Origin: Amoebophrya sp. A120 | Taxonomy: Eukaryota > Protista > Dinoflagellata | Length of the DNA: 64,000 bases | Assembly: GCA_905178155.1 (NCBI GenBank) | Contig: CAJINV010000001.1 | Span: 1,433,363-1,497,362, forward strand | Direction of reading: 5' to 3' | In this document: piece after piece, positions 1 to 64,000 of the stretch | Position numbering within the stretch: position 1 is the first letter of the stretch | Layout of the letters: each line of letters opens with the position of its first letter | Program-made: the position numbers and the translations under genes | Notes under the pieces: generated by a model | Seen by the model: the letters and a program-made list of their open reading frames with translations, nothing else | The model's database searches: none | Told to the model about the DNA's origin: nothing

Positions 1-650
1 CTGTCGTGGAGAAGGTGAAAAGCATTTCGGAGAATGTGGTACAGGCCATTAAAAATATCGCAAAGAAGCTTTCCAAGGGCGCAGCGCAGGTGTGGAGCTG
101 GATTCAGGTTTTCCTCACGTCTTCCGTCACCGAGGGTCTGTTGCTCATGTTGGCCTCCGCTGTGGGGGGAGTCCTGAGCCAGGTGGTAGTCCTCATTCCA
201 TTTATTCGGCAAACCCCCATCCCCGCGATCTTCAGCTCTGCTATCGCGCCGGCGTTAGTGACGCTCTTCCACCTACCGGTTTTTCCGCCAGGCGAACTTG
301 GTGGCGCGGTGAAAGAATGTGGCGAGAAGATTTGTTCCCTTCGGGACTGGGTGCAGGTGCAGGTCGTTAACACGGTTCACACCGTCGCGAAAAAAGTCCA
401 GCAGCTGGTAAGCGGTGCCGTAACCAACTTCGGGCAACACGTACAGGCCGAGCTGCAAACAGGACAGAAACACGTACAGCAAAAGATTGCCGCAACAGGA
501 ATCGCGTTCCAGAACCAGCTTCATCAACATCTACCAAGTAGTGGTGGGGGCCAGGGCGCCCAGCACAAGAAACACCAAGGAACCACGAGTAAAGACGGCC
601 GCCACCATAGCGGTCAGCACCCCGAGGAAAAGAAGCCGAAGCCCCCCTGA
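1..650 (+). CDS. 3' part of an uncharacterised protein (hydrophobic segments, Q/H-rich tail)
   Basis: Open frame from the window edge to TGA at 648-650; no recognisable motif. Confidence 0.45.
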   Translation, partial: VVEKVKSISENVVQAIKNIAKKLSKGAAQVWSWIQVFLTSSVTEGLLLMLASAVGGVLSQVVVLIPFIRQTPIPAIFSSAIAPALVTLFHLPVFPPGELGGAVKECGEKICSLRDWVQVQVVNTVHTVAKKVQQLVSGAVTNFGQHVQAELQTGQKHVQQKIAATGIAFQNQLHQHLPSSGGGQGAQHKKHQGTTSKDGRHHSGQHPEEKKPKPP

Positions 651-1408
651 GGAAAATACACCGCAGAGAATTTTGCAGGACATTTTTCACCTTGATGGCA
701 AACCTTCAGAGAATCGGCAGGGCATTGCAAGGAAACAGTCCAAACTAGTACTAGAGATACCATATACCCTACCCCAGAAAAGCTAAAGCATTGCACAGAA
801 AGCATTTGGCCTACGGTGTGAGACTTTTCCGCTTTTGATGATTTACGTGGTAACTTTCCGGAAATGCATTTTCTGCACCGTCGCGGCGTAATATAACGTG
901 ACAATCTACTGAAACTGAATCAACATGGTGCGACGTGTGCTCTTGAAAGCACGGGACAAGTGCAGAAGCATCCGCAAGCTTGCTATTTTCAATTACGAAA
1001 AAAATTTAAATGAATTATTGTGTCTGCTGTATCTATAGAAATAAATAGCCACATCGCTGCACTGAATTCAGAATGTAGATGTACGTCGATTTTCTCGATT
1101 AGCAGAAAGCTCTTGTGTGCCCACTATATTTTTATGTAAATAAAATATGTTTCTGCTCGTACAAAAATGATAAGCACGCGTCGAAAAAATTTAGCACTAA
1201 TCACGACCATAGCGTTTTACTCAAGCAGCTGTTTACAGTCCCACTTATGTTGAACCTGTAGTCGCACCTCAAGCGTAGCCGTTCACGTTGGTAGAAAAAC
1301 GGATGCTGTATCACGTTCGTATCATGTTCGACCGTGACGGTTCGGCGCTATTCCTTCGTATGCAGGCACTTGTACGGTACTAGTAAAGCAAGGAAGATCG
1401 TGCGCATA

Positions 1409-1475
1409 TAGGGTTTCGGGTTTAGGGTAATAATTCTATATGATATAGAATTATTACCCTAAACCCGAAACCCTA
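1409..1475. repeat. Perfect hairpin with telomere-like arms
   Basis: 33-bp arm TAGGGTTTCGGGTTTAGGGTAATAATTCTATAT, 1-nt loop, then the exact reverse complement. Confidence 0.9.
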
Positions 1476-2554
1476 AATTGTGTACGGGGAACAGCGTCCA
1501 ATTTCGTCACTGGCACTTCTTACGAACGCCGTGTCGATTCTCGAAATTCACGAAACGGATTTGATACAAATAAAGTAGATGTCGCAAAAAATTCCCTTCA
1601 CCTTTTGAGCCCTTACCCTGAAGATCGCTTCCAAAACGGGAAAGCTGTTGCGGCTCTATTTCTGAGGCGTTGGCGTAGCGTCAGTTTTTCGTAGAAAAAA
1701 ACTATCGGCTATTAAGAAGTACTAAGATTGGTCCCGCCGGACGGTCTCAGTGCAACTTCGGCGTTGATGAATGTCGACGATGCAGTCAGCCTTTTGCGCT
1801 AGCGCAATAAATAAAGAGAACGCGCCAGAGTAGATATGTATATGATATTGAGTGAAACTCAGTTTTCGTATAAAACTGCGAGATGACAACTCCTAACTTC
1901 TCACTCTGCGAATTGATACTAAAGCAAGACATACTCGTAGGCACCAGCACTCAGCAAAATAAGGAAGACGCCACGGCACCAGTGTACTTATCGTGGAGTT
2001 TTTCGTATGTTGTTTCATATTTTTACAGCATCATGGCTTGTGGTATGAGTGGCCGGCCCCGCCCTTTCGCGATAGTGTTCTACTCGATCCGCAAGTGTTT
2101 GACTCGATTCGCAGCGATATCCATCGTGTTCGTTCCTATCGTCCATCGTTTTGATCATGTTATCACATCCTGTAACGCTGCTCCATTCGTGGTGGGCTCT
2201 CGTCGTCGTCGAGATTGAGTGGTATTATTCTCGAGAATTATGCAGATGCACACGTATAATTTGTGGAAAAGTGTTTTCAGCTAGGAGATGGTCGCCGTCG
2301 TATTTGAGGAATCAATTCACATCATCCCCGGTCTTGTTTCATCGGACGACCCCATGACCTTTCAACTTGGCAATATCTCCTGCCACAGATCCGCCAACTA
2401 CTTATCTTGATGAAGTTGGACATCAAGTTGATGTCCACCAATCTGCACCACGACAAGAGCCTACTACTAGGGTAGTTGTCTTTATTCGGCCTCAAGAGAT
2501 GATTGTTCGTATTGCTTAGACTATGCTTGTTTTTGCACTTGGAACAGCCGCCGC

Positions 2555-3517
2555 TTGTTCTTTGGCCATGATCGCGATAATTTGAATTGCTCAAACCAGT
2601 TAATAAATAAGGTACCGGAGCAGATACTAAAATCCATCACGCGGCACGTCTTCTACATCGATTCCAACGGCCTCCTGATGGCGCTCGAAGCACTGCGGGA
2701 CAAGTCCAACGCAATGGTGATCGACATCGTGAAGGAACTGGAAAAACTGGAAGAGCTATCAGCGCCGGGATGCGAAATCCACTTCAATTGGGTGCCGTCG
2801 CACCTGGGAAACTACTTTAACGACTTTGCAGATGCACTTGCAACAAGGGGGCTGCGTTACGTTGGAGACTCGTCGGAGGGACGTAAAACCTATGAAAAAG
2901 TTATCACTGAAAAGTTGCTCAGGCGGATCGTGAGCCAGATAGTGAAAAGCAGCCCCCAGAGCAGTAACAGCGCCCACCCCGACCTACTAAGGAGGTCAAG
3001 TCAGCTAGGAGAGTACCAAAGTGAGGAGAAAAGGCCGAGGTTTGTAGACAACGTCATGGTTACAGTGTGGCTAGGGGTGGGCCACCCAGGTCAGTTAGGC
3101 ATGGGAAGAACGACGCACAACGCACAGGAGCCAAAAAAGAGCTTCATGACCTGCCCAGTCTGTCAGAAGAAAGTAGCGCCAAGCACAGACCACCTGCTTT
3201 TTCGGTGCGAAGACCCCAAACTAGTGCAATTGCGAAAAGAACACTTAGGCGCGCCATGCAAAAAAGACATGGAATCTTGCATAAGTATTGTCCGGGAGAG
3301 AAAAAGCGTGAAGGGCATCCTGAACTTCTACGAGAAGGCCTCGCAGACGTATGGCGGAATTTTGCCCACGGGGCTAGCGAACGCGATCAGAGGAGGGCAA
3401 GCGGTTTTTGACGAGGTGGACTACAACGACGTGGCGGAGTGGCAACCGGAGAAAAAGCAGAGCAAGGTCCACGAGAGGGACCTGAACAAAATAGCGAGCT
3501 GGATAGGGCGACTATAG
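2555..3517 (+). mobile_element. 5'-truncated non-LTR retrotransposon ORF2 fragment (RNase H plus CCHC zinc finger)
   Basis: YIDS...FNWVPSHLGNYFNDFADALA is the RNase HI C-terminal half; CPVC-x9-HLLFRC finger follows, as in RNase H-bearing LINE clades; no RT visible. Confidence 0.75.
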
Positions 3518-5867
3518 GCGAGAAACTGCCGATACGAAAACGAACAAGGCCGACAAACAGAAAAGCAAGCCCAGCCCTGCAACACCACAGCAGGAGGGGA
3601 CTACGCCCAGCCGGGCAACTTTTCCGAAAAACCAGCACCCAGAAAAATCCCCCCACCCCTCCCCCCTCGCTTTAGGCCTTTCTGGAGTACATGACACCTC
3701 TGGCTGCAGGAGCAGTCCCGGGGTGTTAGCGTGGGAGGAGCGGAACCGGTGACCAGCTGCGTCGGCCAGAGCACATCGAAGCAGGTGGGTTTAGGGCAAT
3801 GAGGGTGCGCCAAGAGGAAGGTGGGGGAGATGGGAACGGAGACAGAGTAGAGAACTTGTTGAGGCGCTTGCTGAGGCGAAAAAGTAGTTAAAAGCGTGAA
3901 GCCACCGCGCATAGTTAAGAAGTTAGAGAACACGACACTGCGAGGCTCGACCCGTCCTCGAACGGGGGCGGGTGAATGTAGCAAGCGGCGTTTGTGATAC
4001 AGAGGCTGTCGCTCGTCCGCTACACTAGTCTCCTAACAGCAAGAAGAAAAAACAAGACAAGGCGCCTAAGCTACTACTAATGCTTATGTGGTAGAGCAGT
4101 AGAATAGCCGCGCGCCGCACTCAACCCAGGGGACCCGCTGAACGACGGCCGAGAGCCCGCCCGGTGGGGAGTTTCCTTATGTTCGTGTTCGTCTGCCCTC
4201 CACCCACTGCAGAAGAACAACCTAGCAGACTTGAACCAAGTCGATCTTTTTCAAAAGTCTCTGGTGAATTCACTCCGGTCCGCCTTGCTCTTTGAAGATC
4301 CGCGCGAGTAAGCACAATAAGCTGCTGCCAAGGCGGAGAACGGCTAGTACAAGCGCAGGCCTTAGAGTGATACATGATCGGAATCGGGCTACAAGGCCAC
4401 AGGTAAATCACCCCTGCGTCTTCCGGTCGGCCTTTACGAAACTGACTACAAAAAACCGCGACGGTAGATAGGGGGCGGTCTAGTCTACGGTCTAGATCGT
4501 CTCCGCTACCATTCGAAGAACGCAAGTCCCAGGCTTTGTACAACAGGAGCGGCATCCGACCCGAGTGTAGTCAGCCGGACCATTTTTAGAAGACGTTGCG
4601 AGGTGGGCGGAGAGGCATCACGCGTGCAGTGGAACGAGAGGAAGGCCAGCGTTCAACTGTGTGACGTTCGTCGTGTATTGTCCTGCCTAGTTCACTAGGC
4701 AGGAGACATTTGTGTCTCGTTTTCCTGGAGCCTGATCGCAAATTCGTATGCTCCTTCCATGCCGTTGCATGCCTAAATCTGATCTTCCCTGCTTCGCTTC
4801 CCCTTGTATCCGCCCCTGTAGAGTTAGGTCTATACCCTTTTACTTTCCTTCTGTCGTTTATGTTATGTTGTTTTCTTACTCGCTATTGCTTACTACTGGA
4901 CTGCCCGTTCCTTTTGCCCCCTCTTGCATGCGCCCCTGTAGACTTTGAACTCTACCCTTTTATCCTGCTTCTCCCCTCTAAGTCTGTTCTCTTTACTTTT
5001 GCAACCTTTGTAGCGCTAGTTGCGGATCCCGCGCTCTCGCAGGGGTTTGTTTTTTCCGCCTTGCCAGCGGGTTTGCCCGGGGGGGCGCGACAGTCTTTGG
5101 GGATTCTGGCACTTGACGTTCACCAACGTGTTGCCGGCGGGACGTTGCACAACTTTTCGTACTACACCCCTGCGGTCCGACGACCAACTTCGTGTTGATT
5201 TTCCCGGACCCAGATGGGCGCTTTTTCCTGCTGCTGTCTTTCCGGCGAACACCCCTTGGTGCTCGTCAGTCTGCCAGAGCTTGTTTACATGCGCGCGCTA
5301 TCTGGTGGTGGTGAAAATGTGCCACGAACGCGGTGCCCGCGGCCTCATCTTTTCGTTCTTTCTCACTCGGGTTCCGCAGTTGATATGAGTGACATTTATA
5401 TGTTTGTCGGAGGCTGGTTTGTTGTCTGCGGAGCTCCGTCATGGCGTCTGCATGTAGATAGTTTTGGGTCAGGTCTGCTAATCCTGGCAAGTAGTTTCAT
5501 GGGGCGCCGGGGCTCTAAACAGCTTACCTGTTCCTCAGCGCTATTGCGCTCGCTACAGCTCTGCTTGGAAAAAATATTTTACAGCTTGGCCTCCGCTTGT
5601 GGAAGGTCGGCGATTCGCGCCTGCTCTGCTCTGCTAGCCGCGCGTTACTCTTCAAGTTCGTGTGGGCTCCTGGTGCTGCGATCACCGTCGGGAGTGTAAC
5701 AACATGAGAACATAAGGACGTCGGTGTTTGAGAGCTATTTAGTATTCGACTGCTTGCTGCGTTTTGATCCTTTTGCATCCCTCACGCACAGCCAGGATCT
5801 TTCAGTAGTTTGAAGCCCGCCGAAATTTTGCGTGCGGATTTAGCTTTCTTACCCCCTCGAAAAAAGG

Positions 5868-6052
5868 GGAGTCTCCTAACCCTTATGGTCGTCCCTGCCG
5901 CCGGTGGTAGCGTGCGCGTCGCCACTCTGATCTGATCTGATCGGACTATGTAGGTTCTCTCTCTCTCTCNGGAGTCTCCTGACCCTTATGGTCGTCCCTG
6001 CCGCCGGTGGTCACGTCCGCGGGGCGCTTTCAGCGACTTTCAGCGAATGTAG

Positions 6053-6108
<56 letters not shown>
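5868..6108. repeat. Two related ~85-bp units, each ending ATGTAGGT plus (TC)n; N at 5970
   Basis: GGAGTCTCCT.ACCCTTATGGTCGTCCCTGCCGCCGGTGGT occurs at about 5868 and at 5971; long (TC)n to 6108. Confidence 0.8.
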
Positions 6109-6112
<4 letters not shown>

Positions 6113-6122
6113 AACAAAGACG

Positions 6123-8139
6123 ATGCGAACAAAGGCGACGGTGATGCAGCGACGGCGCGATGGTGGGCGAGATCGGGTTACTTCATCGCGCGGTCGTCGT
6201 AGCCGAGCGCGAGCCGCGTTTGCTTCCTTCTTGGAGCAGAATCGGGCTCAGACGCAGAGTGGAAAGGAAACTACGCTCGAGACCACACATCGCGGGAGCC
6301 ACGGAGCAGACTCGTCTGACGAAGGCTCAACAACCGCCACCATCGTGTTTGCAGAGGACGCGCCGCGGCGTACGCGTGACAGCGCAAGAACAGGAGCTGC
6401 ATCGGGAAGCGACGCCGCACCGCAGTCCTCAAGCAGCGCTTCTAGCGCCGGTGATATGTTGTTCGGTTCGTCCGCGGGCACTGTCTCTAGTGGACGAGAT
6501 GAAATGAACGCAGCCGACACGACGTCGTCCCTCGGTGCAAATGCCGAGAAAGATGACTCGTCCTGTTGTCCGACCGGAGAAAACAACGAAGTGGCTGTAT
6601 TGAGAGGAAAAATCCCCCCTCCCCATATTGAAAAGGTATGCTTCCCTCGAACAAAATTTGTGTTGCTGATTTGTGGCCACAAATCAGGTTTGTCTTGCAA
6701 GAAGACAAGCGCAGAGGCTTCCCTGCCATTGTGGAACCGATTTGGCATGCTGTTGGGTGGCCTAGAGGGCAGCCGGTTGCCATGCTAAACAACTAGACCC
6801 AGACGCCCCTATCGAGGCGGGGATAGTACTATGGCCGCAATTCCTTACAGCAAGACAGAGCGCATTTGCGTACGCAACTTCGGCATCAGCCATAGTATCC
6901 GCAAATTCGGCATCAGAAACTTCGTTTTGATATGGGAAGGGGTTTTTTTTTCCTTGATAGGCTGCGCCGCTTTTTTTGGCCGAGGACGAGGACCCCGTGG
7001 ATGGGGATATCGTTCCCCATACGCCACCGCCGGACCACACTTCGAAGCCGGGGGTCACGACGGCGCCCCCGGGGACCAGCGCAGCAGGGTACATTTCGTC
7101 CTCGCTTTCCATCCGAGCCTGCAGTAGCAGAGACAAGAGCGAGTCCCCCGCGCCCTTGGTTGTCAAGCTCGCCACCGACCTAGGGGTTACGTTTCAGACG
7201 GAAAAGGTTTTTGCGTACAAGGGCCAGGAGCACACCTTCAATACCGGGTCCTTGCGGGGGTCGCGGGTCGCCTCGTTGCAGTTGTCCCACAGTGGCGATA
7301 ACGGGCTCTGCCTGGAGAGCGTGAAACTGGACGGAGCAGTATCCTATGTGGAAACTCGTCCCCACCCCATAGTCAAGGCGGGACATCTGCTAGACAAATC
7401 AATAGGCTTTGGTTGGTGCGCATGACAAATCTGGGCTCGCAGTGTAGTCGTCTTTAGCTAGTGCAGCAGCAACATCGACGCGGAGCTAGCAAATAGCATC
7501 CTGAAGATACGAGCATCACAAAGGTGGATCTGATAGGTCTCCGCATTTGAAACATTTTACGCATGCAGATTTGCATCACAGCTCGGGGTTTGGGGGCGTT
7601 TTTACACGGGATAAACGGAGGTGGACTGGTATCGAACGCAAAAGCATCGTACTAGTATAAGAAAATTGCATTACAAATTCGCTCAGCATTACAAATGAAA
7701 CTGGTAATGCTGTTTTCCCTTAAGAGAGAGATTTGTCATGCATAGCAGCAATTACTACGAGTACGATACTTTTGCAGTTCAGAACTGGGACGACGACCGG
7801 CAGTCGTACGGGGAAGTATTTTATCCTGTGCAAAACAAGTATCGTATTCGTACTAATCGCAACTATGCATTACAAATCTTAATCTTTTTCTTATAGGTAA
7901 ATCCGCACTACAAATCTTGTTTCTCATGCTGAGGAAATTTGTGTATGCATTTTTTACACGACAAGTGCGATACTTTTGCAATTCATATGATTTGGTTCGA
8001 CGCTTGTGTGAGCGGGGATTACGATGGCGGGCCGTATCGAGTGCAAATTTTTCAGGCTTATGGTCGGACTCATTGGAAGACGGAAGACGCCAATCAAAAA
8101 AAGCTGTACCGCAGCATATTAGATGCTTTTTTTGACTAG
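6123..8139 (+). CDS. 5-exon protein with a PLAT/LH2-like C-terminal domain
   Basis: Removing 4 introners joins ORFs 6123, 6976 and 7939 in frame: ...LQLSHSGDNGLCLESVKLDGAEVDW...EVFWFD; domain call from motif resemblance only. Confidence 0.6.
6598..6959. mobile_element. Introner, family B
   Basis: TIR TAT..AGGAAAAATCCCCCCTCCCCATAT; TSD GGCTG. Confidence 0.9.
7340..7613. mobile_element. Introner, family E
   Basis: TATCCT..AAAC..GTCCCCAC TIR; TSD degenerate; removal restores frame. Confidence 0.75.
7630..7783. mobile_element. Introner, family C
   Basis: GCAAAAGCATCGTACT TIR; TSD ACTGG. Confidence 0.85.
7822..7987. mobile_element. Introner, family C
   Basis: TGCAAAA..GTATCG TIR; TSD degenerate; removal restores frame. 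Confidence 0.75.
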
Positions 8140-9581
8140 TGTGTCTTCTATAAAAATACTGTTGTAACGCGGATCGCTTCTGAATCTGATTCTAGATTCT
8201 GAAAAGGTAGGCGGCCTCGGCTGCAAGGGTCTGTCTTGCCGTTAGTCTTGCATCAACTGCAGCAGGTCAAGTAAAGTCTAGCTCCTGTATAGAGCACATT
8301 GTGAAAAAATACTACTATGTGGTCGTCAGTAATAGGACGCATCTATCAGGTATAGAGTGTCTGTGTTGAAAAATTTTGGTACAAGTCACGCCGATGTGAT
8401 CCACGACCTGGACGCACTTAGGCTGCATACCTCCTGCTTCAATGGCACCGACGGCCGGACTGCAAACTTCTTTTCCGTGCAGAGCAGCGCGCTCGTCGTC
8501 TGAGGGGTGTAAGTACTCACACGAAGCAGGCTCGTCGGCGATTGGTGATTCATTTTGAACAACAGAAAGCGGGGCTGACTGGAGACAGACCACTGCTGAC
8601 ATTAAGGTAGATAAATGATATACGCAAGCTTGTAGTAAAGGAGGTTTATATTGATTCATCTTCTCCGCTTCTGTTTTTCCTGACAAATAAACAGCCAGGC
8701 TCTGGCTTCTCCTTCTTTCGGCCTCGATCAGAGTCAGACACCGGGACTGTCTGACTTCGCATCATCGCGGTTCTTGGTTGTGTGATGATGGTGCCAAGAA
8801 ATGTTCTGGCTTGGTTTTTTTGTTTCTTTATTTTGGCATTAGCTCCTCGCGTAGTGTGGGTTGTCGTTCTGTGTGTTAGTGTTTGTGTGTGTGTGTGTCG
8901 TCCTCGTTCTGGCCGGTTGCTTGTGATCATCTTTCCAGTGCGGATAGATTGCTACTGTGACGACAAAAATCGCAAGTTTTTGGAAATCGATGATCTCGAC
9001 TGCCCGAGATCACATGAAGATGACAAGGGAGTTCCAACCTGGTGAAATCGATTTACGCAGCAATCTCGTCGCTTCATCATAAAAATGCTATATCTTCGAA
9101 CACGGTAGCGGCTGCAACTACTACAGCACGAGGCTCGTCGTGGTCTCCTGTCGACACTGGCAACTACCCGAATTGATTCTGCGGCAGGCGTTAGTTGACG
9201 CCGCTTCTGCATTTGTTTTTCATATTATTCAAGGTTGCGAGATAATTACTATCACAATGACGATCAGTGGTCCCGCACTTAGTTGCCCAAAAGATCCTCA
9301 CGCGTGGTTCGTCTCGACTCACCACGGTATAAAGGTAAGTACTTGCTATGTGTCGTAGTTGTCATAAACATTTTCGTTGGTAAAGCTAGTGTCGTGTATT
9401 CGCGTTCAGGGAACTAGGTCATGTAGATGTACTTAATAAAAATACTATAATTACATTCTCCTTCTTTTCAGTAGTTGCAAGTAGAAATGCGATCGATTTT
9501 TTTCGTGTAGTCGTAGTGTCCAGAAATGACTTCGGATTTTTCATGTGCGTGGTCCACGGGCGAAAAGAAATAAAAAGAAAA

Positions 9582-12500
9582 ATGGGTCGTGGAGGAGGAA
9601 AGGGCCGCGGAGGTGGCGGAAAGGGCGGGGGCGGCTACGATTGGCGGCAGCACGTCGAGGCGTCAAGCGATCCGCAAGTGCGAAACCGCGTCTGGATGAC
9701 GATTGATAATTTTTCCAAGAACCCCGCTGCGCAGGAACTTGAGCTCGACTCCTGGCAAGTGCGTGGTCGGGAGCAGAATACCTACAAGCAGATGGTGAAA
9801 GAGTTTCCGGGGATTCACTTCGAGCCGGGGGGCAAGTACCGCGGGGCGCCGACGCTGAAGAAGATCGCAAGGAGAGACGGGACGATGAAGTACGGGGGTC
9901 ATCTTACGGGAAACACGAACAACGGAGAGGACGGAAACAAGAACGAGTCCGCAGCAGGAGTTACGTCGTCCACCTCCCAACACGAACTACATCCCTTCGC
10001 CCGCCTTCGCGACATTTGCGTGGAGATCGTCGGGCTGGAAGCCGCGCAGGCTGAGGACGCCAGCACCGCAAACGGCGCTTGGGTCAAGACCCGACAGCTG
10101 CTTCGGGACGTCCGGCAAAACGAAAAACCGCTGTGGGAGGAGCTGTGCGCCTTCCACAACTTTGCCAGTGCCGGCGACAAGGACATCCGGAATCTGAAGA
10201 GCGAGGACTTGGCAGTGTTCAAGCGCTACTTTGAACTACCCCCAGCCGCGGACGGGTACGACTATCTGAGGCCGCTGCTCTATGGAAGTGTCAGAATCGA
10301 AATTGACAAAATCGAAAAAAAATTTGCGATGCATAGAATCGATACCAGTTGAAGCCTCAGTTTCCAAGTGGCGCATGACAAATTTCGGGAGCACCCAAAT
10401 CCAGCCCGTCACTTTGTTTGGGCAAAGAAGATTAGACTGCTCCTGTCATGCTACTGCGGCAGCACATTGCATATCCCGCCTAAACAGGCTTGCAATCGGT
10501 CTCATTTGCCTGCTCGCCAATACAGGCCTTCAGTGCCCTACATTTTTTGCATCACAAATTTTTCGATTTTGTCGATTTCAATCCTGACACATCCATATGC
10601 TCGACGGGGTGAAGAAGATCCGGAAGACGGAATACTGCAAGCCGGTTTACTACCGCGACGTGGCGAAGTTGCGGGAGCTAGACGACAACCTCGCCACTGC
10701 GCTGAACAAGACGCGGAAATTCGCAGGGCACGCGGGCGGCGGGCACACTTTCGACAAGGATGAGTTTTTGAGCAGCAATTTTGGGAAAAAGAAAAGACGA
10801 GCTGCCCCGGCCGCGCCGAGCGATCATGCCGCCGCGAGCAAAAAGCAAAAAACCGACAGCAGCGGCGAGAGGGATGAAGATTACGAAATGGATCCTGTGG
10901 TCGAACAGCTCTCGTCCAGCGGAGAGGATCTTCAGGTCGACGCGAGAGGGCCTGATGAAGACAGTGTGGCGGAAGATGACGACGAGGAGATGGTAACACG
11001 ACGAGGTGGACCACACGCAGATCTATCGTCCGATGCAAATATAAAAGTTAAGCCAACTCCTGCTGGTTTCGCGCTCCCGACGGTCACCCGCAACCCGTGC
11101 AAAGTGTATCAGGAGCGCGTGCACCTCCGGAAATGGCTCCCCGCCTACAAGGCCGGACGGCAGTTCGTGAGAAGCGTTTTTTCCCACGATGTTGTGGTCC
11201 TCTGCGGCGCGACGGGGTGCGGGAAGACCACACAGCTACCGCAAATTCTCATGGAGTACTGCAACGACACCGACTCTGCAGCTACCAGCGAGGACATCTG
11301 CCGCCGCATCATTTGCACCCAGCCGCGCCGAATATCCGCGACCAGTGTCTGCGAGCGGGTGTGTATCCTACGAAAAAAGTGTTACAGTTACACATTTGTA
11401 GTGAATTCAGCAACACAAATTTTTCTGCATGAGAGAGAAAACTTGTAATGCAGAAATCCTACGAGAAAACACCTATAAAACGAGGCTCCTAGTATGCATA
11501 TCCGGCATGACAGAGCTTTTCTGTCTTGCTTGGCCTGCAACACAATGTGTAATTGTAACACTTTTTTCTTGCGATAGTGTGCTACGAGCGGGGCGAGACG
11601 GTTGGTGACCGCGTCGGGTACCAGATCCGATTCGAGCGGAAGGTGCAAAATGCGGACTGCGAGCTTCTGTACTGCACGGTCGGGATACTGCTTCGCTTCC
11701 TGGTCGGCAATCCGAAGCTGAATGGCGTCGATTTCGTTATCGTGGACGAGGTGCATGAGCGCGGTTTGCACACGGATTTTGTTCTCCTCATCCTGCGCGA
11801 TTTGGTCCGGGAAAGGAAGAAACTCGCGGAAGAGGGAAGGGGCGAATATGCAGTGCAAAAGCATCGTACTAGTATAAATTGCATGGCAAATTGACTTAGC
11901 ATTACAAATCAAATTTGTAATGCGGATTTGCCTTGCCCTTGGAAACAAGATTTGTAATGCAAGACTTGCATTTGTACGAGTCCGATACTTTTGCACGGGA
12001 TAGCGGACCGCTGAAGCTGATTCTGATGTCCGCGACCATCGACGCCAGCTCCTTTTTGGAGTACTTTGGCGAGAAGAACACCGGGCCGGGGTCGATCCTG
12101 AACGAAAGCGAAGGAGCGCGGTTCTCCCGGAACCCGCTCACCGTGGACTTCATCGACCTACCGGGTAAAACAAACTATCCCATCGAGGAGTTCTTCGCCG
12201 AAGACCTGTTCCTCCGTGGGGTTGTGGACCAAAATTTCCACATCAAGGGCGCCCGAGGACCCGGGGAGAAGAAAAAGTTGTGGCGTGGTCCTGGATATCA
12301 AATGCAAATATGTCTGGGTCTGGAAGAATGCAGCCTTGTCATGCATATTTTCCATGCCCCATGGGGTCTGAAATGCAGGGCCTAGCATGACAGATTCTGC
12401 GAAGTCTCTATCATGCCTATCCTGCGTGAGAAACTCCCGCTCATGTTGGTCAAAAAAGGAAAACGCTTGATGATCACGCAACACAGATTTTGGTGTGACT

Positions 12501-15500
12501 CACAGGACGCATCACAAGTTCCATCCTCCCAGGCCCAGACATTTTTGCATTTGATACTGGTGGAGGTGGAGGCCACTGGAACAACCAACAAAGCAGCTCC
12601 ACGACGGTATCAAAAGGAAAAATCCCCCCTCCCCATATTGAAAAGGTATGTTGCCGAAAATTTGCGTTGCTGATTTAAGGTCACAAATCGTCTCTGTGTT
12701 GCATGAAGGCAACGCCACAAGCTCCGCCGCATTCTACAGGCGGTCTGTCATGCTGTTTTAGCTACAGCGCAGACGTCTGTCATGCTAAGCGCCTAGGCCA
12801 AAGCCTGCCGACTCAGGCTCAGTATGTGCCTGCAGTCCTCGCCAGCAAGACAAATCTGATTTGTGTACGCACATCCAGCAGCAGAAGCTTCGTTTTGATA
12901 TGGGGAGGGGGGATTTTTCATTCTGATAGGGTGGCGGGGCCGCGGGTAAGGATTGGCGCAATCCCGATGTCACTGAAAACGACGTGTGGACCTTTCTTGA
13001 TTCCCACGCGAAGGAACAGGTAAAAAGTGGAGTTTTAGTAAAGCAGAATGGTGGACGAGAGGGCGACGTATCTAAGAGCATGGTGATGAACATCTCGAAT
13101 CTCCTACACAGACCCCTGGCCATGTATTACAGTGAAAAATGCCTCCGCCCCAGAACTTGGCAGCATTTGCGTTGCAGACCTTTCCTATGGAAATTTTCCC
13201 CGTCTTGCATGTATCAGCATCACAAATTTTCCATGCTGAAAGTGAATAGCTCAAACCTGTGTTGCAAAGGAGACCAACAGCAGTCGGATCTGTTATGCAA
13301 AAGATGCCTTGCGTGCCCAGATTCTGCATCAGAAAGGCTCGTAGTCCTTTCTTGCAAGACAAAAGGCTTTCAGTTGGAAACTTTGCATGAGAAACTCTTT
13401 CGCACATTCCGGGGTGGGGGCATTTCTCATTGTAATACCATGGACACGGATTTCATCGCGCAAGTTGTGCAGTACATCGAGCGGGAAGAGATGCGAGCTG
13501 CGTACAAGAATGATCCGCATCAAAGGAACAATTATAGGGACAACACCAAACACGATCGTCACCCTTCAACAGCTGCATCCTCGTCGTCTTCCACCCCTTC
13601 CGCCGGCGCCATCCTGATTTTCGTGCCCGGGTGGATGGAAATCACCGACACCATGAAGGCGCTAAAAAAGTTGAAATCTTCCACCCCGGACTTCAGCAAG
13701 AACGGCATCGAGTGGCGGTTCCTGCCGCTCCACTCCATGGTCCCTATGGATTGCAAAAATGTCTGGGTCTGGAAGATTGCAACTTGTGATGCTGTCTTTG
13801 GACTCGAAAAAAATTTGCATTGCATGACCAGCAAGAGGGGTACAATTTGTGTTACACGGACAGGGCATTTCTCATGCAGAACGTGCATCTGGAAGCCCTC
13901 TAAAAGTCTGCGATACTAGGTCATGCATTACAGGCATCATGGGTCATGAGAAATATGCATCACAGATCTTGCATTCTTCCAGACCCAGACATTTTTGCAT
14001 TTGATAGTCCCGCCGAATGAGCAAAATTTGGTGTTCAAAAAGGTGGAGAGGCACGTCCGAAAAATCATCATCAGCACCAACATACGCATTTTGCAAAAGT
14101 CAATCTCAATCGTACTCGTGCTTCTTCTAATCGCAGTCATGCATTAGAAATGTCTTTGTTTGTTCTGTAAGTCAAATCCGCATCAGAAATTTCATTTCTC
14201 ATCATGCTGCGAAAATTTGTAATGCGACTTATACTAGTGCGATGCTTTTGCGTTTGCAGTGCATACATTATTGCGGAAACGTCCGTGACGATCGTATCCT
14301 GGAAAAAAACAGTGTAAGTGTAACTTTGTAGGATGAGCAGCATGACAAATTCGTTTTGCATTACAGGGAAAACCTGTCATGCGCAGCTAGTACGTGGAAA
14401 CACGTACTATGAAAGCAGCCTGTGACCACGCACAGTCCAGCATGACAAGTATAACGGTGTTGCACTTTCTGCATCACAGACTTACACTCACAAAATTTTT
14501 TCCTGCGATAGATCGAAGACGTGGTGTATGTGATCGACACCGGGCTGAATAAGGGAACCACCTACACCCCGGAGACCAACATCGCCGCCTTAGAGACGCT
14601 CCAGTGCGCGCGCAGCAACGTGCAGCAGCGGCGTGGACGCGCCGGGCGGAGCAGGCCGGGGCAGTTCTTCAAGCTGTTTTCCAAATACGAGTGGGAAAAC
14701 TGCATGGCGGACCACGAGGTGCCGGAAATGCTGCGGACGCCGGTGGAGGAGCTCTGCTTGCAGGTGAAGGCACTGCAGCTCCCGGGGCTTCTGTCGATCC
14801 AGGAGACCCTGAGCAAAGCAATCGTGCCGCCGGAGAGACTGGCCGTGCAAAACGCGGTGGCCCTGCTGCAGGCCTTGGGGGCGCTTGTCGTGAACGACAG
14901 AAGTAGTTTTAATAGGGGCCGCGGCGCGGCGAACCCTGTAGAACAAGTAGATCGTCAGCAAGAGGAGCCGGAGTCTCTCACGCCACTCGGGTGGAAGCTC
15001 TCCATGATCCCCTGCCATCCCTGCCTCGGGAAAATGCTTCTGCTCGGAAGCCTGCTGTCGGGCTCCTCAGCATCCACGAACCCGATGAATCAATCGTCGA
15101 ACACGAACAGTAGTTCTAGTTCATCAGCAAGAAGAGGAGTAGGGTTACTAGAACAAGACACTTCTAGCAACATCCACCCGGACCTCCTGTCCATCTGTGC
15201 AACCCTGTCCTTCAAGACGCCCTTTGTCCTGCCCTTCGGCAAAGAAAAGGAGGCTGACGCGGCGAAGCTTAACTTCGGGTTTGGGCTGTGGAGCGACCAC
15301 TTGCTGTTTGCGAAGGTTATCCGCAGCAGAAACGTCGCCAACCCACAGTCAGGATGGGTAAATCTGCTAGACAAATTAGCCAGCTTTGGTTGTTGCGCAT
15401 GACAGCTTTGGCCTCGTAGTGGACTCCTCGACTTAGCTTGTTCAGCAGCATCACAGACCTCGCCTATTATGCTGAGCGGAGCATTACAAATCCCACTAAA

Positions 15501-17223
15501 CGACTAGAAAATGCTTTTCATGGGGGTCCGCATAAGAAACACTTTGAGCATGCGGAATTGCATGACAACTATGTGGTGGGGACGTTTTTACATAGGATAA
15601 AGGTGTACTTCGAGTTTGCGAACAAGTTTCACTGCCAGCCCCACGGCGGCGGGTTCTACGATTGGTGCGACAGAAACTTCCTAAGCAGCAAAACGCTGGA
15701 GATGACGGAAACCTGTCGCAAGGACCTGTTGGGCTACTTGAAGGACCTGCATCTCGACGATGGTAGTAGTGTTGCTCGCCAAGGAAAAATGGATTACAAC
15801 GCCGCCCTGACGTATCCCACGGAAACAAGGCTGTTCTTTCACTGTCATGAGTTTATTGCAAGATCTGCACCTTGTTCACAAGTTGGTTACACATAATGGC
15901 ACAGAGAATTATTTTCCATGCGCGCTTCCCAATTGAAAACACCTTCACTATATATAACTCCAATGTCTTTATGATGCACGATGTGCTGTAAGACAAATAG
16001 CTACTAAGTTTGTAATATTCCATGCTATGCATCACCATGACAGTGAAACAGTTCTTACTTTCGATAGAACTCCTCGAAAGAAGGCGCTGCTGCACTGCGT
16101 GCTGGCGGCGTCGCTGAACTTGGCTGTGCAGCTGCCTTCGGAGCAAGTGTTTAAGGGATTGACCGACAAGGTCTCCTGCCAGCCGCACCCAAGTTCGCTG
16201 ATCAAAAACATCGGTGCCGGGAAAAAACCGAAGAGAACTGCTCGAGGGGCGAACAACAGTGACGGCGCGAAGCTGCACCTGGCGGCCTACTTCGAGCGGA
16301 TGAAGACCAGCGAGGTGTACTTACGGGACAACACCTTGATCCAAGATGTTTTGCCCCTCGTACTCTTTCTCCCAGAAGTGACCCAGCGACAAGAAGTTGC
16401 TCCTGCAGCTATTGAAGACGACGTTGACAAAGACAACTACAGTTCATCAACATCCTGTGTTTTTGAGGTGAAGGGCACGGATCTGCTCATCAGCGTGCCC
16501 CGTCCAGACAACGACTCAGACGTGGTTCTAGCTGTTGATACAGGGCGGGCGGGCCGGGGCCACCAGCACGGGATGAACAAAACCAACGGCGGAAGGAGCG
16601 CGCAAAGTTGGCACAAGAACAACAACGAAAAAGCTTCTTCCTGGGGACAGAACTTCTACGACGACTGGGGAGGACTGGAGGACGACCACATGGATTGGGA
16701 CGATGATGCTGGGTCGTGGAAAGATTTTTACGAAGAAGACCACGACAGGTCGTGGAATAAACAAGTGCAAGATGATCAAAGTGGTCCACGAGGATCGTCC
16801 CCTGCCACATCTTCAGAGGAGCAAATCGCGAACCTGCTCGCTTCCATCCGACAGAAACTGAATACGCTGATTGACCGCACGATCGGCGTTTCTGCGCAGC
16901 ATCTTCCCGCCGAGGTGGGCGCTGCTTTCCACGTGTTGCAGCAGGTGCTCGAGTATGCATTGCAAAAGCATGGTAAGTACTAGTAGAAATCGCATGACAA
17001 ACAATTCTCTAAGCATGAAAAATGGAATTTGTAATGCGGATTCACCTGCGCAAAGAGATTTGTAATGCATGATTGCAATCAGTACGAGTGCGATACTTTT
17101 GCAGTCCATATCGAGGCCAGCTACTCCGAAGCAAATGAGCAGGATGTGGAGTGCTCTGCGTGCGACAAAGTGGAAACCTTTGTGCTGCTGGAACAAGCGG
17201 ATGAACAAGAGGAAGGGTTGTAA
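9582..17223 (+). CDS. DEAH-box RNA helicase, DHX36/DHX57/DHX29-like; 13 exons
   Basis: Motifs [51 protein letters not shown] and an HA2 region; all 12 junctions join in frame; TAA at 17221. Confidence 0.93.
10281..10597. mobile_element. Introner, family D
   Basis: TATGGA.GTGTCAG.AT.GAAAT TIR; TSD TGCTC. Confidence 0.92.
11364..11576. mobile_element. Introner, family F
   Basis: TATC..GAAAAAAGTGTTACA.TTACAC TIR; TSD GTGTG. Confidence 0.9.
11847..12002. mobile_element. Introner, family C
   Basis: Family TIR; TSD GCGAA/GCGGA. Confidence 0.88.
12296..12556. mobile_element. Introner, family A
   Basis: TATCAAATGCAAA.ATGTCTGGG TIR; TSD CTGGA/CTGGT. Confidence 0.92.
12608..12928. mobile_element. 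Introner, family B
   Basis: Family TIR; TSD degenerate; removal restores frame. Confidence 0.85.
13125..13437. mobile_element. Introner, family B-like
   Basis: TATTACA.TGA.AAATGCC TIR; TSD CCATG. Confidence 0.88.
13745..14006. mobile_element. Introner, family A
   Basis: Family TIR; TSD GTCCC. Confidence 0.92.
14083..14265. mobile_element. Introner, family C (degenerate), inside helicase motif V
   Basis: TSD CAACA/CATTA; removal restores STNIAETS. Confidence 0.8.
14295..14510. mobile_element. Introner, family F
   Basis: Family TIR; TSD GATCG. Confidence 0.9.
15318..15599. mobile_element. Introner, family E
   Basis: Family TIR; TSD AAGGT. Confidence 0.9.
15813..16066. mobile_element. Introner, family G
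   Basis: CTGTT..TTCACTGTCATG TIR; TSD degenerate; removal restores frame. Confidence 0.75.
16954..17110. mobile_element. Introner, family C
   Basis: Family TIR; TSD TCGAG. Confidence 0.9.
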
Positions 17224-17950
17224 CCGTAAGTTGCGTAAGCATGGACGACCATTGCTCAGAAGTGTGAAAACTACTAGAAGGTTCTTCCCGCCGGCGCTCT
17301 GGAGCTGGGCCACGGCGCTGTTGTGCATCGCATGTGAAAAGAAAAACTTCGAATTCCTCGAGCGATAGCATTTTCAGGCCCCCTCATGTTCTGGATTGTG
17401 ACGTGAGCATTGTGTAGTAGCTGTTTTCTTTTTCTTTGAGACAAAAGAGCGGACAACGGCGCAACAATCTGGAACGCTTTGCCGATGTTTGGAGTACTAG
17501 TTGGTACTCCGGTTTTGCGTATTTTTTGTGTTCAACAACCGATCTCAAATCGACTTCAACGATTGCTGCATCTCGATACTACGCACGGTCTTAAGTTATA
17601 ACACAAGCGACGTCATTATTTGAGGAGAGAAAATTACTTGAAAACAAACATCGAGATCGAATGCGAGGGACGGTCGAGAAAGTACTAAGGGAGCTGTTAG
17701 AGTTCTAATGTGCGAGTGAAAAGATGAACTCGAGACCGAGAGCAGGGGGAGAGAGCGAGGGAAACTGCGCACACGGTGGAACAGGGCGCAGGAAGTATCA
17801 GGAGAGATGAGACTCTGGACCGCGTTGTATTCATCGTTCTTTATTTATTTTCACCGGAGAGTATTAGAGTGTCGTGTGGTAATGACAACTCGCAGTTTAT
17901 ATCTTCGATCGAAGTACCAGAGAGAGAAAGTACGTAAACGTACGGGCCGC

Positions 17951-20900
17951 ATGGTCATGGACGAGTTTGAATTTTCCATCACAGAAGTAAATATCTGTAA
18001 CTACCAGATCGCGTTTCACCTCCCGTCGTTTCGAGGCTCGTTCTTCTCCCCAGTTTCCTCTCGTTCAATGTTATCTCGCGTATAATATGCACGTACTTTG
18101 AAGACTTTCTGCACAACATTGACACGTTCACGTTCTTGTGTCTCTTTATCACGGATAAATTCAAACCCGGTATAGCTTTTTAGATAATTTAGATCTTGAA
18201 AAAGCAGAAACAGTGAAAGATGCTGTGTCGTCCCACTGCCCCGCAAGTAACTGACGGGGGCGGGGGTGGGAAAAATAAAATGATGAGACTCGCCGTGGAG
18301 CAGCTACATTTCTATCGAAGAACAACACGATAAGCAGGAGAATCTGTACCGGCGAAGATCTTCTGCAAGGAACAAGGATAGCAGGAGCCATCGTAAGTAA
18401 GAACACTTCACTTCTTCTACCATCGGTCGTAGTCATAGGTGTGGTCGCGTATAATTTCGTCTAGGAGAGCTGCTTGCTGTTGTAAAAAACTCATCGAGAG
18501 GACGCCGGCGAGAAGATGACGACGGTTGCCAAAGCGAAGGACAGCATCAATCTGTTGGAGAATGCGGAGCTCATATCGGACAGAAAAAAGCAGGCAAGGC
18601 ATAGTTGTAATGCAAAAGATAAAAAGCAGAAAAATCTGTCATAGGTGAGCCCATAGCGTGCTGGTTAGGGTATGCAATACAGATTTTTTTGTATATTTCT
18701 TTTTGCATTACAAATATGACCTGCCTGCTTTTTTCTGTGGGATAGCTCATCAAGGACCTCCGCCGCCGCAACCGCGGCATGGGGGAGACGCTGCGCGAAT
18801 GCCGCCACGTGTGCTGCTTCATCGTGTTTGTCACGCTTTTCACGGTCCTGATCATGATTGAGTCGTTTGCCAACTTCTACTCCTTCGAGAAATCGATACG
18901 AGACAAATTCGACAACCTAACCGGGACCGGGTCGGACGCGCAAAGGATACAACTGTCCGACGTGGAGACCATATCCGATTGAACGACTCGACGTCGGTCT
19001 TCCTCTACTGTGCGGCCTCAGTTGTCGTCGTGTGACGGCGAGAAATTTAATATTTTTCTGAAGCTAAAAGCGCAAGTCTTAGTTTACCGTGCCCGGGCTG
19101 TTGTTGGCGTTCTTGGGAATGCAGTTCTGCATAACATCAAATAAAGTTCCGCATGTTGTTGAAGTTGTCCAAAGAGAATTGCAGGCCGTCGTGTGCGGAC
19201 AAAAATGAATTCTTCATGCCAATAAAGCTGTCTTCTATTGCCTTTCATGCGCACCAGCTCCTTCACATGAGGGAAGAAAGGACCACGAGTTGTTGCATTT
19301 CATAAGCGATCGACGACCTGTGGCGCTACCTGAACACGACCTTTTACGACAATGTCTATTATGACAGCATGGCGCCAAATGCGACTTACTCGATTCTGAA
19401 GCTGGACCAGAACCAGTACAGAAATTCGTTTCGAAGCTTTGTTTGATTTGCAGCTAATCATGCCGCTTGTGATGAAAGATCTCAGTTCACCTATTAATTA
19501 CTATCGGCTGTGTTTACTTTACATCTGTTCTGCCGGACACCATGCGCACCACTTCTTAATTATCTTGCAGAAAGGATTCTTGTAGATACGGAAATCTAAA
19601 TCGATGCTCCACATCAACTATATCTACAGTTACAATCTCCTGACCGGCAAAGTGCGGTTTCGGGTGGTCTATCAAATGCAAAAATGTCTGGGTCTGGAAG
19701 AATGCGCGACTTGTCATGCAGCTTTTTCTTGACCCATGAGGTCTGGAATGCAGGACCTAGCATGACAGAATCTGCGCGATCTCTATCATGCTTATCCTGC
19801 ATGAGAAACTCTCGCCAGACTTGGTCAAAACTGGACGACTTTTGGTATGTATGCAACACAGATTTTTACATGCTTCATGTTTAGCATGACAAGTTGCGTT
19901 CTTCCAGACCCAGACATTTTTACATTTGATATGGTCCGCGTCCAGGAAGCGAGCAACTGCCAGCTATCCTGTGCAAAAGTATCGTACTCGTAGTAATTGC
20001 AGTCATGCACTACAAATCTCGTTCCTAAGGCTAATCAGCATGACAGATTCCATTTGTCGTGCTAAGCGAATTTGTATTGCAATTACTACTAGCACGATGC
20101 TTTTGCAGTTCATACCAGCTCTCCGCAGCCTACTCGATGTACGAGCCGTGTTATGAGAGTGCAAAACTCCCCTTCCCCCGCAGTCGTATTGCATGACCAG
20201 CAACACAAGCAACAGCAGAATAGGGTTTTTCGCATGACAAATCTGCGTGCATATTGTAAGTAGTACTATTCGAGATTCTGGCTCCAAAACTTGTCATGCT
20301 AGCAGTGCTTTCGAGTAAGGTACGAACTTGGAGTATTTTGCATGACGAATGAAGAGGAGGGGGAGTTGTGCACTCTCATACGTGTTATGGGGGCTACACC
20401 GAGGACGTCGAAGCGGTCGATGAGTATGGGAAAGACCCGGAGGATCAGTTCGAGCACTCCGTAGAGGAGGGTATCCTCAGCAAAAACGTGTCCCCGCCCC
20501 AGAGTTGTATCATGCAGATTTGGATCTACAACTACAGGAAGATTTGTAAAATGCTAATGCGCATCCTCATGAGCGAGGCATTTTGAGTCGTGTTTTGGCA
20601 TTTGTAATGCTGTAAACAGGATGAGCTGATGGCTTTGTGATGCGGTTGTCCTTGCTATTAACCTGCACAACTACAATAGAGAGATGAGACTAACTTGTCA
20701 CGACCCAAAACTTCTGGATTTGTGTTGCTGGAGAGTTCCCAACTTGATTATGGGCTGGAAGCGTTTTTTCCCAGGATAGAGGGGTTCAGTTATTCCGGAA
20801 TAGCGGCAACGTACTCGCCCAACGGATACATGAACACGATAGGGACGAACCACACAGAAGCGCAGGAAAAATTGAATAAATGGAAAGAGGACGCATATTT

Positions 20901-23900
20901 CGACGTAGCAACGAGGGCGGTTTTCATCGATTTCAACGTACTTACTATTTTTGCGATTTCGATAATAAACTTGTGCATGGTCGTTTGCTAGTATGAAATC
21001 AATGTTGTTGCCCCGGCAGCTGCCTTTGTTTCCGTTTACGCCAGTTGAGATTTGTTTCTTCAGAGTTCGTTGATTCGATTGATGATTATGATCGCAGCAC
21101 CAATAAACTTGATTGAAGTTCTTGTTGTGCATAATTTCGTTCAACACTCGATTTACAGGTTTACAACGTGAATCTCGGGTATTACGGGGCAACGAAGCTG
21201 GTGTTCGAAATAACACCGAGCGGGAAAATGGAGAACCGGCTTGACTTCACCGTGGTCACGGACCGCTACATTGAGCCCAACTTCGATGGCCAGATGATAG
21301 CTGAGATGGTGCTCATACTGTTCGCGGCTTATTACATAGCCCAGGAGCTGTCCGAATTTAGTATCAGCAAAACGGAGTATATGCAGGTAAGAAGGGAAGT
21401 TTTTGTACTTGTATCATTGTAGAAGTGGAGATCATGAAATAAAAAGTAGAAATAGATTTAGATGCTTATAACAAGAATAACTGTCGAGTAGCTAAGAATT
21501 TTCAAAATCGTTAGCTAGCTTTCAAAAAAGCATGTTGTAAATACCACCTCTGCAGGTGCGGAATAGATATTTAATTAGCTAGTAGGAATGCTGTCACGGA
21601 TGCGTCTCGTAACGCCGAGGGAGAATCAGCACGGTACTGCGTCGAATGCCATGATTTTGGATTTGTGTTGCATTATTTGAAGGACTACGACAGCGGCACT
21701 ATATCAGGTGGCTTACAGCTACTCGGTCTGCTACATAAACCTAAGCTTCGGTTGGAAAAAATAACAATTGAATCGGGTTAATAAAAAGCATTTTGCAGTA
21801 TGTGTTTTGCATGGGGAGAGGAGAACTGTGATATTATAGGGAGCATGAATGTGATGGATTTTGAAACTAAAAACAGGGTCCCTTTCGTGTGGTTCTTTCG
21901 ATGTTGTTGTGTGCACTTCTACGACCTCTTGAACGTATTTCAATTCCTCATCTCAGTCGTACGACATCATCTATTTTACGACTTACAAAATGGGAACACA
22001 ACCGCACGAGATTGAGAAAAAGGCACGTCGCGAATTTGCATCAGACATTTTGGAATGGTTTGATTTGAAATTTATCTTTGAAACCACAAGCGACGTATTT
22101 ATCCGACCGAAGCTGAACGCTTTTCCTGATCATCCCAGCAACGCGGAGCACTATGCTGGGATACAGCTGAAAAGTACGAAGCAGTGGAGCGGTGATTTCG
22201 AGCGCCGCATCAAGTTCATTTTGTGCAACGAGGGGGAGCGTCTTCATGGAACTATTTTGGTCGGCACCAGCCTCGACGACACGGACAAGTACTTCGTTGA
22301 TGTTGTCCACAGAGTCGTGGACTATTCGGATTTTGACGTAACAAGTTCGGTGGTGACGAAGGAAGAGCTGCCGGCCCGCTTGCGTCGTCTGTGGGGGTGC
22401 AACATGGTCGTTCGCCACATGATGGTTGGAGCACTGTTAAATGCTTACAGCCAAGAAACTCTCGTCGAGAAATCGGCGCGGGACTTGTTCATCAAGCAGA
22501 TCGAAGAGACGGACTTGGTGTACGAACCTGCTACGACGGAATTCGACGCCATCGATGGCCAGCTGTATCACAAATCCAATCCAGATCAGAAGTGGGCGGT
22601 ACAGGAAAAAACTTTGTATTGGCGGAAGGAGCACGGGAAAAGCCTCAATCTCCGGTGCTCGCTGAAGCGGTACCACTTAGCGCGTTCGCAGTTTTTCACT
22701 TAGTCTTGCATGAGCTTCCACGCACTGCTGCTCCCTGCTATTTCCATGACAATTAACTGCCAGGTCGCGCGGCAAAACATACAAGGTTGACGATGCTGAT
22801 TTTCTGCTGGTGCATTGTCGTACGAAGCCGGTCGTTGGAAGCTTCAACGAACTGCACGGCAGCGCCTTGATTCCGTTCCGCACCCTCCACGAAACAGGCC
22901 ACGTTGGAGACGAAGAGAGGTACTACCATTATTGCATATTATCATTGAAAAATTAGTGTGAGCTTGATGCTTGTTTAGTGCATAGCAACTACTCATAGAA
23001 ATGCGATAGTCAAACAGAATGAAAACACAATAAAAAAACAATTATCATCCAGCGCGGGCAAGAAAACGCTGGATCTGTATCCGAACGCACCGGGAGTAAA
23101 AAAACCAAGACTGGAGGGAGTTCTTGAGCAGTACTACGTGCATGCTACGACCGAGAGCTCATTTGCCACCAGGCTGACGTCGATTCTGAGCGACCACGTG
23201 AACGAGTCCCAATCTTCATCTTCTTCTATGCAGTAACAGAACCAAAACGACGATGAACAACAACAAAAAACAGGACGATGATGGTGGTGCAATAGAAAAA
23301 CCCATACGAAGGAACACACAATCAACACGAAGGAATTTTTGTCATGCGAAACGCGTGCAGGATGTTGCTCCTGCAGCGGCTAAGAAGTAGTTTGCATCGA
23401 TTGGGAGTTCCAGTGCAAACAAATAATTATTTTTATGTTGTGACTTTGAGTCTCACTTGCTACAAGTTGTAATGCGAAATCCAGGTTTTACGAAATGAAA
23501 CAAGAACTAACAAAAATAGAAAATCATTAACATTTAATTTTTGAATTCTCTTCTACGGAGTGCGTATCTCTAGTCAACAGCAGATGGTTTATGAAAGTGA
23601 AATCTGAGACGAGGTGGCAGAGAAGTTTGTCATGCTAAAGGGACTATGGATATATACAAACGGCCGCATCACAAGCCTAGCCATCGTCTCAGCTTTCTTT
23701 CCATAAGTTTCACCGCTGAAGTTTCGGGGGTATAGACGAGAGGTATTTTTTTTGAATACGAAACTATTAATCTGTGCAGTCAAAATCAACTTCTGCACCA
23801 AATAAAGTTCTGCTGCTATTCTTGTACTGAAAAAGTGCACTGCAGCTTTTCACAAAGCGTATAATTATAATTTTTATATTACTTTATATTCATATACTCT

Positions 23901-26900
23901 TGCCTTCGTCTCACCAGTGTCAGGTGCTATTCTTGCTATGGTCCGCACAACCTTGCCGAAGACCAGTTTTGCAATATCAACAGTCGAATTTGTCATGCGC
24001 ATTGCCCTTCTGTGACAACGTACGGAAATCGACAAAAATTATTTGCATAAAAGCCTTGCGATTGTGCCTTTTTGGAAATGTCTCAAAGCAGTGATTACAC
24101 GCATGACAGATTGGCAATTTTGGTTGGGCATAGGAAAGGTTGTCTGGTTGCATAATGCTGTAAAAATAATCACTTCACGTCGTGAAATTGACCAGTGCTG
24201 CGACCTGATACGAAGAACAGAAAAAAGAAAAATCAAATGATTAGCTCAAGAGGCTGTTTCCTGTTTTTTTCTCTATGGTGCACTTCTTGAGATGCTTGTC
24301 CCAGGACTCGATTGCATTCTTGTGTTCGGCGATTTGCTGCGACGACCGCTTGTTGGACTTGCGGTTCCCGTACGCCTCCAAGAACCCCTCGTCGCCCGGA
24401 AGATCACTTGCGGATCTCGGCGAGACATGATCGAGCAAGTCCATCTGCGTCCCGTCCGCCTGCGATTGGGCTTCTTCATCCCCTGCTTTCCTCCGTCGCG
24501 GTCCGTCGGCCTTGATCCAGTCAGCAGCTAGCGCAGTTTCGAACACAGAATCCGGAACCGGAATAGCCTTGTTCTTGTTCGGCCCTGCACCGTCGTCGAT
24601 CCGCCGAGTCTCGAATTCATCTTTTTCCAGATCGAATTCCGCGACGACAAACGGCAGCAAATCGCTCACGACGTTTTTGGTGACGTCGCCACTCACGCCG
24701 CACTCCGGGCCGTACTTGACGTGGGTCGGGATGTAGGTGTCGCACCAGCCCAACCGGATGGTGTCGCTCACCAGACCTTGCTGATTGCGGTGCGACTTCA
24801 TGGTTGCGATTTCCTTTGGCAGCAGATCAGCGAGCGAAACCACCGAGTACTGGTACACCGACTGCAGCCGTTTTACCCCGTCCATCATGGTGCTGATGAC
24901 TCCCTTCGGACGACCGAGATGTTCTTGCGGTGCCAGAATACGCGGGTTTTTCTTCTTCTTCTTCTTCGCGAAGATTCCAGCACCACCAAGCTCTTCTTCA
25001 TCCACAGCAGTAGTCAGGGTGACGATCCGGGTCGCGAACTCGTGGTCAATCGGATCACGCGATATGAAGTTGGAAAACCCTGACCACACAAAAAACGCTC
25101 TATGAAATAAAAGTAGCATGACAAAGTAGACAAGTTTGCCACTGCATGAACATGTTCGGTATTTGTCATGCTAGAACTACGTACAACCACAGCAGAGCTT
25201 TATCATATAGCGTTTTTTCGTGGTCAGTGGTTTTTAGAGGAGATATCGTTTGCCATGCACTGGAAGAGGCACAACTTGTTCTCGCTGCTGAGCAAGTTCA
25301 GGTGCTTATCCTTGACGAACGGAAATTTGGTCTGGATTCCCTGCAGTAGCCCGAGCTGCAGCGCGTCGGGGATCGTCGGAAACATCAGCGGCATGTAGAT
25401 CGCGGGCGTGGACCACAAGTTCGAGGCTAAAAACACCTGCGTTGGCTCATCGCCAGTTTTCTGCCGGCGCACAACGCCCTCGTAGGTCCGCAACTGCGTG
25501 AACAAAAACGGCTTCTTCTTCTTCGGTTCCGTAGTAGTTGGAATGCGGAAAGTCATCGGTCCGAGCCGACTGAGCTCGACCGCCTGAACCCAGCCGCCCA
25601 TCCAGTTCGACAGGCGGTAGTGCGTAGCGGTTTCCTGGGGTTGATCGACGGGATGGGCGATAACCCAGGTCTCGACGTCCTTGATCTTCACCTCGATGTC
25701 GCGGTCCGCGCCGAATCGGTTACCCAACGCTTCGTAGCCGCGGATCTGGTCTTTACTGATGAAATCGCCGTTCATGATGACTTCGGCTTTCGCGGCGCGG
25801 AAGCCGTACTGGTGCGCAGCAACAGACGTGAATTGCTCGGAGATCGTGTGGTCCAGTATGGTCCGGACGAGTTTCGGAAGGGATTTGTACTGTTTCCAGG
25901 CGTTGTGCGCGGAAAATTTCAAATCCTTGAACGCCTTGGTCAGCTCGGTGCCGGAATCTTTGCCGAACGTGCGCTGCTGGGCGTTGTCGAATAGCAGGTG
26001 CGACAGGTCTGTGCCAGTGGGTGTACTTCCCTTGCGCTTCATCAGCAGCTTCAGCAGTGTGGATATTTCGCGGGGAGTAAGCAGCTCCAGCGCCTTCGGA
26101 TCGCCGACCCGCTCCGGTTCGTACATCCGGTTGTGCATGGCAGAATACGCGATCCTGTGCACCTGCTTGCTCGTCATCAGACCGTCTGCTTTCTGGCCTT
26201 TCCGCTGGGTCACTTTCATCTCGCGAAACTGACCTTCCTGCCAGAACTCGGTGATGGGGAGACAGCGGACCACGCGGATGGACCATCTGTTCAGCAGCTT
26301 CCGCGCGTGTTCTTCCGGCAAAGAAAATACCGCGAGTACGTTCGTTTTCGCCGACACGCCCAACTCGTAGATGCAGAGATCGCCTAGTTTCTCGGCTTGT
26401 TCCGGCGTGATTGTGGTGTGTCCGTAGCCGAAGGACTCGAAGAGGCCGAAGCTGGGATCTCCGACTTCGTAAAACCACTGGCTCACGCACCGCTGCATGC
26501 AGAACCACGCCGGCCCCTCGTGCAGCTTGGATTTGTGGTATGCAGAACAGAAATCGTCCACCAAATTGACGAACGTTCTGTTGCGGTTTTTACTGCGACT
26601 GCGCTGCACGATTTCGGTCGGAAGCGCAGTGTTCATCTTCGCGTCGGGATCGATGTACCTCTTGTAGGAGTTGTGCAGCTCCTTGGTCCTCAAATTCGGA
26701 TAGCACTTGCCACACTTCTCCAAGTGCAGGAGCAAGGTGTAGTACGTGAAATGGCCGCGGACGACGTCCTGGTGGACGCCGAACAAGTAGTAGTTCAACT
26801 CCTTCAACTCCTTGTACATTTCCGGATGGTATCCGAGCCAGCCTTCCTTCTGCAGCTTCTTCCGCAGCGCGACGTCGGGTTGGATGAAGATGGGTTCATT

Positions 26901-29900
26901 ATTCTCCACGAGAATAGCGTCAGTGCGCTTCTTGGTGAGGTTCCGTAGAATGCAGGTGAAACTGTGCATGACAAATCATCTGAAGATCTACCTGAAATCA
27001 TAAATCAAAGCAACCACTTTTGTCATGCAGAAACAACACTCTTCAGATGATTCCATATGCACGATTTCACCTGCATAATGCGGCCTTTAACCTTCTCACG
27101 ATCCGCCAGCGCGCAGATGATAAACCGGGTGAGCCAGTACGATACCTGCATCGTGTCGCACCACAACCACATACCGAAGAACCGCGACGCCGCGCAGTGG
27201 AAGGTGCTATAGCCTGGTATTATGTGATTTTATCATATAAAAACGATGCAATTCTGTAACCTCAGATGAGGGCCTCCGGAGGGGGGCCTAGACCCCCCCC
27301 CTATAACCCCCCTCTATAGAACGCCTTCATTTTTCTTCGCCGCGTGGTATGATGGACTCAGGAGGGGTACCGAGACCCCCCCCCTATAGGGTCGCCTATA
27401 CCCCGTCATAATGCTTCATAATAATTGTTCCATTTCGCCTATTCTGAAAATAACAAAAAGGTGCAACAATACGTGTCGCAAGCGCCGACTTCACCGTGGA
27501 AGAATTCTGCTCTTTCAGCAGCTCCTTCCGGTATTTTCGCTTCAACGACGCCGGCTTATCCTTCACCTCCTCCTCCACGAGTTCGTCCTTTGCGAGAAAA
27601 AACTCGCCTTGGTTGTTTCCCTTGTTACGCGGACCAGTGGCCCAGTGGTCGAGCATGTCTTTGGCGGTGACAAGTCCCGGAACGCAGTTTTTGCAGTTGT
27701 TGGAGTGGCGATGCAACGGCCCAAAGTGGGTCGTTCCCGGCAGGAACAGCTCCTGACTTTGACCTGCACGAGAACCGTCTCCGCCTTGGTCGCTCATGGT
27801 GTGAAACTCCAGCAAGGGCTTCGTCGTTTTGTCGAAGTTTATCAACCACTCCGTATCCATGTCGCGCCAGCTCCTCTCCTTCGGCACAAACCGGGCCTGC
27901 AGCGCGGCATACCCGAACTGGGTAAAGAGTATACAGTGCCAAGATGACCACTTATTTGCTATTTTTGTGCTGCGTAGTTCCATGCAGAGTAATATTATTC
28001 ACGATGGTGTTGTAGAGGACAAAAATAGCAAAAAGTGGTCACTTTTGCATTCGATATTCCACTGGTCGAGGTAGAGGTGTCCGATGTACTGGGATTTCTT
28101 GTTCGGCGCCTTCGACGTCAGCTGCGCCAAGCCGCCAGTCTGTATTGCGTTCGGCTGCAGAATCTGCGACAAGAATCCCGGCTTCTTCGGCGGAATACCG
28201 TGCTCCGGATTCTTCGGATCCACATCGGAATAGTAAATGAACTGGTTATTTGATGTTTTATATGATTGTATTCCCATGCAGCATAAGATTATGCGCGACG
28301 GTATGACGCTACTTGATCAACAGCAAGTATGCACATCTTCATGCACGTGATAGCATGGCGGATAACTTTACTCACGGTGGAAAATCTATAGGTACCGCTG
28401 ATCCCCACGCACCCTGTGATCGCACCGTGGACGAATCCGCCAGCAGACAAACAGGACCTTCTCTTGCACCACAGTCGACGCGAAAAACTTCCCGAATCAA
28501 TTTGTATTCCGGATCGTTCTCGTCTTGGGCGGCAAATGCGCGGTTCAGGATGACGAATTCGCCGTAGCGGCGCAGCGCAGCACACTGTTTTTTGATATCG
28601 ATTGCTCCATGCAGAATAGCATTATACTGCATGGCACTATATGCGTGCTTCTTATCATCATCGTGCCATGCGGGATAATATCATGCACGGTGGAGCTGTT
28701 GCGTTTACTGGTATCCACAAATACTGCCGTCGTGGATAATCTTATGCTGCGTGGTATGATCGATATCAAAAAGCAGGAAAAACACCTGTGCTCGCTTGCT
28801 GTTGTCGTCGGCGCCGGGTCGGCCCAGCAGCTGTATTGCCTTGCGTCGGATGTGCTCCACGGACAGCCAAAGGTTCAGAACGTCCAGGTCCGCCAGCTCG
28901 TCGCGGAAGTTGCAATTCCCGAACTTGGCGTAGACCACTTGCTTCGACTGCGTCAAGCGGTGCCACAGGTAAATGAATGCCTTGTAGTATTCGTGCATTA
29001 GTATTTGTTATGCAGCAGTAGTGTCATGCGGAATAACATTATACTGCATGGCATCATGGCTCCAAAATTCCACATACCAGATCCCATTCGTCGCCTGTCA
29101 TCTGCGGGCACCACGTGATCTTCCCGTGCTTCCACAGATCCCTCGGAGCCGTCACTTTCAACCAGAAGTCGTATCCTCCGGGTGACGGAGCAAGACTCTT
29201 CGTCTTGTACTGCGGACGGCCCGTGTGCGGGCAGCGGATGGGAACGTCCCATCTGGTCGCCCGCGACTTCCGTTTCTTCTTCGGCGAAATGACGACGGAC
29301 GCGGCGGAATCATCGCTCGAAGACACGTCTTCGACGCCGAGCAATTCTTCGAGAAGCCAGTGATCCTTCTTCATCTTGATTGGCGGGTCCAAATGCAGGC
29401 TGACGTAGTAATCCACCGGAATAATCCGCTGACCCTCCTTGTCAGCGGGCGGCTCATCGGGATCCAGCTGCAGCCGCGCAGGCGGCAGCTTTGGCGGAAG
29501 CATCATCGCGTGATGCTACTTTATCTCATCTCTCAGTAGTATCAATCAGCACAAGACTACGGGCGTAGATGGAGGCAGATATATGATGAGGACCTGGAAG
29601 GTTGGTTATCAAGACGTCGCTACTGCACATCTCTCACGGCCCCTGCGACAGCGACCACTTGTACGACCCAAATTGCACATCCACATTGACCGACACATTC
29701 TTCACCCAGAAACCGAGCAATCACATCAAGGCGCACCACAGACGCATCAACACTGCCTTTCGCAGCTTCAGGTACTTCAATTTTTGATTAACATCACGTC
29801 AGAATAGTGAATTCAATATGCGGCTCAGCTGTTGCGAAGTCTTGTGCATTGTCATCACGTATTCTGTCTCACAGGAGGTTCGTGCGCTTCGCATAAAAAC

Positions 29901-32900
29901 ATAATTTTTTGTCACAAAGACAGCCACGGCGCGCGTAACTGCCTTCGTAACGAATGCGGTGGTGTTGGGTAGTCTACTATTTTCATTTTTTAATGTAAAA
30001 GTAAAATTAATTTTTTACAATATATCTGTGCAGTTATTGATAAAACTGCCACCATCGGCACCGAGATTGATGGTGGCTCAAAATATAATTTGATATTATC
30101 AAAATATCATTTTTTCATTTGTAAAAACAACATAATGCGAGACCACCAGCTATATAGAGACTTGAAACGACATCAAGTATGGCAAGGAAAACACAGCCTC
30201 ACACGTAGCAGCTCTTCAACGACGACGTGCTTTGTGATACATATTTGCATACCTAGTTTCTAGGTCGTATTGGTGCAGTGTGAGGCTATGTTTTCTCACA
30301 TGATACTCTGGTGGTCCCACAGAAACATAGAACCAGGACGCACTGTCCTGGAACAGAAGATCGAGCCGAAGTGTCAGTCACCTACGGCAAGGCCTTTTTC
30401 ATCATTTTCTTCATGGCCTTCGACGAAGAAGACGGGACCTGCGAGTGCGACGCGCGGGACTCACGCTTCATCGCGGTCTTCATCTTCCCCTTCAACGCCT
30501 TCTCCGCGTTCTTGATGTCCAGCGCGTCCTCCTTGGACTGCTCCTTCGACAACTTGGCGATCTCGGCCATGATGCGCTTGTTCTCCTTGGTCTTCTGGAT
30601 CGCCTGTTTCTGCTGGCGCGGAGAGGCCATGAAGTCGTCGATCGCCTTCTGGTCCTTGGGGCCCAAGATGGCCTCCAGCGCGTCCTGCATCTTCTCCTGC
30701 GGGGTCTTCGCCATGGGGTCGGCACCCTCGTGGATCGAAATGCGCGCTGCAATATGCTATGCAAAAGTGTCAGTTTCATATGGAAAATTCGATATTCAGC
30801 ATGACAGACAAGAACGCGGCTTCTAGGCATAACATGCGCGTCGCTATCGCGACACAAATACCACAACGTGCGCAGTTTCAGCACGTCGTATTTCATGTAA
30901 ACACGTGTTGCGCGTGGTCACATACGAGCCTATTTGAAGATACCGAATCTGCATACACAACTAGCACACGAACGAGTACACTTTGACCGAATTTTCCACA
31001 TGAAGCTGACACTTTTCACAACGCGTAGTGCTTGCCCTCGTTGTCCAGGAAGTCCAGCTTCAGGGGGACCGGCGCGACGGACGCCTGCATCTCCTCCAGG
31101 CGGGTCTTGGCCTTACCGACGGAGGCCTTCTGTTCCTTGATCGCGGAGGCCACCTTGTCGTCGGCGGCCTTGAAGGCGGTGGGGTTCACGCCCTGGGACA
31201 TGGTCTGCGAGTTGGTGGTCGGCTGGGACGCGGAGGTGACGACCGGCTGCATGAGCATCTGTGTTGGATGTTCAATCACAAATTCGGATTTGGTGGTGAC
31301 AATACGAAAGATGAAAACCGATTTTTTTCTTTACGACAGCATCAACTCCAACTACAACATCTCCGCTTGGAAAGCCGACTTATTTCTGTTCTACGATAGC
31401 AACTACATTACCTGTCCGTTGGGTCCGGGGGTCATCTGAAAGACCATCTGCTGGGACTGCTGCATGCCCATGTTCTGCGAACCGAGCGGGGTCATCCCGA
31501 CAGCGGGGGTCATGCCGATACCGGGGGTCATGCCCATACCCTGGGTCATCGCGGGGGTGGTACCCATGCAGGACTGCATCGACTGGGCCTGGGCGACCTG
31601 CGCGTTGGCCACGTTGGTGGCACCGTTCTTCGCGGAATTGGCCAAGTCGATCTCATCGGGGGTCGGGCAGCGGGTGACGGCCAAAACCCACTGGGGCGAC
31701 TTGCCGCACTTCGACAGGGCCAAGGCGGTGGTCTGCAGGTTGCGGAACCGGGCAACCGGACACTTCTCGATCAGCTGTTGTTGGTGTCGAGGAGGATAAT
31801 GTTGTTCATCAAAGTTAGCAATACGATATCCACGTGCAAACTCTATGTGGGAATACAGGATTTACAGCGCCATATGTGTCATGCGTATTTGTACTATGAA
31901 AAAGCATGACGCAAACACAAACTTGTAATGCATGTATACCAGGTGGGGCGGCACACGCATCTCGATGAGCAGCCATTTCCACTGGATCTCGTGGTAAATC
32001 CACCGGCACACCCACATAGCAGATTTCCGGCACAAAGTACTCAACAAGATCTGGCAGATTTCCAAGGGCAACTCACCATAGCCTGAAGGTGTTTTTGAGG
32101 AGAAAATTATATGAGATGATAATCATGTGGGGAAAATTCACAAGCACAAAAAATCTCTCACTCTCACTCAGCAAAGGTGTGATGGAAAACATGCATATTC
32201 TATACGGCATGGCACATGCCCCAAGTCCTCCATCGAAACAATTCCTGCATGCAACACAAGGTGTGTAAGCCAACGTCTACACTTACGTTGGAGAGAGCCG
32301 GGAAACGCTTGGCGCGACAGCTGATTCATCATGACAAACCCGTGCTCCTGAGCACTCAGCTCCTCCTCCAGATCTTCCATCACAGCTTTGTGCAACGCAA
32401 TGTCTGCGGTACTCATTTTTCCGACCTGGGCCTTGATAAATTCAAGGGCTGACTGAGGCTGCTTCTTCGGCGGCATTATGTGTTTGTTTGTCAAGCTGTC
32501 AGCGTATAGCCGATGCTGAAAAAAAACTGCTCTCTCACGTGAATTTCCCCTACGGTTTTTCATTGAGTGGCCAATTGAAAAGAAGGTTGGATGAAAACAT
32601 GTGCTATGCGCTATGGTGATGAAATTTCGAAGACGTAAGAAGACACAACTACTTGACACGGAAAGCAACTCAATCGCCCGGGGATCTCACACGCAACTCA
32701 AACTTGGAAAGCGGAAGTACAACATTGACTTACGGGGATCTATTTTGTGGAGGCAAAGTACGGAGGAGATGCTGCAATACGGAAACAGATCAGGTAGTTC
32801 GTTTTCTTTCTCGACTTCACTAGAACAGACAAATCAGAAAAACATTTTAGAATTTGGTGTTGACAACATTTGAGAATTCTTGTTCGTAATGCAATGCAAA

Positions 32901-35900
32901 ACAATATTAAGGCTTGCACACGTCTGAATTCAATTTCTAGTCAGGCACTTATCCGTTCCACACATATTTTTCACACAAACTCATGTCCACAACACTTCAA
33001 CATCATTCGCTCCTCAGGTCCACTCCCGTCGTCCCACCTTCGGCTGGTCCATAGGCTACGGCGTCGCCAGGGTTTAGCGTTATGAGACGCATCCGTGACA
33101 GCATTCAGGCTAGCTAGTTCATCGTGCTAATAGCACCGTAAATACAATGCAAACAAGTAGCTATTTTTAATAGCTAGCGAATGATTTTGAAAATAGCTAG
33201 CTACTCGACAGTTATTCTCGTTATAATGCTGTGAATGATGCGAAAATGGAACGAATTCCTCACGACTCACGTTGATCTGGAACGCGGGATAGCCGTTCTT
33301 GGCTTTGTTCCAAAAACTCACGCTGAGACGAGGAAAGATATTACTTAAGTACCCCATGTACCGCATTTGAAAAAAAACACACACAGGACGGCTGGAACAT
33401 AATGGATTGGGCAAACCTGATACTGCTCATCGTGTACGCGATCATGCGCGTCCTGGCATTCAGCACCGCGGGCGGGTCGGTGAGCACGGACATCGCCAAT
33501 CAGGCGATGCTGTTCGACTTGACCAAAATAGCCTACTATATCAAGGAGATGCGGAGTTGGAACGCCTACAACGCCGTCTTGATTTGGGTGAAAACGGTGA
33601 AGTATGTTACCTTCATCCCCTACGTGACCATCATGATGCACACACTGAAGTACAGCTGGAAGTTCTTCATCTCCTTCGCCGTCATCTTCTTGTCGATCTT
33701 CCTCGGCTTCTCTGTGGGCTTTGTCGGAGGGTATAGTTTAGATAGGGGATCGATTGTTTCTTTTATTCTTTGCCTTGAACTACAATTGGAATAAGTTTGC
33801 TGACAAGAAGTTCTTCATCTTCGTTGTACATACTAGGTGCAAGGCATATCTAAAAAAAAATAATCCCTCGTCGGCATTTGTCGACAGAAACATCATGCTT
33901 CTAAGAAGATGAAATGCAGCTCTTGTCTTCTTCTGAGCCGCCTCCATCTTGGTAGCCCGTTGTTCTTCACGATGGAACCTTCTTAGCATGTTGTTTTTGT
34001 ACTAAAAAAATCTGCAAACGAACCAGGTTCGGCGACAAATTCGAAAAAGTGAACACGTTTGGGAAGGCCTCTTTGTTTCTCCTGCAGTCATTATGAGAAC
34101 GCACAACTTCTCCCCCTCTCCGCCGCGGCCCTCATCTGTCATGCAAAAACCCAATATACGTATTCACCCTTTTCCCCTTATGTCGCAGTTTGCATGACAG
34201 GTTTCTTCCGGGAGCCCAAACAGCGCTACAATCCTGAGTTGCGATTTGTCATGTATGAATATAACAGGAATCTCAACTGCACTCTTAGATCTCAACGTTG
34301 AGACCTCACAGCTCAACGTTGAGAAATATATCTCAACGGCCGGCTCACGAAATCGATGCCGCCTGCTCCACTAGGGTTTCGGGTTTAGGGCTTGGGGTTT
34401 AGGGTCGTCGGGCAGGGCAGCCGCCGCCGGCCGGCCGGCCGGCGGCGGCTGCCCTGCCCGACGATTCTCTTCTTCTGCCCTTGTGCAGTGCCTTCCCGGC
34501 GCGCGTGCTCCCGTTGCGCCTTGTGCTTTTCTAATTGTGTGGCCTTCGTTTCCCGCCCGGTCTGTTGCTCTGGTTTTTCCATGGGGCTGCAGTCTTTTGC
34601 GCCGGTGAGTTCTTGGGCGTGTTTTTCGTTGAGACCAGTCGTTGAGCTCATCGGAAAGTCGTTGAGGCCTATCAGGCCGTTGAGATGCACTTGTTGAGAT
34701 GAAACCGTTGAGATTCCTGTATAACAACCAATATAAAACCTGCACAACTTCGCTTGCCCATGCTTCTCTTGCTGCTCATGCGTAGCGTATGCACCATTAC
34801 AAATGGCTTCGGTTCAAATCAGATTATCAAAATGAAATCAGATTATTACAATCAGGCTAGTTGTGCAATCAAGTTACTGAATTCAGAATATCACTGAAAT
34901 CAGGGGTCTGGGTAGGGTTTGGGGTCTAGGGTTTGGGGTTTCTGGTCGTCGGCCAGGGCAGCCGCCGCCGGCCGGCCGGCCGGCCGGCGGCGGCTGCCCT
35001 GGCCGACGACGCTGTCTTCTCGTTGTTGCGCCAATGCGCCCCGGCGCCTCGCCCGCCCTTCTGCTTGTGCTCTTGCCCCGTCGGGGGTCTCGCTGACGGA
35101 CCCCGCCGGACAGCTCCTTGGTCGGCTGGGCGCGTCACTGATTCCGGCGGACCGTTAGGGCCGCCCGGCGTGCGTTCGTTCAGGTTGGTGTAGACACTTC
35201 GCTTCCTTCCTAAGTTGTTTCGCTTCTAGTTGAGTCAACTTCAACAAATCTGATCTCACAAAAAATCTGATTTCAGTAACCTGATTGCATTTCGTAATCT
35301 GATTCCACAATTTACGCAATCTGATACGACCAGCGTCCATTACAAATGAGGGGGAGCAGCAGGAGGGGTAGTTGTGCGCTCTCATACTCGTTCGTCGGCT
35401 CTGCTTCCTTCGGGGAGATGTACAAGCTGTCACCGATTTTGGCGGGCGTTTTGATCGGGATGTTCATCATTTATCCTGAGTGAAAACGTCCCCACACCAG
35501 AGTCAAGATGGGGAATCTGCTAGACAAATCAGCCAGCTTTGGTTGTTTTGCATGGCAGGTTTGTCCTTGTATTGTAGTGTTGTTTATTGAGGTAGTTCAG
35601 CAGCATCACAGATCTAGTGCATCATGCTGATTGAAGAGTGACAAACTCTAAAACACGATACGAGCAAAATGCTTCTCATGGGGCTCCGCATGAGAAACTG
35701 AAACACTTTCAGCATCATGCAGATCTGCGTTACAACTATGGGGTGGGTGCCACGTTTTTAAATATGATATCATTTTGATTTTCTTCATCCTGCTCAACTT
35801 GTTTATGGCGATCATGGTAGTCGTATCAACTGCAAAAATGTCTGGGTCTAGAAGAGTGCAAGTTTGTCATGCTTGTCTGGCATGACTCTCAAATCTGTGT

Positions 35901-37683
35901 TGCGTGAGCACGAAGAGGCTCTCTTGCATGTCATGCAAAAACGCAGTTTGCCATGCGGAATACGCAACACCTAGCAGCCCAAAAAGTTGTCATGCTTGGC
36001 TGCGTATTGCAGTGCGAACATCATTGATTTTTAGCATTACAAGTTTGCAGACCGAGACCCAGACATATTTGCAGTCTATAGGTCGCTCTGTCCGAGGCAA
36101 AATCCCAAGCCGTGCAGGATGACGACGACGCGTGGACCAAGTTCAAACTATCACGAGGAAAAATCCCCCCTCCCCATATTGAAAAGGAGCGCCTCTGCAA
36201 ATTTGTGATGCTGATTTGTGACCACAAATCGTGTCTGTCTTGCAAGGGGGCAACTCCGCGCAGTCCGCCGCATTTTGTAGGCGGTTTGTGATGCTGCTGG
36301 GCCTAAAGCGTAGACGTTTCTCATGCTTGGCGCCTACGTCAAAAGTTCTCTGCTGAGGCTTAGTATGTGCCTGCAGTCCTCCTCTGCAAGACAGAGCTGA
36401 TTTGTGTACGCAAATCCAGCAGCGGAAACTTTGTTTCGATATGTGGAGGGGGTATTTTTCACTGTAATACAAACAGAAGGTAGCCAACGTGAGCTCGGTC
36501 TTGAAGGAACATTTATCACTCGACGAGCACATCGAGTATTGGCTTCCCGGGTTGCATCACCGAAGAAGACTCGCGACCCAGAGCAGGAATGAGTTACTCA
36601 GAAGAAGACAGGTACAGGATATATAACCATATTTTTTACCAAAACTGGGTGTCAGAAAAATGAAGATTGTTCTACTTGATTTTGTTACAGTAGCAGTGGC
36701 TTCGAACGAAGCAATGCTCATGCATTCCTTCCGATGGTCGCAAGTTTAATTTGCGACACCACATATCATGTATCCAAACCCATTCTTTGATACATGAATC
36801 CGACTGGAAGTAAGAATGTGGAAAGCAGAAATTAGGAGAATCTATCTTTCCTATGCTGTGACTGGATATTATTTGAAGAAAGTTTATTTTCTCAATAAAT
36901 TGAAAACCAGGAGCGCAAAAACGCACTGGACATGCGAAAGAGGATAGCGCTGGGGCGCAGCGCTAATTACGATGATGGCGAAGATGACGGCGGTCCGGAA
37001 AGTCCAACCGCCGGCCGGGTGAAGGTCGCGAAGCAACGAAAGGGGAAGGACGACGAGAGCTTTGCGGGTATCGGGTCGAGCACCGCGCTCCCCTTGACCA
37101 TGCCGCTGGAGGGGAAATCGCAGGACGGGCAGTCGGACAGTGACGAGTCCGAGGTTGACATTGGCATCTTGTCCTCCAGCAAGGCAAAGCTCCGAAAAAA
37201 GAAGCAGGCGACGGGTGGCGTCACGGAGTCGGAGTTGATATTGCAATCGGTATGAGTTTCTGCAAATGATTTTACTTATAATGGCGATCCGATAATTATT
37301 GCACTTTCGGTGCCGCCTCGTGTTTTGTACCCTTATTTCCTCACATCGATATCGCGTTCATGACGACCACGTGGCATCCATGTTAATTCATGCTGCTTGC
37401 GTCTGCTCTTTGTTCTGTCGTGCCTGTATCTAGTAAGGGTTGAACATACAAGTGAGATTGAGAATAATTTTTACAAGTCAATATCGAAATCGTTCCACAG
37501 GTCCAGCACATTTCCTCGCTGCTAGCCAGAAGAACGGAGACCGTCAAAGTGCTGCTGTTGCAGGAAATGCAGGACGTGAAAACTATTTGTCATGTGGTTT
37601 CCGACGTTCTCGAGATTCTCGCGCGGCGTGGAAACGATCTGAGCAAACAGCAGCAGACTTTCATCGAAAGTCTCGGATTCTAG
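17951..37683 (+). CDS. Polycystin-2-like (PKD2/TRPP) cation channel; multi-exon, with a 12-kb intron at 21387-33386; start uncertain
   Basis: Spliced motifs NLLTGKVRFRVVRV, YSPNGY, ATRAVFIDFNVYNVN, EYMQ|DGWNIMD and S6 FFILLNLFMAIM; last exon ends TAG at 37681. Confidence 0.85.
18574..18744. mobile_element. Introner, family I
   Basis: TATC..ACAGAAAAAAGCAGGCAG TIR; TSD GCTCA. Confidence 0.9.
19670..19931. mobile_element. Introner, family A
   Basis: Family TIR; TSD TGGTC. Confidence 0.92.
19965..20114. mobile_element. Introner, family C
   Basis: Family TIR; TSD CCAGC. Confidence 0.92.
20152..20380. mobile_element. Introner, family H
   Basis: TATGAGAGTGCA.AACTCCCC TIR; TSD CGTGT. Confidence 0.92.
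20472..20778. mobile_element. Introner, family E
   Basis: Family TIR; TSD GAGGG. Confidence 0.85.
21990..23236 (+). CDS. Putative tandem PD-(D/E)XK-like endonuclease, 3 exons
   Basis: SDVFIRP..GIQLKST and IDGQL..AVQEKT motifs; GT-AG introns 22670-22763 and 22920-23052 extend the frame through YKVDDADFLLVH and GKKTLDLYP to TAA at 23234. Confidence 0.55.
24241..29506 (-). CDS. Large multi-exon protein (>1,300 aa if one gene), putative divergent hAT-like DDE transposase
   Basis: Co-oriented minus ORFs 29054-29506, 28705-28998, 28372-28632, 27999-28277, 27396-27983, about 27090-27215, 25224-26969 and 24241-25119, separated by short AT-rich gaps; motifs in order LLADSST, MSDQGGD, HFGPLH, SRFFG; NLS-like PKKKRK. 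Exon borders approximate. Confidence 0.5.
30382..32476 (-). CDS. Uncharacterised multi-exon accessory protein (GMTP repeats, K/E-rich helical C-terminus)
   Basis: Starts MPPKKQPQ at 32476; GC-rich exons near 31940-32075, 31410-31780, 31030-31260 and 30382-30740. Confidence 0.6.
34260..34723. mobile_element. Nested MITE-like insert with CTCAAC arrays, telomere-like run and a 60-bp palindrome
   Basis: TIR TATA(A)CAGGAATCTCAAC; perfect palindrome at 34405-34464. Confidence 0.7.
34806..35336. mobile_element. Nested insert with AATCAG arrays, telomere-like run and a 66-bp palindrome
   Basis: Flanked by direct repeat CCATTACAAATG (34794-34805, 35337-35348); perfect palindrome at 34945-35010. Confidence 0.65.
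35472..35769. mobile_element. Introner, family E
   Basis: Family TIR; TSD TCATT. Confidence 0.88.
35824..36080. mobile_element. Introner, family A
   Basis: Family TIR; TSD AGTCG/GGTCG. Confidence 0.88.
36149..36469. mobile_element. Introner, family B
   Basis: Family TIR; TSD CAAAC. Confidence 0.88.
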
Positions 37684-38688
37684 AAGTAGTGCCGGATTTT
37701 AACTAATTGATTCCTGTCGTCGATGATCTGAGAAGGGCGATACATAATTCACATCATCGAAGGAGCGAATCAGAACAGTGCGGCACGCTGTTGCAGTACC
37801 CAATTGATTCCGAACAAATTTGTACTCAAGTTCCTTAGGACGCTAAAGAATCGCAAACAAGAAATCTAGGAGAAACTACTACACAAACCTTTGAATCTAC
37901 TAATTATGACGAGAATCGGACACGTGGATCTGACTTCTACACTTTTTACTCAAACCTTTGAATCGCAGACGTCGCGGGGTCGTTTATTTCTCCCAAGTTC
38001 TGACAGGGGAAAATACTTCAAGGCCCGCGATGGGAAAACGGGCTGTGCGCACCGTTGAAGGAATTGAATTCGAATTCGCTAGAGGGTTGACCTTTTAGTA
38101 CTTGCAGGACGTTTCGATTATAATGTAAAAAAATCTTCAGAAGAGCTCTTGAAACTACAAACGGCACCGGCATTGTTTGCGCTGGTGGTGGTGCTCCTCC
38201 TCGCGGCCTTCAGTACAAAACACACGAAGAACGAGGAAAGATTTGATTTTCTGGGCGTACAGCAACCTTCGGTGTCGGAAGTCTTTCATACCAATATCGT
38301 GATTTTCGTGTGATTATCGTCGATTGTCGGGAGAATCAAGGATCTTCGTCCTGTATTAGATCAAGTCCAGCGAGAACCTCGGTAGTTGCGTCGTCGTGTC
38401 TTTCTGTAGAATTGTTGTGATTTTGGTTTCGCATTCGAAGTCTAGTCATGTTAAAGAACTTTGGACCTGCTAACCCTAGCCGCGCAACTGCGTCTCACAG
38501 AAGGTACAGACAGCTCTGCATCGGTTAGTGTTTGAATATTTCGAAGATCTCGAGGCAGCTTCGGGCACCGACACAAGTGCTAAAACTCTTTGCAACAGCG
38601 TCAAAGATTTTATTTCACGACTTCGTGTCGCAACGGCGACGAGTAGAAACTACAGTGCGACCATCGAAAGATATCGAGAAACGAAAGA

Positions 38689-41600
38689 ATGTCCGATAAG
38701 TCAGGGACCAAAACCACGACCGGAGACGATGCGTGCCGGGCGTTGCAGCGTCGACCTGACCGTGTGCAAATGGAGTACATCGGCATGGACATCGTGCGAT
38801 TCGAGAAAACGCAAGAACGCCGATCTTTTTGTTTTCTCACAGAAGAATGCTGCATCGTGCCGCAGAATGTTCGGGGCGTCAAGGTACCCACCGTGGGATA
38901 GATTTGATGTTCTGCGCAGGATTATTTTGTCCACGACCACGCCGAATCCGAAAGCAAATCTAGTCTATGTTGTTCCCTATTGCAGATGAGGTGTGGATGT
39001 GGACGACCAAGGTTGTATATCTTAACATATTCATGCGCTTTCAGTTTTACTTCTTTCACGTGCTCAGGTGTCCGTCACCGAAGCCGACGGCAAAACGCGG
39101 ACCCACTTCACTCTGCACGGCCGCCGGAGTCCCTGTTTATCAAATGTAAAAATGTCTGGGTCTGTCTGGAAGAAGTCAACTTGTGATGCTGCATTTGGAT
39201 TCCAGAAGAATCTGTATTGCATGAGTACCAAAAGGAATCCAATTTTTGCTACGCGGAGAGGGCATTTGTCATGCGGAATAGGCATCAAGAAGCTCTCAAA
39301 GCATCTGTGATGCTAGGGCATGCATCACCAACATCAGGGCTCATGCAAAACGTGCATGACAAGTGTCACAATCTTCCAGACCCAGACATTTTTACAGCAT
39401 GTTTAATCTCTCTCTACATAGTGCATTCACGTAGTTCTCTTTTATTTTCTTTCTTCAAAAAGTTCAAGTCGTTCTCTTCCCCGTGCTGTACCAAGGTCTT
39501 GTTTCCAGACAAAACACCAGACATTTTTACAGTTGATACTGTTTGGAATTGACTGACTTTCTCTACATCGGAAAGGGTGCAGAGTTCACGATACAAGTGG
39601 ACCACCAACAGCATCATCTGCACACAACCACAAAAATTGGTACTACCGAGAATGGGCCGAGGGCAAACGCAAAACTGCCGACCGCGATGAATGCAGAGAC
39701 CCCAACAGTCTGCATCTGCCGTGCGTTTTGCGACAAAGTGCTGCCGGCGAAATACGGACCGGTGTCGGGGATTTCGATCGAGCTGCGGGGAAGGGGACAA
39801 GCTTCCCGACAAGTCAACAACTTCATGTCCCCGATGACCTGGAAGCACGCGGACAAGCTGTGTTGCGTCGAGGTACAAGTTAAGGTAGTACTTCTCAGAG
39901 GCTGCTGTGTAGTTGTAGGGCGAAGTTGCGACGAGGATTTTTTGTTGCTTTCCTTCATGATTTGTAAAGTAAAGCGACAAGTAGAACTCCAGAAGTTTAA
40001 CAATAGGACAAAAATTTCTTTTCAAATCACCTAAATCCAGAATTATACTGTATGTATCGATCTCCTACTCCTATATTTGCTTTATTCCCAGCTGATTACC
40101 CCGGATGGTAACTGGTCTTCGTACCCGCCGCACAAGCACGACGAAACCGGAGATGGGGCGATCAACGAGGAGATCTACTTTTTTCAGATCGAGAAAGTGC
40201 CGGATATGGTCGCGGTGGCCACGGATCTTCATGCGGACCCTTTTATTTCATCTTCATCATCCACTTCACAACAAAGTTCTTATACCGAAGAATATTGAGA
40301 GGAAAAATCCCCCCTCCCCATATCGAAAAGGTATGTTTCCGAAAATTTGTGTTGCTGATTTGAGGTCACAAATCACATCTGTCTTGCAAGAAGACAAGGG
40401 CAGAAGCTTCCGCCCCATTGTGGAAGCGATTTGTCATGCTGTTGGGCCTAAAGGTCAGCCGTTTGCCATGCTGAGCAACTAGGCCCATACGCCCCTACCT
40501 AGCCTGGGGATCTGGCCGCAATGCCTCTCTGCAATACAAAGCTGATTTGTGTACACAAATCCAGCATCAGAAATTCCGTTTTGATATGGGGAGGGGGGAT
40601 TTATTTTTCCTTTCGATAAAGAACCGAAGGGTTCCCCGTACGCGTTTCACCGGACCTTCACGAGCGACGGAACGGTTAGCGACACGGTGCTATCCTGTGT
40701 AAAAATGTCCCCACTCTATAGTCAAGATGGGAAATGATCTGCTAGACAAAGCAAGCGGCTCTAGTTGTTTCGCGTGACAAGTTTGGCCTCGTAGTGTAAT
40801 AAATCCTGTTGAGCTAGCTCCAGCAGCATCACAGCGCTAGCATATCGCGCGGATTCGAGCGTCACAAATTTCAAAACATCGCTAGAAAATGGAAATGCTT
40901 GCCATGGAGCTCCGTATGGGAGACATTTCTTACCATGCATATTTGTACGACAAGAAACTATGGGGTGGGGACGTTTTTACATAGGAGAGGTGACGGTGTT
41001 TCCGCAGGACGTGTACCTCGTCCCGAAGGGGTACCACGGCCCCTGTGTCACGCCGCCGGGCTACAATTTGTACTACCTTAACGTGCTTTCCGGCCCCAAC
41101 CCCGAACGCACCATGCAGTTTTGCTGGCACGTGGAGCAGCAGTGGCTCGTGCAAAACCAGTGGCGCAACTTGGCGGGCGACCGGCGACTGCCGCTCTGTG
41201 CGAACGACGTCTGTCCCGAATTACATCGGGAGGTCGCGGTTTTCGCCCGTGGCGAGGCGGAGACAGGGGGCATCGAAGCTTTGAAAGAACAAAACTGCTC
41301 TACTTCCGCAATAGACGGAGCAAGAAATGGGAGCTCTTCGTTCAAGATTGTCGATTACACAGCTGCATCCTCACTGCTTGTTGATCCGAGTAAAGGCCAT
41401 GCCTCAAACAGCGCCTCACGATCCTCGTTGGCGACTAGGAGTAGCAGCACATTGCCAGCGGGAGAGACGGAGCAAGTGGACACTGGGAGATCAGTATCCC
41501 CAATCCTCGCGTCGTTGGAGAATAAAGCCGCAAGTGTGATCGTGTTGTTTGACGATTTGATGCCTGTGGTCCGCGAACTACAACAACCTCCAGAAGAGGA

Positions 41601-42456
41601 AAGACAAACTGTTTTATCCCGCTCGCTGGCGCTGCTCGCAGCGGATTTTGGGAAGCGGTCCATCGAGCTGGCGGATAGAAAAATACCGGTTATCGGGGTG
41701 TGGGAGGCTGAGTCGATGTTGACGCCGACGGGGGGCGGGAGCAATACTAGCAGTCTGCCGGTCGCATCTTCAACATCCAGGTCGTTGTTGTTCACTCCTG
41801 GCGAGCAAATACCTACAAGCGCGCCGACGTTTCGCCTCGCGCTCGCAACTCTTGACCGCTTGTGGATTCTCCTCGGTACTACTAGTAGTAGTGCAGGAAC
41901 CACGATGACGATAGAAAGCGCGAGCGAGGAGCAAATTCTGGTGGAGAAAGTCGTGGAGCAGCTGCTTGCACTGCTTGGAACAGCAAATGCGTCGAACTGC
42001 ACCAGTACAACTTCTAGCAACTCCAGCTGCAAGAAAAGCGCGAGAAGTAGTAGTCGTGGCTTTCCGCAATTGGGTCAACACCAGCGCGTGCTCGTTTTCA
42101 CGCCTTACCGAGTGCTGGACTTCTCCAAATTCGCGCAACGGGAAGTCCGTATTGCACCAATTTCGTCCTCTGCTGCAGGAGGTGTTGAAACTGTAACAAC
42201 ATCGACAAATCGAGATTTCGTAGGAACGAGTACTGCCGCAAGCGTCTGGACATCGCCGCTGAGTTTCCACCTTGCGGAACTCTCTGGCTGCGACTTGGAA
42301 GCCTGGGCAGCTGCCAGGACGAGCAGGGGACAGAGTAAGAACTCGGGGACGATTACAAAAAACCATGTAGAAAATGAACAACCAACGACGACCTTCGGAA
42401 GTAGCGCAGGGAATAAAATAAACTCCACAGCACAACAAGCGTTGTCTCGATTGTGA
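38689..42456 (+). CDS. iolB: 5-deoxy-glucuronate isomerase (IolB/KduI cupin family) with long C-terminal extension; start uncertain
   Basis: IELRGRGQASRQVNNF, ITPDGNWSSYPPHKHD, EEIYFF and VPKGYHGPCVTPPGYNLYYLNVLSGP after splicing. Confidence 0.88.
39138..39538. mobile_element. Introner, family A, with duplicated right TIR
   Basis: TSD CTGTT; extra internal TIR copy near 39374-39396. Confidence 0.88.
40293..40618. mobile_element. Introner, family B
   Basis: Family TIR; TSD AAGAA. Confidence 0.9.
40691..40988. mobile_element. Introner, family E
   Basis: Family TIR; TSD GGTGC/GGTGA. Confidence 0.88.
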
Positions 42457-43320
42457 TTCGGAAGATTCGGAATAGTTAAATACGAACGCGAGGGGTTCAA
42501 CATTTGCTAGCGCGTGCGGTGGCTGTCCTCATTGCCCAGCTCTTGACGAAAGTACGTGAAATGTGTATCAAAATTAGACCGTTGTACGTATGATCACTAC
42601 TTCAACATCGAGTATTAAGTGGTCACTGCGACAACTTGACTGCATGGCTATGTGTAAGAAAGAGGTGCGGACGTTAAATACAGTCGCATTTATTTTCAAA
42701 ACTACGTAGAAAAATTAACGCTAATCATATTTTTCTATGAGCATGTGCATATAGTATGGTGGTATCCTGTTCTTGAATGCGATCTTTTGTAGTTTCCCGA
42801 CGAGAAGCATTTCTCTTCGTTCTGTATAATGATTAAACTGTACCCGAAATGCTTGTTTCCAAGTAAGTACCGTAAAAAAAGGTGACATTGCGCTTCGGCC
42901 TACGCCAAGCTGCAAGCAAGATTTTGATTGTGCTGCACCTGGCAGGGACACTAAAGTGCAAAACCCGCCTGAATGATGGTATAGAAATTCAGTTATTCTG
43001 GCAAATTGCCCTGTTGTTCTTCTCCCCGGCAAAATTCAGAAAACTGGTCTAGCTAGTATTTGGCCGCGACAGTCGTGCCACTAGCACGTAGTGAAGATCT
43101 GTGAAATCATCTCACATTTTGTTTCATCCATTGGTTCCCACTTCCTTTCATCGAGCTTGTGCTCAACACTGGCGACAGATTGAAGATCTCGTTGTCACTG
43201 AAGATCCTTGATATAATGCGTCGTCCGATTATCTTATAGCAGCAGCGCGAAGGCTAAGGTTTTCCTCTCCACGCGGAAACTTGTCTGAAAATTCAAACTC
43301 AATCAATGTGGCAGGGCAGA

Positions 43321-43362
43321 AGGCGAAGCCGGGAGGCGAAGCCGGGAGGCGAAGCCGGGAGG
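43321..43362. repeat. Tandem 13-mer AGGCGAAGCCGGG x3
   Basis: Read directly from the sequence. Confidence 0.9.
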
Positions 43363-44296
43363 CTCATTAGCATGTTTATTATTGCTTTAAACTTCACTCT
43401 AAAACTAAATTAGGCATTCCATCAAAGCGCGTTCCGTGTCTTACTCTTAGAAGGGATTGCTTCTGGTTGATAGGCACAGAAAGAAAGAAATCTGGTTTTT
43501 GTGGAAGGTTCATTTTTCATTTAGTGGCTTCGTTTAAATGTTTTCCGACATCTTGACCACTAATTTTCTTTGTTTTACTAGAGCCTTTCAATTCAAGACC
43601 AATGATAGAGAGCCACAATATTTGGTATTCGGGCAGATATATTGAGAAACTGAAAATAGCCTAAAGATCTTTATCTTTTTTATGATTTCTGCATGCCTTT
43701 TTGCGCTTTGGATTTTGAACGAAAGTTTTTTTTGTCCGTTAGTGTCGGAATTGATTCGAATTTTGGCGAGCTACGAAATAGTATAGAATTTTGTGGTGTT
43801 GATGCTTTTTCTTAGCAGACGCAATGGATACAAGATAGATGAAATAGAAAGGTATCATAGCTTTGGTAGAAAAAATACGAAAAAGATGTGTTGCGCAAAA
43901 TTTTTCTGATTGCTACTGCGGCGCACGAAATTCAGATTGTTGACGTTGTCGTTTGGAGGTCCTCGGATTGCAGCTGCCGTCGTCCTTTGGAACAGCTTTG
44001 TTCGCAAGGACCACGCGCCGTTTGTTTATTGAGCAGGTATCATTTGAATTTCTTCGGTTTCTGGGTTGCTTTTCTGATGCCGAGGAATCTTCAAGATGAC
44101 ACCGTTTCTTTTTGAAAACTTCAAAATCTAAATCTGATGTTCTTACTTGCGCAGGTTGTGCTGCTGTTGTGAAGCTGATCAACTACATAAAAGAGTAGAT
44201 GGTGTTGTACTACAAACAGCACGAAATCGAACGGAGGACCGTTTTTTGGCTGGAAAATAAATCGGTATCCACTTAATTACTTTCGTCTCGGGAAAT

Positions 44297-47200
44297 ATGA
44301 ACTCCAACGCGCCTGTTGAGAACAGATACAGAGGCGCGTATGAACCTCGTCAAGGGATGTTGACCACGACGAGTAACACCACGAAGGGAGGTGGCGGCGG
44401 GCCCAGTAAGGGACAGGGAGGTTCTTGCGATGGGCCCACCTCGTCGGCGTCGTACTATGGTGCGGCTGGAGCGGGTAAAAATACTTCTTCCAAAGGAGGC
44501 AGCTGCAACGAGGGTGCGGCAACGACTTTTGCGCACCAAGAACATCAACCAGAAATGTACCATGAACGTGGCCGTAACCCGATGCCGCAGAAGGAGCAGC
44601 AGCAGCACTACCGGTCGGCACATAAAGAACAGCATCATCAAAATCAATACCCAACAACATCTTCTGCCACGCACCACAACGCCCAGCAGCAGGAGTGGTC
44701 CTCTTCACGCGGTAAAACCTACAACCCAAAGGCCGCTCCTGGCGGTCCTGCGGGCTACAATGATCGTCCGCATCCACACGGGCAGCCAAAAGTAGAACAG
44801 GTCGTGCACGGAGGCGGCACCAAACAGTACGCGACGCGGGGGGATGCGCGAACCTACCAAACCAGCACACCGCATCAATCTTCGCAGCACGTTGGTGAAA
44901 ATAATAAAGCCTTCGGAAATAATAAAGTTGCAACATCTACTTCTACTCACCAGCAGAATACTAGCAACAATCGCCGTTCCGGTGGCGGTTTTAATACGAC
45001 ATCTGTGGGACCGGGCCACGGAAACTTTTACGGTAATAATCCTAGAGACTCAAGAACATCTACCACTGCTCCTCCCAACGTCACCAGTGCTGATGGCGCG
45101 CCGGCGCAAAAAGCTGCCGAGGGCGGTTGGCGCGATATTAAAACCGGGCAACATCAAATGGAAAATCAAAATCAGTCCCGCGGTGGCAGAAATAATTTCC
45201 ACGGGGGAAATAACCAGCACAGCAGGACAAGCAATTTTCAACAACATCAGCGTAGTCAACAACAGCAGCAGTTTAATAACAGTCATCACGGAAGAACAAA
45301 CGCACAAATGAGCCACAATCACCAGACTGATCGCAAAAATTTTAACACCTCCAGTAACAAGTCAACGAACTGGCGCGCTGAAGAACGGCGGGAAAGAACT
45401 TCTAATTCCGTATCAAAAGGACAAATCCCCCCTCCCCGTATCAAAACGAAACTTCTGATGCTGGATTTGAATACACAAATCAAGTCTTTGTTGCAGTAAA
45501 GGACTGCACGCAGATCGTAAGCTTAGGCAGGGGCCTTTTGGTGTAGGCACCTAGCATGGTCGACGGCTGCCCTGTAGCCCTTACAGCATTACAAACCGCC
45601 TGCATAACGTGGCGGACAGCCTGCACTTGCCTTCTTGCAAGACAGACGCGATCTGTGGCCACAAATCTGCGTCACAAATTTTCAGACGGATGCGTATCCA
45701 ATATGGGGAGGGGGGATCTTTCCTTGCAATATTTCGGGGCCGGCACGTCGAAATACCCACGATCTTCGGATGAAGAGTACTTCTACGCCTCTGCCAACCA
45801 CCTCCCTGCTGGCACATCAAGAGGACCACGCGGAGCAGGTGCGCCGTCGTCCGCGTCGCACTATGTATCAAGCACTTCTAATCGCACCATCACGGGCGGC
45901 GGGACGGGTCAAGCTCACGCTCAAAGTCATCACCAGCAAGGCAGTAGTTATCACAACTTGGATTTCGAACAGGACGAGCGGGAGAACTTTTTCCGTGTGG
46001 ACCGGAACTTCGTGCCCGCGCAGCTCGATGGGTACGCGAACATCTGGTCCGACGGTCTGGATGCCAGGGTGTTCCCGAGTTCCACGGTCCTATTCGCGGA
46101 CTACAACTCGCGGCCGTATACCGGTGTGGAACACCGGGCCTCGGAGGTGGAGGTGGAGCGATTTCAGGGGCGGGACGAGATGAGCGAAGAGCATCAACAT
46201 GAACTTTTACGACCCGATAATGTTGAAGGCGAGAATTATATAGCTGGTCGTCCTCCTACAACAGCTGCCTACACTAACGCCCTTGATCATGAGCTGTATT
46301 ACGACCAGAACTTCGAGAAAAGCGCTCGGGTCGCGGAGGCCGACCGGCGGGCTGCTTTGCTGCGGAGACAGGAACAACCACGAGGGCAAGACAACTACAA
46401 GTACCCCGGGACGAGGGAGCTGCAAGGACAAGACAACTACAAGCAACAACAGGGAACTCTCGAAGGTCGACCAGGCAGCAAGCCTGGATCTAGTAGTACC
46501 GCTTCTGGACCACGTGACGATACGCAGCGAGGTGGACCTCAATATTATGACGACCTGGATGAAAATAAATTGCGAGATGTTGTGGAAAACCTTCACGCGG
46601 CCATCACGAGTCGCACTGTGAGTCGCGGCAGTGCCGGAGCGTTGGGTGTGCAGGGTCGTGTATTTGATCATGCAGGTGGTAGTTCTTACAACAGGGGCAC
46701 CGGCAGCTACAGTACAACTAGAACGAGCCACCAGGTGCAACATGATCAGCGTCCGCCAGGTTCTTATTCGTCCTCGTCGTCTGCCGCACGGTCTCTGGAC
46801 CCCACCAGCGAACTGCGGAGGCTGCTGGAGGAGGCGAGTTACCAAGTGCAAAAATGTCTGGGTCTGGAAGGTGGTAACTTGTGATGCTGTCTTTGGATTC
46901 CAAGAAAATCTGTATTGCATGACCAGCAAGAGGACTCCAGTTTGTGCTACGCGGAGAGGGCATTTCTCATGCGGTAGAGGCATCGCAAAGCCCTCTAAAA
47001 ATCTGTCATGCTAGAAGAGCATGCATCACAGACATCATGGGCCATTCAAAATATGCATGACAAACCTGGCAATCTTTCAGACCCAGACATTTTTGCAGTT
47101 CATACGAGTTACGGCCTGCTGCAGAATTACCGCACGGAATCCGACCGGCGGCGCGAGTATCAAATGCAAAAATGTCCGGGTCTGGAAGAGTCGGGACTTG

Positions 47201-49979
47201 TCATGCACATTTTGCATGACCCGTAAGGTCTGTGATGCTGGTGCTAGCATCACAGATTTTTTGAGAGCTTCTCGATGCTAATTACGCATGAGAAATGCCC
47301 TCTCCACGTGCCAAGAACTGACTCCTCTTGCTGCTCATGCAACACAGATATTTTTAGAATCCGCAGACAGCATTACATCCAGACTCAGACATTTTTACAT
47401 TTGATAGCGAGGAGCAGCGGGCAAATCTGGCGAACTTCGGGCGCGCCGCGGGGCGGGAGGGGATTTTGCGGGACGGCGCCTTCGAATACATCATGGACAC
47501 GGACCTGGTCGGCGAGCAGAGAAGCGTGCACGAGTATGCTGAGTAAAAACGTCCCCACCCCAGAGTTGTCATGCAAGTCTGCATGCCAAAGAAGTTTCCT
47601 ATGCGGAGCCCCATGAGAAGCATTTTCTAGTCGTGTTTTGGAGTTTGTGATGCTAGAATCAGCATGATGTGCTAGATCTGTGATGCTGCTGAACTAGCGA
47701 AACAGGATCACACTATGAGGGCAAACTTGTCATGCCAAACAGCGAAAGCTGGTTGATTTGTCTAGCACATTTCCCATCTTGACTCTGGTGCGGGGACGTT
47801 TTTACTCAGGATGACGCGCCGCAGATCTCCCGGACCATCGCCCGGTTTGCCGAGGCGGCGCACGACTCCTTCGGGAATTGGCAGCACAGCGACCACCGGG
47901 AAAATTTCTACGCCGAGAACCAGCAGCAAACCCTGCAGCACCGCGAGTTCCCACACTCCACGAGGCTTCCAAGGCCCGAGTACCTCCCGCCGCCGCCGCC
48001 CGGGGATCATTATGCTGCACCAGGAACTTCTTCAACTTCATCTACTTCTGTGGAGAAAATTATAACCTCCGACGGGGACCACGGTTGTACCCCTGCGTCC
48101 GCTGTGACAGGCTTTCCACAGTACGACGGACCGAAGTTTTTCGACGACCCGCCCACGAATGGTAAAATAACGACCCCGCCGGGTGCAGCAGGGGACGAAT
48201 CACGTGTCGTCCCGGCGTCGTCCGACGAGGAGAGAATCGCTGGTGGTGCGCATCTTCGTGGTACAGCAAAAGCTCCTGGTGCTCCGTTTCAGCCACAGGC
48301 AAGAGCAGGAGTTGCCGGTGTGGCAGACGTGGCGGCGACGCACCGGCAAGATGATTCAGCTGCTCGCGAGTTGATGTACAACCACGCCGCGGGCGAAGGA
48401 GGTGCCCCTCCAGCACGGGTTGTTCGGGCCACTCCCGCGAACCATTCGACATCGCTCGGGAGCAAAGGCGGCGTGTACAATTACAACGGGACCACGAGCG
48501 CGTCGTCCGCCAGCCGCCCCTCGCCCGCCCCGCGCACGCGCGTTGGTGGAAGCTCGTTGGGTACGTGGCGCAGCAGCGGGCGGAGCGAGATGTCCACGGA
48601 GTCCGAGAACGAGGGGGAGGGGCCGGAGGAACTGCATCAGCAGCTTGGCGAGGACTTCTGGCTCGCCGGGATCCGCGGCACCTACGAGTCCAACGCCGCG
48701 GACTACTGGGCGGACCTGGGCCCCGTGTGGCAGCCGGACGCGGTTGGGTTCCCCGAGACCACGAACAGCAGGCGTGGCGGCCGTGGTGGGACGAACCAGC
48801 AGGGAGGGTCTCGTCCGGGAAGCTACAACAGCACGATGACCAGCGGTGGTGGTGCAGGAGGACTGAGTAGAGAGACTGCTGGAGGTGCGAGTGCGACTAC
48901 GTCCAGAATGCCGCCCATGCACGAGCACGAGGAAGACCACTACTTGCGCGACGAGTTCCAGGAGGGGCACGATGGACGAGAAGCTGAAGTTTACGGGAGG
49001 ACAACGACGTCGAGAGGGAGCAAAACTACAACTTCTGCTACAAATAACCGGGCGGGAATAGACTACAGTGGTACAACTAGCCCAGCTCCGCAACAAGAAG
49101 GAGCTCGAGTTGATGACGAGACAGACATGATCGGAGTAGAACTACACCAGGGCACCAAGATGAAATTAGGTTCTACTTCCTCGCTGGACGACTCGTCCGC
49201 CCACAACAATTCCGTCCGGTCGGATTACACGTACTACGCCAATTTTGGCGACGAGATGCGCGAGGTACGCGCGTTGCGGATTCAGAGCTCGGCGGCGCGG
49301 AGGGACTTGCGGGACGAGCAGATGACGAAGATTTTGGAGCGCTGCAAGGTGCTGCACGGGCACTTTTACAAGCTTCCCATCGAATTTACCTACAAACCCC
49401 GGCCCGACTGGACATCAGCCGCGTCTAAAGCGGGAGCAGCAGCTCCAGGGGCTAGTACTTCTTCGATGACGGCCCAAAACGAGTCGCAACGGTTGTTCAA
49501 GCGGCGGTTGCTGCTCGCCAGGGAATTCAGTTCCGAGCTGGTGCGAATTCTGGGTTACCTTTCTTCCACACTGATATGCAAGAAAAAAACTGTGTAAGTG
49601 TAAATTTGTGTTGCAGAAGATGCAACAGAGTTACACACGTCATGCCAGACAGCCATGAAGTCCTATTTTCATTTGTGTTTTCCCTTACAAACCATGCATG
49701 ACAGGTTTTCTCTGTGGTCATGTAGAGCAAATTTGTGATGTTGTTCCTCAAAGAAAGTTACACTTACACACTTTTTTTCCTGGATAACTGAGTGCCCGCG
49801 TGCAGCGGTGCCGCCGCGCCTCGCGGGCCCCGCCGTCGCCCTCGGAAACACCGGCTGCTGCTGGGAAAAAGGCGAACAAGCAAGCAGGCATTGGTGCCGG
49901 TGGTGTCTCTCTACTAGGGAAGAACACTAGTGTGGGTGCCGCGACCGGGATCAACATCAATTCGGGTAGTGGTATGTAG
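44297..49979 (+). CDS. Large low-complexity (G/Q/N/S/T-rich) protein; possibly the N-terminal part of the downstream HEATR6-like gene
   Basis: ORFs 44297, 45556 and 48050 join in frame after removing 5 introners; ends at TAG 49977 or continues from donor GTATGT at 49972. Confidence 0.65.
45411..45731. mobile_element. Introner, family B
   Basis: Family TIR; TSD TTCCG/TTTCG. Confidence 0.88.
46840..47104. mobile_element. Introner, family A
   Basis: Family TIR; TSD CGAGT. Confidence 0.9.
47158..47406. mobile_element. Introner, family A
   Basis: Family TIR; TSD GCGAG. Confidence 0.9.
47535..47813. mobile_element. Introner, family E
   Basis: Family TIR; TSD ACGAG/ACGCG. Confidence 0.85.
49575..49786. 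mobile_element. Introner, family F
   Basis: Family TIR; TSD ACTGA. Confidence 0.9.
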
Positions 49980-50579
49980 TGAGGTCACCGAACGGTTCTA
50001 ACCAGGGAGTTTTTTTGACACCTACCGTGAAAAACGACCGGAAGTTTTCAAGCGGCCGAAGGCGTTTTTTGACATAAAAAGTTTCCAATTATCAAGCGGC
50101 CGGGGCTTTGATATCAAACAAGCCCGGTCGAAAACTATCGATTCGCACTTGATAAAACGACGCAGGGGAGCCGGCAAAAGGGGCGCCCTTCTGAGGCGCC
50201 CACCGCCTTAGTTTCTGGCGATTTGGGGCTCCCAAAAAGGGGCGCGCAAAAAACGCGCCCAAAGTCAGAACAGCGAAACAGCATGGCACGGCCGCGATTT
50301 CGGAGCATTTTGGGCGGCCGCGAAAGCGGCCGCCTTTTCGCCGGTTTCAGAGCCTGGGAAGCTTTGCAAAAAGCGCCGGCGTGAAAAATAAAAACGCGAA
50401 AAAGAAAAAGCGACACAGACGCGCAAAGCCAATCCGCATGCTATGGGCCCGATTTCCCTTCGCTTTTTGGGCGCCCCCCGTGGCACCCGGATCGGCTCCA
50501 TAGCATGGGAGCTGGCTTTCGGAAAGGAATTTCGGAGATGTGCTAAAATTCGCGACGTTTATCGAGCGGCCGCCATACC

Positions 50580-53500
50580 GTGCGGCCTAACGTTACTCAC
50601 GGCGGTATGGCGAGCCAAGAAAAAGCAAAGTCGCGGCCAAGGCGACGGTCGGCCGGCATGCAAGAAAACGCCCACGACCTCACTACCTCCGCCCCGGCGG
50701 CTATATTTGGTACTTCCGCCGTAACTGGAGCCCCTTTTGCGAATAACACATCCCCCTACGCACTGTCTTGGCTGGCCTGCTTGCAGCTGTTCATCTCTAG
50801 TGGGGCGGAATATCTGGCGCCGACGTCCACGGTAGAGCGGGACGCGGTCAAGCTGTGCTCGCTCGAGGAGTGGATCTATGCGGAGCCTATCAAATGTAAA
50901 AATGTCTGGGTCTGGAAGAATGCAACTTGTGATGCTAACTTTGGATTCTAAAAAAATCTGTATTGCATGACCAGCAAGAGGCGCCCAGTTTGTGCTACGC
51001 GGGGAGGGCATTTGTCATGCGGGATAGGCATCAGGAAGGCCTGTAGAAATATATGATGCTAGATCATGCATTACAGACATCCTGAGTCATGCAAAATATG
51101 CATGACAAACCTGGTAACCTTTCAGACCCAGACATTTTTACATTTGATAGAGCCCTCGCAGGTACTACAGACAGTCGGGGTCTGAAGACCACTCTGGTTT
51201 TCATCGTGTGCAAAATAAAACAGGCTAAAGCAACATATGGCTCTACTTGGAATGCTTTTTGAAGATGTCGCTACTTTTCAGTCCTCTTATACGGTGGTAA
51301 TCTATCAGGATGTTGATCACGACACATCAATACGAGTAAAGCTAAAGTGCCTTTATTTTCTGTATTCAAAGCAAAAGGTGTTCCGCGTTCCGCATTTCGT
51401 CCTGGCGCAGCTCCGCGGAGACGCGCAGCGCGTGCGCGTGAAGGCGTTGCAGGTGCTGGAGCAGATGAGTATTCTGTACCCGAAGGTGTTTTTTGGGCGT
51501 TGGTCTCTGGTCCTGGATTTTCCCGGCTTCCATGTGATCCGGCGGTACACGGACGACTTTGGGTATCAAATGCAAAAATGTCTGGGTCTGGAAGGTCGGA
51601 ACTTGTGATGCTGTCTCTGGATTCTAAAAAAATTTGTATTGCATGACCAGCAAGAGGATTCCATTTTGTGCTACGCGGAGAGCGCATTTCTCATGCGGTA
51701 GAGGTATCACAAAGCCCTCTAAAAATCTGTGATGCTACGGCATGCATCACAGACATCATGGCTCATGGAAAAAATGCATGACAAATGTCGAAATCTTCCA
51801 GACCCAGACATTTTTGCATTTGATATTGGTGAGTCCGCGCTTATGTCCGAAAGTACCCCGTGCAGCACCACCACAAATAAAGACCTGCAAGGAGGTGGTT
51901 CCTCCTGTAGAGCTGTTCAAAGCTTGTCGTTCAACACAGCAGGAGGACCTGGTGCAGCCGCAGGAGCTCAACATCAGAAGGTGGACGTCGTCTTAGGAAC
52001 AACTACCAATACGACCACCACCGGCGTGGTCAACATGATGAAACCGAAGCGACGGCTGATCCACCGAGTGTTTCCTTTTTTACTGAACAATTCCTCCCCG
52101 AACGAGGACAGTAACGCCGCTCCCCCCCGGCTCTCCGCGCTGCTCGCCGTGGCGCTCTTCGACGAGGTGCCCTACTGTCGCCAGGTCGCGCTGAACATCG
52201 TCGTCCAGCTCCTCACTGTGCCCGAGATGAAAAGCTTTCCGCTGCCGCTCGAAAACCTCCAAAATGACCGCTTTTACAGCTGTCTCCGCGTCGTGCAGGA
52301 TCTGGACAAGCAGAATCTTGCGCCCGCCGAGAATAAAGACAAAGACGCGGGGGCAAACATCATCGACGAAGAAGCGGAAGCGGGCTTTGGAAGTGCCACT
52401 TCTCCTGGCAAGCCGGGGGCGACGGGGGCCACGCAAGAGTTGATGACCGTGCAGAAGAGGACGGCCCAAGTGGTATTTGTTATATTAGCACTGTTTTATT
52501 CGCATTGCGTCAATGGTAGGAGGATCCTGTTGTTGAGTGTGAAGATGTCGATCTACTTGCTTGCGATTGATGCGCTTCGATCACCAGTTTCATCTCCACC
52601 ACACGAGCTCTCTTCTGCATGTTGCTCACACGACGGGGCCACGTATAAGGACGTTGTTGTGGTCCTCACAACAGGTCAAGGGTTATTTTCTTTTTCGTGT
52701 CCAGCAATAAATTTAAATTTAAATAGGGCAAATATCAGCAAGGAATAAGTTCTGGACCTGATGTTGAGAATACAATCACCCAATTTATTCCTTGTCCACA
52801 GGGCGTTTCTTCGAGCTTCGGCTCCGCGAACAGCAGTATGACGGAGCAGCTCGCGTTGGACGTCCGGCTGGCGCACATGGTGATGTTTACCCACCTAAAT
52901 GAACCGCACAACGTGGACATTGCGCTCCACGCCCTGTCTCAAGTGGTTTCCTGCATGCCCTACACGAAGTTCCGCGCGGGACTGCTGGGCAACCTGGTGA
53001 TGCACCTGGGCCCGCAGATCGCGAACTTGTCCGTGGCAGCGAACACGCACCGCGCCCGGCGGCTGCACTGGCTGGTCAGCATTTTCAGCCAGATGCTGCG
53101 CTTCAAAAACAGTGACAGCAGCCACGCAAAGGAAATTGCCTGTGCCTTGGTGCAGCGCATCCGGATCAGGTCGACCACCGCGAATCAACATCATGCTGGT
53201 GGGAGACCGCCTTTTGGTTCGAATTTGACGGACAGCAAGGCAACTTCTACAGCCAAGTGGCCCTCGCTCAACGGCAACAAGCACCCTACGAACCGCCAAC
53301 AGTTAATGCGCCTGGAGCTGCAACAGCGTAATACATTTGTCACCACGCACGACACCTGTGTGGCGGAGTTGCTGATGCAGCTAACGCTTTCTCTACTGCA
53401 CGACAATGAATTTGCGTCCCTCGTGCTGGACTTCCTCGCCGTCGTCCAGCACATGTCCACGTTGCTCTACGGCGTGTGCATGCACCTTCGCGACCAGAAG

Positions 53501-56500
53501 CTCGGCGGCGGTAATATGCGCAGGAAAAAGCGGATGCCGCCATGGGAAATGCTGAAGCACCATCACGCCCTGTTGGCGAAAGCGGCAAGATTGATTCCGG
53601 GCACGACAACGACTACAACCAGTGCTGCTGGGGCAATAAATCAAGAGCAGACCACAGGAACAGCACCACTGCAAAAAACAGAGAAGAAAGTACAAGTTGA
53701 GCAGGAACAAGCGGGAGGACAAAACAACGATTACAGTACCGTGAAAAGAATCAGCAGCTCAAAGGGCAGCAGCACCGCCGTCCTCGCGCAGGACGAAGAC
53801 CAAGGAGCGGGAAGTAGATCACTTTTGAACAAAGACGCGGAAGTTGAAAACAACAAGAAGCCCAAAACCAATGCTGCGTGGAGTGCGCTGACCGAGGTGG
53901 CGATGCAACTCGGGGGGGAATCCTGCCAACTCACCCGGTTGCTGGAAACACTGTGCTTTCATCTCCTCTGCGAACGCACCCAGGAGCGCGGGCACGTGGA
54001 TGCGCTAGAGAACCATGCGACCGCAGGTGCCGACGACGTTCTGCTCCTGGTGGAGCAAAATAGTAGTAGCACACTGAATGTCAACAACCCGTCCTCGTCC
54101 AACTCCAGGCGGACGTTGAAAGGGAACGGAAAGCAGCACGGACGTGGTCAACACGGCAAAGACAACTACCTGTTGAAACAACACGAAGTGCTGACCCCCG
54201 CTTCAACATCAATATCGCAGAAGGAGGTGGTGAATATCTACTTGCACCACCAGCGGGCCCTGCGAATCTTGGAAGAAGTGCCCGGGTTCGCGCCGGTGGC
54301 CTTGCTTCCCCACGTGATTGCGCTCTTTTTCACCAAACCAGTCCCGCTGAAAGGGGTCTTGACCGAGCAATCGGTTTTAGCTTTTCAGTCCGTGCAGCAG
54401 CGCCACAACGTGCCCAGGTTCTGCATCACCGCACTGCAGGACATGCTGGTGGACGCCGCCCGCAGCGAGACCTGGATGACGGAGTACCACGCCAGTGCCA
54501 CGCTGTGCTTGCCGAAGCTGATCCTGAACGTGAGCGTGTGGTTTCTGCACCGCGACCTCGTTTTCCGCATTCTCACCACTTCCGGCGTCGCTGAGAACCC
54601 AAAGCGCCGCCGCTTCCCGGTCATGCTCGCCCGCTTGTGCTGCCGGGTCATCGATTTTCTGTCCGACGAGGTGCAGTTACTGGCTAGTAGTACGACTAGT
54701 ACCTCCGCAACAGGAACTGCTGGTGCGGAGAAAGTAGACAAGGAAGATCTAGAACTTCATGCGGATGATGAACCACAAGCGGCCCTCGAAGATGAAGCAG
54801 AGGAAGTGTCCCCGGTGTCCGGCTCGGAGTTGATCTTTTCCGCATTGTATCAAATGCAAATATGTCTGGGTCTGGAAGGTTGGAACTTGTCATGCTAAAT
54901 CTGAATCATGCAAAAATCTGCGTTGCATGATTACCATCGAAAGGCTCCCTTCCGTACGGAGCGCCCCGAACCCGTTTTAGCGCACCTTTATGATAGCCTC
55001 GCTGTTATGAGAAGTTAGATCAGTTTGTAGAACCCAGTCGGTTTATGCTAGCAGATGGCTAGTGCGCTGTGAACCCCCAGGACCAGGTTGACTCAGTCCC
55101 GACCGAAGTGGTGGGCGCTAGGGTGAACTATGTATGTAGCGCTTAGGGCCCTTCCGTGCGGCCATATGTATGTCCCGCAACGGGGTTCGTCTATGTCGGT
55201 CATTTATATGCAAGGCGATGGGTTACCCGGTCGGCAGAGCCGATCCACACGAACGAGCGATGATTTTTACCAAATGCTATCCACTTTTGATCAAGTTGAG
55301 AGGCAGTTTCTCATGCAGGATAGGCATGATAGTGATCTCACGGAATCTGTCATGCTAGGTCCTCCATTACAAATCATATGGGTCATCGAAAACCTGCATG
55401 ACAAGTCGAGCAAAGTCCCAGACCCAGACATGTTTGCGTTTGATACACTGAAGCAGGACTTTCGGAAGTTGCTCCACCTTGTCCGGGAACAAATCACGGA
55501 AACCGCGGACCGCGGGGGCATTATTGCGTTGGGGGATATTGCGGATCACCTGCGCAAAGCCGGACCGGCGGTGCTCGCCGCGACCGTTGGAGGGAAAGAG
55601 GACCGAGGTGCGTTTTTCATGCCGGATGTAGAAATGGAGCCGCGTGCAGGAAGAGGAGGAGTTTCAGAGCATGCAGTTTCCCCTGCTGAAAACATCGACG
55701 CACATCAAGATCGTGAACTACAACAACCCGAAGTAGACGAAGACTGGCGGTTGGCCGCGGTGCGATTAGTTTTTGAATTCAGCGAAAAGATGCAGGCTGG
55801 ACAACTCGAGTTGTCTCCAGAGGATAATCTTCCCCGTGCTGCCGTCGGGGATAGCAAAGATAAAGACGCAGGCATCCTCTGTAAAAACCTCGTCCCCACC
55901 TCATAGGAAGGACAGAAAATGCTTGCATATAAATCTGTGTAGTGTGAAGGTGAACTAGAAGCATTTTTGCCTGACCCTGACTATCCGCGCATCACAAATT
56001 ATTTCCAAGCACGACTAGAACATGGATCGCATGGGAAAAAGTCGCAAGACAGAAAGTTTCTGCGAGCAGATTTCATTCAGAAATATAGAATAACATCACA
56101 TACGGAGTGGAGACGTCGTTTTTGCACAGGATTTTTGTAGCAGGACCAAAACTGGACCACGTGATCGTTGTGCGGTGCCTTGGTTACCTGGGCTGCATCC
56201 TTCCCAAATGCGAACAGGCGGCGGCCTTGCTGGAGAAGATCCAGGAGGACTTCGTCGAACGGATTGCGGCGGCGCAAATCGAGTTGACCAGGGACTACAA
56301 AAAGGAGCTAGAGTATGGATGTGTAGTCAGGACCGAAATCGAAAAACTTGTGATGCATGAAATGTAGGGCAGTGAAGGCCTGTATTGGGGAGCAGGCAAA
56401 TGAGACCGATTGTAAGCGTGATTAGGGGTATGCAATGTGCTGCCAGAGTAGAATGACAGGAGCAGTCTTCTTTGCCCAAAGAGCATGACAGACTGAATCT

Positions 56501-57696
56501 GGGTGCTCCCGAAATTTGTCATGCGCCACTTGGAAACTGAGGCTCCAACTGGCATCCGATTTTTTGCATCACAAACTATTTCAACTTTGACGATTTCAAT
56601 CCTGACGCTTCCATATAGAGCGGGAGAAAAAAGAGATGGACAGCCTGGGACTACTAGGCAGTGGCGCAGGTGCCGAGGGATTGATCGGTGGAACTTATGG
56701 AACTACCAGTACTACAGATACAAAAGTAGTAGAACGAGAGAAGGATGCTCCTGGTCCTGCCACGGAGGTGGAGCCAAGATCGTCCGCTTCGATAGCAGCA
56801 TCTTCATCATCATCCGCCTCGTCTTCCAGCAGCGCAACCTCCGACGATCGAAACACAATGTCTTTGAAGTTGAAATTGATCCAACCACCCCCGGGACTGC
56901 TAGAGGAGTACGAGGAAGAACTGCAAAAAGGTACTAATATTAAGTCTGACACCAAAGCCGGCACGACCGAAGACGAAGAGCCGAACAAGCCTTTCGGGAA
57001 GACCACGACAAGCAAGTCGAAATCTATTCTGAACCCGGAAGAAGAACAATTAAAACCGCCCACCGAGCAGATACCCAAGGTGGTGAAGCAAGCCCTGGAA
57101 TGGGGTCCGAGCAGCGCGGAGACCCAGGCTGAACTGGTGCGGAAGTCGAAGCAGCGATCCGCTGCGAACTTTCTGAACAAGGGGAAAAACAAAGAAGTCT
57201 TTAAAATCCTGTGGAACACTTTGGGAGCGCTGGGGCATTTGCTCTCTTTCGGCGACCTGAGGTTCACGGATAACACGATCGAGTGTCTCTCCAACGTGGC
57301 TGTGGAGGTTCCGCACGAAAAGGTGCAATTGATTGCGCAGCGGGGTTTGGCCAGGGGAATGCTCCGCGACATTTACTCCCGACACATACTATCAAATGTA
57401 AAAATGTCTGGGTCTGGAAGAATGCATGTTTGTCATGCTTGTCTGGCATGACTCTTAAATCTGTCATGCACGTTGCCAAAGAGCCGCATTTTTCTGTCAT
57501 GCGGAGACGCAATTTGTCATGCAGAATAGGCAACGCCTACAAGCTCAGAAGTTTGTCATGCTGAGCCAGCACTTGTGGCCTTCTCATGCTACGCCACTCA
57601 GCATCACAAGTTTCCAGACCCAGACATTTTTACTTTTGATACATACCAGGCTACAAGCAAACCTCGCGGCATCTGCAGTTGCCGGCTGCTGCGTAA
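50580..57696 (+). CDS. HEAT-repeat protein, HEATR6/DUF4042-like; both ends uncertain
   Basis: RVRVKALQVL..KVFFGRWSLVL, LLAVALFDEVPYCRQVALNIV and KILWNTLGALGHL resemble HEATR6 blocks in the right order. Confidence 0.65.
50888..51149. mobile_element. Introner, family A
   Basis: Family TIR; TSD GAGCC. Confidence 0.92.
51564..51825. mobile_element. Introner, family A
   Basis: Family TIR; TSD TTGGG/TTGGT. Confidence 0.92.
54848..55445. mobile_element. Introner, family A, with a nested 330-bp insert
   Basis: Family TIR; TSD CATTG/CACTG. Confidence 0.88.
55873..56139. mobile_element. Introner, family E (eroded ends)
   Basis: Family TIR core; TSD GCAGG. Confidence 0.75.
56314..56615. mobile_element. 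Introner, family D
   Basis: Family TIR; TSD TAGAG. Confidence 0.92.
57390..57641. mobile_element. Introner, family A
   Basis: Family TIR; TSD CATAC. Confidence 0.9.
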
Positions 57697-57716
57697 GTTT
57701 GTTAATAGGCCTCCCC

Positions 57717-57995
57717 TATCCTGAGTAAAAACGTCCCCACCCCACAGTTGTCATGCAGATTTGCAGTCACAGGAAAATTTGTAATGCGCATCCAGATGAG
57801 AGGCATTTCCAATCGTGTTTTGGACTCTGTCATGCTGTAAACACGATGAGAAAGTAGCTTTCTCATGCGGCAGCCCTTGCTCACCAGCACTACCCTGCAG
57901 GTGGAAGCTTGTCATGCACAACTCCCAAAGCTTGGAAATTTGTGTTGCAGATTTACCAACTTGACTCTGGTATGGGGACGTTTTTACACAGAACA
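57717..57995. mobile_element. Family E element near the gene 3' end
   Basis: Family TIR; right end eroded. Confidence 0.75.
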
Positions 57996-59599
57996 GCTCC
58001 CCCGCTTGATAAGTAGATATTTTGCAGACGAGTCGCAATATGTCGTGTCTACCAGTAACAAATAGAAATACTACCCCTATACCCAATGCCTAGAATCTTC
58101 ACCATGCAATTAATACCTGTGCTTGATGAATGAACGAAGGTAAGTAGAGAAACTAAGAGCAAGAGAACCAGAACGTATGAACTTGTTAGAAAGTCTCTCT
58201 AGGAATACGAATACCGTATTAAACGTGAAGCCAGAACCTTCTCCAGTTGAATACACAGTTTCTACCGCCGTCGCACTTGCGATAGATTATTGCTGAAGCT
58301 CTCATCAACGGGAACGGCTCGGTCTCGGATTACTAATAGGTATTCTATATAGTTGTGAAGAGACCTGCAGCACACGGTCATATGCATATCTCATTAATTT
58401 TCAGCAGAACTAGTACCAGGAGATGTGCTCCGTGTGGCCGCGGGCGAACCACGCTAATGGAACAACATTGATCATACACCCGCAAGATGAAGATGAACGC
58501 AACACGACTCTGTAATTACGCCCTGCCCCTACAACTGCATCTTTTTGATGGCGCTTCTTCGCAGGCCGACCGGACCCAATCTTGCATCTTTTTTTAGAAG
58601 TAAAGAAAAGCACCCGTCAAATTAATTGTTGATAAAAAGATGAACAAAAAAGTAAGAAAAAGAATGAGGTACAAAGAATTCCGAAAATAATGTTTTAAGA
58701 CGACCGACCCAAATAATATATGCAGTTCGTTGTAGCAGTAGCAGTTCTTTCGTATGCGCACTCCTAGACCTCCTAGCAGCTGCAGATTAGTAGATCGGCT
58801 CCCTCCTGTTTCATCCCTTTTCGTAGGTGAAGCAAGGGGTCACCAGGGCCATTGGGGGCCCAGAAGATAATGATTGATGCGTCTTTTCCTAGATTGATAG
58901 AAGGCACGAAAAAGTCTGCAACTTTTTGATGCTGTAAAAAATCAGTTGGACGGAAAAACAAGGAGTGTAGTCGAAGGGCGAACCGCCGAGATGAAAAAAC
59001 ACAGCACTTTAGCTATTACTACACGATGAACGCATGATATGCATGACAGAAAAAAAGGTATTTGCACGCCTGAGTACTTCGTTCTCTTTGATTACGGCCT
59101 TCCATTTCATATCGGCAGAAACCAACTTTTCTGAAAGGATTTTTACAATGATAGTACCGTGACCGAATCACAAAACCAATGTGGCTCACAGTCGACGAGG
59201 ACCAGCGAGCTTTCCTCGTCCATTTGGTCTAGCTTCTCGCAAAATCGAAATCCGAAACTGTGTTCATCCGCGATAAAGACCTTCGGAAGGTCCTATCAAT
59301 TTATCAGAATGCAACAACGAATCGAATGAGGTGGTGGATCAGAGTCAGGTATTCTAATCGGTACGACATACATGTACATCAAGCTGTGTTGAGGTCAGTT
59401 GACAAATTTCGATTTCGCTCGTCGGTGAGTCCTCGATCAATATTATGCAAGAATTGAACAAAAGAAATCGGATCCGCATGTGGTTTTCCCAACGGCAGAT
59501 TGGAACAATGGTAAGTACCAGTAGAAGGAAGTTAGCTAGGTAGTTGAAATACAAATTCGCACTCAGAAGTTGTACACGATCACAGTCGCAATTTTGTAG

Positions 59600-60693
59600 T
59601 TGAGATTGAATCTCCATTCGCTTGCCAGGACGACCTCGAACATCTAAACAAACACCGATATCTATGACGGCAGCAACGTGCCCAACGCCCAACTTACCCA
59701 TGGGGGATCAAAAAAAAAATTTCGGTGTGTCTTAGATATATGATATAGATATTTCTATAAGATAGGCAGTTGAACTAGTTATATAATTTAAGTAGCTAGA
59801 AAAGGCGTTTTTTAAGGGTTTCAGGACGCTACTCCGCCGATATTCAGCTCCACGGATTCGCCTCGGTTGTCTCCACGCCGGGGCGCCGGGATACTGCACA
59901 CGAAGGCGTGGCGTAGATAGGGCACGAAGCTTCGCAGGGGCAAGCCCTTTTCTGTGTTTTGTTTGTGCCTTGCGGCCGCTTTCCGCCGAGCTTGGGAGCC
60001 ATTTTGTGAGGCTATCCAAAGCGCCCCGGCTTCGTTGTGTTCCTACCTGGGCAGATTGACTTCACACAGGACAACACGAGAGTCCGGGATCCCCGTCCGC
60101 GATGCCCCTCCGAGATGCCCCCTTTTTGGCAAGGGACAAAACGACCACAGCGTCGGGGCTAGGGGTAAAAATATGCCCTGCGGGAGGCCCTGTGTGGACC
60201 CCCTCCCGCGGACCCCCCCTCGCGCCCCCGCCTCTCGCCTGCGGCCCTGCAGGCCGCGGCCTGCGGACCATGTTGCACTTGGCTTGCGGGTGCTTTTTGG
60301 CGAACCCCCCCTGGCAGCAGATGGCACGCTGCTCAGCCTTTTCTCATAAGCAGGGCGCGCGGCTTTGCGTGTCTACCGTGCCGGCTTGCCGTCAGCCATC
60401 CCCTGGATGCGGCTAGCTGCGCCAAACCTTCCACAGGCCACGCACAATGGAAAGCGCGGGCAGTAGACAGACGCTACGCCATGGGGCTCTTCCTCGGTTT
60501 TTTGCTAGGGTTCTGCGGCGAATCCGTGGAGCTGGATATCGGCGATGTAGCGTCCCGGAAGTTGTAAAAAACGCCTTATATAGATAAGCTATTAACCTAG
60601 CTAAAAACAAATCACTTTTACTAGCTAGTCAATGTATTTGAGATTGAATTTCCAGCCAGGACGACCTCGAACATCTAAACAAACACCGATATC
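59600..60693. mobile_element. About 1-kb insert with 61-bp internal inverted repeats, between ~60-bp direct repeats
   Basis: Identical 39-mer at 59624-59662 and 60655-60693; imperfect IR at 59802-59862 and 60517-60577; GC-rich core. Confidence 0.65.
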
Positions 60694-60908
60694 ATATGTA
60701 ATCCCCTACATTTCGCTCATTCTCACCTCGAAGACTGATGGTGATAAGTTTGGCATGTCGCGTAGAGCTACTACTGGCAGATAAAGGCATTACCCGCTTC
60801 ATTTGTGCTAGTGTGGTCTAGAATTTTGCGGACGCGAGTATCCATTTGTTGTCAAGTGGAATATTTTTCTCTTTGTCTGTTCTGAAAAGAAAGAGAAGCA
60901 AACGCAAG

Positions 60909-63900
60909 ATGGCAGACATGTCTCAGGGTGCTGTTGGGGGAGGTGGTGCGGCTGGTGCGATCCGTCGACTGAATCGCGAATTGAAAGAAATCAATCAGAA
61001 CCCATCAAAGGTACTTAATGTGAATTTAGTATAGTATCTATGTACTTCCTCGTGCTTTAATATTCTCAGTGCAGTGTTTGTTTTCTATTGATTTCTTTTC
61101 CTGTGATGTCTGTCACACCGTTGCCTTGTCTTTGTCATGCGAATTGACGTATACGAAGCCGGTTACCAAAAACAAAAAAACAGTTCTGGACGGCCGAACC
61201 TGCAAATGACGATTTGTTCGAGTGGCATTTTACGCTCAAGGGTCCTGCAGGTACTTACCTGTTGATTTGGATTTTTCTACTGTTTTTTTGTGAAAGGAAA
61301 AGAAAGCTACTTGTGAATTTCTTCTCGACGAGTTGCGTAAGCGTAGTTCGCTCCGGCTGCGGAGGTGTGATGTACTTGAACTTGTATTTTTGCTTGGATT
61401 TTGCATGATCGCAATATTTCTTGATTTGAAACGAAACCGAGGCTGCTGAAATGGTAATCGAGCATTAATTTTCGCTTTACTCTACAGGCAGCGACTTTGA
61501 GAAGGGAATCTACCACGGCAGGATAGTGCTCCCACTGAACTACCCCTTCGCGCCCCCAGCGATCTACCTTTTGACCCCGAATGGGCGGTTTCAGACGAAC
61601 AAGAAGATTTGCCTCTCCATCTCCAATTACCATCCGGAGCTGTGGTATGGAAGCGTCAGGTTTGAAATAGACAAAGTTGAAATGATTTGTCATGCATAAA
61701 ATGCAAGGCATAAAGTGCCTGTCTTGCCGGGATGGCAAGTGAGGCCGATCGTCAGCCTGTTTAGGGTTTGAAATAGAGCTGCTAAAGTGGCATGACCAGA
61801 GCAGTCGTCTGTGCCCAAATAGCATGACAAATCGGATTCCAGTGCTCGGAAAATTTGCCATGCACCGCTTAGAAATAGGGCTTCCAACTGTTATCGATTT
61901 TATGCATCGCAAATTATTTCAACTTTGACGATTTCAATCCTGACGCTTCCATATGTGGCAACCCGCCTGGGGCCTGCGCACCATGATTGAAGCACTGCGG
62001 AGCTTTTTTCCCAGTCCGCCGGACGGCGCACTTGGTATCGTAGTAATTTTGTCGTGCTAAGTGTTCATATTTGATGTGGAGGTCGTGGAGTGACAGTTAC
62101 TTACACATGATCTCCAGTTCAGAACGAACAATTCGAATTTGCATGGACGTTGGCCGCGACCAATAAAAGCAAAACTACAATTCCAAGCCACTCACAGCAC
62201 GTCTTACACTACAACTACAATACAGGTTATCAAAAGAAAAAAGTTCGTCATGATCACTCATGGGCATTTTTGCAATACAAGAAATGCTTGTCATGCGTAA
62301 AAGTGCATCACAGTTAAACTTCATACGGGATTTCCCTTAGTGTTTCTGCAATACAAGGAAAAGCTGCGATGCTAAAAAAATTTGTAATGCAAAGCCTCCA
62401 AGTTAGTGACTATGACAAACTTTTTTCTCTCCATACAGGTGCTTTAAACTACCCGTCCGAGACTCGACGCAGAATCGCGGAGAAGGAGACCCGGCAGTGG
62501 CGCTGCGAGGTGTGTTATCGCAAGAAAAAACTGTTTCACTGTGAACTTGTGATGCAGAAAACGAAACACCAAAGTGTTTGTCTTGCTACACCTGCAAGAC
62601 GTTGGATTGTCAAGCGTGTTTTCCCTTGGGAAGCGCGCATGGAAAATTTTCTGTGTCATGTGTAACAAACTTGTGATGCAAAACTTGCAAAATCATCACA
62701 GTGAAACAGTTTTTTCGTGGGATATGTGTGAGAAGACAAACGAGGAACTTCTGCCACTTTGCGACGAAGTGGAGGAGGAGCCAGTAGTGGCCGCATCAAG
62801 TAGCTCCTCTACTTCTGCTTCGAGCCCGGAAAAAAAGGACGAGAAGGTGGAATCGAAGCCTGCTGCGGAGAAGGATAAGGAAACTGTGAACAAGGCAGAG
62901 GGGCGGGACGAAGAGGACAACAAGAAACCTGAAGGCGAAAAGCCAACAAGCGGCATACCAGCTGACGGCAGTAAAAAGCCAGCAGCTCCTCCCGCCGCCG
63001 CGACGACCGCAACTGACCAATCTACAACAGGCAGTTCGGAAGAGGCAGACGAGGCGACGAAAACGTCAACATCGAATGCGAAAACTGCGGCATCAAATCT
63101 GGTGCATCCCAAAGCGACACCGACAGCAGCTACTACAACAGCCGCAAATACAACTGGACAGAATAAAGCCCCAGAGCCCGATACGGACGACGAATTTGTT
63201 AGTCCTGCCGACGACAACCGAAATTCGCCGTACGGGGTGCAGTCCTCTCCCTTCGGCCCCTCGGTGTTTCCCGACCGGAAAGAGCTGAAGCAAGCACCTA
63301 CAAGTAGTCCGAAGGCCGCCCTCTCGGCTCCCTCAACGACCTCCGGAGAAGTAGTACCCCCGAACAAAAGCGGCGGAAAGGAACAACCACCTGCTGGGTC
63401 GACGGCCCCTCCAGCACCTTCTGCCAGTAGTGCGCCCGCAGCGGCGACGAGGTCTACTACTTTCACACCGGGTCTTCCTTCTTCTTTCGCGAAGTCAAAA
63501 CCCCAAGAATCCAAGGCCGCGGCATCATCAGCAGGAGCTGCCCCAAAAGGTGCCGCAATTACATCTGCACCGAATTATAGTAGCTCTTCCTCGTCCTCCC
63601 AACTCGGAAATAAAAGTAACAAACCCACCCCCGCCAGCAGCACGACGACCACAGGAGCTGCACCAGCTAGTACTTCTACTACACCAAAAGCGACAATCAA
63701 GAACCCGAAAGTGGGCATTTCCAAGAGCGGCCCACCACCCCTTTCCTCCAAATACATCCCCCCGACCGCGGCAGAATTGGCGAAAAGGCACGGAGTCTCG
63801 GAAGAGAAGGCGGCGAAGGTCAAGATGCCAACGGAGGAGGAAATCGAAGAGAAACTGAAGGAATACCGGGACTTTATCAAGAGTCAGCGCGATGAGCAAA

Positions 63901-64000
63901 CCGCGGAAGAGGAGAAAAAGAAGAAGCAGCCGGTGGCCGCGCAAAGGAACATTTTGAGGGAACTCTTGCCCGACAAATCGCCCGTGTTGGTGTTGGACGG
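60909..64000 (+). CDS. Ubiquitin-conjugating enzyme E2, Ubc6/UBE2J1-like, with long low-complexity tail; runs off the window
   Basis: LFEWHFTLKGP, YHGRIVLPLNYPFAPP and LTPNGRF..KKICLSISNYHPELWQPAW after splicing. Confidence 0.92.
61646..61953. mobile_element. Introner, family D
   Basis: Family TIR; TSD TGTGG. Confidence 0.92.
62228..62435. mobile_element. Introner-type element at a splice acceptor, family J
   Basis: TAT...AGAAAAAAGTT.GTCAT TIR; TSD CAGGT. Confidence 0.85.
62516..62724. mobile_element. Introner, family G
   Basis: Family TIR; TSD TGTGT. Confidence 0.9.

Follow-up and report, generated by a model that had tools for sequence, protein, structure and literature searches.

A shared, regularly spaced 11-bp site in dissimilar introner families of Amoebophrya sp. 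A120: a probable subterminal transposition site

The introners of Amoebophrya sp. A120 have been described as elements whose inverted repeat starts with TAT and runs through seven variable bases into a run of A, flanked by direct repeats of 3–5 nt and joined at non-canonical junctions; their size classes, near 106, 149, 209, 260, 278, 305 and 319 bp, carry the label 'TIR DNA, Unknown' (PMC7789003, PMC12130899). The A120 family fam38 is annotated '5-bp TSD, TA/TA termini' (PMC12130899) and was tentatively filed as Ginger2/Tdd by Gozashti et al. In the portions of the two A120 papers available to us (Farhat et al. 2021, PMC7789003; Gozashti et al. 2025, PMC12130899), the exact intron border is left open and no transposase is given for A120. 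Ginger2/Tdd are TIR elements, of which TDD-4 and TDD-5 produce 5-bp TSDs (PMC2836005). hAT elements require, beyond the TIR, short subterminal repeats, as in Hermes, where these are bound by BED domains (PMC10368747), Kat1 (PMC4763223) and Tol2 (PMC8151067).

The elements found in the window, a 64-kb stretch of A120 DNA, are small TAT...ATA units with 5-bp target duplications, and share with the published introners the TAT inverted ends, the A run, the direct repeats and the non-canonical junctions. They differ in what is described only here, a shared internal motif, GCATNACARRT, and its spacing; neither appears in the text of the published A120 introner literature to which we had access. The elements referred to below, with strict sites denoting matches to GCAT[G/C/T]ACA, are:

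9586..17260 (bounds approximate), plus strand: host DEAH-box helicase gene with 12 introners inside
11847..12002: family A introner, TAT...ATA, TSD GCGAA/GCGGA; strict sites at 11899 (+), 11916 (-) and 11953 (-)
12296..12556: family B introner, three strict sites; RNA-like contigs lack it together with one TSD copy
12608..12928: family C introner; strict sites at 12746 and 12778, spaced 32 bp
13125..13437: family C2 introner, one strict and nine profile sites; absent from RNA-like contigs (removed)
13745..14006: family B introner in the orientation opposite to the 12296 copy; sites at 13785 (-), 13925 (+) and 13957 (+); excised in RNA-like contigs
14083..14265: reverse-oriented, older member of family A; likewise excised in RNA-like contigs
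14295..14510: family F introner, five strict sites, with a 46+/64+/88- module at one end and 40-/71- at the other
15318..15599: family D introner, 6/6 sites sense; excised in RNA-like contigs
15813..16066: decayed G-type introner, no strict site
20472..20778 and 57717..57995: family D introners with every site antisense
47535..47813: family D introner, reverse orientation, in a plus-strand gene; 5/6 profile sites antisense

RNA-like contigs show precise removal at non-GT-AG junctions for introners of this list. When the 12 introners are taken out of the helicase gene at the -1/+4 register, a single frame of 1,547 codons results. The RNA-like contigs come from two runs of one sample (X3 and X4), presumed to be RNA, and X4 skips a GT-AG intron as well; raw reads from the RNA runs X9 and X10 comprised only 8 and 3 partial ones and were uninformative. 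These contigs are consistent with a single cut register in N TAT...ATA NNNN, with one cut between N and TAT and the other after NNNN. Among the joints listed (15 of 27), 10 of 15 skip the element plus 5 nt, and in the family C introner the diverged TSD leaves only offsets -1 and 0 for the cut. A preference for target sites supplying GT or AG was rejected, as composition is flat across 267 oriented sites.

It had been predicted from the sequence that GCAT(G/C/T)ACA recurs on both strands, several times per element, in most introner families and is scarce in host exons. Indeed, all 18 strict matches in 11847–14510, both strands combined, lie within seven elements (1,712 bp), with three, three and five in the introners at 11847, 13745 and 14295, and none falls in the 952 bp of intervening exon. 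Over the whole window, the 42 curated elements, which total 11,181 bp, hold 107 of 125 strict matches, compared with 2.6 ± 1.6 (maximum 8) in 300 dinucleotide shuffles; 40 of the 42 elements carry at least one match and 30 at least two, with roughly 2–9 sites per element. The remaining 40,817 bp, with one interrupted element masked too, hold two matches where 3.8 ± 2.0 are expected, and the density in exons does not exceed chance; predicted coding DNA totalling 236,928 bp contains 22 matches. The predicted core is thus real, though shorter than the true motif, the 11-mer GCATNACARRT, which may resemble the ApiAP2 site TGCATGCA. A search of viral contigs for the element-end-plus-motif pattern returned no match.

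Sharing between families was examined in at least 156 loci from a metagenome scan, all from one assembly; these loci were selected through the motif, so motif densities in them are not unbiased. All 13 multi-copy families (at least 472 elements in the listed loci) carry the motif. A functionless remnant of common ancestry, or a compositional bias, could in principle account for this, and some families do show remote kinship: F, G, K and A have the 46+/64+/88- module in common, and the pairs N6/N11 and C/C2 align even with the motif masked. However, cross-family profile matches drop from 63 of 78 family pairs to 3 once the motif is masked, whereas 37–41 pairs still match under random masks, and with motif and ends removed none of the 78 pairs aligns, a result of limited power for the short families A and N7, which when masked fail to recover themselves. 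Furthermore, column identity within families is 0.77–0.92 in the motif and 0.53–0.78 elsewhere in the interior, the motif being higher in 13 of 13 families, and the middle motif base is not conserved like the core positions. This within-family conservation largely refutes the ancestry or bias explanation, against which the low match count in shuffles also speaks and to which we give very little credence.

The sites also occupy set positions. The first site lies 35–63 bp from each element end, and of the 188 same-strand pairs separated by no more than 90 bp, 56 are spaced 31–33 bp, a spacing present in 12 of 13 families. At 19 of 26 family ends the first site points outward and sits at 40–41 (7 ends), 48–51 (9) or 60–63 bp (3), a clustering with p = 0.002 when one end per family is used. 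Two points count against the subterminal-site reading here: the period that best fits the first sites is 9–10 bp, not 10.5, and the families lack independence. The ends themselves (60 ends, TAT being required for detection) have G at position 9 in 43 and A at positions 11–15 in 51–59, and the 5-bp TSD is perfect in 349 of 430 elements, at least three matches being needed for detection. Within the TIRs the motif thus recurs as a site that is conserved from copy to copy and fixed in place, as expected of subterminal repeats. Like those of hAT elements, the introner sites are short repeats inside the TIRs that occur in both orientations, differ between the two ends and include palindromic pairs, such as the 25-bp convergent dyad formed by sites 11899 and 11916 of the family A introner. 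Unlike the 4–6-bp hAT repeats, the introner site is 11 bp long, is common to families with different TIRs and forms 31–33-bp pairs.

Given its conservation, fixed distances and independence of strand, and since recent ancestry does not explain it, the suggestion of a common protein-binding site holds up as a reading of the sequence. GCATNACARRT is, on balance, probably a subterminal repeat that is bound as double-stranded DNA and is required for assembly of a transposition complex. By analogy with Hermes BED domains and their subterminal repeats, a multimeric protein would grip several sites on one helix face while its catalytic site holds the TAT tips; if such a grip is required, only copies with intact sites would found new lineages. 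Splicing would depend on the element ends and not on the motif, and the subterminal-site reading is supported in this respect by the decayed introner at 15813, which is precisely removed, in X4 only, despite having no strict site.

The original prediction left a choice between a subterminal transposase site, which fits the data, and an intron-definition signal. The latter, if acting in RNA through an RNA-binding protein or stems, is consistent with the restriction of the motif to spliced non-canonical elements, with its absence in strict form from 19 of 23 GT-AG-like segments, and with those convergent dyads that could pair. Orientation, counted on DNA, does not follow transcription: the fully polar family D has 20 sense and 19 antisense copies in coding DNA, with 14 of 39 lacking any sense-strand site, family N7 lacks one in 7 of 10 copies, and the RNA-like contigs show removal of family A and B copies whichever way they lie. 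The variable bases of the dyads do not covary (12 of 30 matches in A against 14.5 expected; 16 of 28 in FG against 17.6; 34 of 89 in the outer pair of B against 46.9), and an Rfam search of 11300–17200 found no match. An RNA signal is accordingly highly improbable.

The window also contains a giant element, within an intron of a polycystin-channel gene:

21467..33225: giant TIR element (11.8 kb), TAT...ATA ends, imperfect TIR of about 150 bp, perfect TSD ATGCT
23300..24200: intergenic stretch in the giant element, six strict sites and no recognisable element
24241..29515, minus strand: multi-exon gene, predicted to encode a hAT-like DDE transposase
28440..28417: D1 motif ADSSTVRS
27794..27780: D2 motif SDQGG
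27713..27696: HRHSNN
27199..27179: segment containing RF (RW in relatives)
26249..26226: E motif EFWQEGQF
25063..25245: insert in the transposase gene, two strict sites
26949..27077: transposase-gene insert of TAT type, old, with a decayed TSD, 15/18 TIR matches and two strict sites
27930..28056 and 28594..28765: inserts in the transposase gene, no strict site

The giant element has 14 strict matches where 1.6 are expected. Sites had been noted in its non-coding parts; six of the 14 lie in the intergenic stretch and the other eight in old introner-like inserts within its genes. Its TIR differs from those of the introners.

The giant element is predicted to encode a divergent hAT-like DDE transposase. 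Among homologues D109 is conserved in 7 of 7, D223 in 10 of 10, RW in 10 of 11 (the window copy has RF) and E619/E623 in 15 of 15. In a structural model of the homologue P0004, D1 and D2 follow strands and E stands at the start of a helix; Hermes is its top fold match, with Z 8.2 (next match 5.5), rmsd 6.6 and 366 aligned. This Z is close to what models lacking a clear match typically reach at best, and the Foldseek E for Hermes was 0.18. A model of the 564-aa longest-frame piece alone gave no clear fold match, which is uninformative since this piece lacks the two aspartates. Pfam assigned no family to the longest frame or to 15 homologues; a word-based search with the longest frame was empty, the Atlas gave no usable match, and a sequence profile search of the PDB gave nothing significant and no usable alignment to known hATs. 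On the evidence of the homologues, this family appears to have the DDE triad and the conserved W of hAT transposases, with a long helical stretch inserted between D2 and E. The TSD is 5 bp and not the 8 bp typical of hAT, although hAT5 also has 5 bp (PMC12730594). Of the hAT CxxH it retains H (invariant in 9 of 9 homologues, in HRLSNN) and not the upstream C, and inspection of the homologues by eye revealed no conserved CCHH or CCHC pattern of an N-terminal BED finger. On these models we term it hAT-like without assigning it to hAT. A Ginger identity was rejected, as the termini here are TAT and those of Ginger TGTNR, and as the modelled protein resembles Hermes rather than an integrase.

The subterminal-site reading gains support from a DDE-type protein encoded in an element that matches the introners in its tips and in the length of its TSD. 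However, the outermost 200 bp at both ends of this element, the sole transposase-bearing one seen, contain no strict site, so the partner of the introners may lie elsewhere. The putative transposase referred to earlier is matched by this predicted one; its N-terminus, which had been put forward for a binding assay, is not the obvious binder, as the element's own ends lack the motif. No autonomous element carrying GCATNACARRT was found in the window and listed loci: elements of 340–1,300 bp in the listed loci contain nested insertions and no transposase frame, and a profile of the transposase family found no match there. A candidate binder would be the DNA-binding part of a paralogue of this transposase; alternatively, it could be a host cofactor.

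One motif across families with different TIR interiors is equally expected of a host factor. A host protein might bind the motif on DNA and be recruited by all families, aiding movement and perhaps also acting after insertion, for example by co-transcriptional marking of the segment for non-canonical splicing. U1 snRNA is reported as undetected in A25 and A120 in the text seen of PMC7789003, which would suit such a role, and the substitution record bears on it from both sides. Observed over expected core substitutions are 0.22 on internal branches and 0.41–0.51 on terminal branches, and terminal depletion stays near 0.5 on the shortest branches and among rare alleles, which may tell against a role in transposition only. 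With TSD decay as the clock for copy age (493 copies), the core/other ratio is 0.40 (0.37–0.44) in copies with perfect TSDs, and the ratio of decay slopes is 1.05 (0.43–1.63), an interval that barely excludes 0.40; an earlier version of the test gave 0.65 (0.02–1.60). The core is therefore conserved between copies yet appears, within a wide interval, to decay with age like its neighbours, which indicates a role in copying. Outside recognised families there are 96 strict matches against 28–47 expected, and a 31–33-bp pair survives in 7 of 140 orphan intron-like segments where none is expected. Several of these have no TIR left and spacer similarity at shuffle level, with perfect pairs on either strand (L040:4567–4743, L048:2353–2477, L010:7177–7327, L066:2315–2417), which would fit a host role. 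Against the host protein, 7 of 14 TAT-ended orphan segments and two inserts in the transposase gene lack the site, the 15813 introner is precisely removed with no strict copy of it, and ordinary intergenic DNA of the window has the motif at chance level. We regard the host protein as possible, though rather unlikely.

Movement and removal of the non-canonical introns of Amoebophrya are left open in the published work, as far as its available text goes; the present analysis contributes a cis site of defined sequence and spacing, a family of candidate transposases and one cut register. The occurrence of one site in many families suggests that one enzyme or cofactor lies behind a genome-wide intron invasion. 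A more speculative proposal, which we consider improbable, is that a single DNA-binding protein recognises a common, helically phased site throughout thousands of otherwise dissimilar introners and has two jobs, spread through a new hAT-like transposase lineage and a post-insertion mark for GT/AG-independent splicing, with the cut one base before TAT and four after ATA. Should the site have a host function too, it would amount to a splicing mark at the DNA level, and if both jobs were real, intron identity would be encoded on DNA and not on RNA.

Short TAT...ATA elements (introners) interrupt exons across the window, each with 5-bp target duplications, and their ends show the pattern published for Amoebophrya A120 introners in the text of PMC7789003. 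Among 16 homologues looked up for one window protein, 13 bear the name Amoebophrya, in line with that lineage. Forty-two were curated in the window, totalling 11,181 bp. A search pattern combining these ends with two motif sites gave 14 matches in the window (0 in 100 shuffles) and recovered at least 156 metagenome loci (L001-L156), which were therefore chosen through the motif; among the matches listed, these come from one assembly and belong to the same families as those of the window. A TIR/TSD search independent of the motif yielded 430 elements in the listed loci, and of these and the 42 window elements together, 435 belong to 13 multi-copy families and 37 are singletons, the latter including a few mis-paired ends. 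Target duplications at 267 oriented insertion sites in L001-L156 display no base preference, so that introner insertion within exons looks sequence-random.

The strict motif, GCAT(G/C/T)ACA, is concentrated in these elements: 107 of its 125 window matches lie inside the 42 curated copies, compared with 2.6 ± 1.6 in shuffles, while DNA outside them and outside a giant element at 21467-33225 is at chance (2 matches, 3.8 expected). This enrichment agrees with the original prediction, as do the recurrence of the motif in the introners of 11847-14510 (18 of 18 strict matches inside elements), its presence in all 13 multi-copy families, dissimilar as they are, and its scarcity in exons (22 strict matches per 236,928 bp of coding DNA predicted by a simple gene-finder in 66 sequences). 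In the same gene-finder set, further TAT-ended introns spanning 11,511 bp contained 110 strict matches, and 19 of the 23 GT-AG-like segments were without one.

The full motif is GCATNACARRT. A regular spacing, proposed earlier as a check, was found: 56 of 188 same-strand pairs up to 90 bp apart are separated by 31-33 bp, a distance present in 12 of 13 families, and in families A, F/G and K some sites form convergent dyads separated by a gap of 3 bp. Each of the 26 family ends has its first site 35-63 bp in; outward-pointing first sites (19 of 26 ends) stand at 40-41, 48-51 or 60-63 bp (p=0.002, one end per family), and the best period of first-site positions is 9-10 bp, the families not being independent. 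The three-turn spacing and 10-bp steps suggest that a protein assembles on one face of double-stranded DNA.

Bare common ancestry would account for the motif by descent alone. Family profiles do cross-match in 63 of 78 pairs, and distant kinship is discernible within F/G/K/A, N6/N11 and C/C2. Masking the motif leaves 3 matching pairs, in a test weakly powered for the two shortest families, and removing the motif with the terminal 30 bp leaves 0 of 78, which indicates that recent shared ancestry does not fully explain the motif; random masks keep 37-41 cross-family matches. Identity is 0.77-0.92 in motif columns versus 0.53-0.78 elsewhere in the interior, with 0.66 at the middle base (alignments of up to 60 copies per family, motif columns set from the copies themselves). 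In these alignments conservation is concentrated in the motif despite distant family kinship, and bare ancestry, which fits the evidence poorly, is very improbable.

The alternative of an RNA signal was addressed with contigs from one sample (runs X3 and X4), taken to be RNA by guess. Ten of 15 listed joints omit exactly the element plus 5 nt, and a GT-AG intron is likewise skipped in X4 contigs. For families A and B, these RNA-like contigs show removal in either orientation, and element 15813 is removed precisely though it has no strict site. Strand was called for 323 of 420 elements; of the 34 window cases called with confidence, 33 agreed with the plus strand. Family D, which is polar, has 20 sense and 19 antisense copies, the sense-strand site is absent in 14 of 39 D copies and 7 of 10 N7 copies, and paired motif sites show no covariation. 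Together these results make a sense-strand RNA signal unlikely, the family D part resting on strand calls; the intron-definition option of the original prediction is disfavoured in that form, and an RNA signal, a poor fit to the evidence, has a very slight chance of being correct. Joints with diverged TSD copies permit the following cuts.

Permitted cut offsets at joints with diverged TSD copies
12296: -5 to -1
12608: -1 to 0
14083: -1 to +1
15813: -3 to -1

The sole register common to these four junctions from one sample is N/TAT...ATA NNNN/, with cuts 1 base before TAT and 4 after ATA, independent of GT/AG.

Substitutions in the core reach 0.22 of the expected number along internal branches, and 0.41-0.51 of it along terminal ones. 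A TSD clock compared 493 copies with their nearest perfect-TSD relative, on which sites were defined, excluding copies with coverage <80% or divergence >50%. The core/other ratio is 0.40 for perfect TSDs, 0.64 at three or fewer matches (n=30) and 0.88 at two or fewer (n=12), and the decay slope ratio is 1.05 (0.43-1.63); the rising ratio and this slope favour, at the level of sequence comparison, constraint at the copying stage. The main rival holds that a host DNA-binding factor binds the motif and acts after insertion. Counting against copying-stage constraint are orphan intron-like segments, outside recognised families, that retain a 31-33-bp pair (7 of 140, 0 expected), some without any TIR. 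The site is absent from 7 of 14 TAT-ended orphan segments. We consider the host factor possible, if on the unlikely side.

Decayed TIR-less intron-like segments with two near-perfect sites (either strand)
L040:4567-4743
L048:2353-2477
L010:7177-7327
L066:2315-2417
L019:10713-10821
L033:1648-1753

Four of these six have the 31-33-bp spacing, and L040:4567-4743 is readable as GT...AG.

We consider it reasonably probable that the motif serves as a subterminal binding site on which transposition depends; its reader would probably be a paralogue of the hAT-like transposase predicted in the giant element. The protein-binding site originally predicted is supported, with the subterminal reading as its likeliest form; its reading as an RNA intron signal fits poorly.

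The giant element and its genes
21467-33225: giant element with TAT ends, imperfect TIRs of ~150 bp and a perfect TSD of 5 bp
24241-29515, minus strand: predicted divergent hAT-like DDE transposase gene
21933-23235, plus strand: gene for a presumed PD-(D/E)XK nuclease-like product (likeness by eye), no Pfam match
30284-31300, minus strand: further gene
31403-32490, minus strand: further gene

For the minus-strand transposase gene, 15 homologues were found, with identities of 21-28%, and the named members of the family are from Amoebophrya (AT5, A25, Ameob2). The family has a C-terminal KOW/SH3-like domain, no Pfam match, and the order DxS/T, DQGS, HRLSNN, RW, ExxxExxF, which is the hAT order; the window copy has each, with RF for RW. 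Hermes was anticipated from these motifs before the structure search. When the AlphaFold model of homologue P0004 (pLDDT 69.6) was compared with 48,161 chains, Hermes came first at Z 8.2 (366 aligned, rmsd 6.6); the next match reached 5.5, and the MULE-like ISCth4 scored Z 5.0. Foldseek ranked Hermes fourth (E 0.18, probability 0.60). Each line is modest, and motif order and model matches taken together make a divergent hAT-like transposase likely. The ends of the giant element are without the motif, so the element is evidence for the presence of such enzymes in this genome rather than for the mobilisation of motif-bearing introners by its own copy. One homologue, P0012, may share a contig with L142, a hint of a second paralogue in the related assembly. 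The text of PMC7789003 reports no transposase in A120. Within the giant element, the AT-rich stretch at 23300-24200 separates convergent genes and holds six strict sites; no recognisable element was found around them.

Other repeats and insertions in the window
34093-35385: I-type introner with two elements nested in it, 34260-34723 (TATAACAGGAATCTCAAC ends) and ~34806-35336
2471-3517, plus strand: ORF weakly matching RNase H (E 0.00076), perhaps the terminal part of a retroelement
49972-50545: repeat insert without strict motif, first 280 bp recurring in L060 at 82% identity
59780-60620: long-TIR repeat without strict motif

The two nested elements have a common GC-rich palindromic core and separate end repeats, and neither contains the motif. 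Secondary insertions into introners (34794/35337; L040:3862-4492; L060:6001-6972) are flanked by 12-18-bp duplications that contain the motif, whole or in part; further ones that carry (ATG)n or poly-A tails adjoin a site (L018, L019, L054, L060:10903).

The motif is real and structured, and probably previously undescribed. No earlier description was found in the text and supplement text of PMC7789003 or in the text and supplements of PMC12130899 (file 8: 41 of 58 A120 rows), nor in literature searches covering open-access papers. The introner motif is a variant of the subterminal repeats of DNA transposons, and two by-products of its study are a family of candidate transposases and the definition of a splice register.

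Follow-up and report, generated by a model that had tools for sequence, protein, structure and literature searches.

Analysis of a 64,000-nucleotide stretch of the genome of the parasitic marine dinoflagellate Amoebophrya sp. A120, referred to below as the window, led to a minus-strand gene (29506 to 24241) and to the mobile element that surrounds it. In our reading, to which we assign a probability of about 0.85, the gene encodes the cut-and-paste (DDE) transposase of its own 11.8-kb element and represents an Amoebophrya-wide hAT-like lineage, families of which likely move the TAT...ATA introners in trans. Amoebophrya genomes contain tens of thousands of non-canonical introns with inverted repeats, and Gozashti et al. 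(2025) left the superfamily of the introners with terminal inverted repeats (TIRs) unassigned, 0 of 58 families in A120 and 0 of 60 in A25 being classed as hAT (PMC12130899, Dataset S2). The lineage described here offers a named candidate enzyme family for introner spread, one that comes with an intact element and predictions of its catalytic residues yet is invisible to profile searches, and it makes the origin of Amoebophrya introns directly testable.

Eight exons on the minus strand join into a single stop-free frame of 1,366 amino acids. Exon 1 (29078-29506) encodes residues 1-143, including a block kept in relatives (79-110), and is followed by exon 2 (28786-28980) and exon 3 (28396-28584); the latter carries D258 (codon 28437-28435) of the CLLADSST motif, the predicted first catalytic Asp. 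Exon 4 (28057-28241) precedes exon 5 (27473-27924), which holds D378 (27791-27789) of HTMSDQGGD and H404 (27713-27711), and exon 6 (27078-27213) encodes R494-F495 (27184-27179) of ASRFFG at the position of the hAT RW motif, with the Arg codon at 27184-27182. The helical insertion domain, E761 (26249-26247), the likely catalytic E765 (26237-26235) and the start of a C-terminal extension lie on exon 7 (25246-26943), and exon 8 (24241-25057) supplies the remainder of the extension with a conserved S-H-R...G...R..W block and the stop at 24241. In the model frame GC3 is 0.69-0.82 in seven of the eight exons (0.56 in exon 3), compared with an intron GC content of 0.37-0.47. Among the introns, number 4 (27925-28056, minus strand) looks most clearly introner-like, having a TAT...ATA inverted repeat and 5 additional nt; numbers 1, 5, 6 and 7 can be read in this way too, and 2 and 3 as GT-AG introns. 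The splice sites are predicted, with an uncertainty of a few codons, as RNA joins within the gene were not seen. The original prediction of at least eight exons in one gene, as opposed to separate transcripts, is borne out, because residues 79-1295 of the spliced model are colinear with a protein of Amoebophrya A25 (E = 7e-73).

HMMER searches returned 22 relatives, and all 15 that carry an organism name are from Amoebophrya. Their identity to the window protein is 17-25%, apart from two short fragments at 44-47%, and one relative (P0024/P0025) was found in a transcriptome assembly. Fourteen of the 22 are paralogues from the single strain AT5.2 with long branches, as would be expected of many transposable element families; the underlying tree, quickly built and long-branched, omits seven short or duplicate rows and serves only to show deep paralogy. 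For the residue counts 21 relatives were kept after three near-duplicates had been dropped, and the denominators are the relatives that reach the position concerned. D258 is Asp in 8/8 relatives and D378 in 15/15, H404 is His in 14/14 and lies 26 residues past the second Asp in every relative that has both, and R494 is Arg in 15/15. At so low an overall identity, the invariance of these four residues goes beyond chance. The six motifs of the original prediction were all found at their places and in their order on the minus strand, and its two Asp, its His and its Arg were thus correctly picked. Its altered CxxH motif also stood up to comparison: three residues before the His the relatives have Gly (7), Pro (5) or Ala (2), the window copy has Gly, and Cys or Asp occurs in none of them. 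The RW motif, on the other hand, is not altered in the family, with Trp after the Arg in 13/14 relatives and Phe only in the window copy; in plant hATs both Trp and Phe are allowed at this place (PMC6027215). The window copy departs from the family at one further conserved position, having G383 where 14/15 relatives have Glu.

The two glutamates put forward for the third catalytic position, in SEQFTS (E898, codon 25838-25836) and PECGVS (E1213, codon 24705-24703), were rejected, being kept in only 2/17 and 6/17 relatives, respectively. E761 and E765 are each present in 16/16, and the residue three past E765 (position 768) is Phe in 13 and Trp in 3 of 16 relatives, in agreement with the Phe or Trp three past the catalytic Glu of plant hATs (Ac 722; PMC6027215). 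E765, in PITEFWQEGQF, is the likely catalytic Glu and is placed on the last core helix of a relative's structural model; it was chosen over E761 on spacing, not on model coordinates. D691 and E698, likewise invariant, were rejected because the model places them in its helical insertion domain. With E765 the distance from the first Asp to the Glu is 507 residues, compared with 392 in Hermes and 418 in Ac, and the size of the protein, ascribed earlier to long insertions, comes mostly from a C-terminal extension of some 600 residues and not from the core; about 500 amino acids of conserved sequence lie beyond the core. An N-terminal BED finger pattern (C-x2-C...H-x3-5-H/C) is absent from the 260 N-terminal residues of the spliced model and from six relatives, and there is no Pfam match either. 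A shuffling run on the motif series (0/5,000) employed a pattern that was written post hoc and included the wrong Glu, and is not evidence.

As was foreseen, the family escapes sequence searches. None of the Pfam hAT domains (PF05699, DUF659, DUF4371, DUF4413) was matched at E < 0.1 by the exons, their fragments or 24 relatives, and nothing was found among PDB sequences with exon 5, exon 7 or the family profile, in a word-based homologue search with exon 7 (two length ranges) or the exon 4-5 region, or among viral contigs with exon 5. Four metagenome-contig matches of 20-28 residues were treated as chance, and the ESM Atlas gave only weak look-alikes for one relative (0.78-0.81, all leads below 0.9). 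A single-sequence AlphaFold model of exon 7 was unusable (pLDDT 35). The fold was taken from a model of residues 209-774 of the A25 relative P0002, which is 24% identical to the window protein (pLDDT 80.4, pTM 0.83). It shows a strand-strand-strand-helix-strand core followed by a helical domain, with the Asp aligned to D258 at the end of strand 1. Foldseek gave 11 PDB matches at E ≤ 0.001, of which the ten listed are all Hermes (best E 9.1e-6), and the next other entry has E 0.085; the TM-scores of the Hermes matches are only 0.29-0.34 and their identity is 9%. The VIA structure comparison gave Z 15.2 for Hermes (rmsd 4.9, 347 residues aligned), 8.7 for ISCth4 and 7.3 for Transib, and against 48,161 representative chains Hermes again ranked first (Z 14.5) ahead of ISCth4 (8.2) and the P element (8.0). 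In a viral library the sole match at E ≤ 0.001 was a Pandoravirus hAT protein. The protein is thus predicted to have an RNase H core into which an all-helical domain is inserted, with Hermes as its nearest known structure. Conservation and fold search together uphold the divergent hAT-related DDE transposase that had been proposed from the motifs.

The absence of any Pfam hAT domain and the missing Cys at the C/DxxH position would also suit a DDE transposase of another superfamily with a helical insertion (MULE/IS256, P element, Kolobok, KDZ or Transib) that is no relative of hAT. Transib makes 5-bp target-site duplications (TSDs; PMC1131882), and IS3EU has TAY ends, which TAT fits, though with TSDs of 6 bp and not 5 bp; the fold ranking does not extend to the Kolobok, KDZ and IS3EU enzymes, which are outside the listed structures. 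ISCth4/IS256-MULE, the P element and Transib do likewise combine an RNase H fold, a helical insertion and a conserved His (Z 7-9; PMC7780238), but they align over 209-271 residues as compared to 343-354 for Hermes, which scores 6-7 Z units higher and aligns across the whole model. Since the invariant R-W and E-x-x-F/W are moreover hAT marks (PMC6027215), we consider an origin in another superfamily very improbable.

The gene lies within an 11,759-bp TIR element (21467-33225) with TAT...ATA ends, flanked by a perfect 5-bp TSD, ATGCT, at 21462-21466 and 33226-33230 (plus strand); the chance of an exact 5-mer match with the ends fixed is approximately 1e-3. The TIRs, each of about 150 bp, have the termini TATAAC and carry three TAGCTA repeats on the left (21467-21615, plus strand) and five on the right (33077-33225, minus strand); 27 of their 30 outermost bases match, and over 151 nt they are 75% alike. 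In DNA run X1 a single contig spans the interior at the depth of unique sequence, which makes it single copy there. With such an interior and TIRs only 75% alike, the element gives no sign of recent activity. The element is housed in a 12,000-nt GT-AG intron (21387-33386, plus strand) of a polycystin-channel gene (Pfam PKD_channel, E 1e-8; Polycystin_dom, E 1e-7), the exons of which, but not the element interior, are covered by contigs of runs X6-X8, a pattern that carries no information on expression; contigs of runs X6 and X8 join the exons flanking this intron. Three further genes lie within the element. The first, probably of two exons (21990-22956, plus strand), had no match in Pfam, PHROGs or PDB sequences; by eye we take it to resemble tandem PD-(D/E)XK nuclease domains. 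The second is a lysine-rich ORF of 110 amino acids (30382-30714, minus strand) and the third, of roughly four exons, has Met/Gln/Thr-rich repeats (31016-32476, minus strand); both are of unassigned function.

With three other genes present, a single-copy interior, seven introns and a large conserved C-terminal extension of unassigned role, the hAT-derived gene might be a domesticated or passenger cargo gene, the element being moved from another locus or by another of its genes, such as the nuclease-like ORF (21990-22956). We regard this as improbable: the predicted catalytic residues are all intact, the gene is the only one in the element with a predicted DDE fold, and many divergent paralogues per genome suit transposable element families better than one tamed gene. 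The window member is the only one shown inside a TIR element, its relatives being known from protein sequence.

The link between this transposase lineage and the introners comes from the small elements around it. The window contains 25 small TAT...ATA elements with a 5-bp TSD, the next best trinucleotide giving 3, and among TAT-starting inverted-repeat pairs an exact 5-bp duplication is found in 11/63, as compared to 5/3,879 for all others. Three of the 25 are spliced out as introns together with one copy of the duplication; at 15318-15599 (plus strand), for example, an RNA-like contig removes exactly the element and one TSD copy. Introners in the window are mostly 150-400 nt long and non-coding; they have GCATG-type repeats and, at positions 11-15, an A-run, and the commonest carry GCATGACAAA-type repeats. 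From the shared TAT ends and 5-bp duplication it is likely that the transposase family mobilises A120 introners, of which the window copy is probably not the direct master, as its ends differ beyond TAT. Position 4 of the 11.8-kb element's ends is A, which occurs in 0 of 50 small ends, and its end profile scores are -3.4/-5.0, values that 15-20% of all TAT sites across the window attain.

The enzyme might instead move only its own few TAGCTA-type elements while an unrelated enzyme or an RNA route spreads the introners, the shared TAT and 5-bp TSD being incidental or historical. The match of the ends to the small-element profile is limited to the first three bases, the subterminal repeats differ, and blastn of the large TIRs against the window introners gave no similarity at E < 0.5 beyond short matches. 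Introner repeats start with TAT in A120 and TTA in A25 (PMC7789003), and Farhat et al. (2021) found no transposase in A120 and on that basis argued against a general transposase-mediated spread (PMC7789003). That argument was based on a search for Repbase domains (PMC7789003), however, and the present family goes unseen by Pfam and PDB sequence profiles. TAT is the only one of the 64 trinucleotides that goes together with a 5-bp duplication in the window. It is established that the transposase superfamily sets the length of the TSD and the terminal bases, and at least 14 paralogues in one strain are enough for many end types. Restriction of the enzyme to its own elements is unlikely in our view, though it deserves to be taken seriously.

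For the preferred reading, mobilisation of introners in trans, a mechanism may be proposed by analogy with Hermes, in which hAT excision goes via hairpins on the flanking DNA. The enzyme would bind the subterminal TAGCTA repeats through its N- or C-terminal parts, pair the element ends and cut with D258, D378, E765 and two metals; H404 would act at the scissile phosphate, R494/F495 would serve the flank hairpin, and insertion would occur at a 5-bp stagger. A small inserted element would become a harmless intron once splicing takes it out along with one copy of the duplication. The subterminal repeat that is recognised probably differs from family to family, so that GCATGACAAA-type introners would be served by a paralogue and not by the window copy. 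We further lean towards a broader interpretation in which the gene gives the first member of a so far undescribed hAT-like branch of superfamily rank, marked jointly by TAT ends, a 5-bp TSD, a Cys-less His motif, no BED finger, a large C-terminal domain and cargo genes; this branch would be the driving force that has been missing from accounts of the introner explosion in Amoebophrya, having made the tens of thousands of non-canonical introns through many paralogues that each have their own subterminal repeat and have themselves been invaded by introners.

Judged by sequence and predicted fold, this is a new hAT-like lineage, neither plain hAT nor hAT5, because it lacks the CxxH Cys, the BED finger and hAT-type ends and has an extra C-terminal part of about 500 amino acids. 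With Hermes (hAT, Ac family; PDB 4D1Q, 6DWZ, 8EDG) it shares the predicted RNase H core broken by an all-helical insertion, the D-D-E triad, a His soon after the second Asp, the R-W/F pair (R318-W319 in Hermes, the counterpart of R494-F495) and an aromatic residue three past the Glu. Unlike Hermes, the window family has no Pfam hAT match (9% identity), carries Gly, Pro or Ala instead of Cys ahead of the His, shows no BED-finger pattern and adds a C-terminal region of about 500-600 amino acids, and the spacings from first to second Asp and from second Asp to His are 120 and 26 residues, as compared to 66 and 37 in Ac. The element, with 11.8 kb and three cargo genes, has TAT ends and a 5-bp TSD instead of the hAT terminal consensus (T/C)A(A/G)NG (PMC6027215) and an 8-bp TSD. 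The YA start quoted earlier for hAT termini is matched by the TA of TATAAC, and the remainder departs from that consensus. If the model holds, enzymes with the hAT-like fold include one whose TSD is 5 bp and whose C-terminal region is new.

The TSD of hATs is usually 8 bp, and 5-7 bp in hAT5/6/7, so that 5 bp is off the usual value and within the range of described subgroups. The hAT5 group consists of 5-bp-TSD families inside the Blackjack/animal hAT lineage (PMC12730594). The window element resembles it in the 5-bp TSD and the TA-starting ends, and only the TSD length offers a tie: there is no similarity to any hAT profile tested, and the family was found here only in Amoebophrya. The common TSD length may be convergent. 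From the Amoebophrya introners the window element differs in being 11.8 kb long and coding, in its TAGCTA repeats and in sitting within a canonical intron without itself forming one. The two have in common the TAT-starting inverted repeats and, described from the intron borders of strain A120 as short direct repeats (PMC7789003, PMC12130899), the flanking duplication, one copy of which splicing removes together with the introner.

The eight exons of the transposase gene join into a single stop-free frame of 1,366 amino acids (29506 to 24241, minus strand), and all six motifs of the original prediction, a divergent hAT-related transposase, lie where it placed them. GC3 is 0.69-0.82 in seven of the eight exons, and intron GC is 37-47%. 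The frame is kept when five of the seven introns are taken to be a TAT...ATA element together with 5 nt (ATT in intron 6); the other two read as GT-AG. The flanking 5-mers match as a duplication in 0 of 7 introns, so these are old or altered insertions with borders uncertain by a few codons; at junction 2 the relatives suggest a few additional residues. Introns 1-4 (27925-29077, minus strand) share a CATGC-rich 29-nt internal motif, suggesting either that they form a related family or that the motif is a splicing signal; throughout the introners GCATG is frequent. In intron 5 (27266-27388) a direct repeat of 40 nt contains G/C runs, and 23 of its bases match another contig of DNA run X1.

Word-based searches and Pfam gave no relative or domain for the transposase. 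HMMER over 1.84 billion representatives returned 22 proteins (best E 6.8e-38); all 15 named ones are from Amoebophrya (one from strain A25, 14 from AT5.2), and two cluster members originate from an Amoebophrya transcriptome. The A25 protein aligns with the spliced model over residues 79-1295 (E 7e-73), and a tree reveals at least 14 deep paralogues in AT5.2 alone. The closest relatives, P0003 and P0015 (44-47% identity), are short NCBI pieces, each on a 6,716-bp contig, that match exons 5 and 4.

Conservation was counted in 21 relatives, three near-duplicates having been dropped, with some positions absent from fragments. The two Asp are invariant (D258 in 8/8, D378 in 15/15), as are H404, at a constant spacing of 26 after D378 (14/14), and R494 (15/15), which is followed by Trp in 13 of 14 relatives. 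According to PMC7780238, the His of Hermes, a hAT transposase of known structure, contacts the scissile phosphate. The Asp, His and Arg of the original prediction stand, but its candidates for the catalytic Glu, E898 and E1213, are unconserved (2/17 and 6/17) and were rejected. E761 and E765 both occur in 16/16 relatives, as does Phe or Trp at 768. E765 was chosen because plant hATs, as described in passages of PMC6027215, have D, D, R, W/F and E plus an invariant F/W three residues past the Glu. Another 601 residues lie C-terminal to E765, with conserved columns reaching to about residue 1,235. The C-terminal ca. 500 residues (24241-25700, minus strand) are conserved across the family (e.g. 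R1158, S1183-H-R1185, G1189, R1196, W1199, P1212) and gave no match to known families. A D-P-x-F-G-x-x-E-S motif (D691-E698; 26436-26459, minus strand) in the helical insertion domain is invariant, with D and E in 18/18.

The fold was predicted for residues 209-774, the core of the A25 relative (24-row alignment; pLDDT 80.4, pTM 0.83). In the model, three strands and a helix precede a strand that ends in the second Asp; after a long all-helical domain comes a helix with both Glu. Foldseek against the PDB gave 11 chains at E<=0.001, of which the best 10 are all Hermes (best among those listed 9.1e-6, TM 0.33, 9% identity). A second aligner superposed the whole model on Hermes 155-608 (Z 15.2, rmsd 4.9, 347 aligned), followed by ISCth4 (Z 8.7) and Transib (Z 7.3), and a Foldseek-free search of 48,161 chains gave Hermes 14.5, ISCth4 8.2 and P element 8.0; a largely helical model can inflate Z, yet the ranking lists DDE enzymes in order and the strand core is covered. 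A Pandoravirus hAT protein is the only viral hit to reach significance.

The gene lies inside an 11,759-bp element (21467-33225) with TAT...ATA ends and a 5-bp duplication, ATGCT, on either side. Its inverted repeats, ca. 150 bp long, agree in 27 of their first 30 bases and are 75% alike over 151. TAGCTA occurs three and five times in the two repeats versus 0 in the 11.4-kb interior. The host gene, a polycystin channel by Pfam, holds the element in a GT-AG intron of 12,000 nt; the exons on either side are joined without mismatch in contigs of two RNA-like runs (one sample, RNA nature presumed). In run X1 a single contig makes up the interior, at a depth of 23 like the unique flanks, whereas bins with the ends reach 68, so that the interior is single copy while the ends are also present elsewhere. 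Three further genes inside gave no library match. The cargo gene at 21990-22956 (plus strand) matches nothing in Pfam, PHROGs or PDB sequences, and by eye resembles two PD-(D/E)XK nuclease domains. A 29-nt inverted repeat (93%) lies between two cargo genes (30763-31016).

The window is eukaryotic, gene-dense and rich in 150-400-nt repeats with inverted ends. An exact 5-bp duplication flanks 11 of 63 TAT-starting inverted-repeat pairs versus 5 of 3,879 others, excluding the palindrome at 34400-35010. In a relaxed scan, 25 small elements combine TAT...ATA ends with a 5-bp duplication; at that length no other trinucleotide exceeds three. Three of six joints examined in RNA-like contigs remove a small element plus one duplication copy; one is degenerate and two are GT-AG. 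These small elements are the introners; the introner repeats of strain A120 likewise start with TAT in the passages of PMC7789003. Together with the Amoebophrya origin of all 15 named relatives, this suggests that the window comes from an A120-like Amoebophrya. In a DEAH-box helicase gene of the host (9390-17421, plus strand), some introns are TAT...ATA elements whose splicing takes one duplication copy along. A second element kind (34265-34719) has CAGGAATCTCAAC inverted ends and a TATAA 5-bp duplication; its region (34265-35000) overlaps telomere-like TAGGGTTT arrays and long GGCC palindromes. An ORF at 2471-3514 (plus strand) weakly matches RNase H (Pfam E 7.6e-4) and is probably a non-LTR retrotransposon remnant.

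Hermes transposes by a hairpin mechanism. By analogy, the transposase would pair both element ends, cut with D258/D378/E765 and insert at a 5-bp stagger; short derivatives that retain the ends would be moved in trans, and splicing out such a derivative with one duplication copy would restore the gene and give birth to an intron. The large element shares the TAT...ATA end type and duplication length of the introners, but its ends fit their profile in TAT only, which counts against a simple master-slave reading; a link of the introners to this copy alone is unlikely. A link at the level of the family is likely (roughly two chances in three), and the at least 14 deep paralogues in one strain could explain the many end types. 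The family is a concrete candidate enzyme for the open question of intron origin.

No description of this family appeared in the literature covered on Amoebophrya and hAT or transposases, which did not extend to Repbase or to subscription papers (Roy et al. 2023; the AT5.2 genome paper). In the passages of Farhat et al. 2021 (PMC7789003), a Repbase-domain search found two putative transposases in A25, neither named there, and none in A120; one of the two could be the A25 relative. The consulted part of Gozashti et al. 2025 (PMC12130899, Dataset S2) classes 0 Amoebophrya families as hAT and holds an automatic hAT5/hAT6 terminus match in one A120 row. Since the Cys, BED finger, terminal consensus and Pfam match of hATs are missing here, the enzyme is not filed as canonical hAT or hAT5. 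It is a hAT-like lineage, predicted from its triad, His, RW, E-x-x-F and modelled fold to work like a hAT transposase; conservation and the Hermes-like fold bear out the original reading, with the Glu corrected. In Ac the D1-D2, D2-H and D2-E spacings are 66, 37 and 352, whereas they are 120, 26 and 387 in our spliced model, and Hermes is the top structural match to the A25-relative core at just 9% identity.
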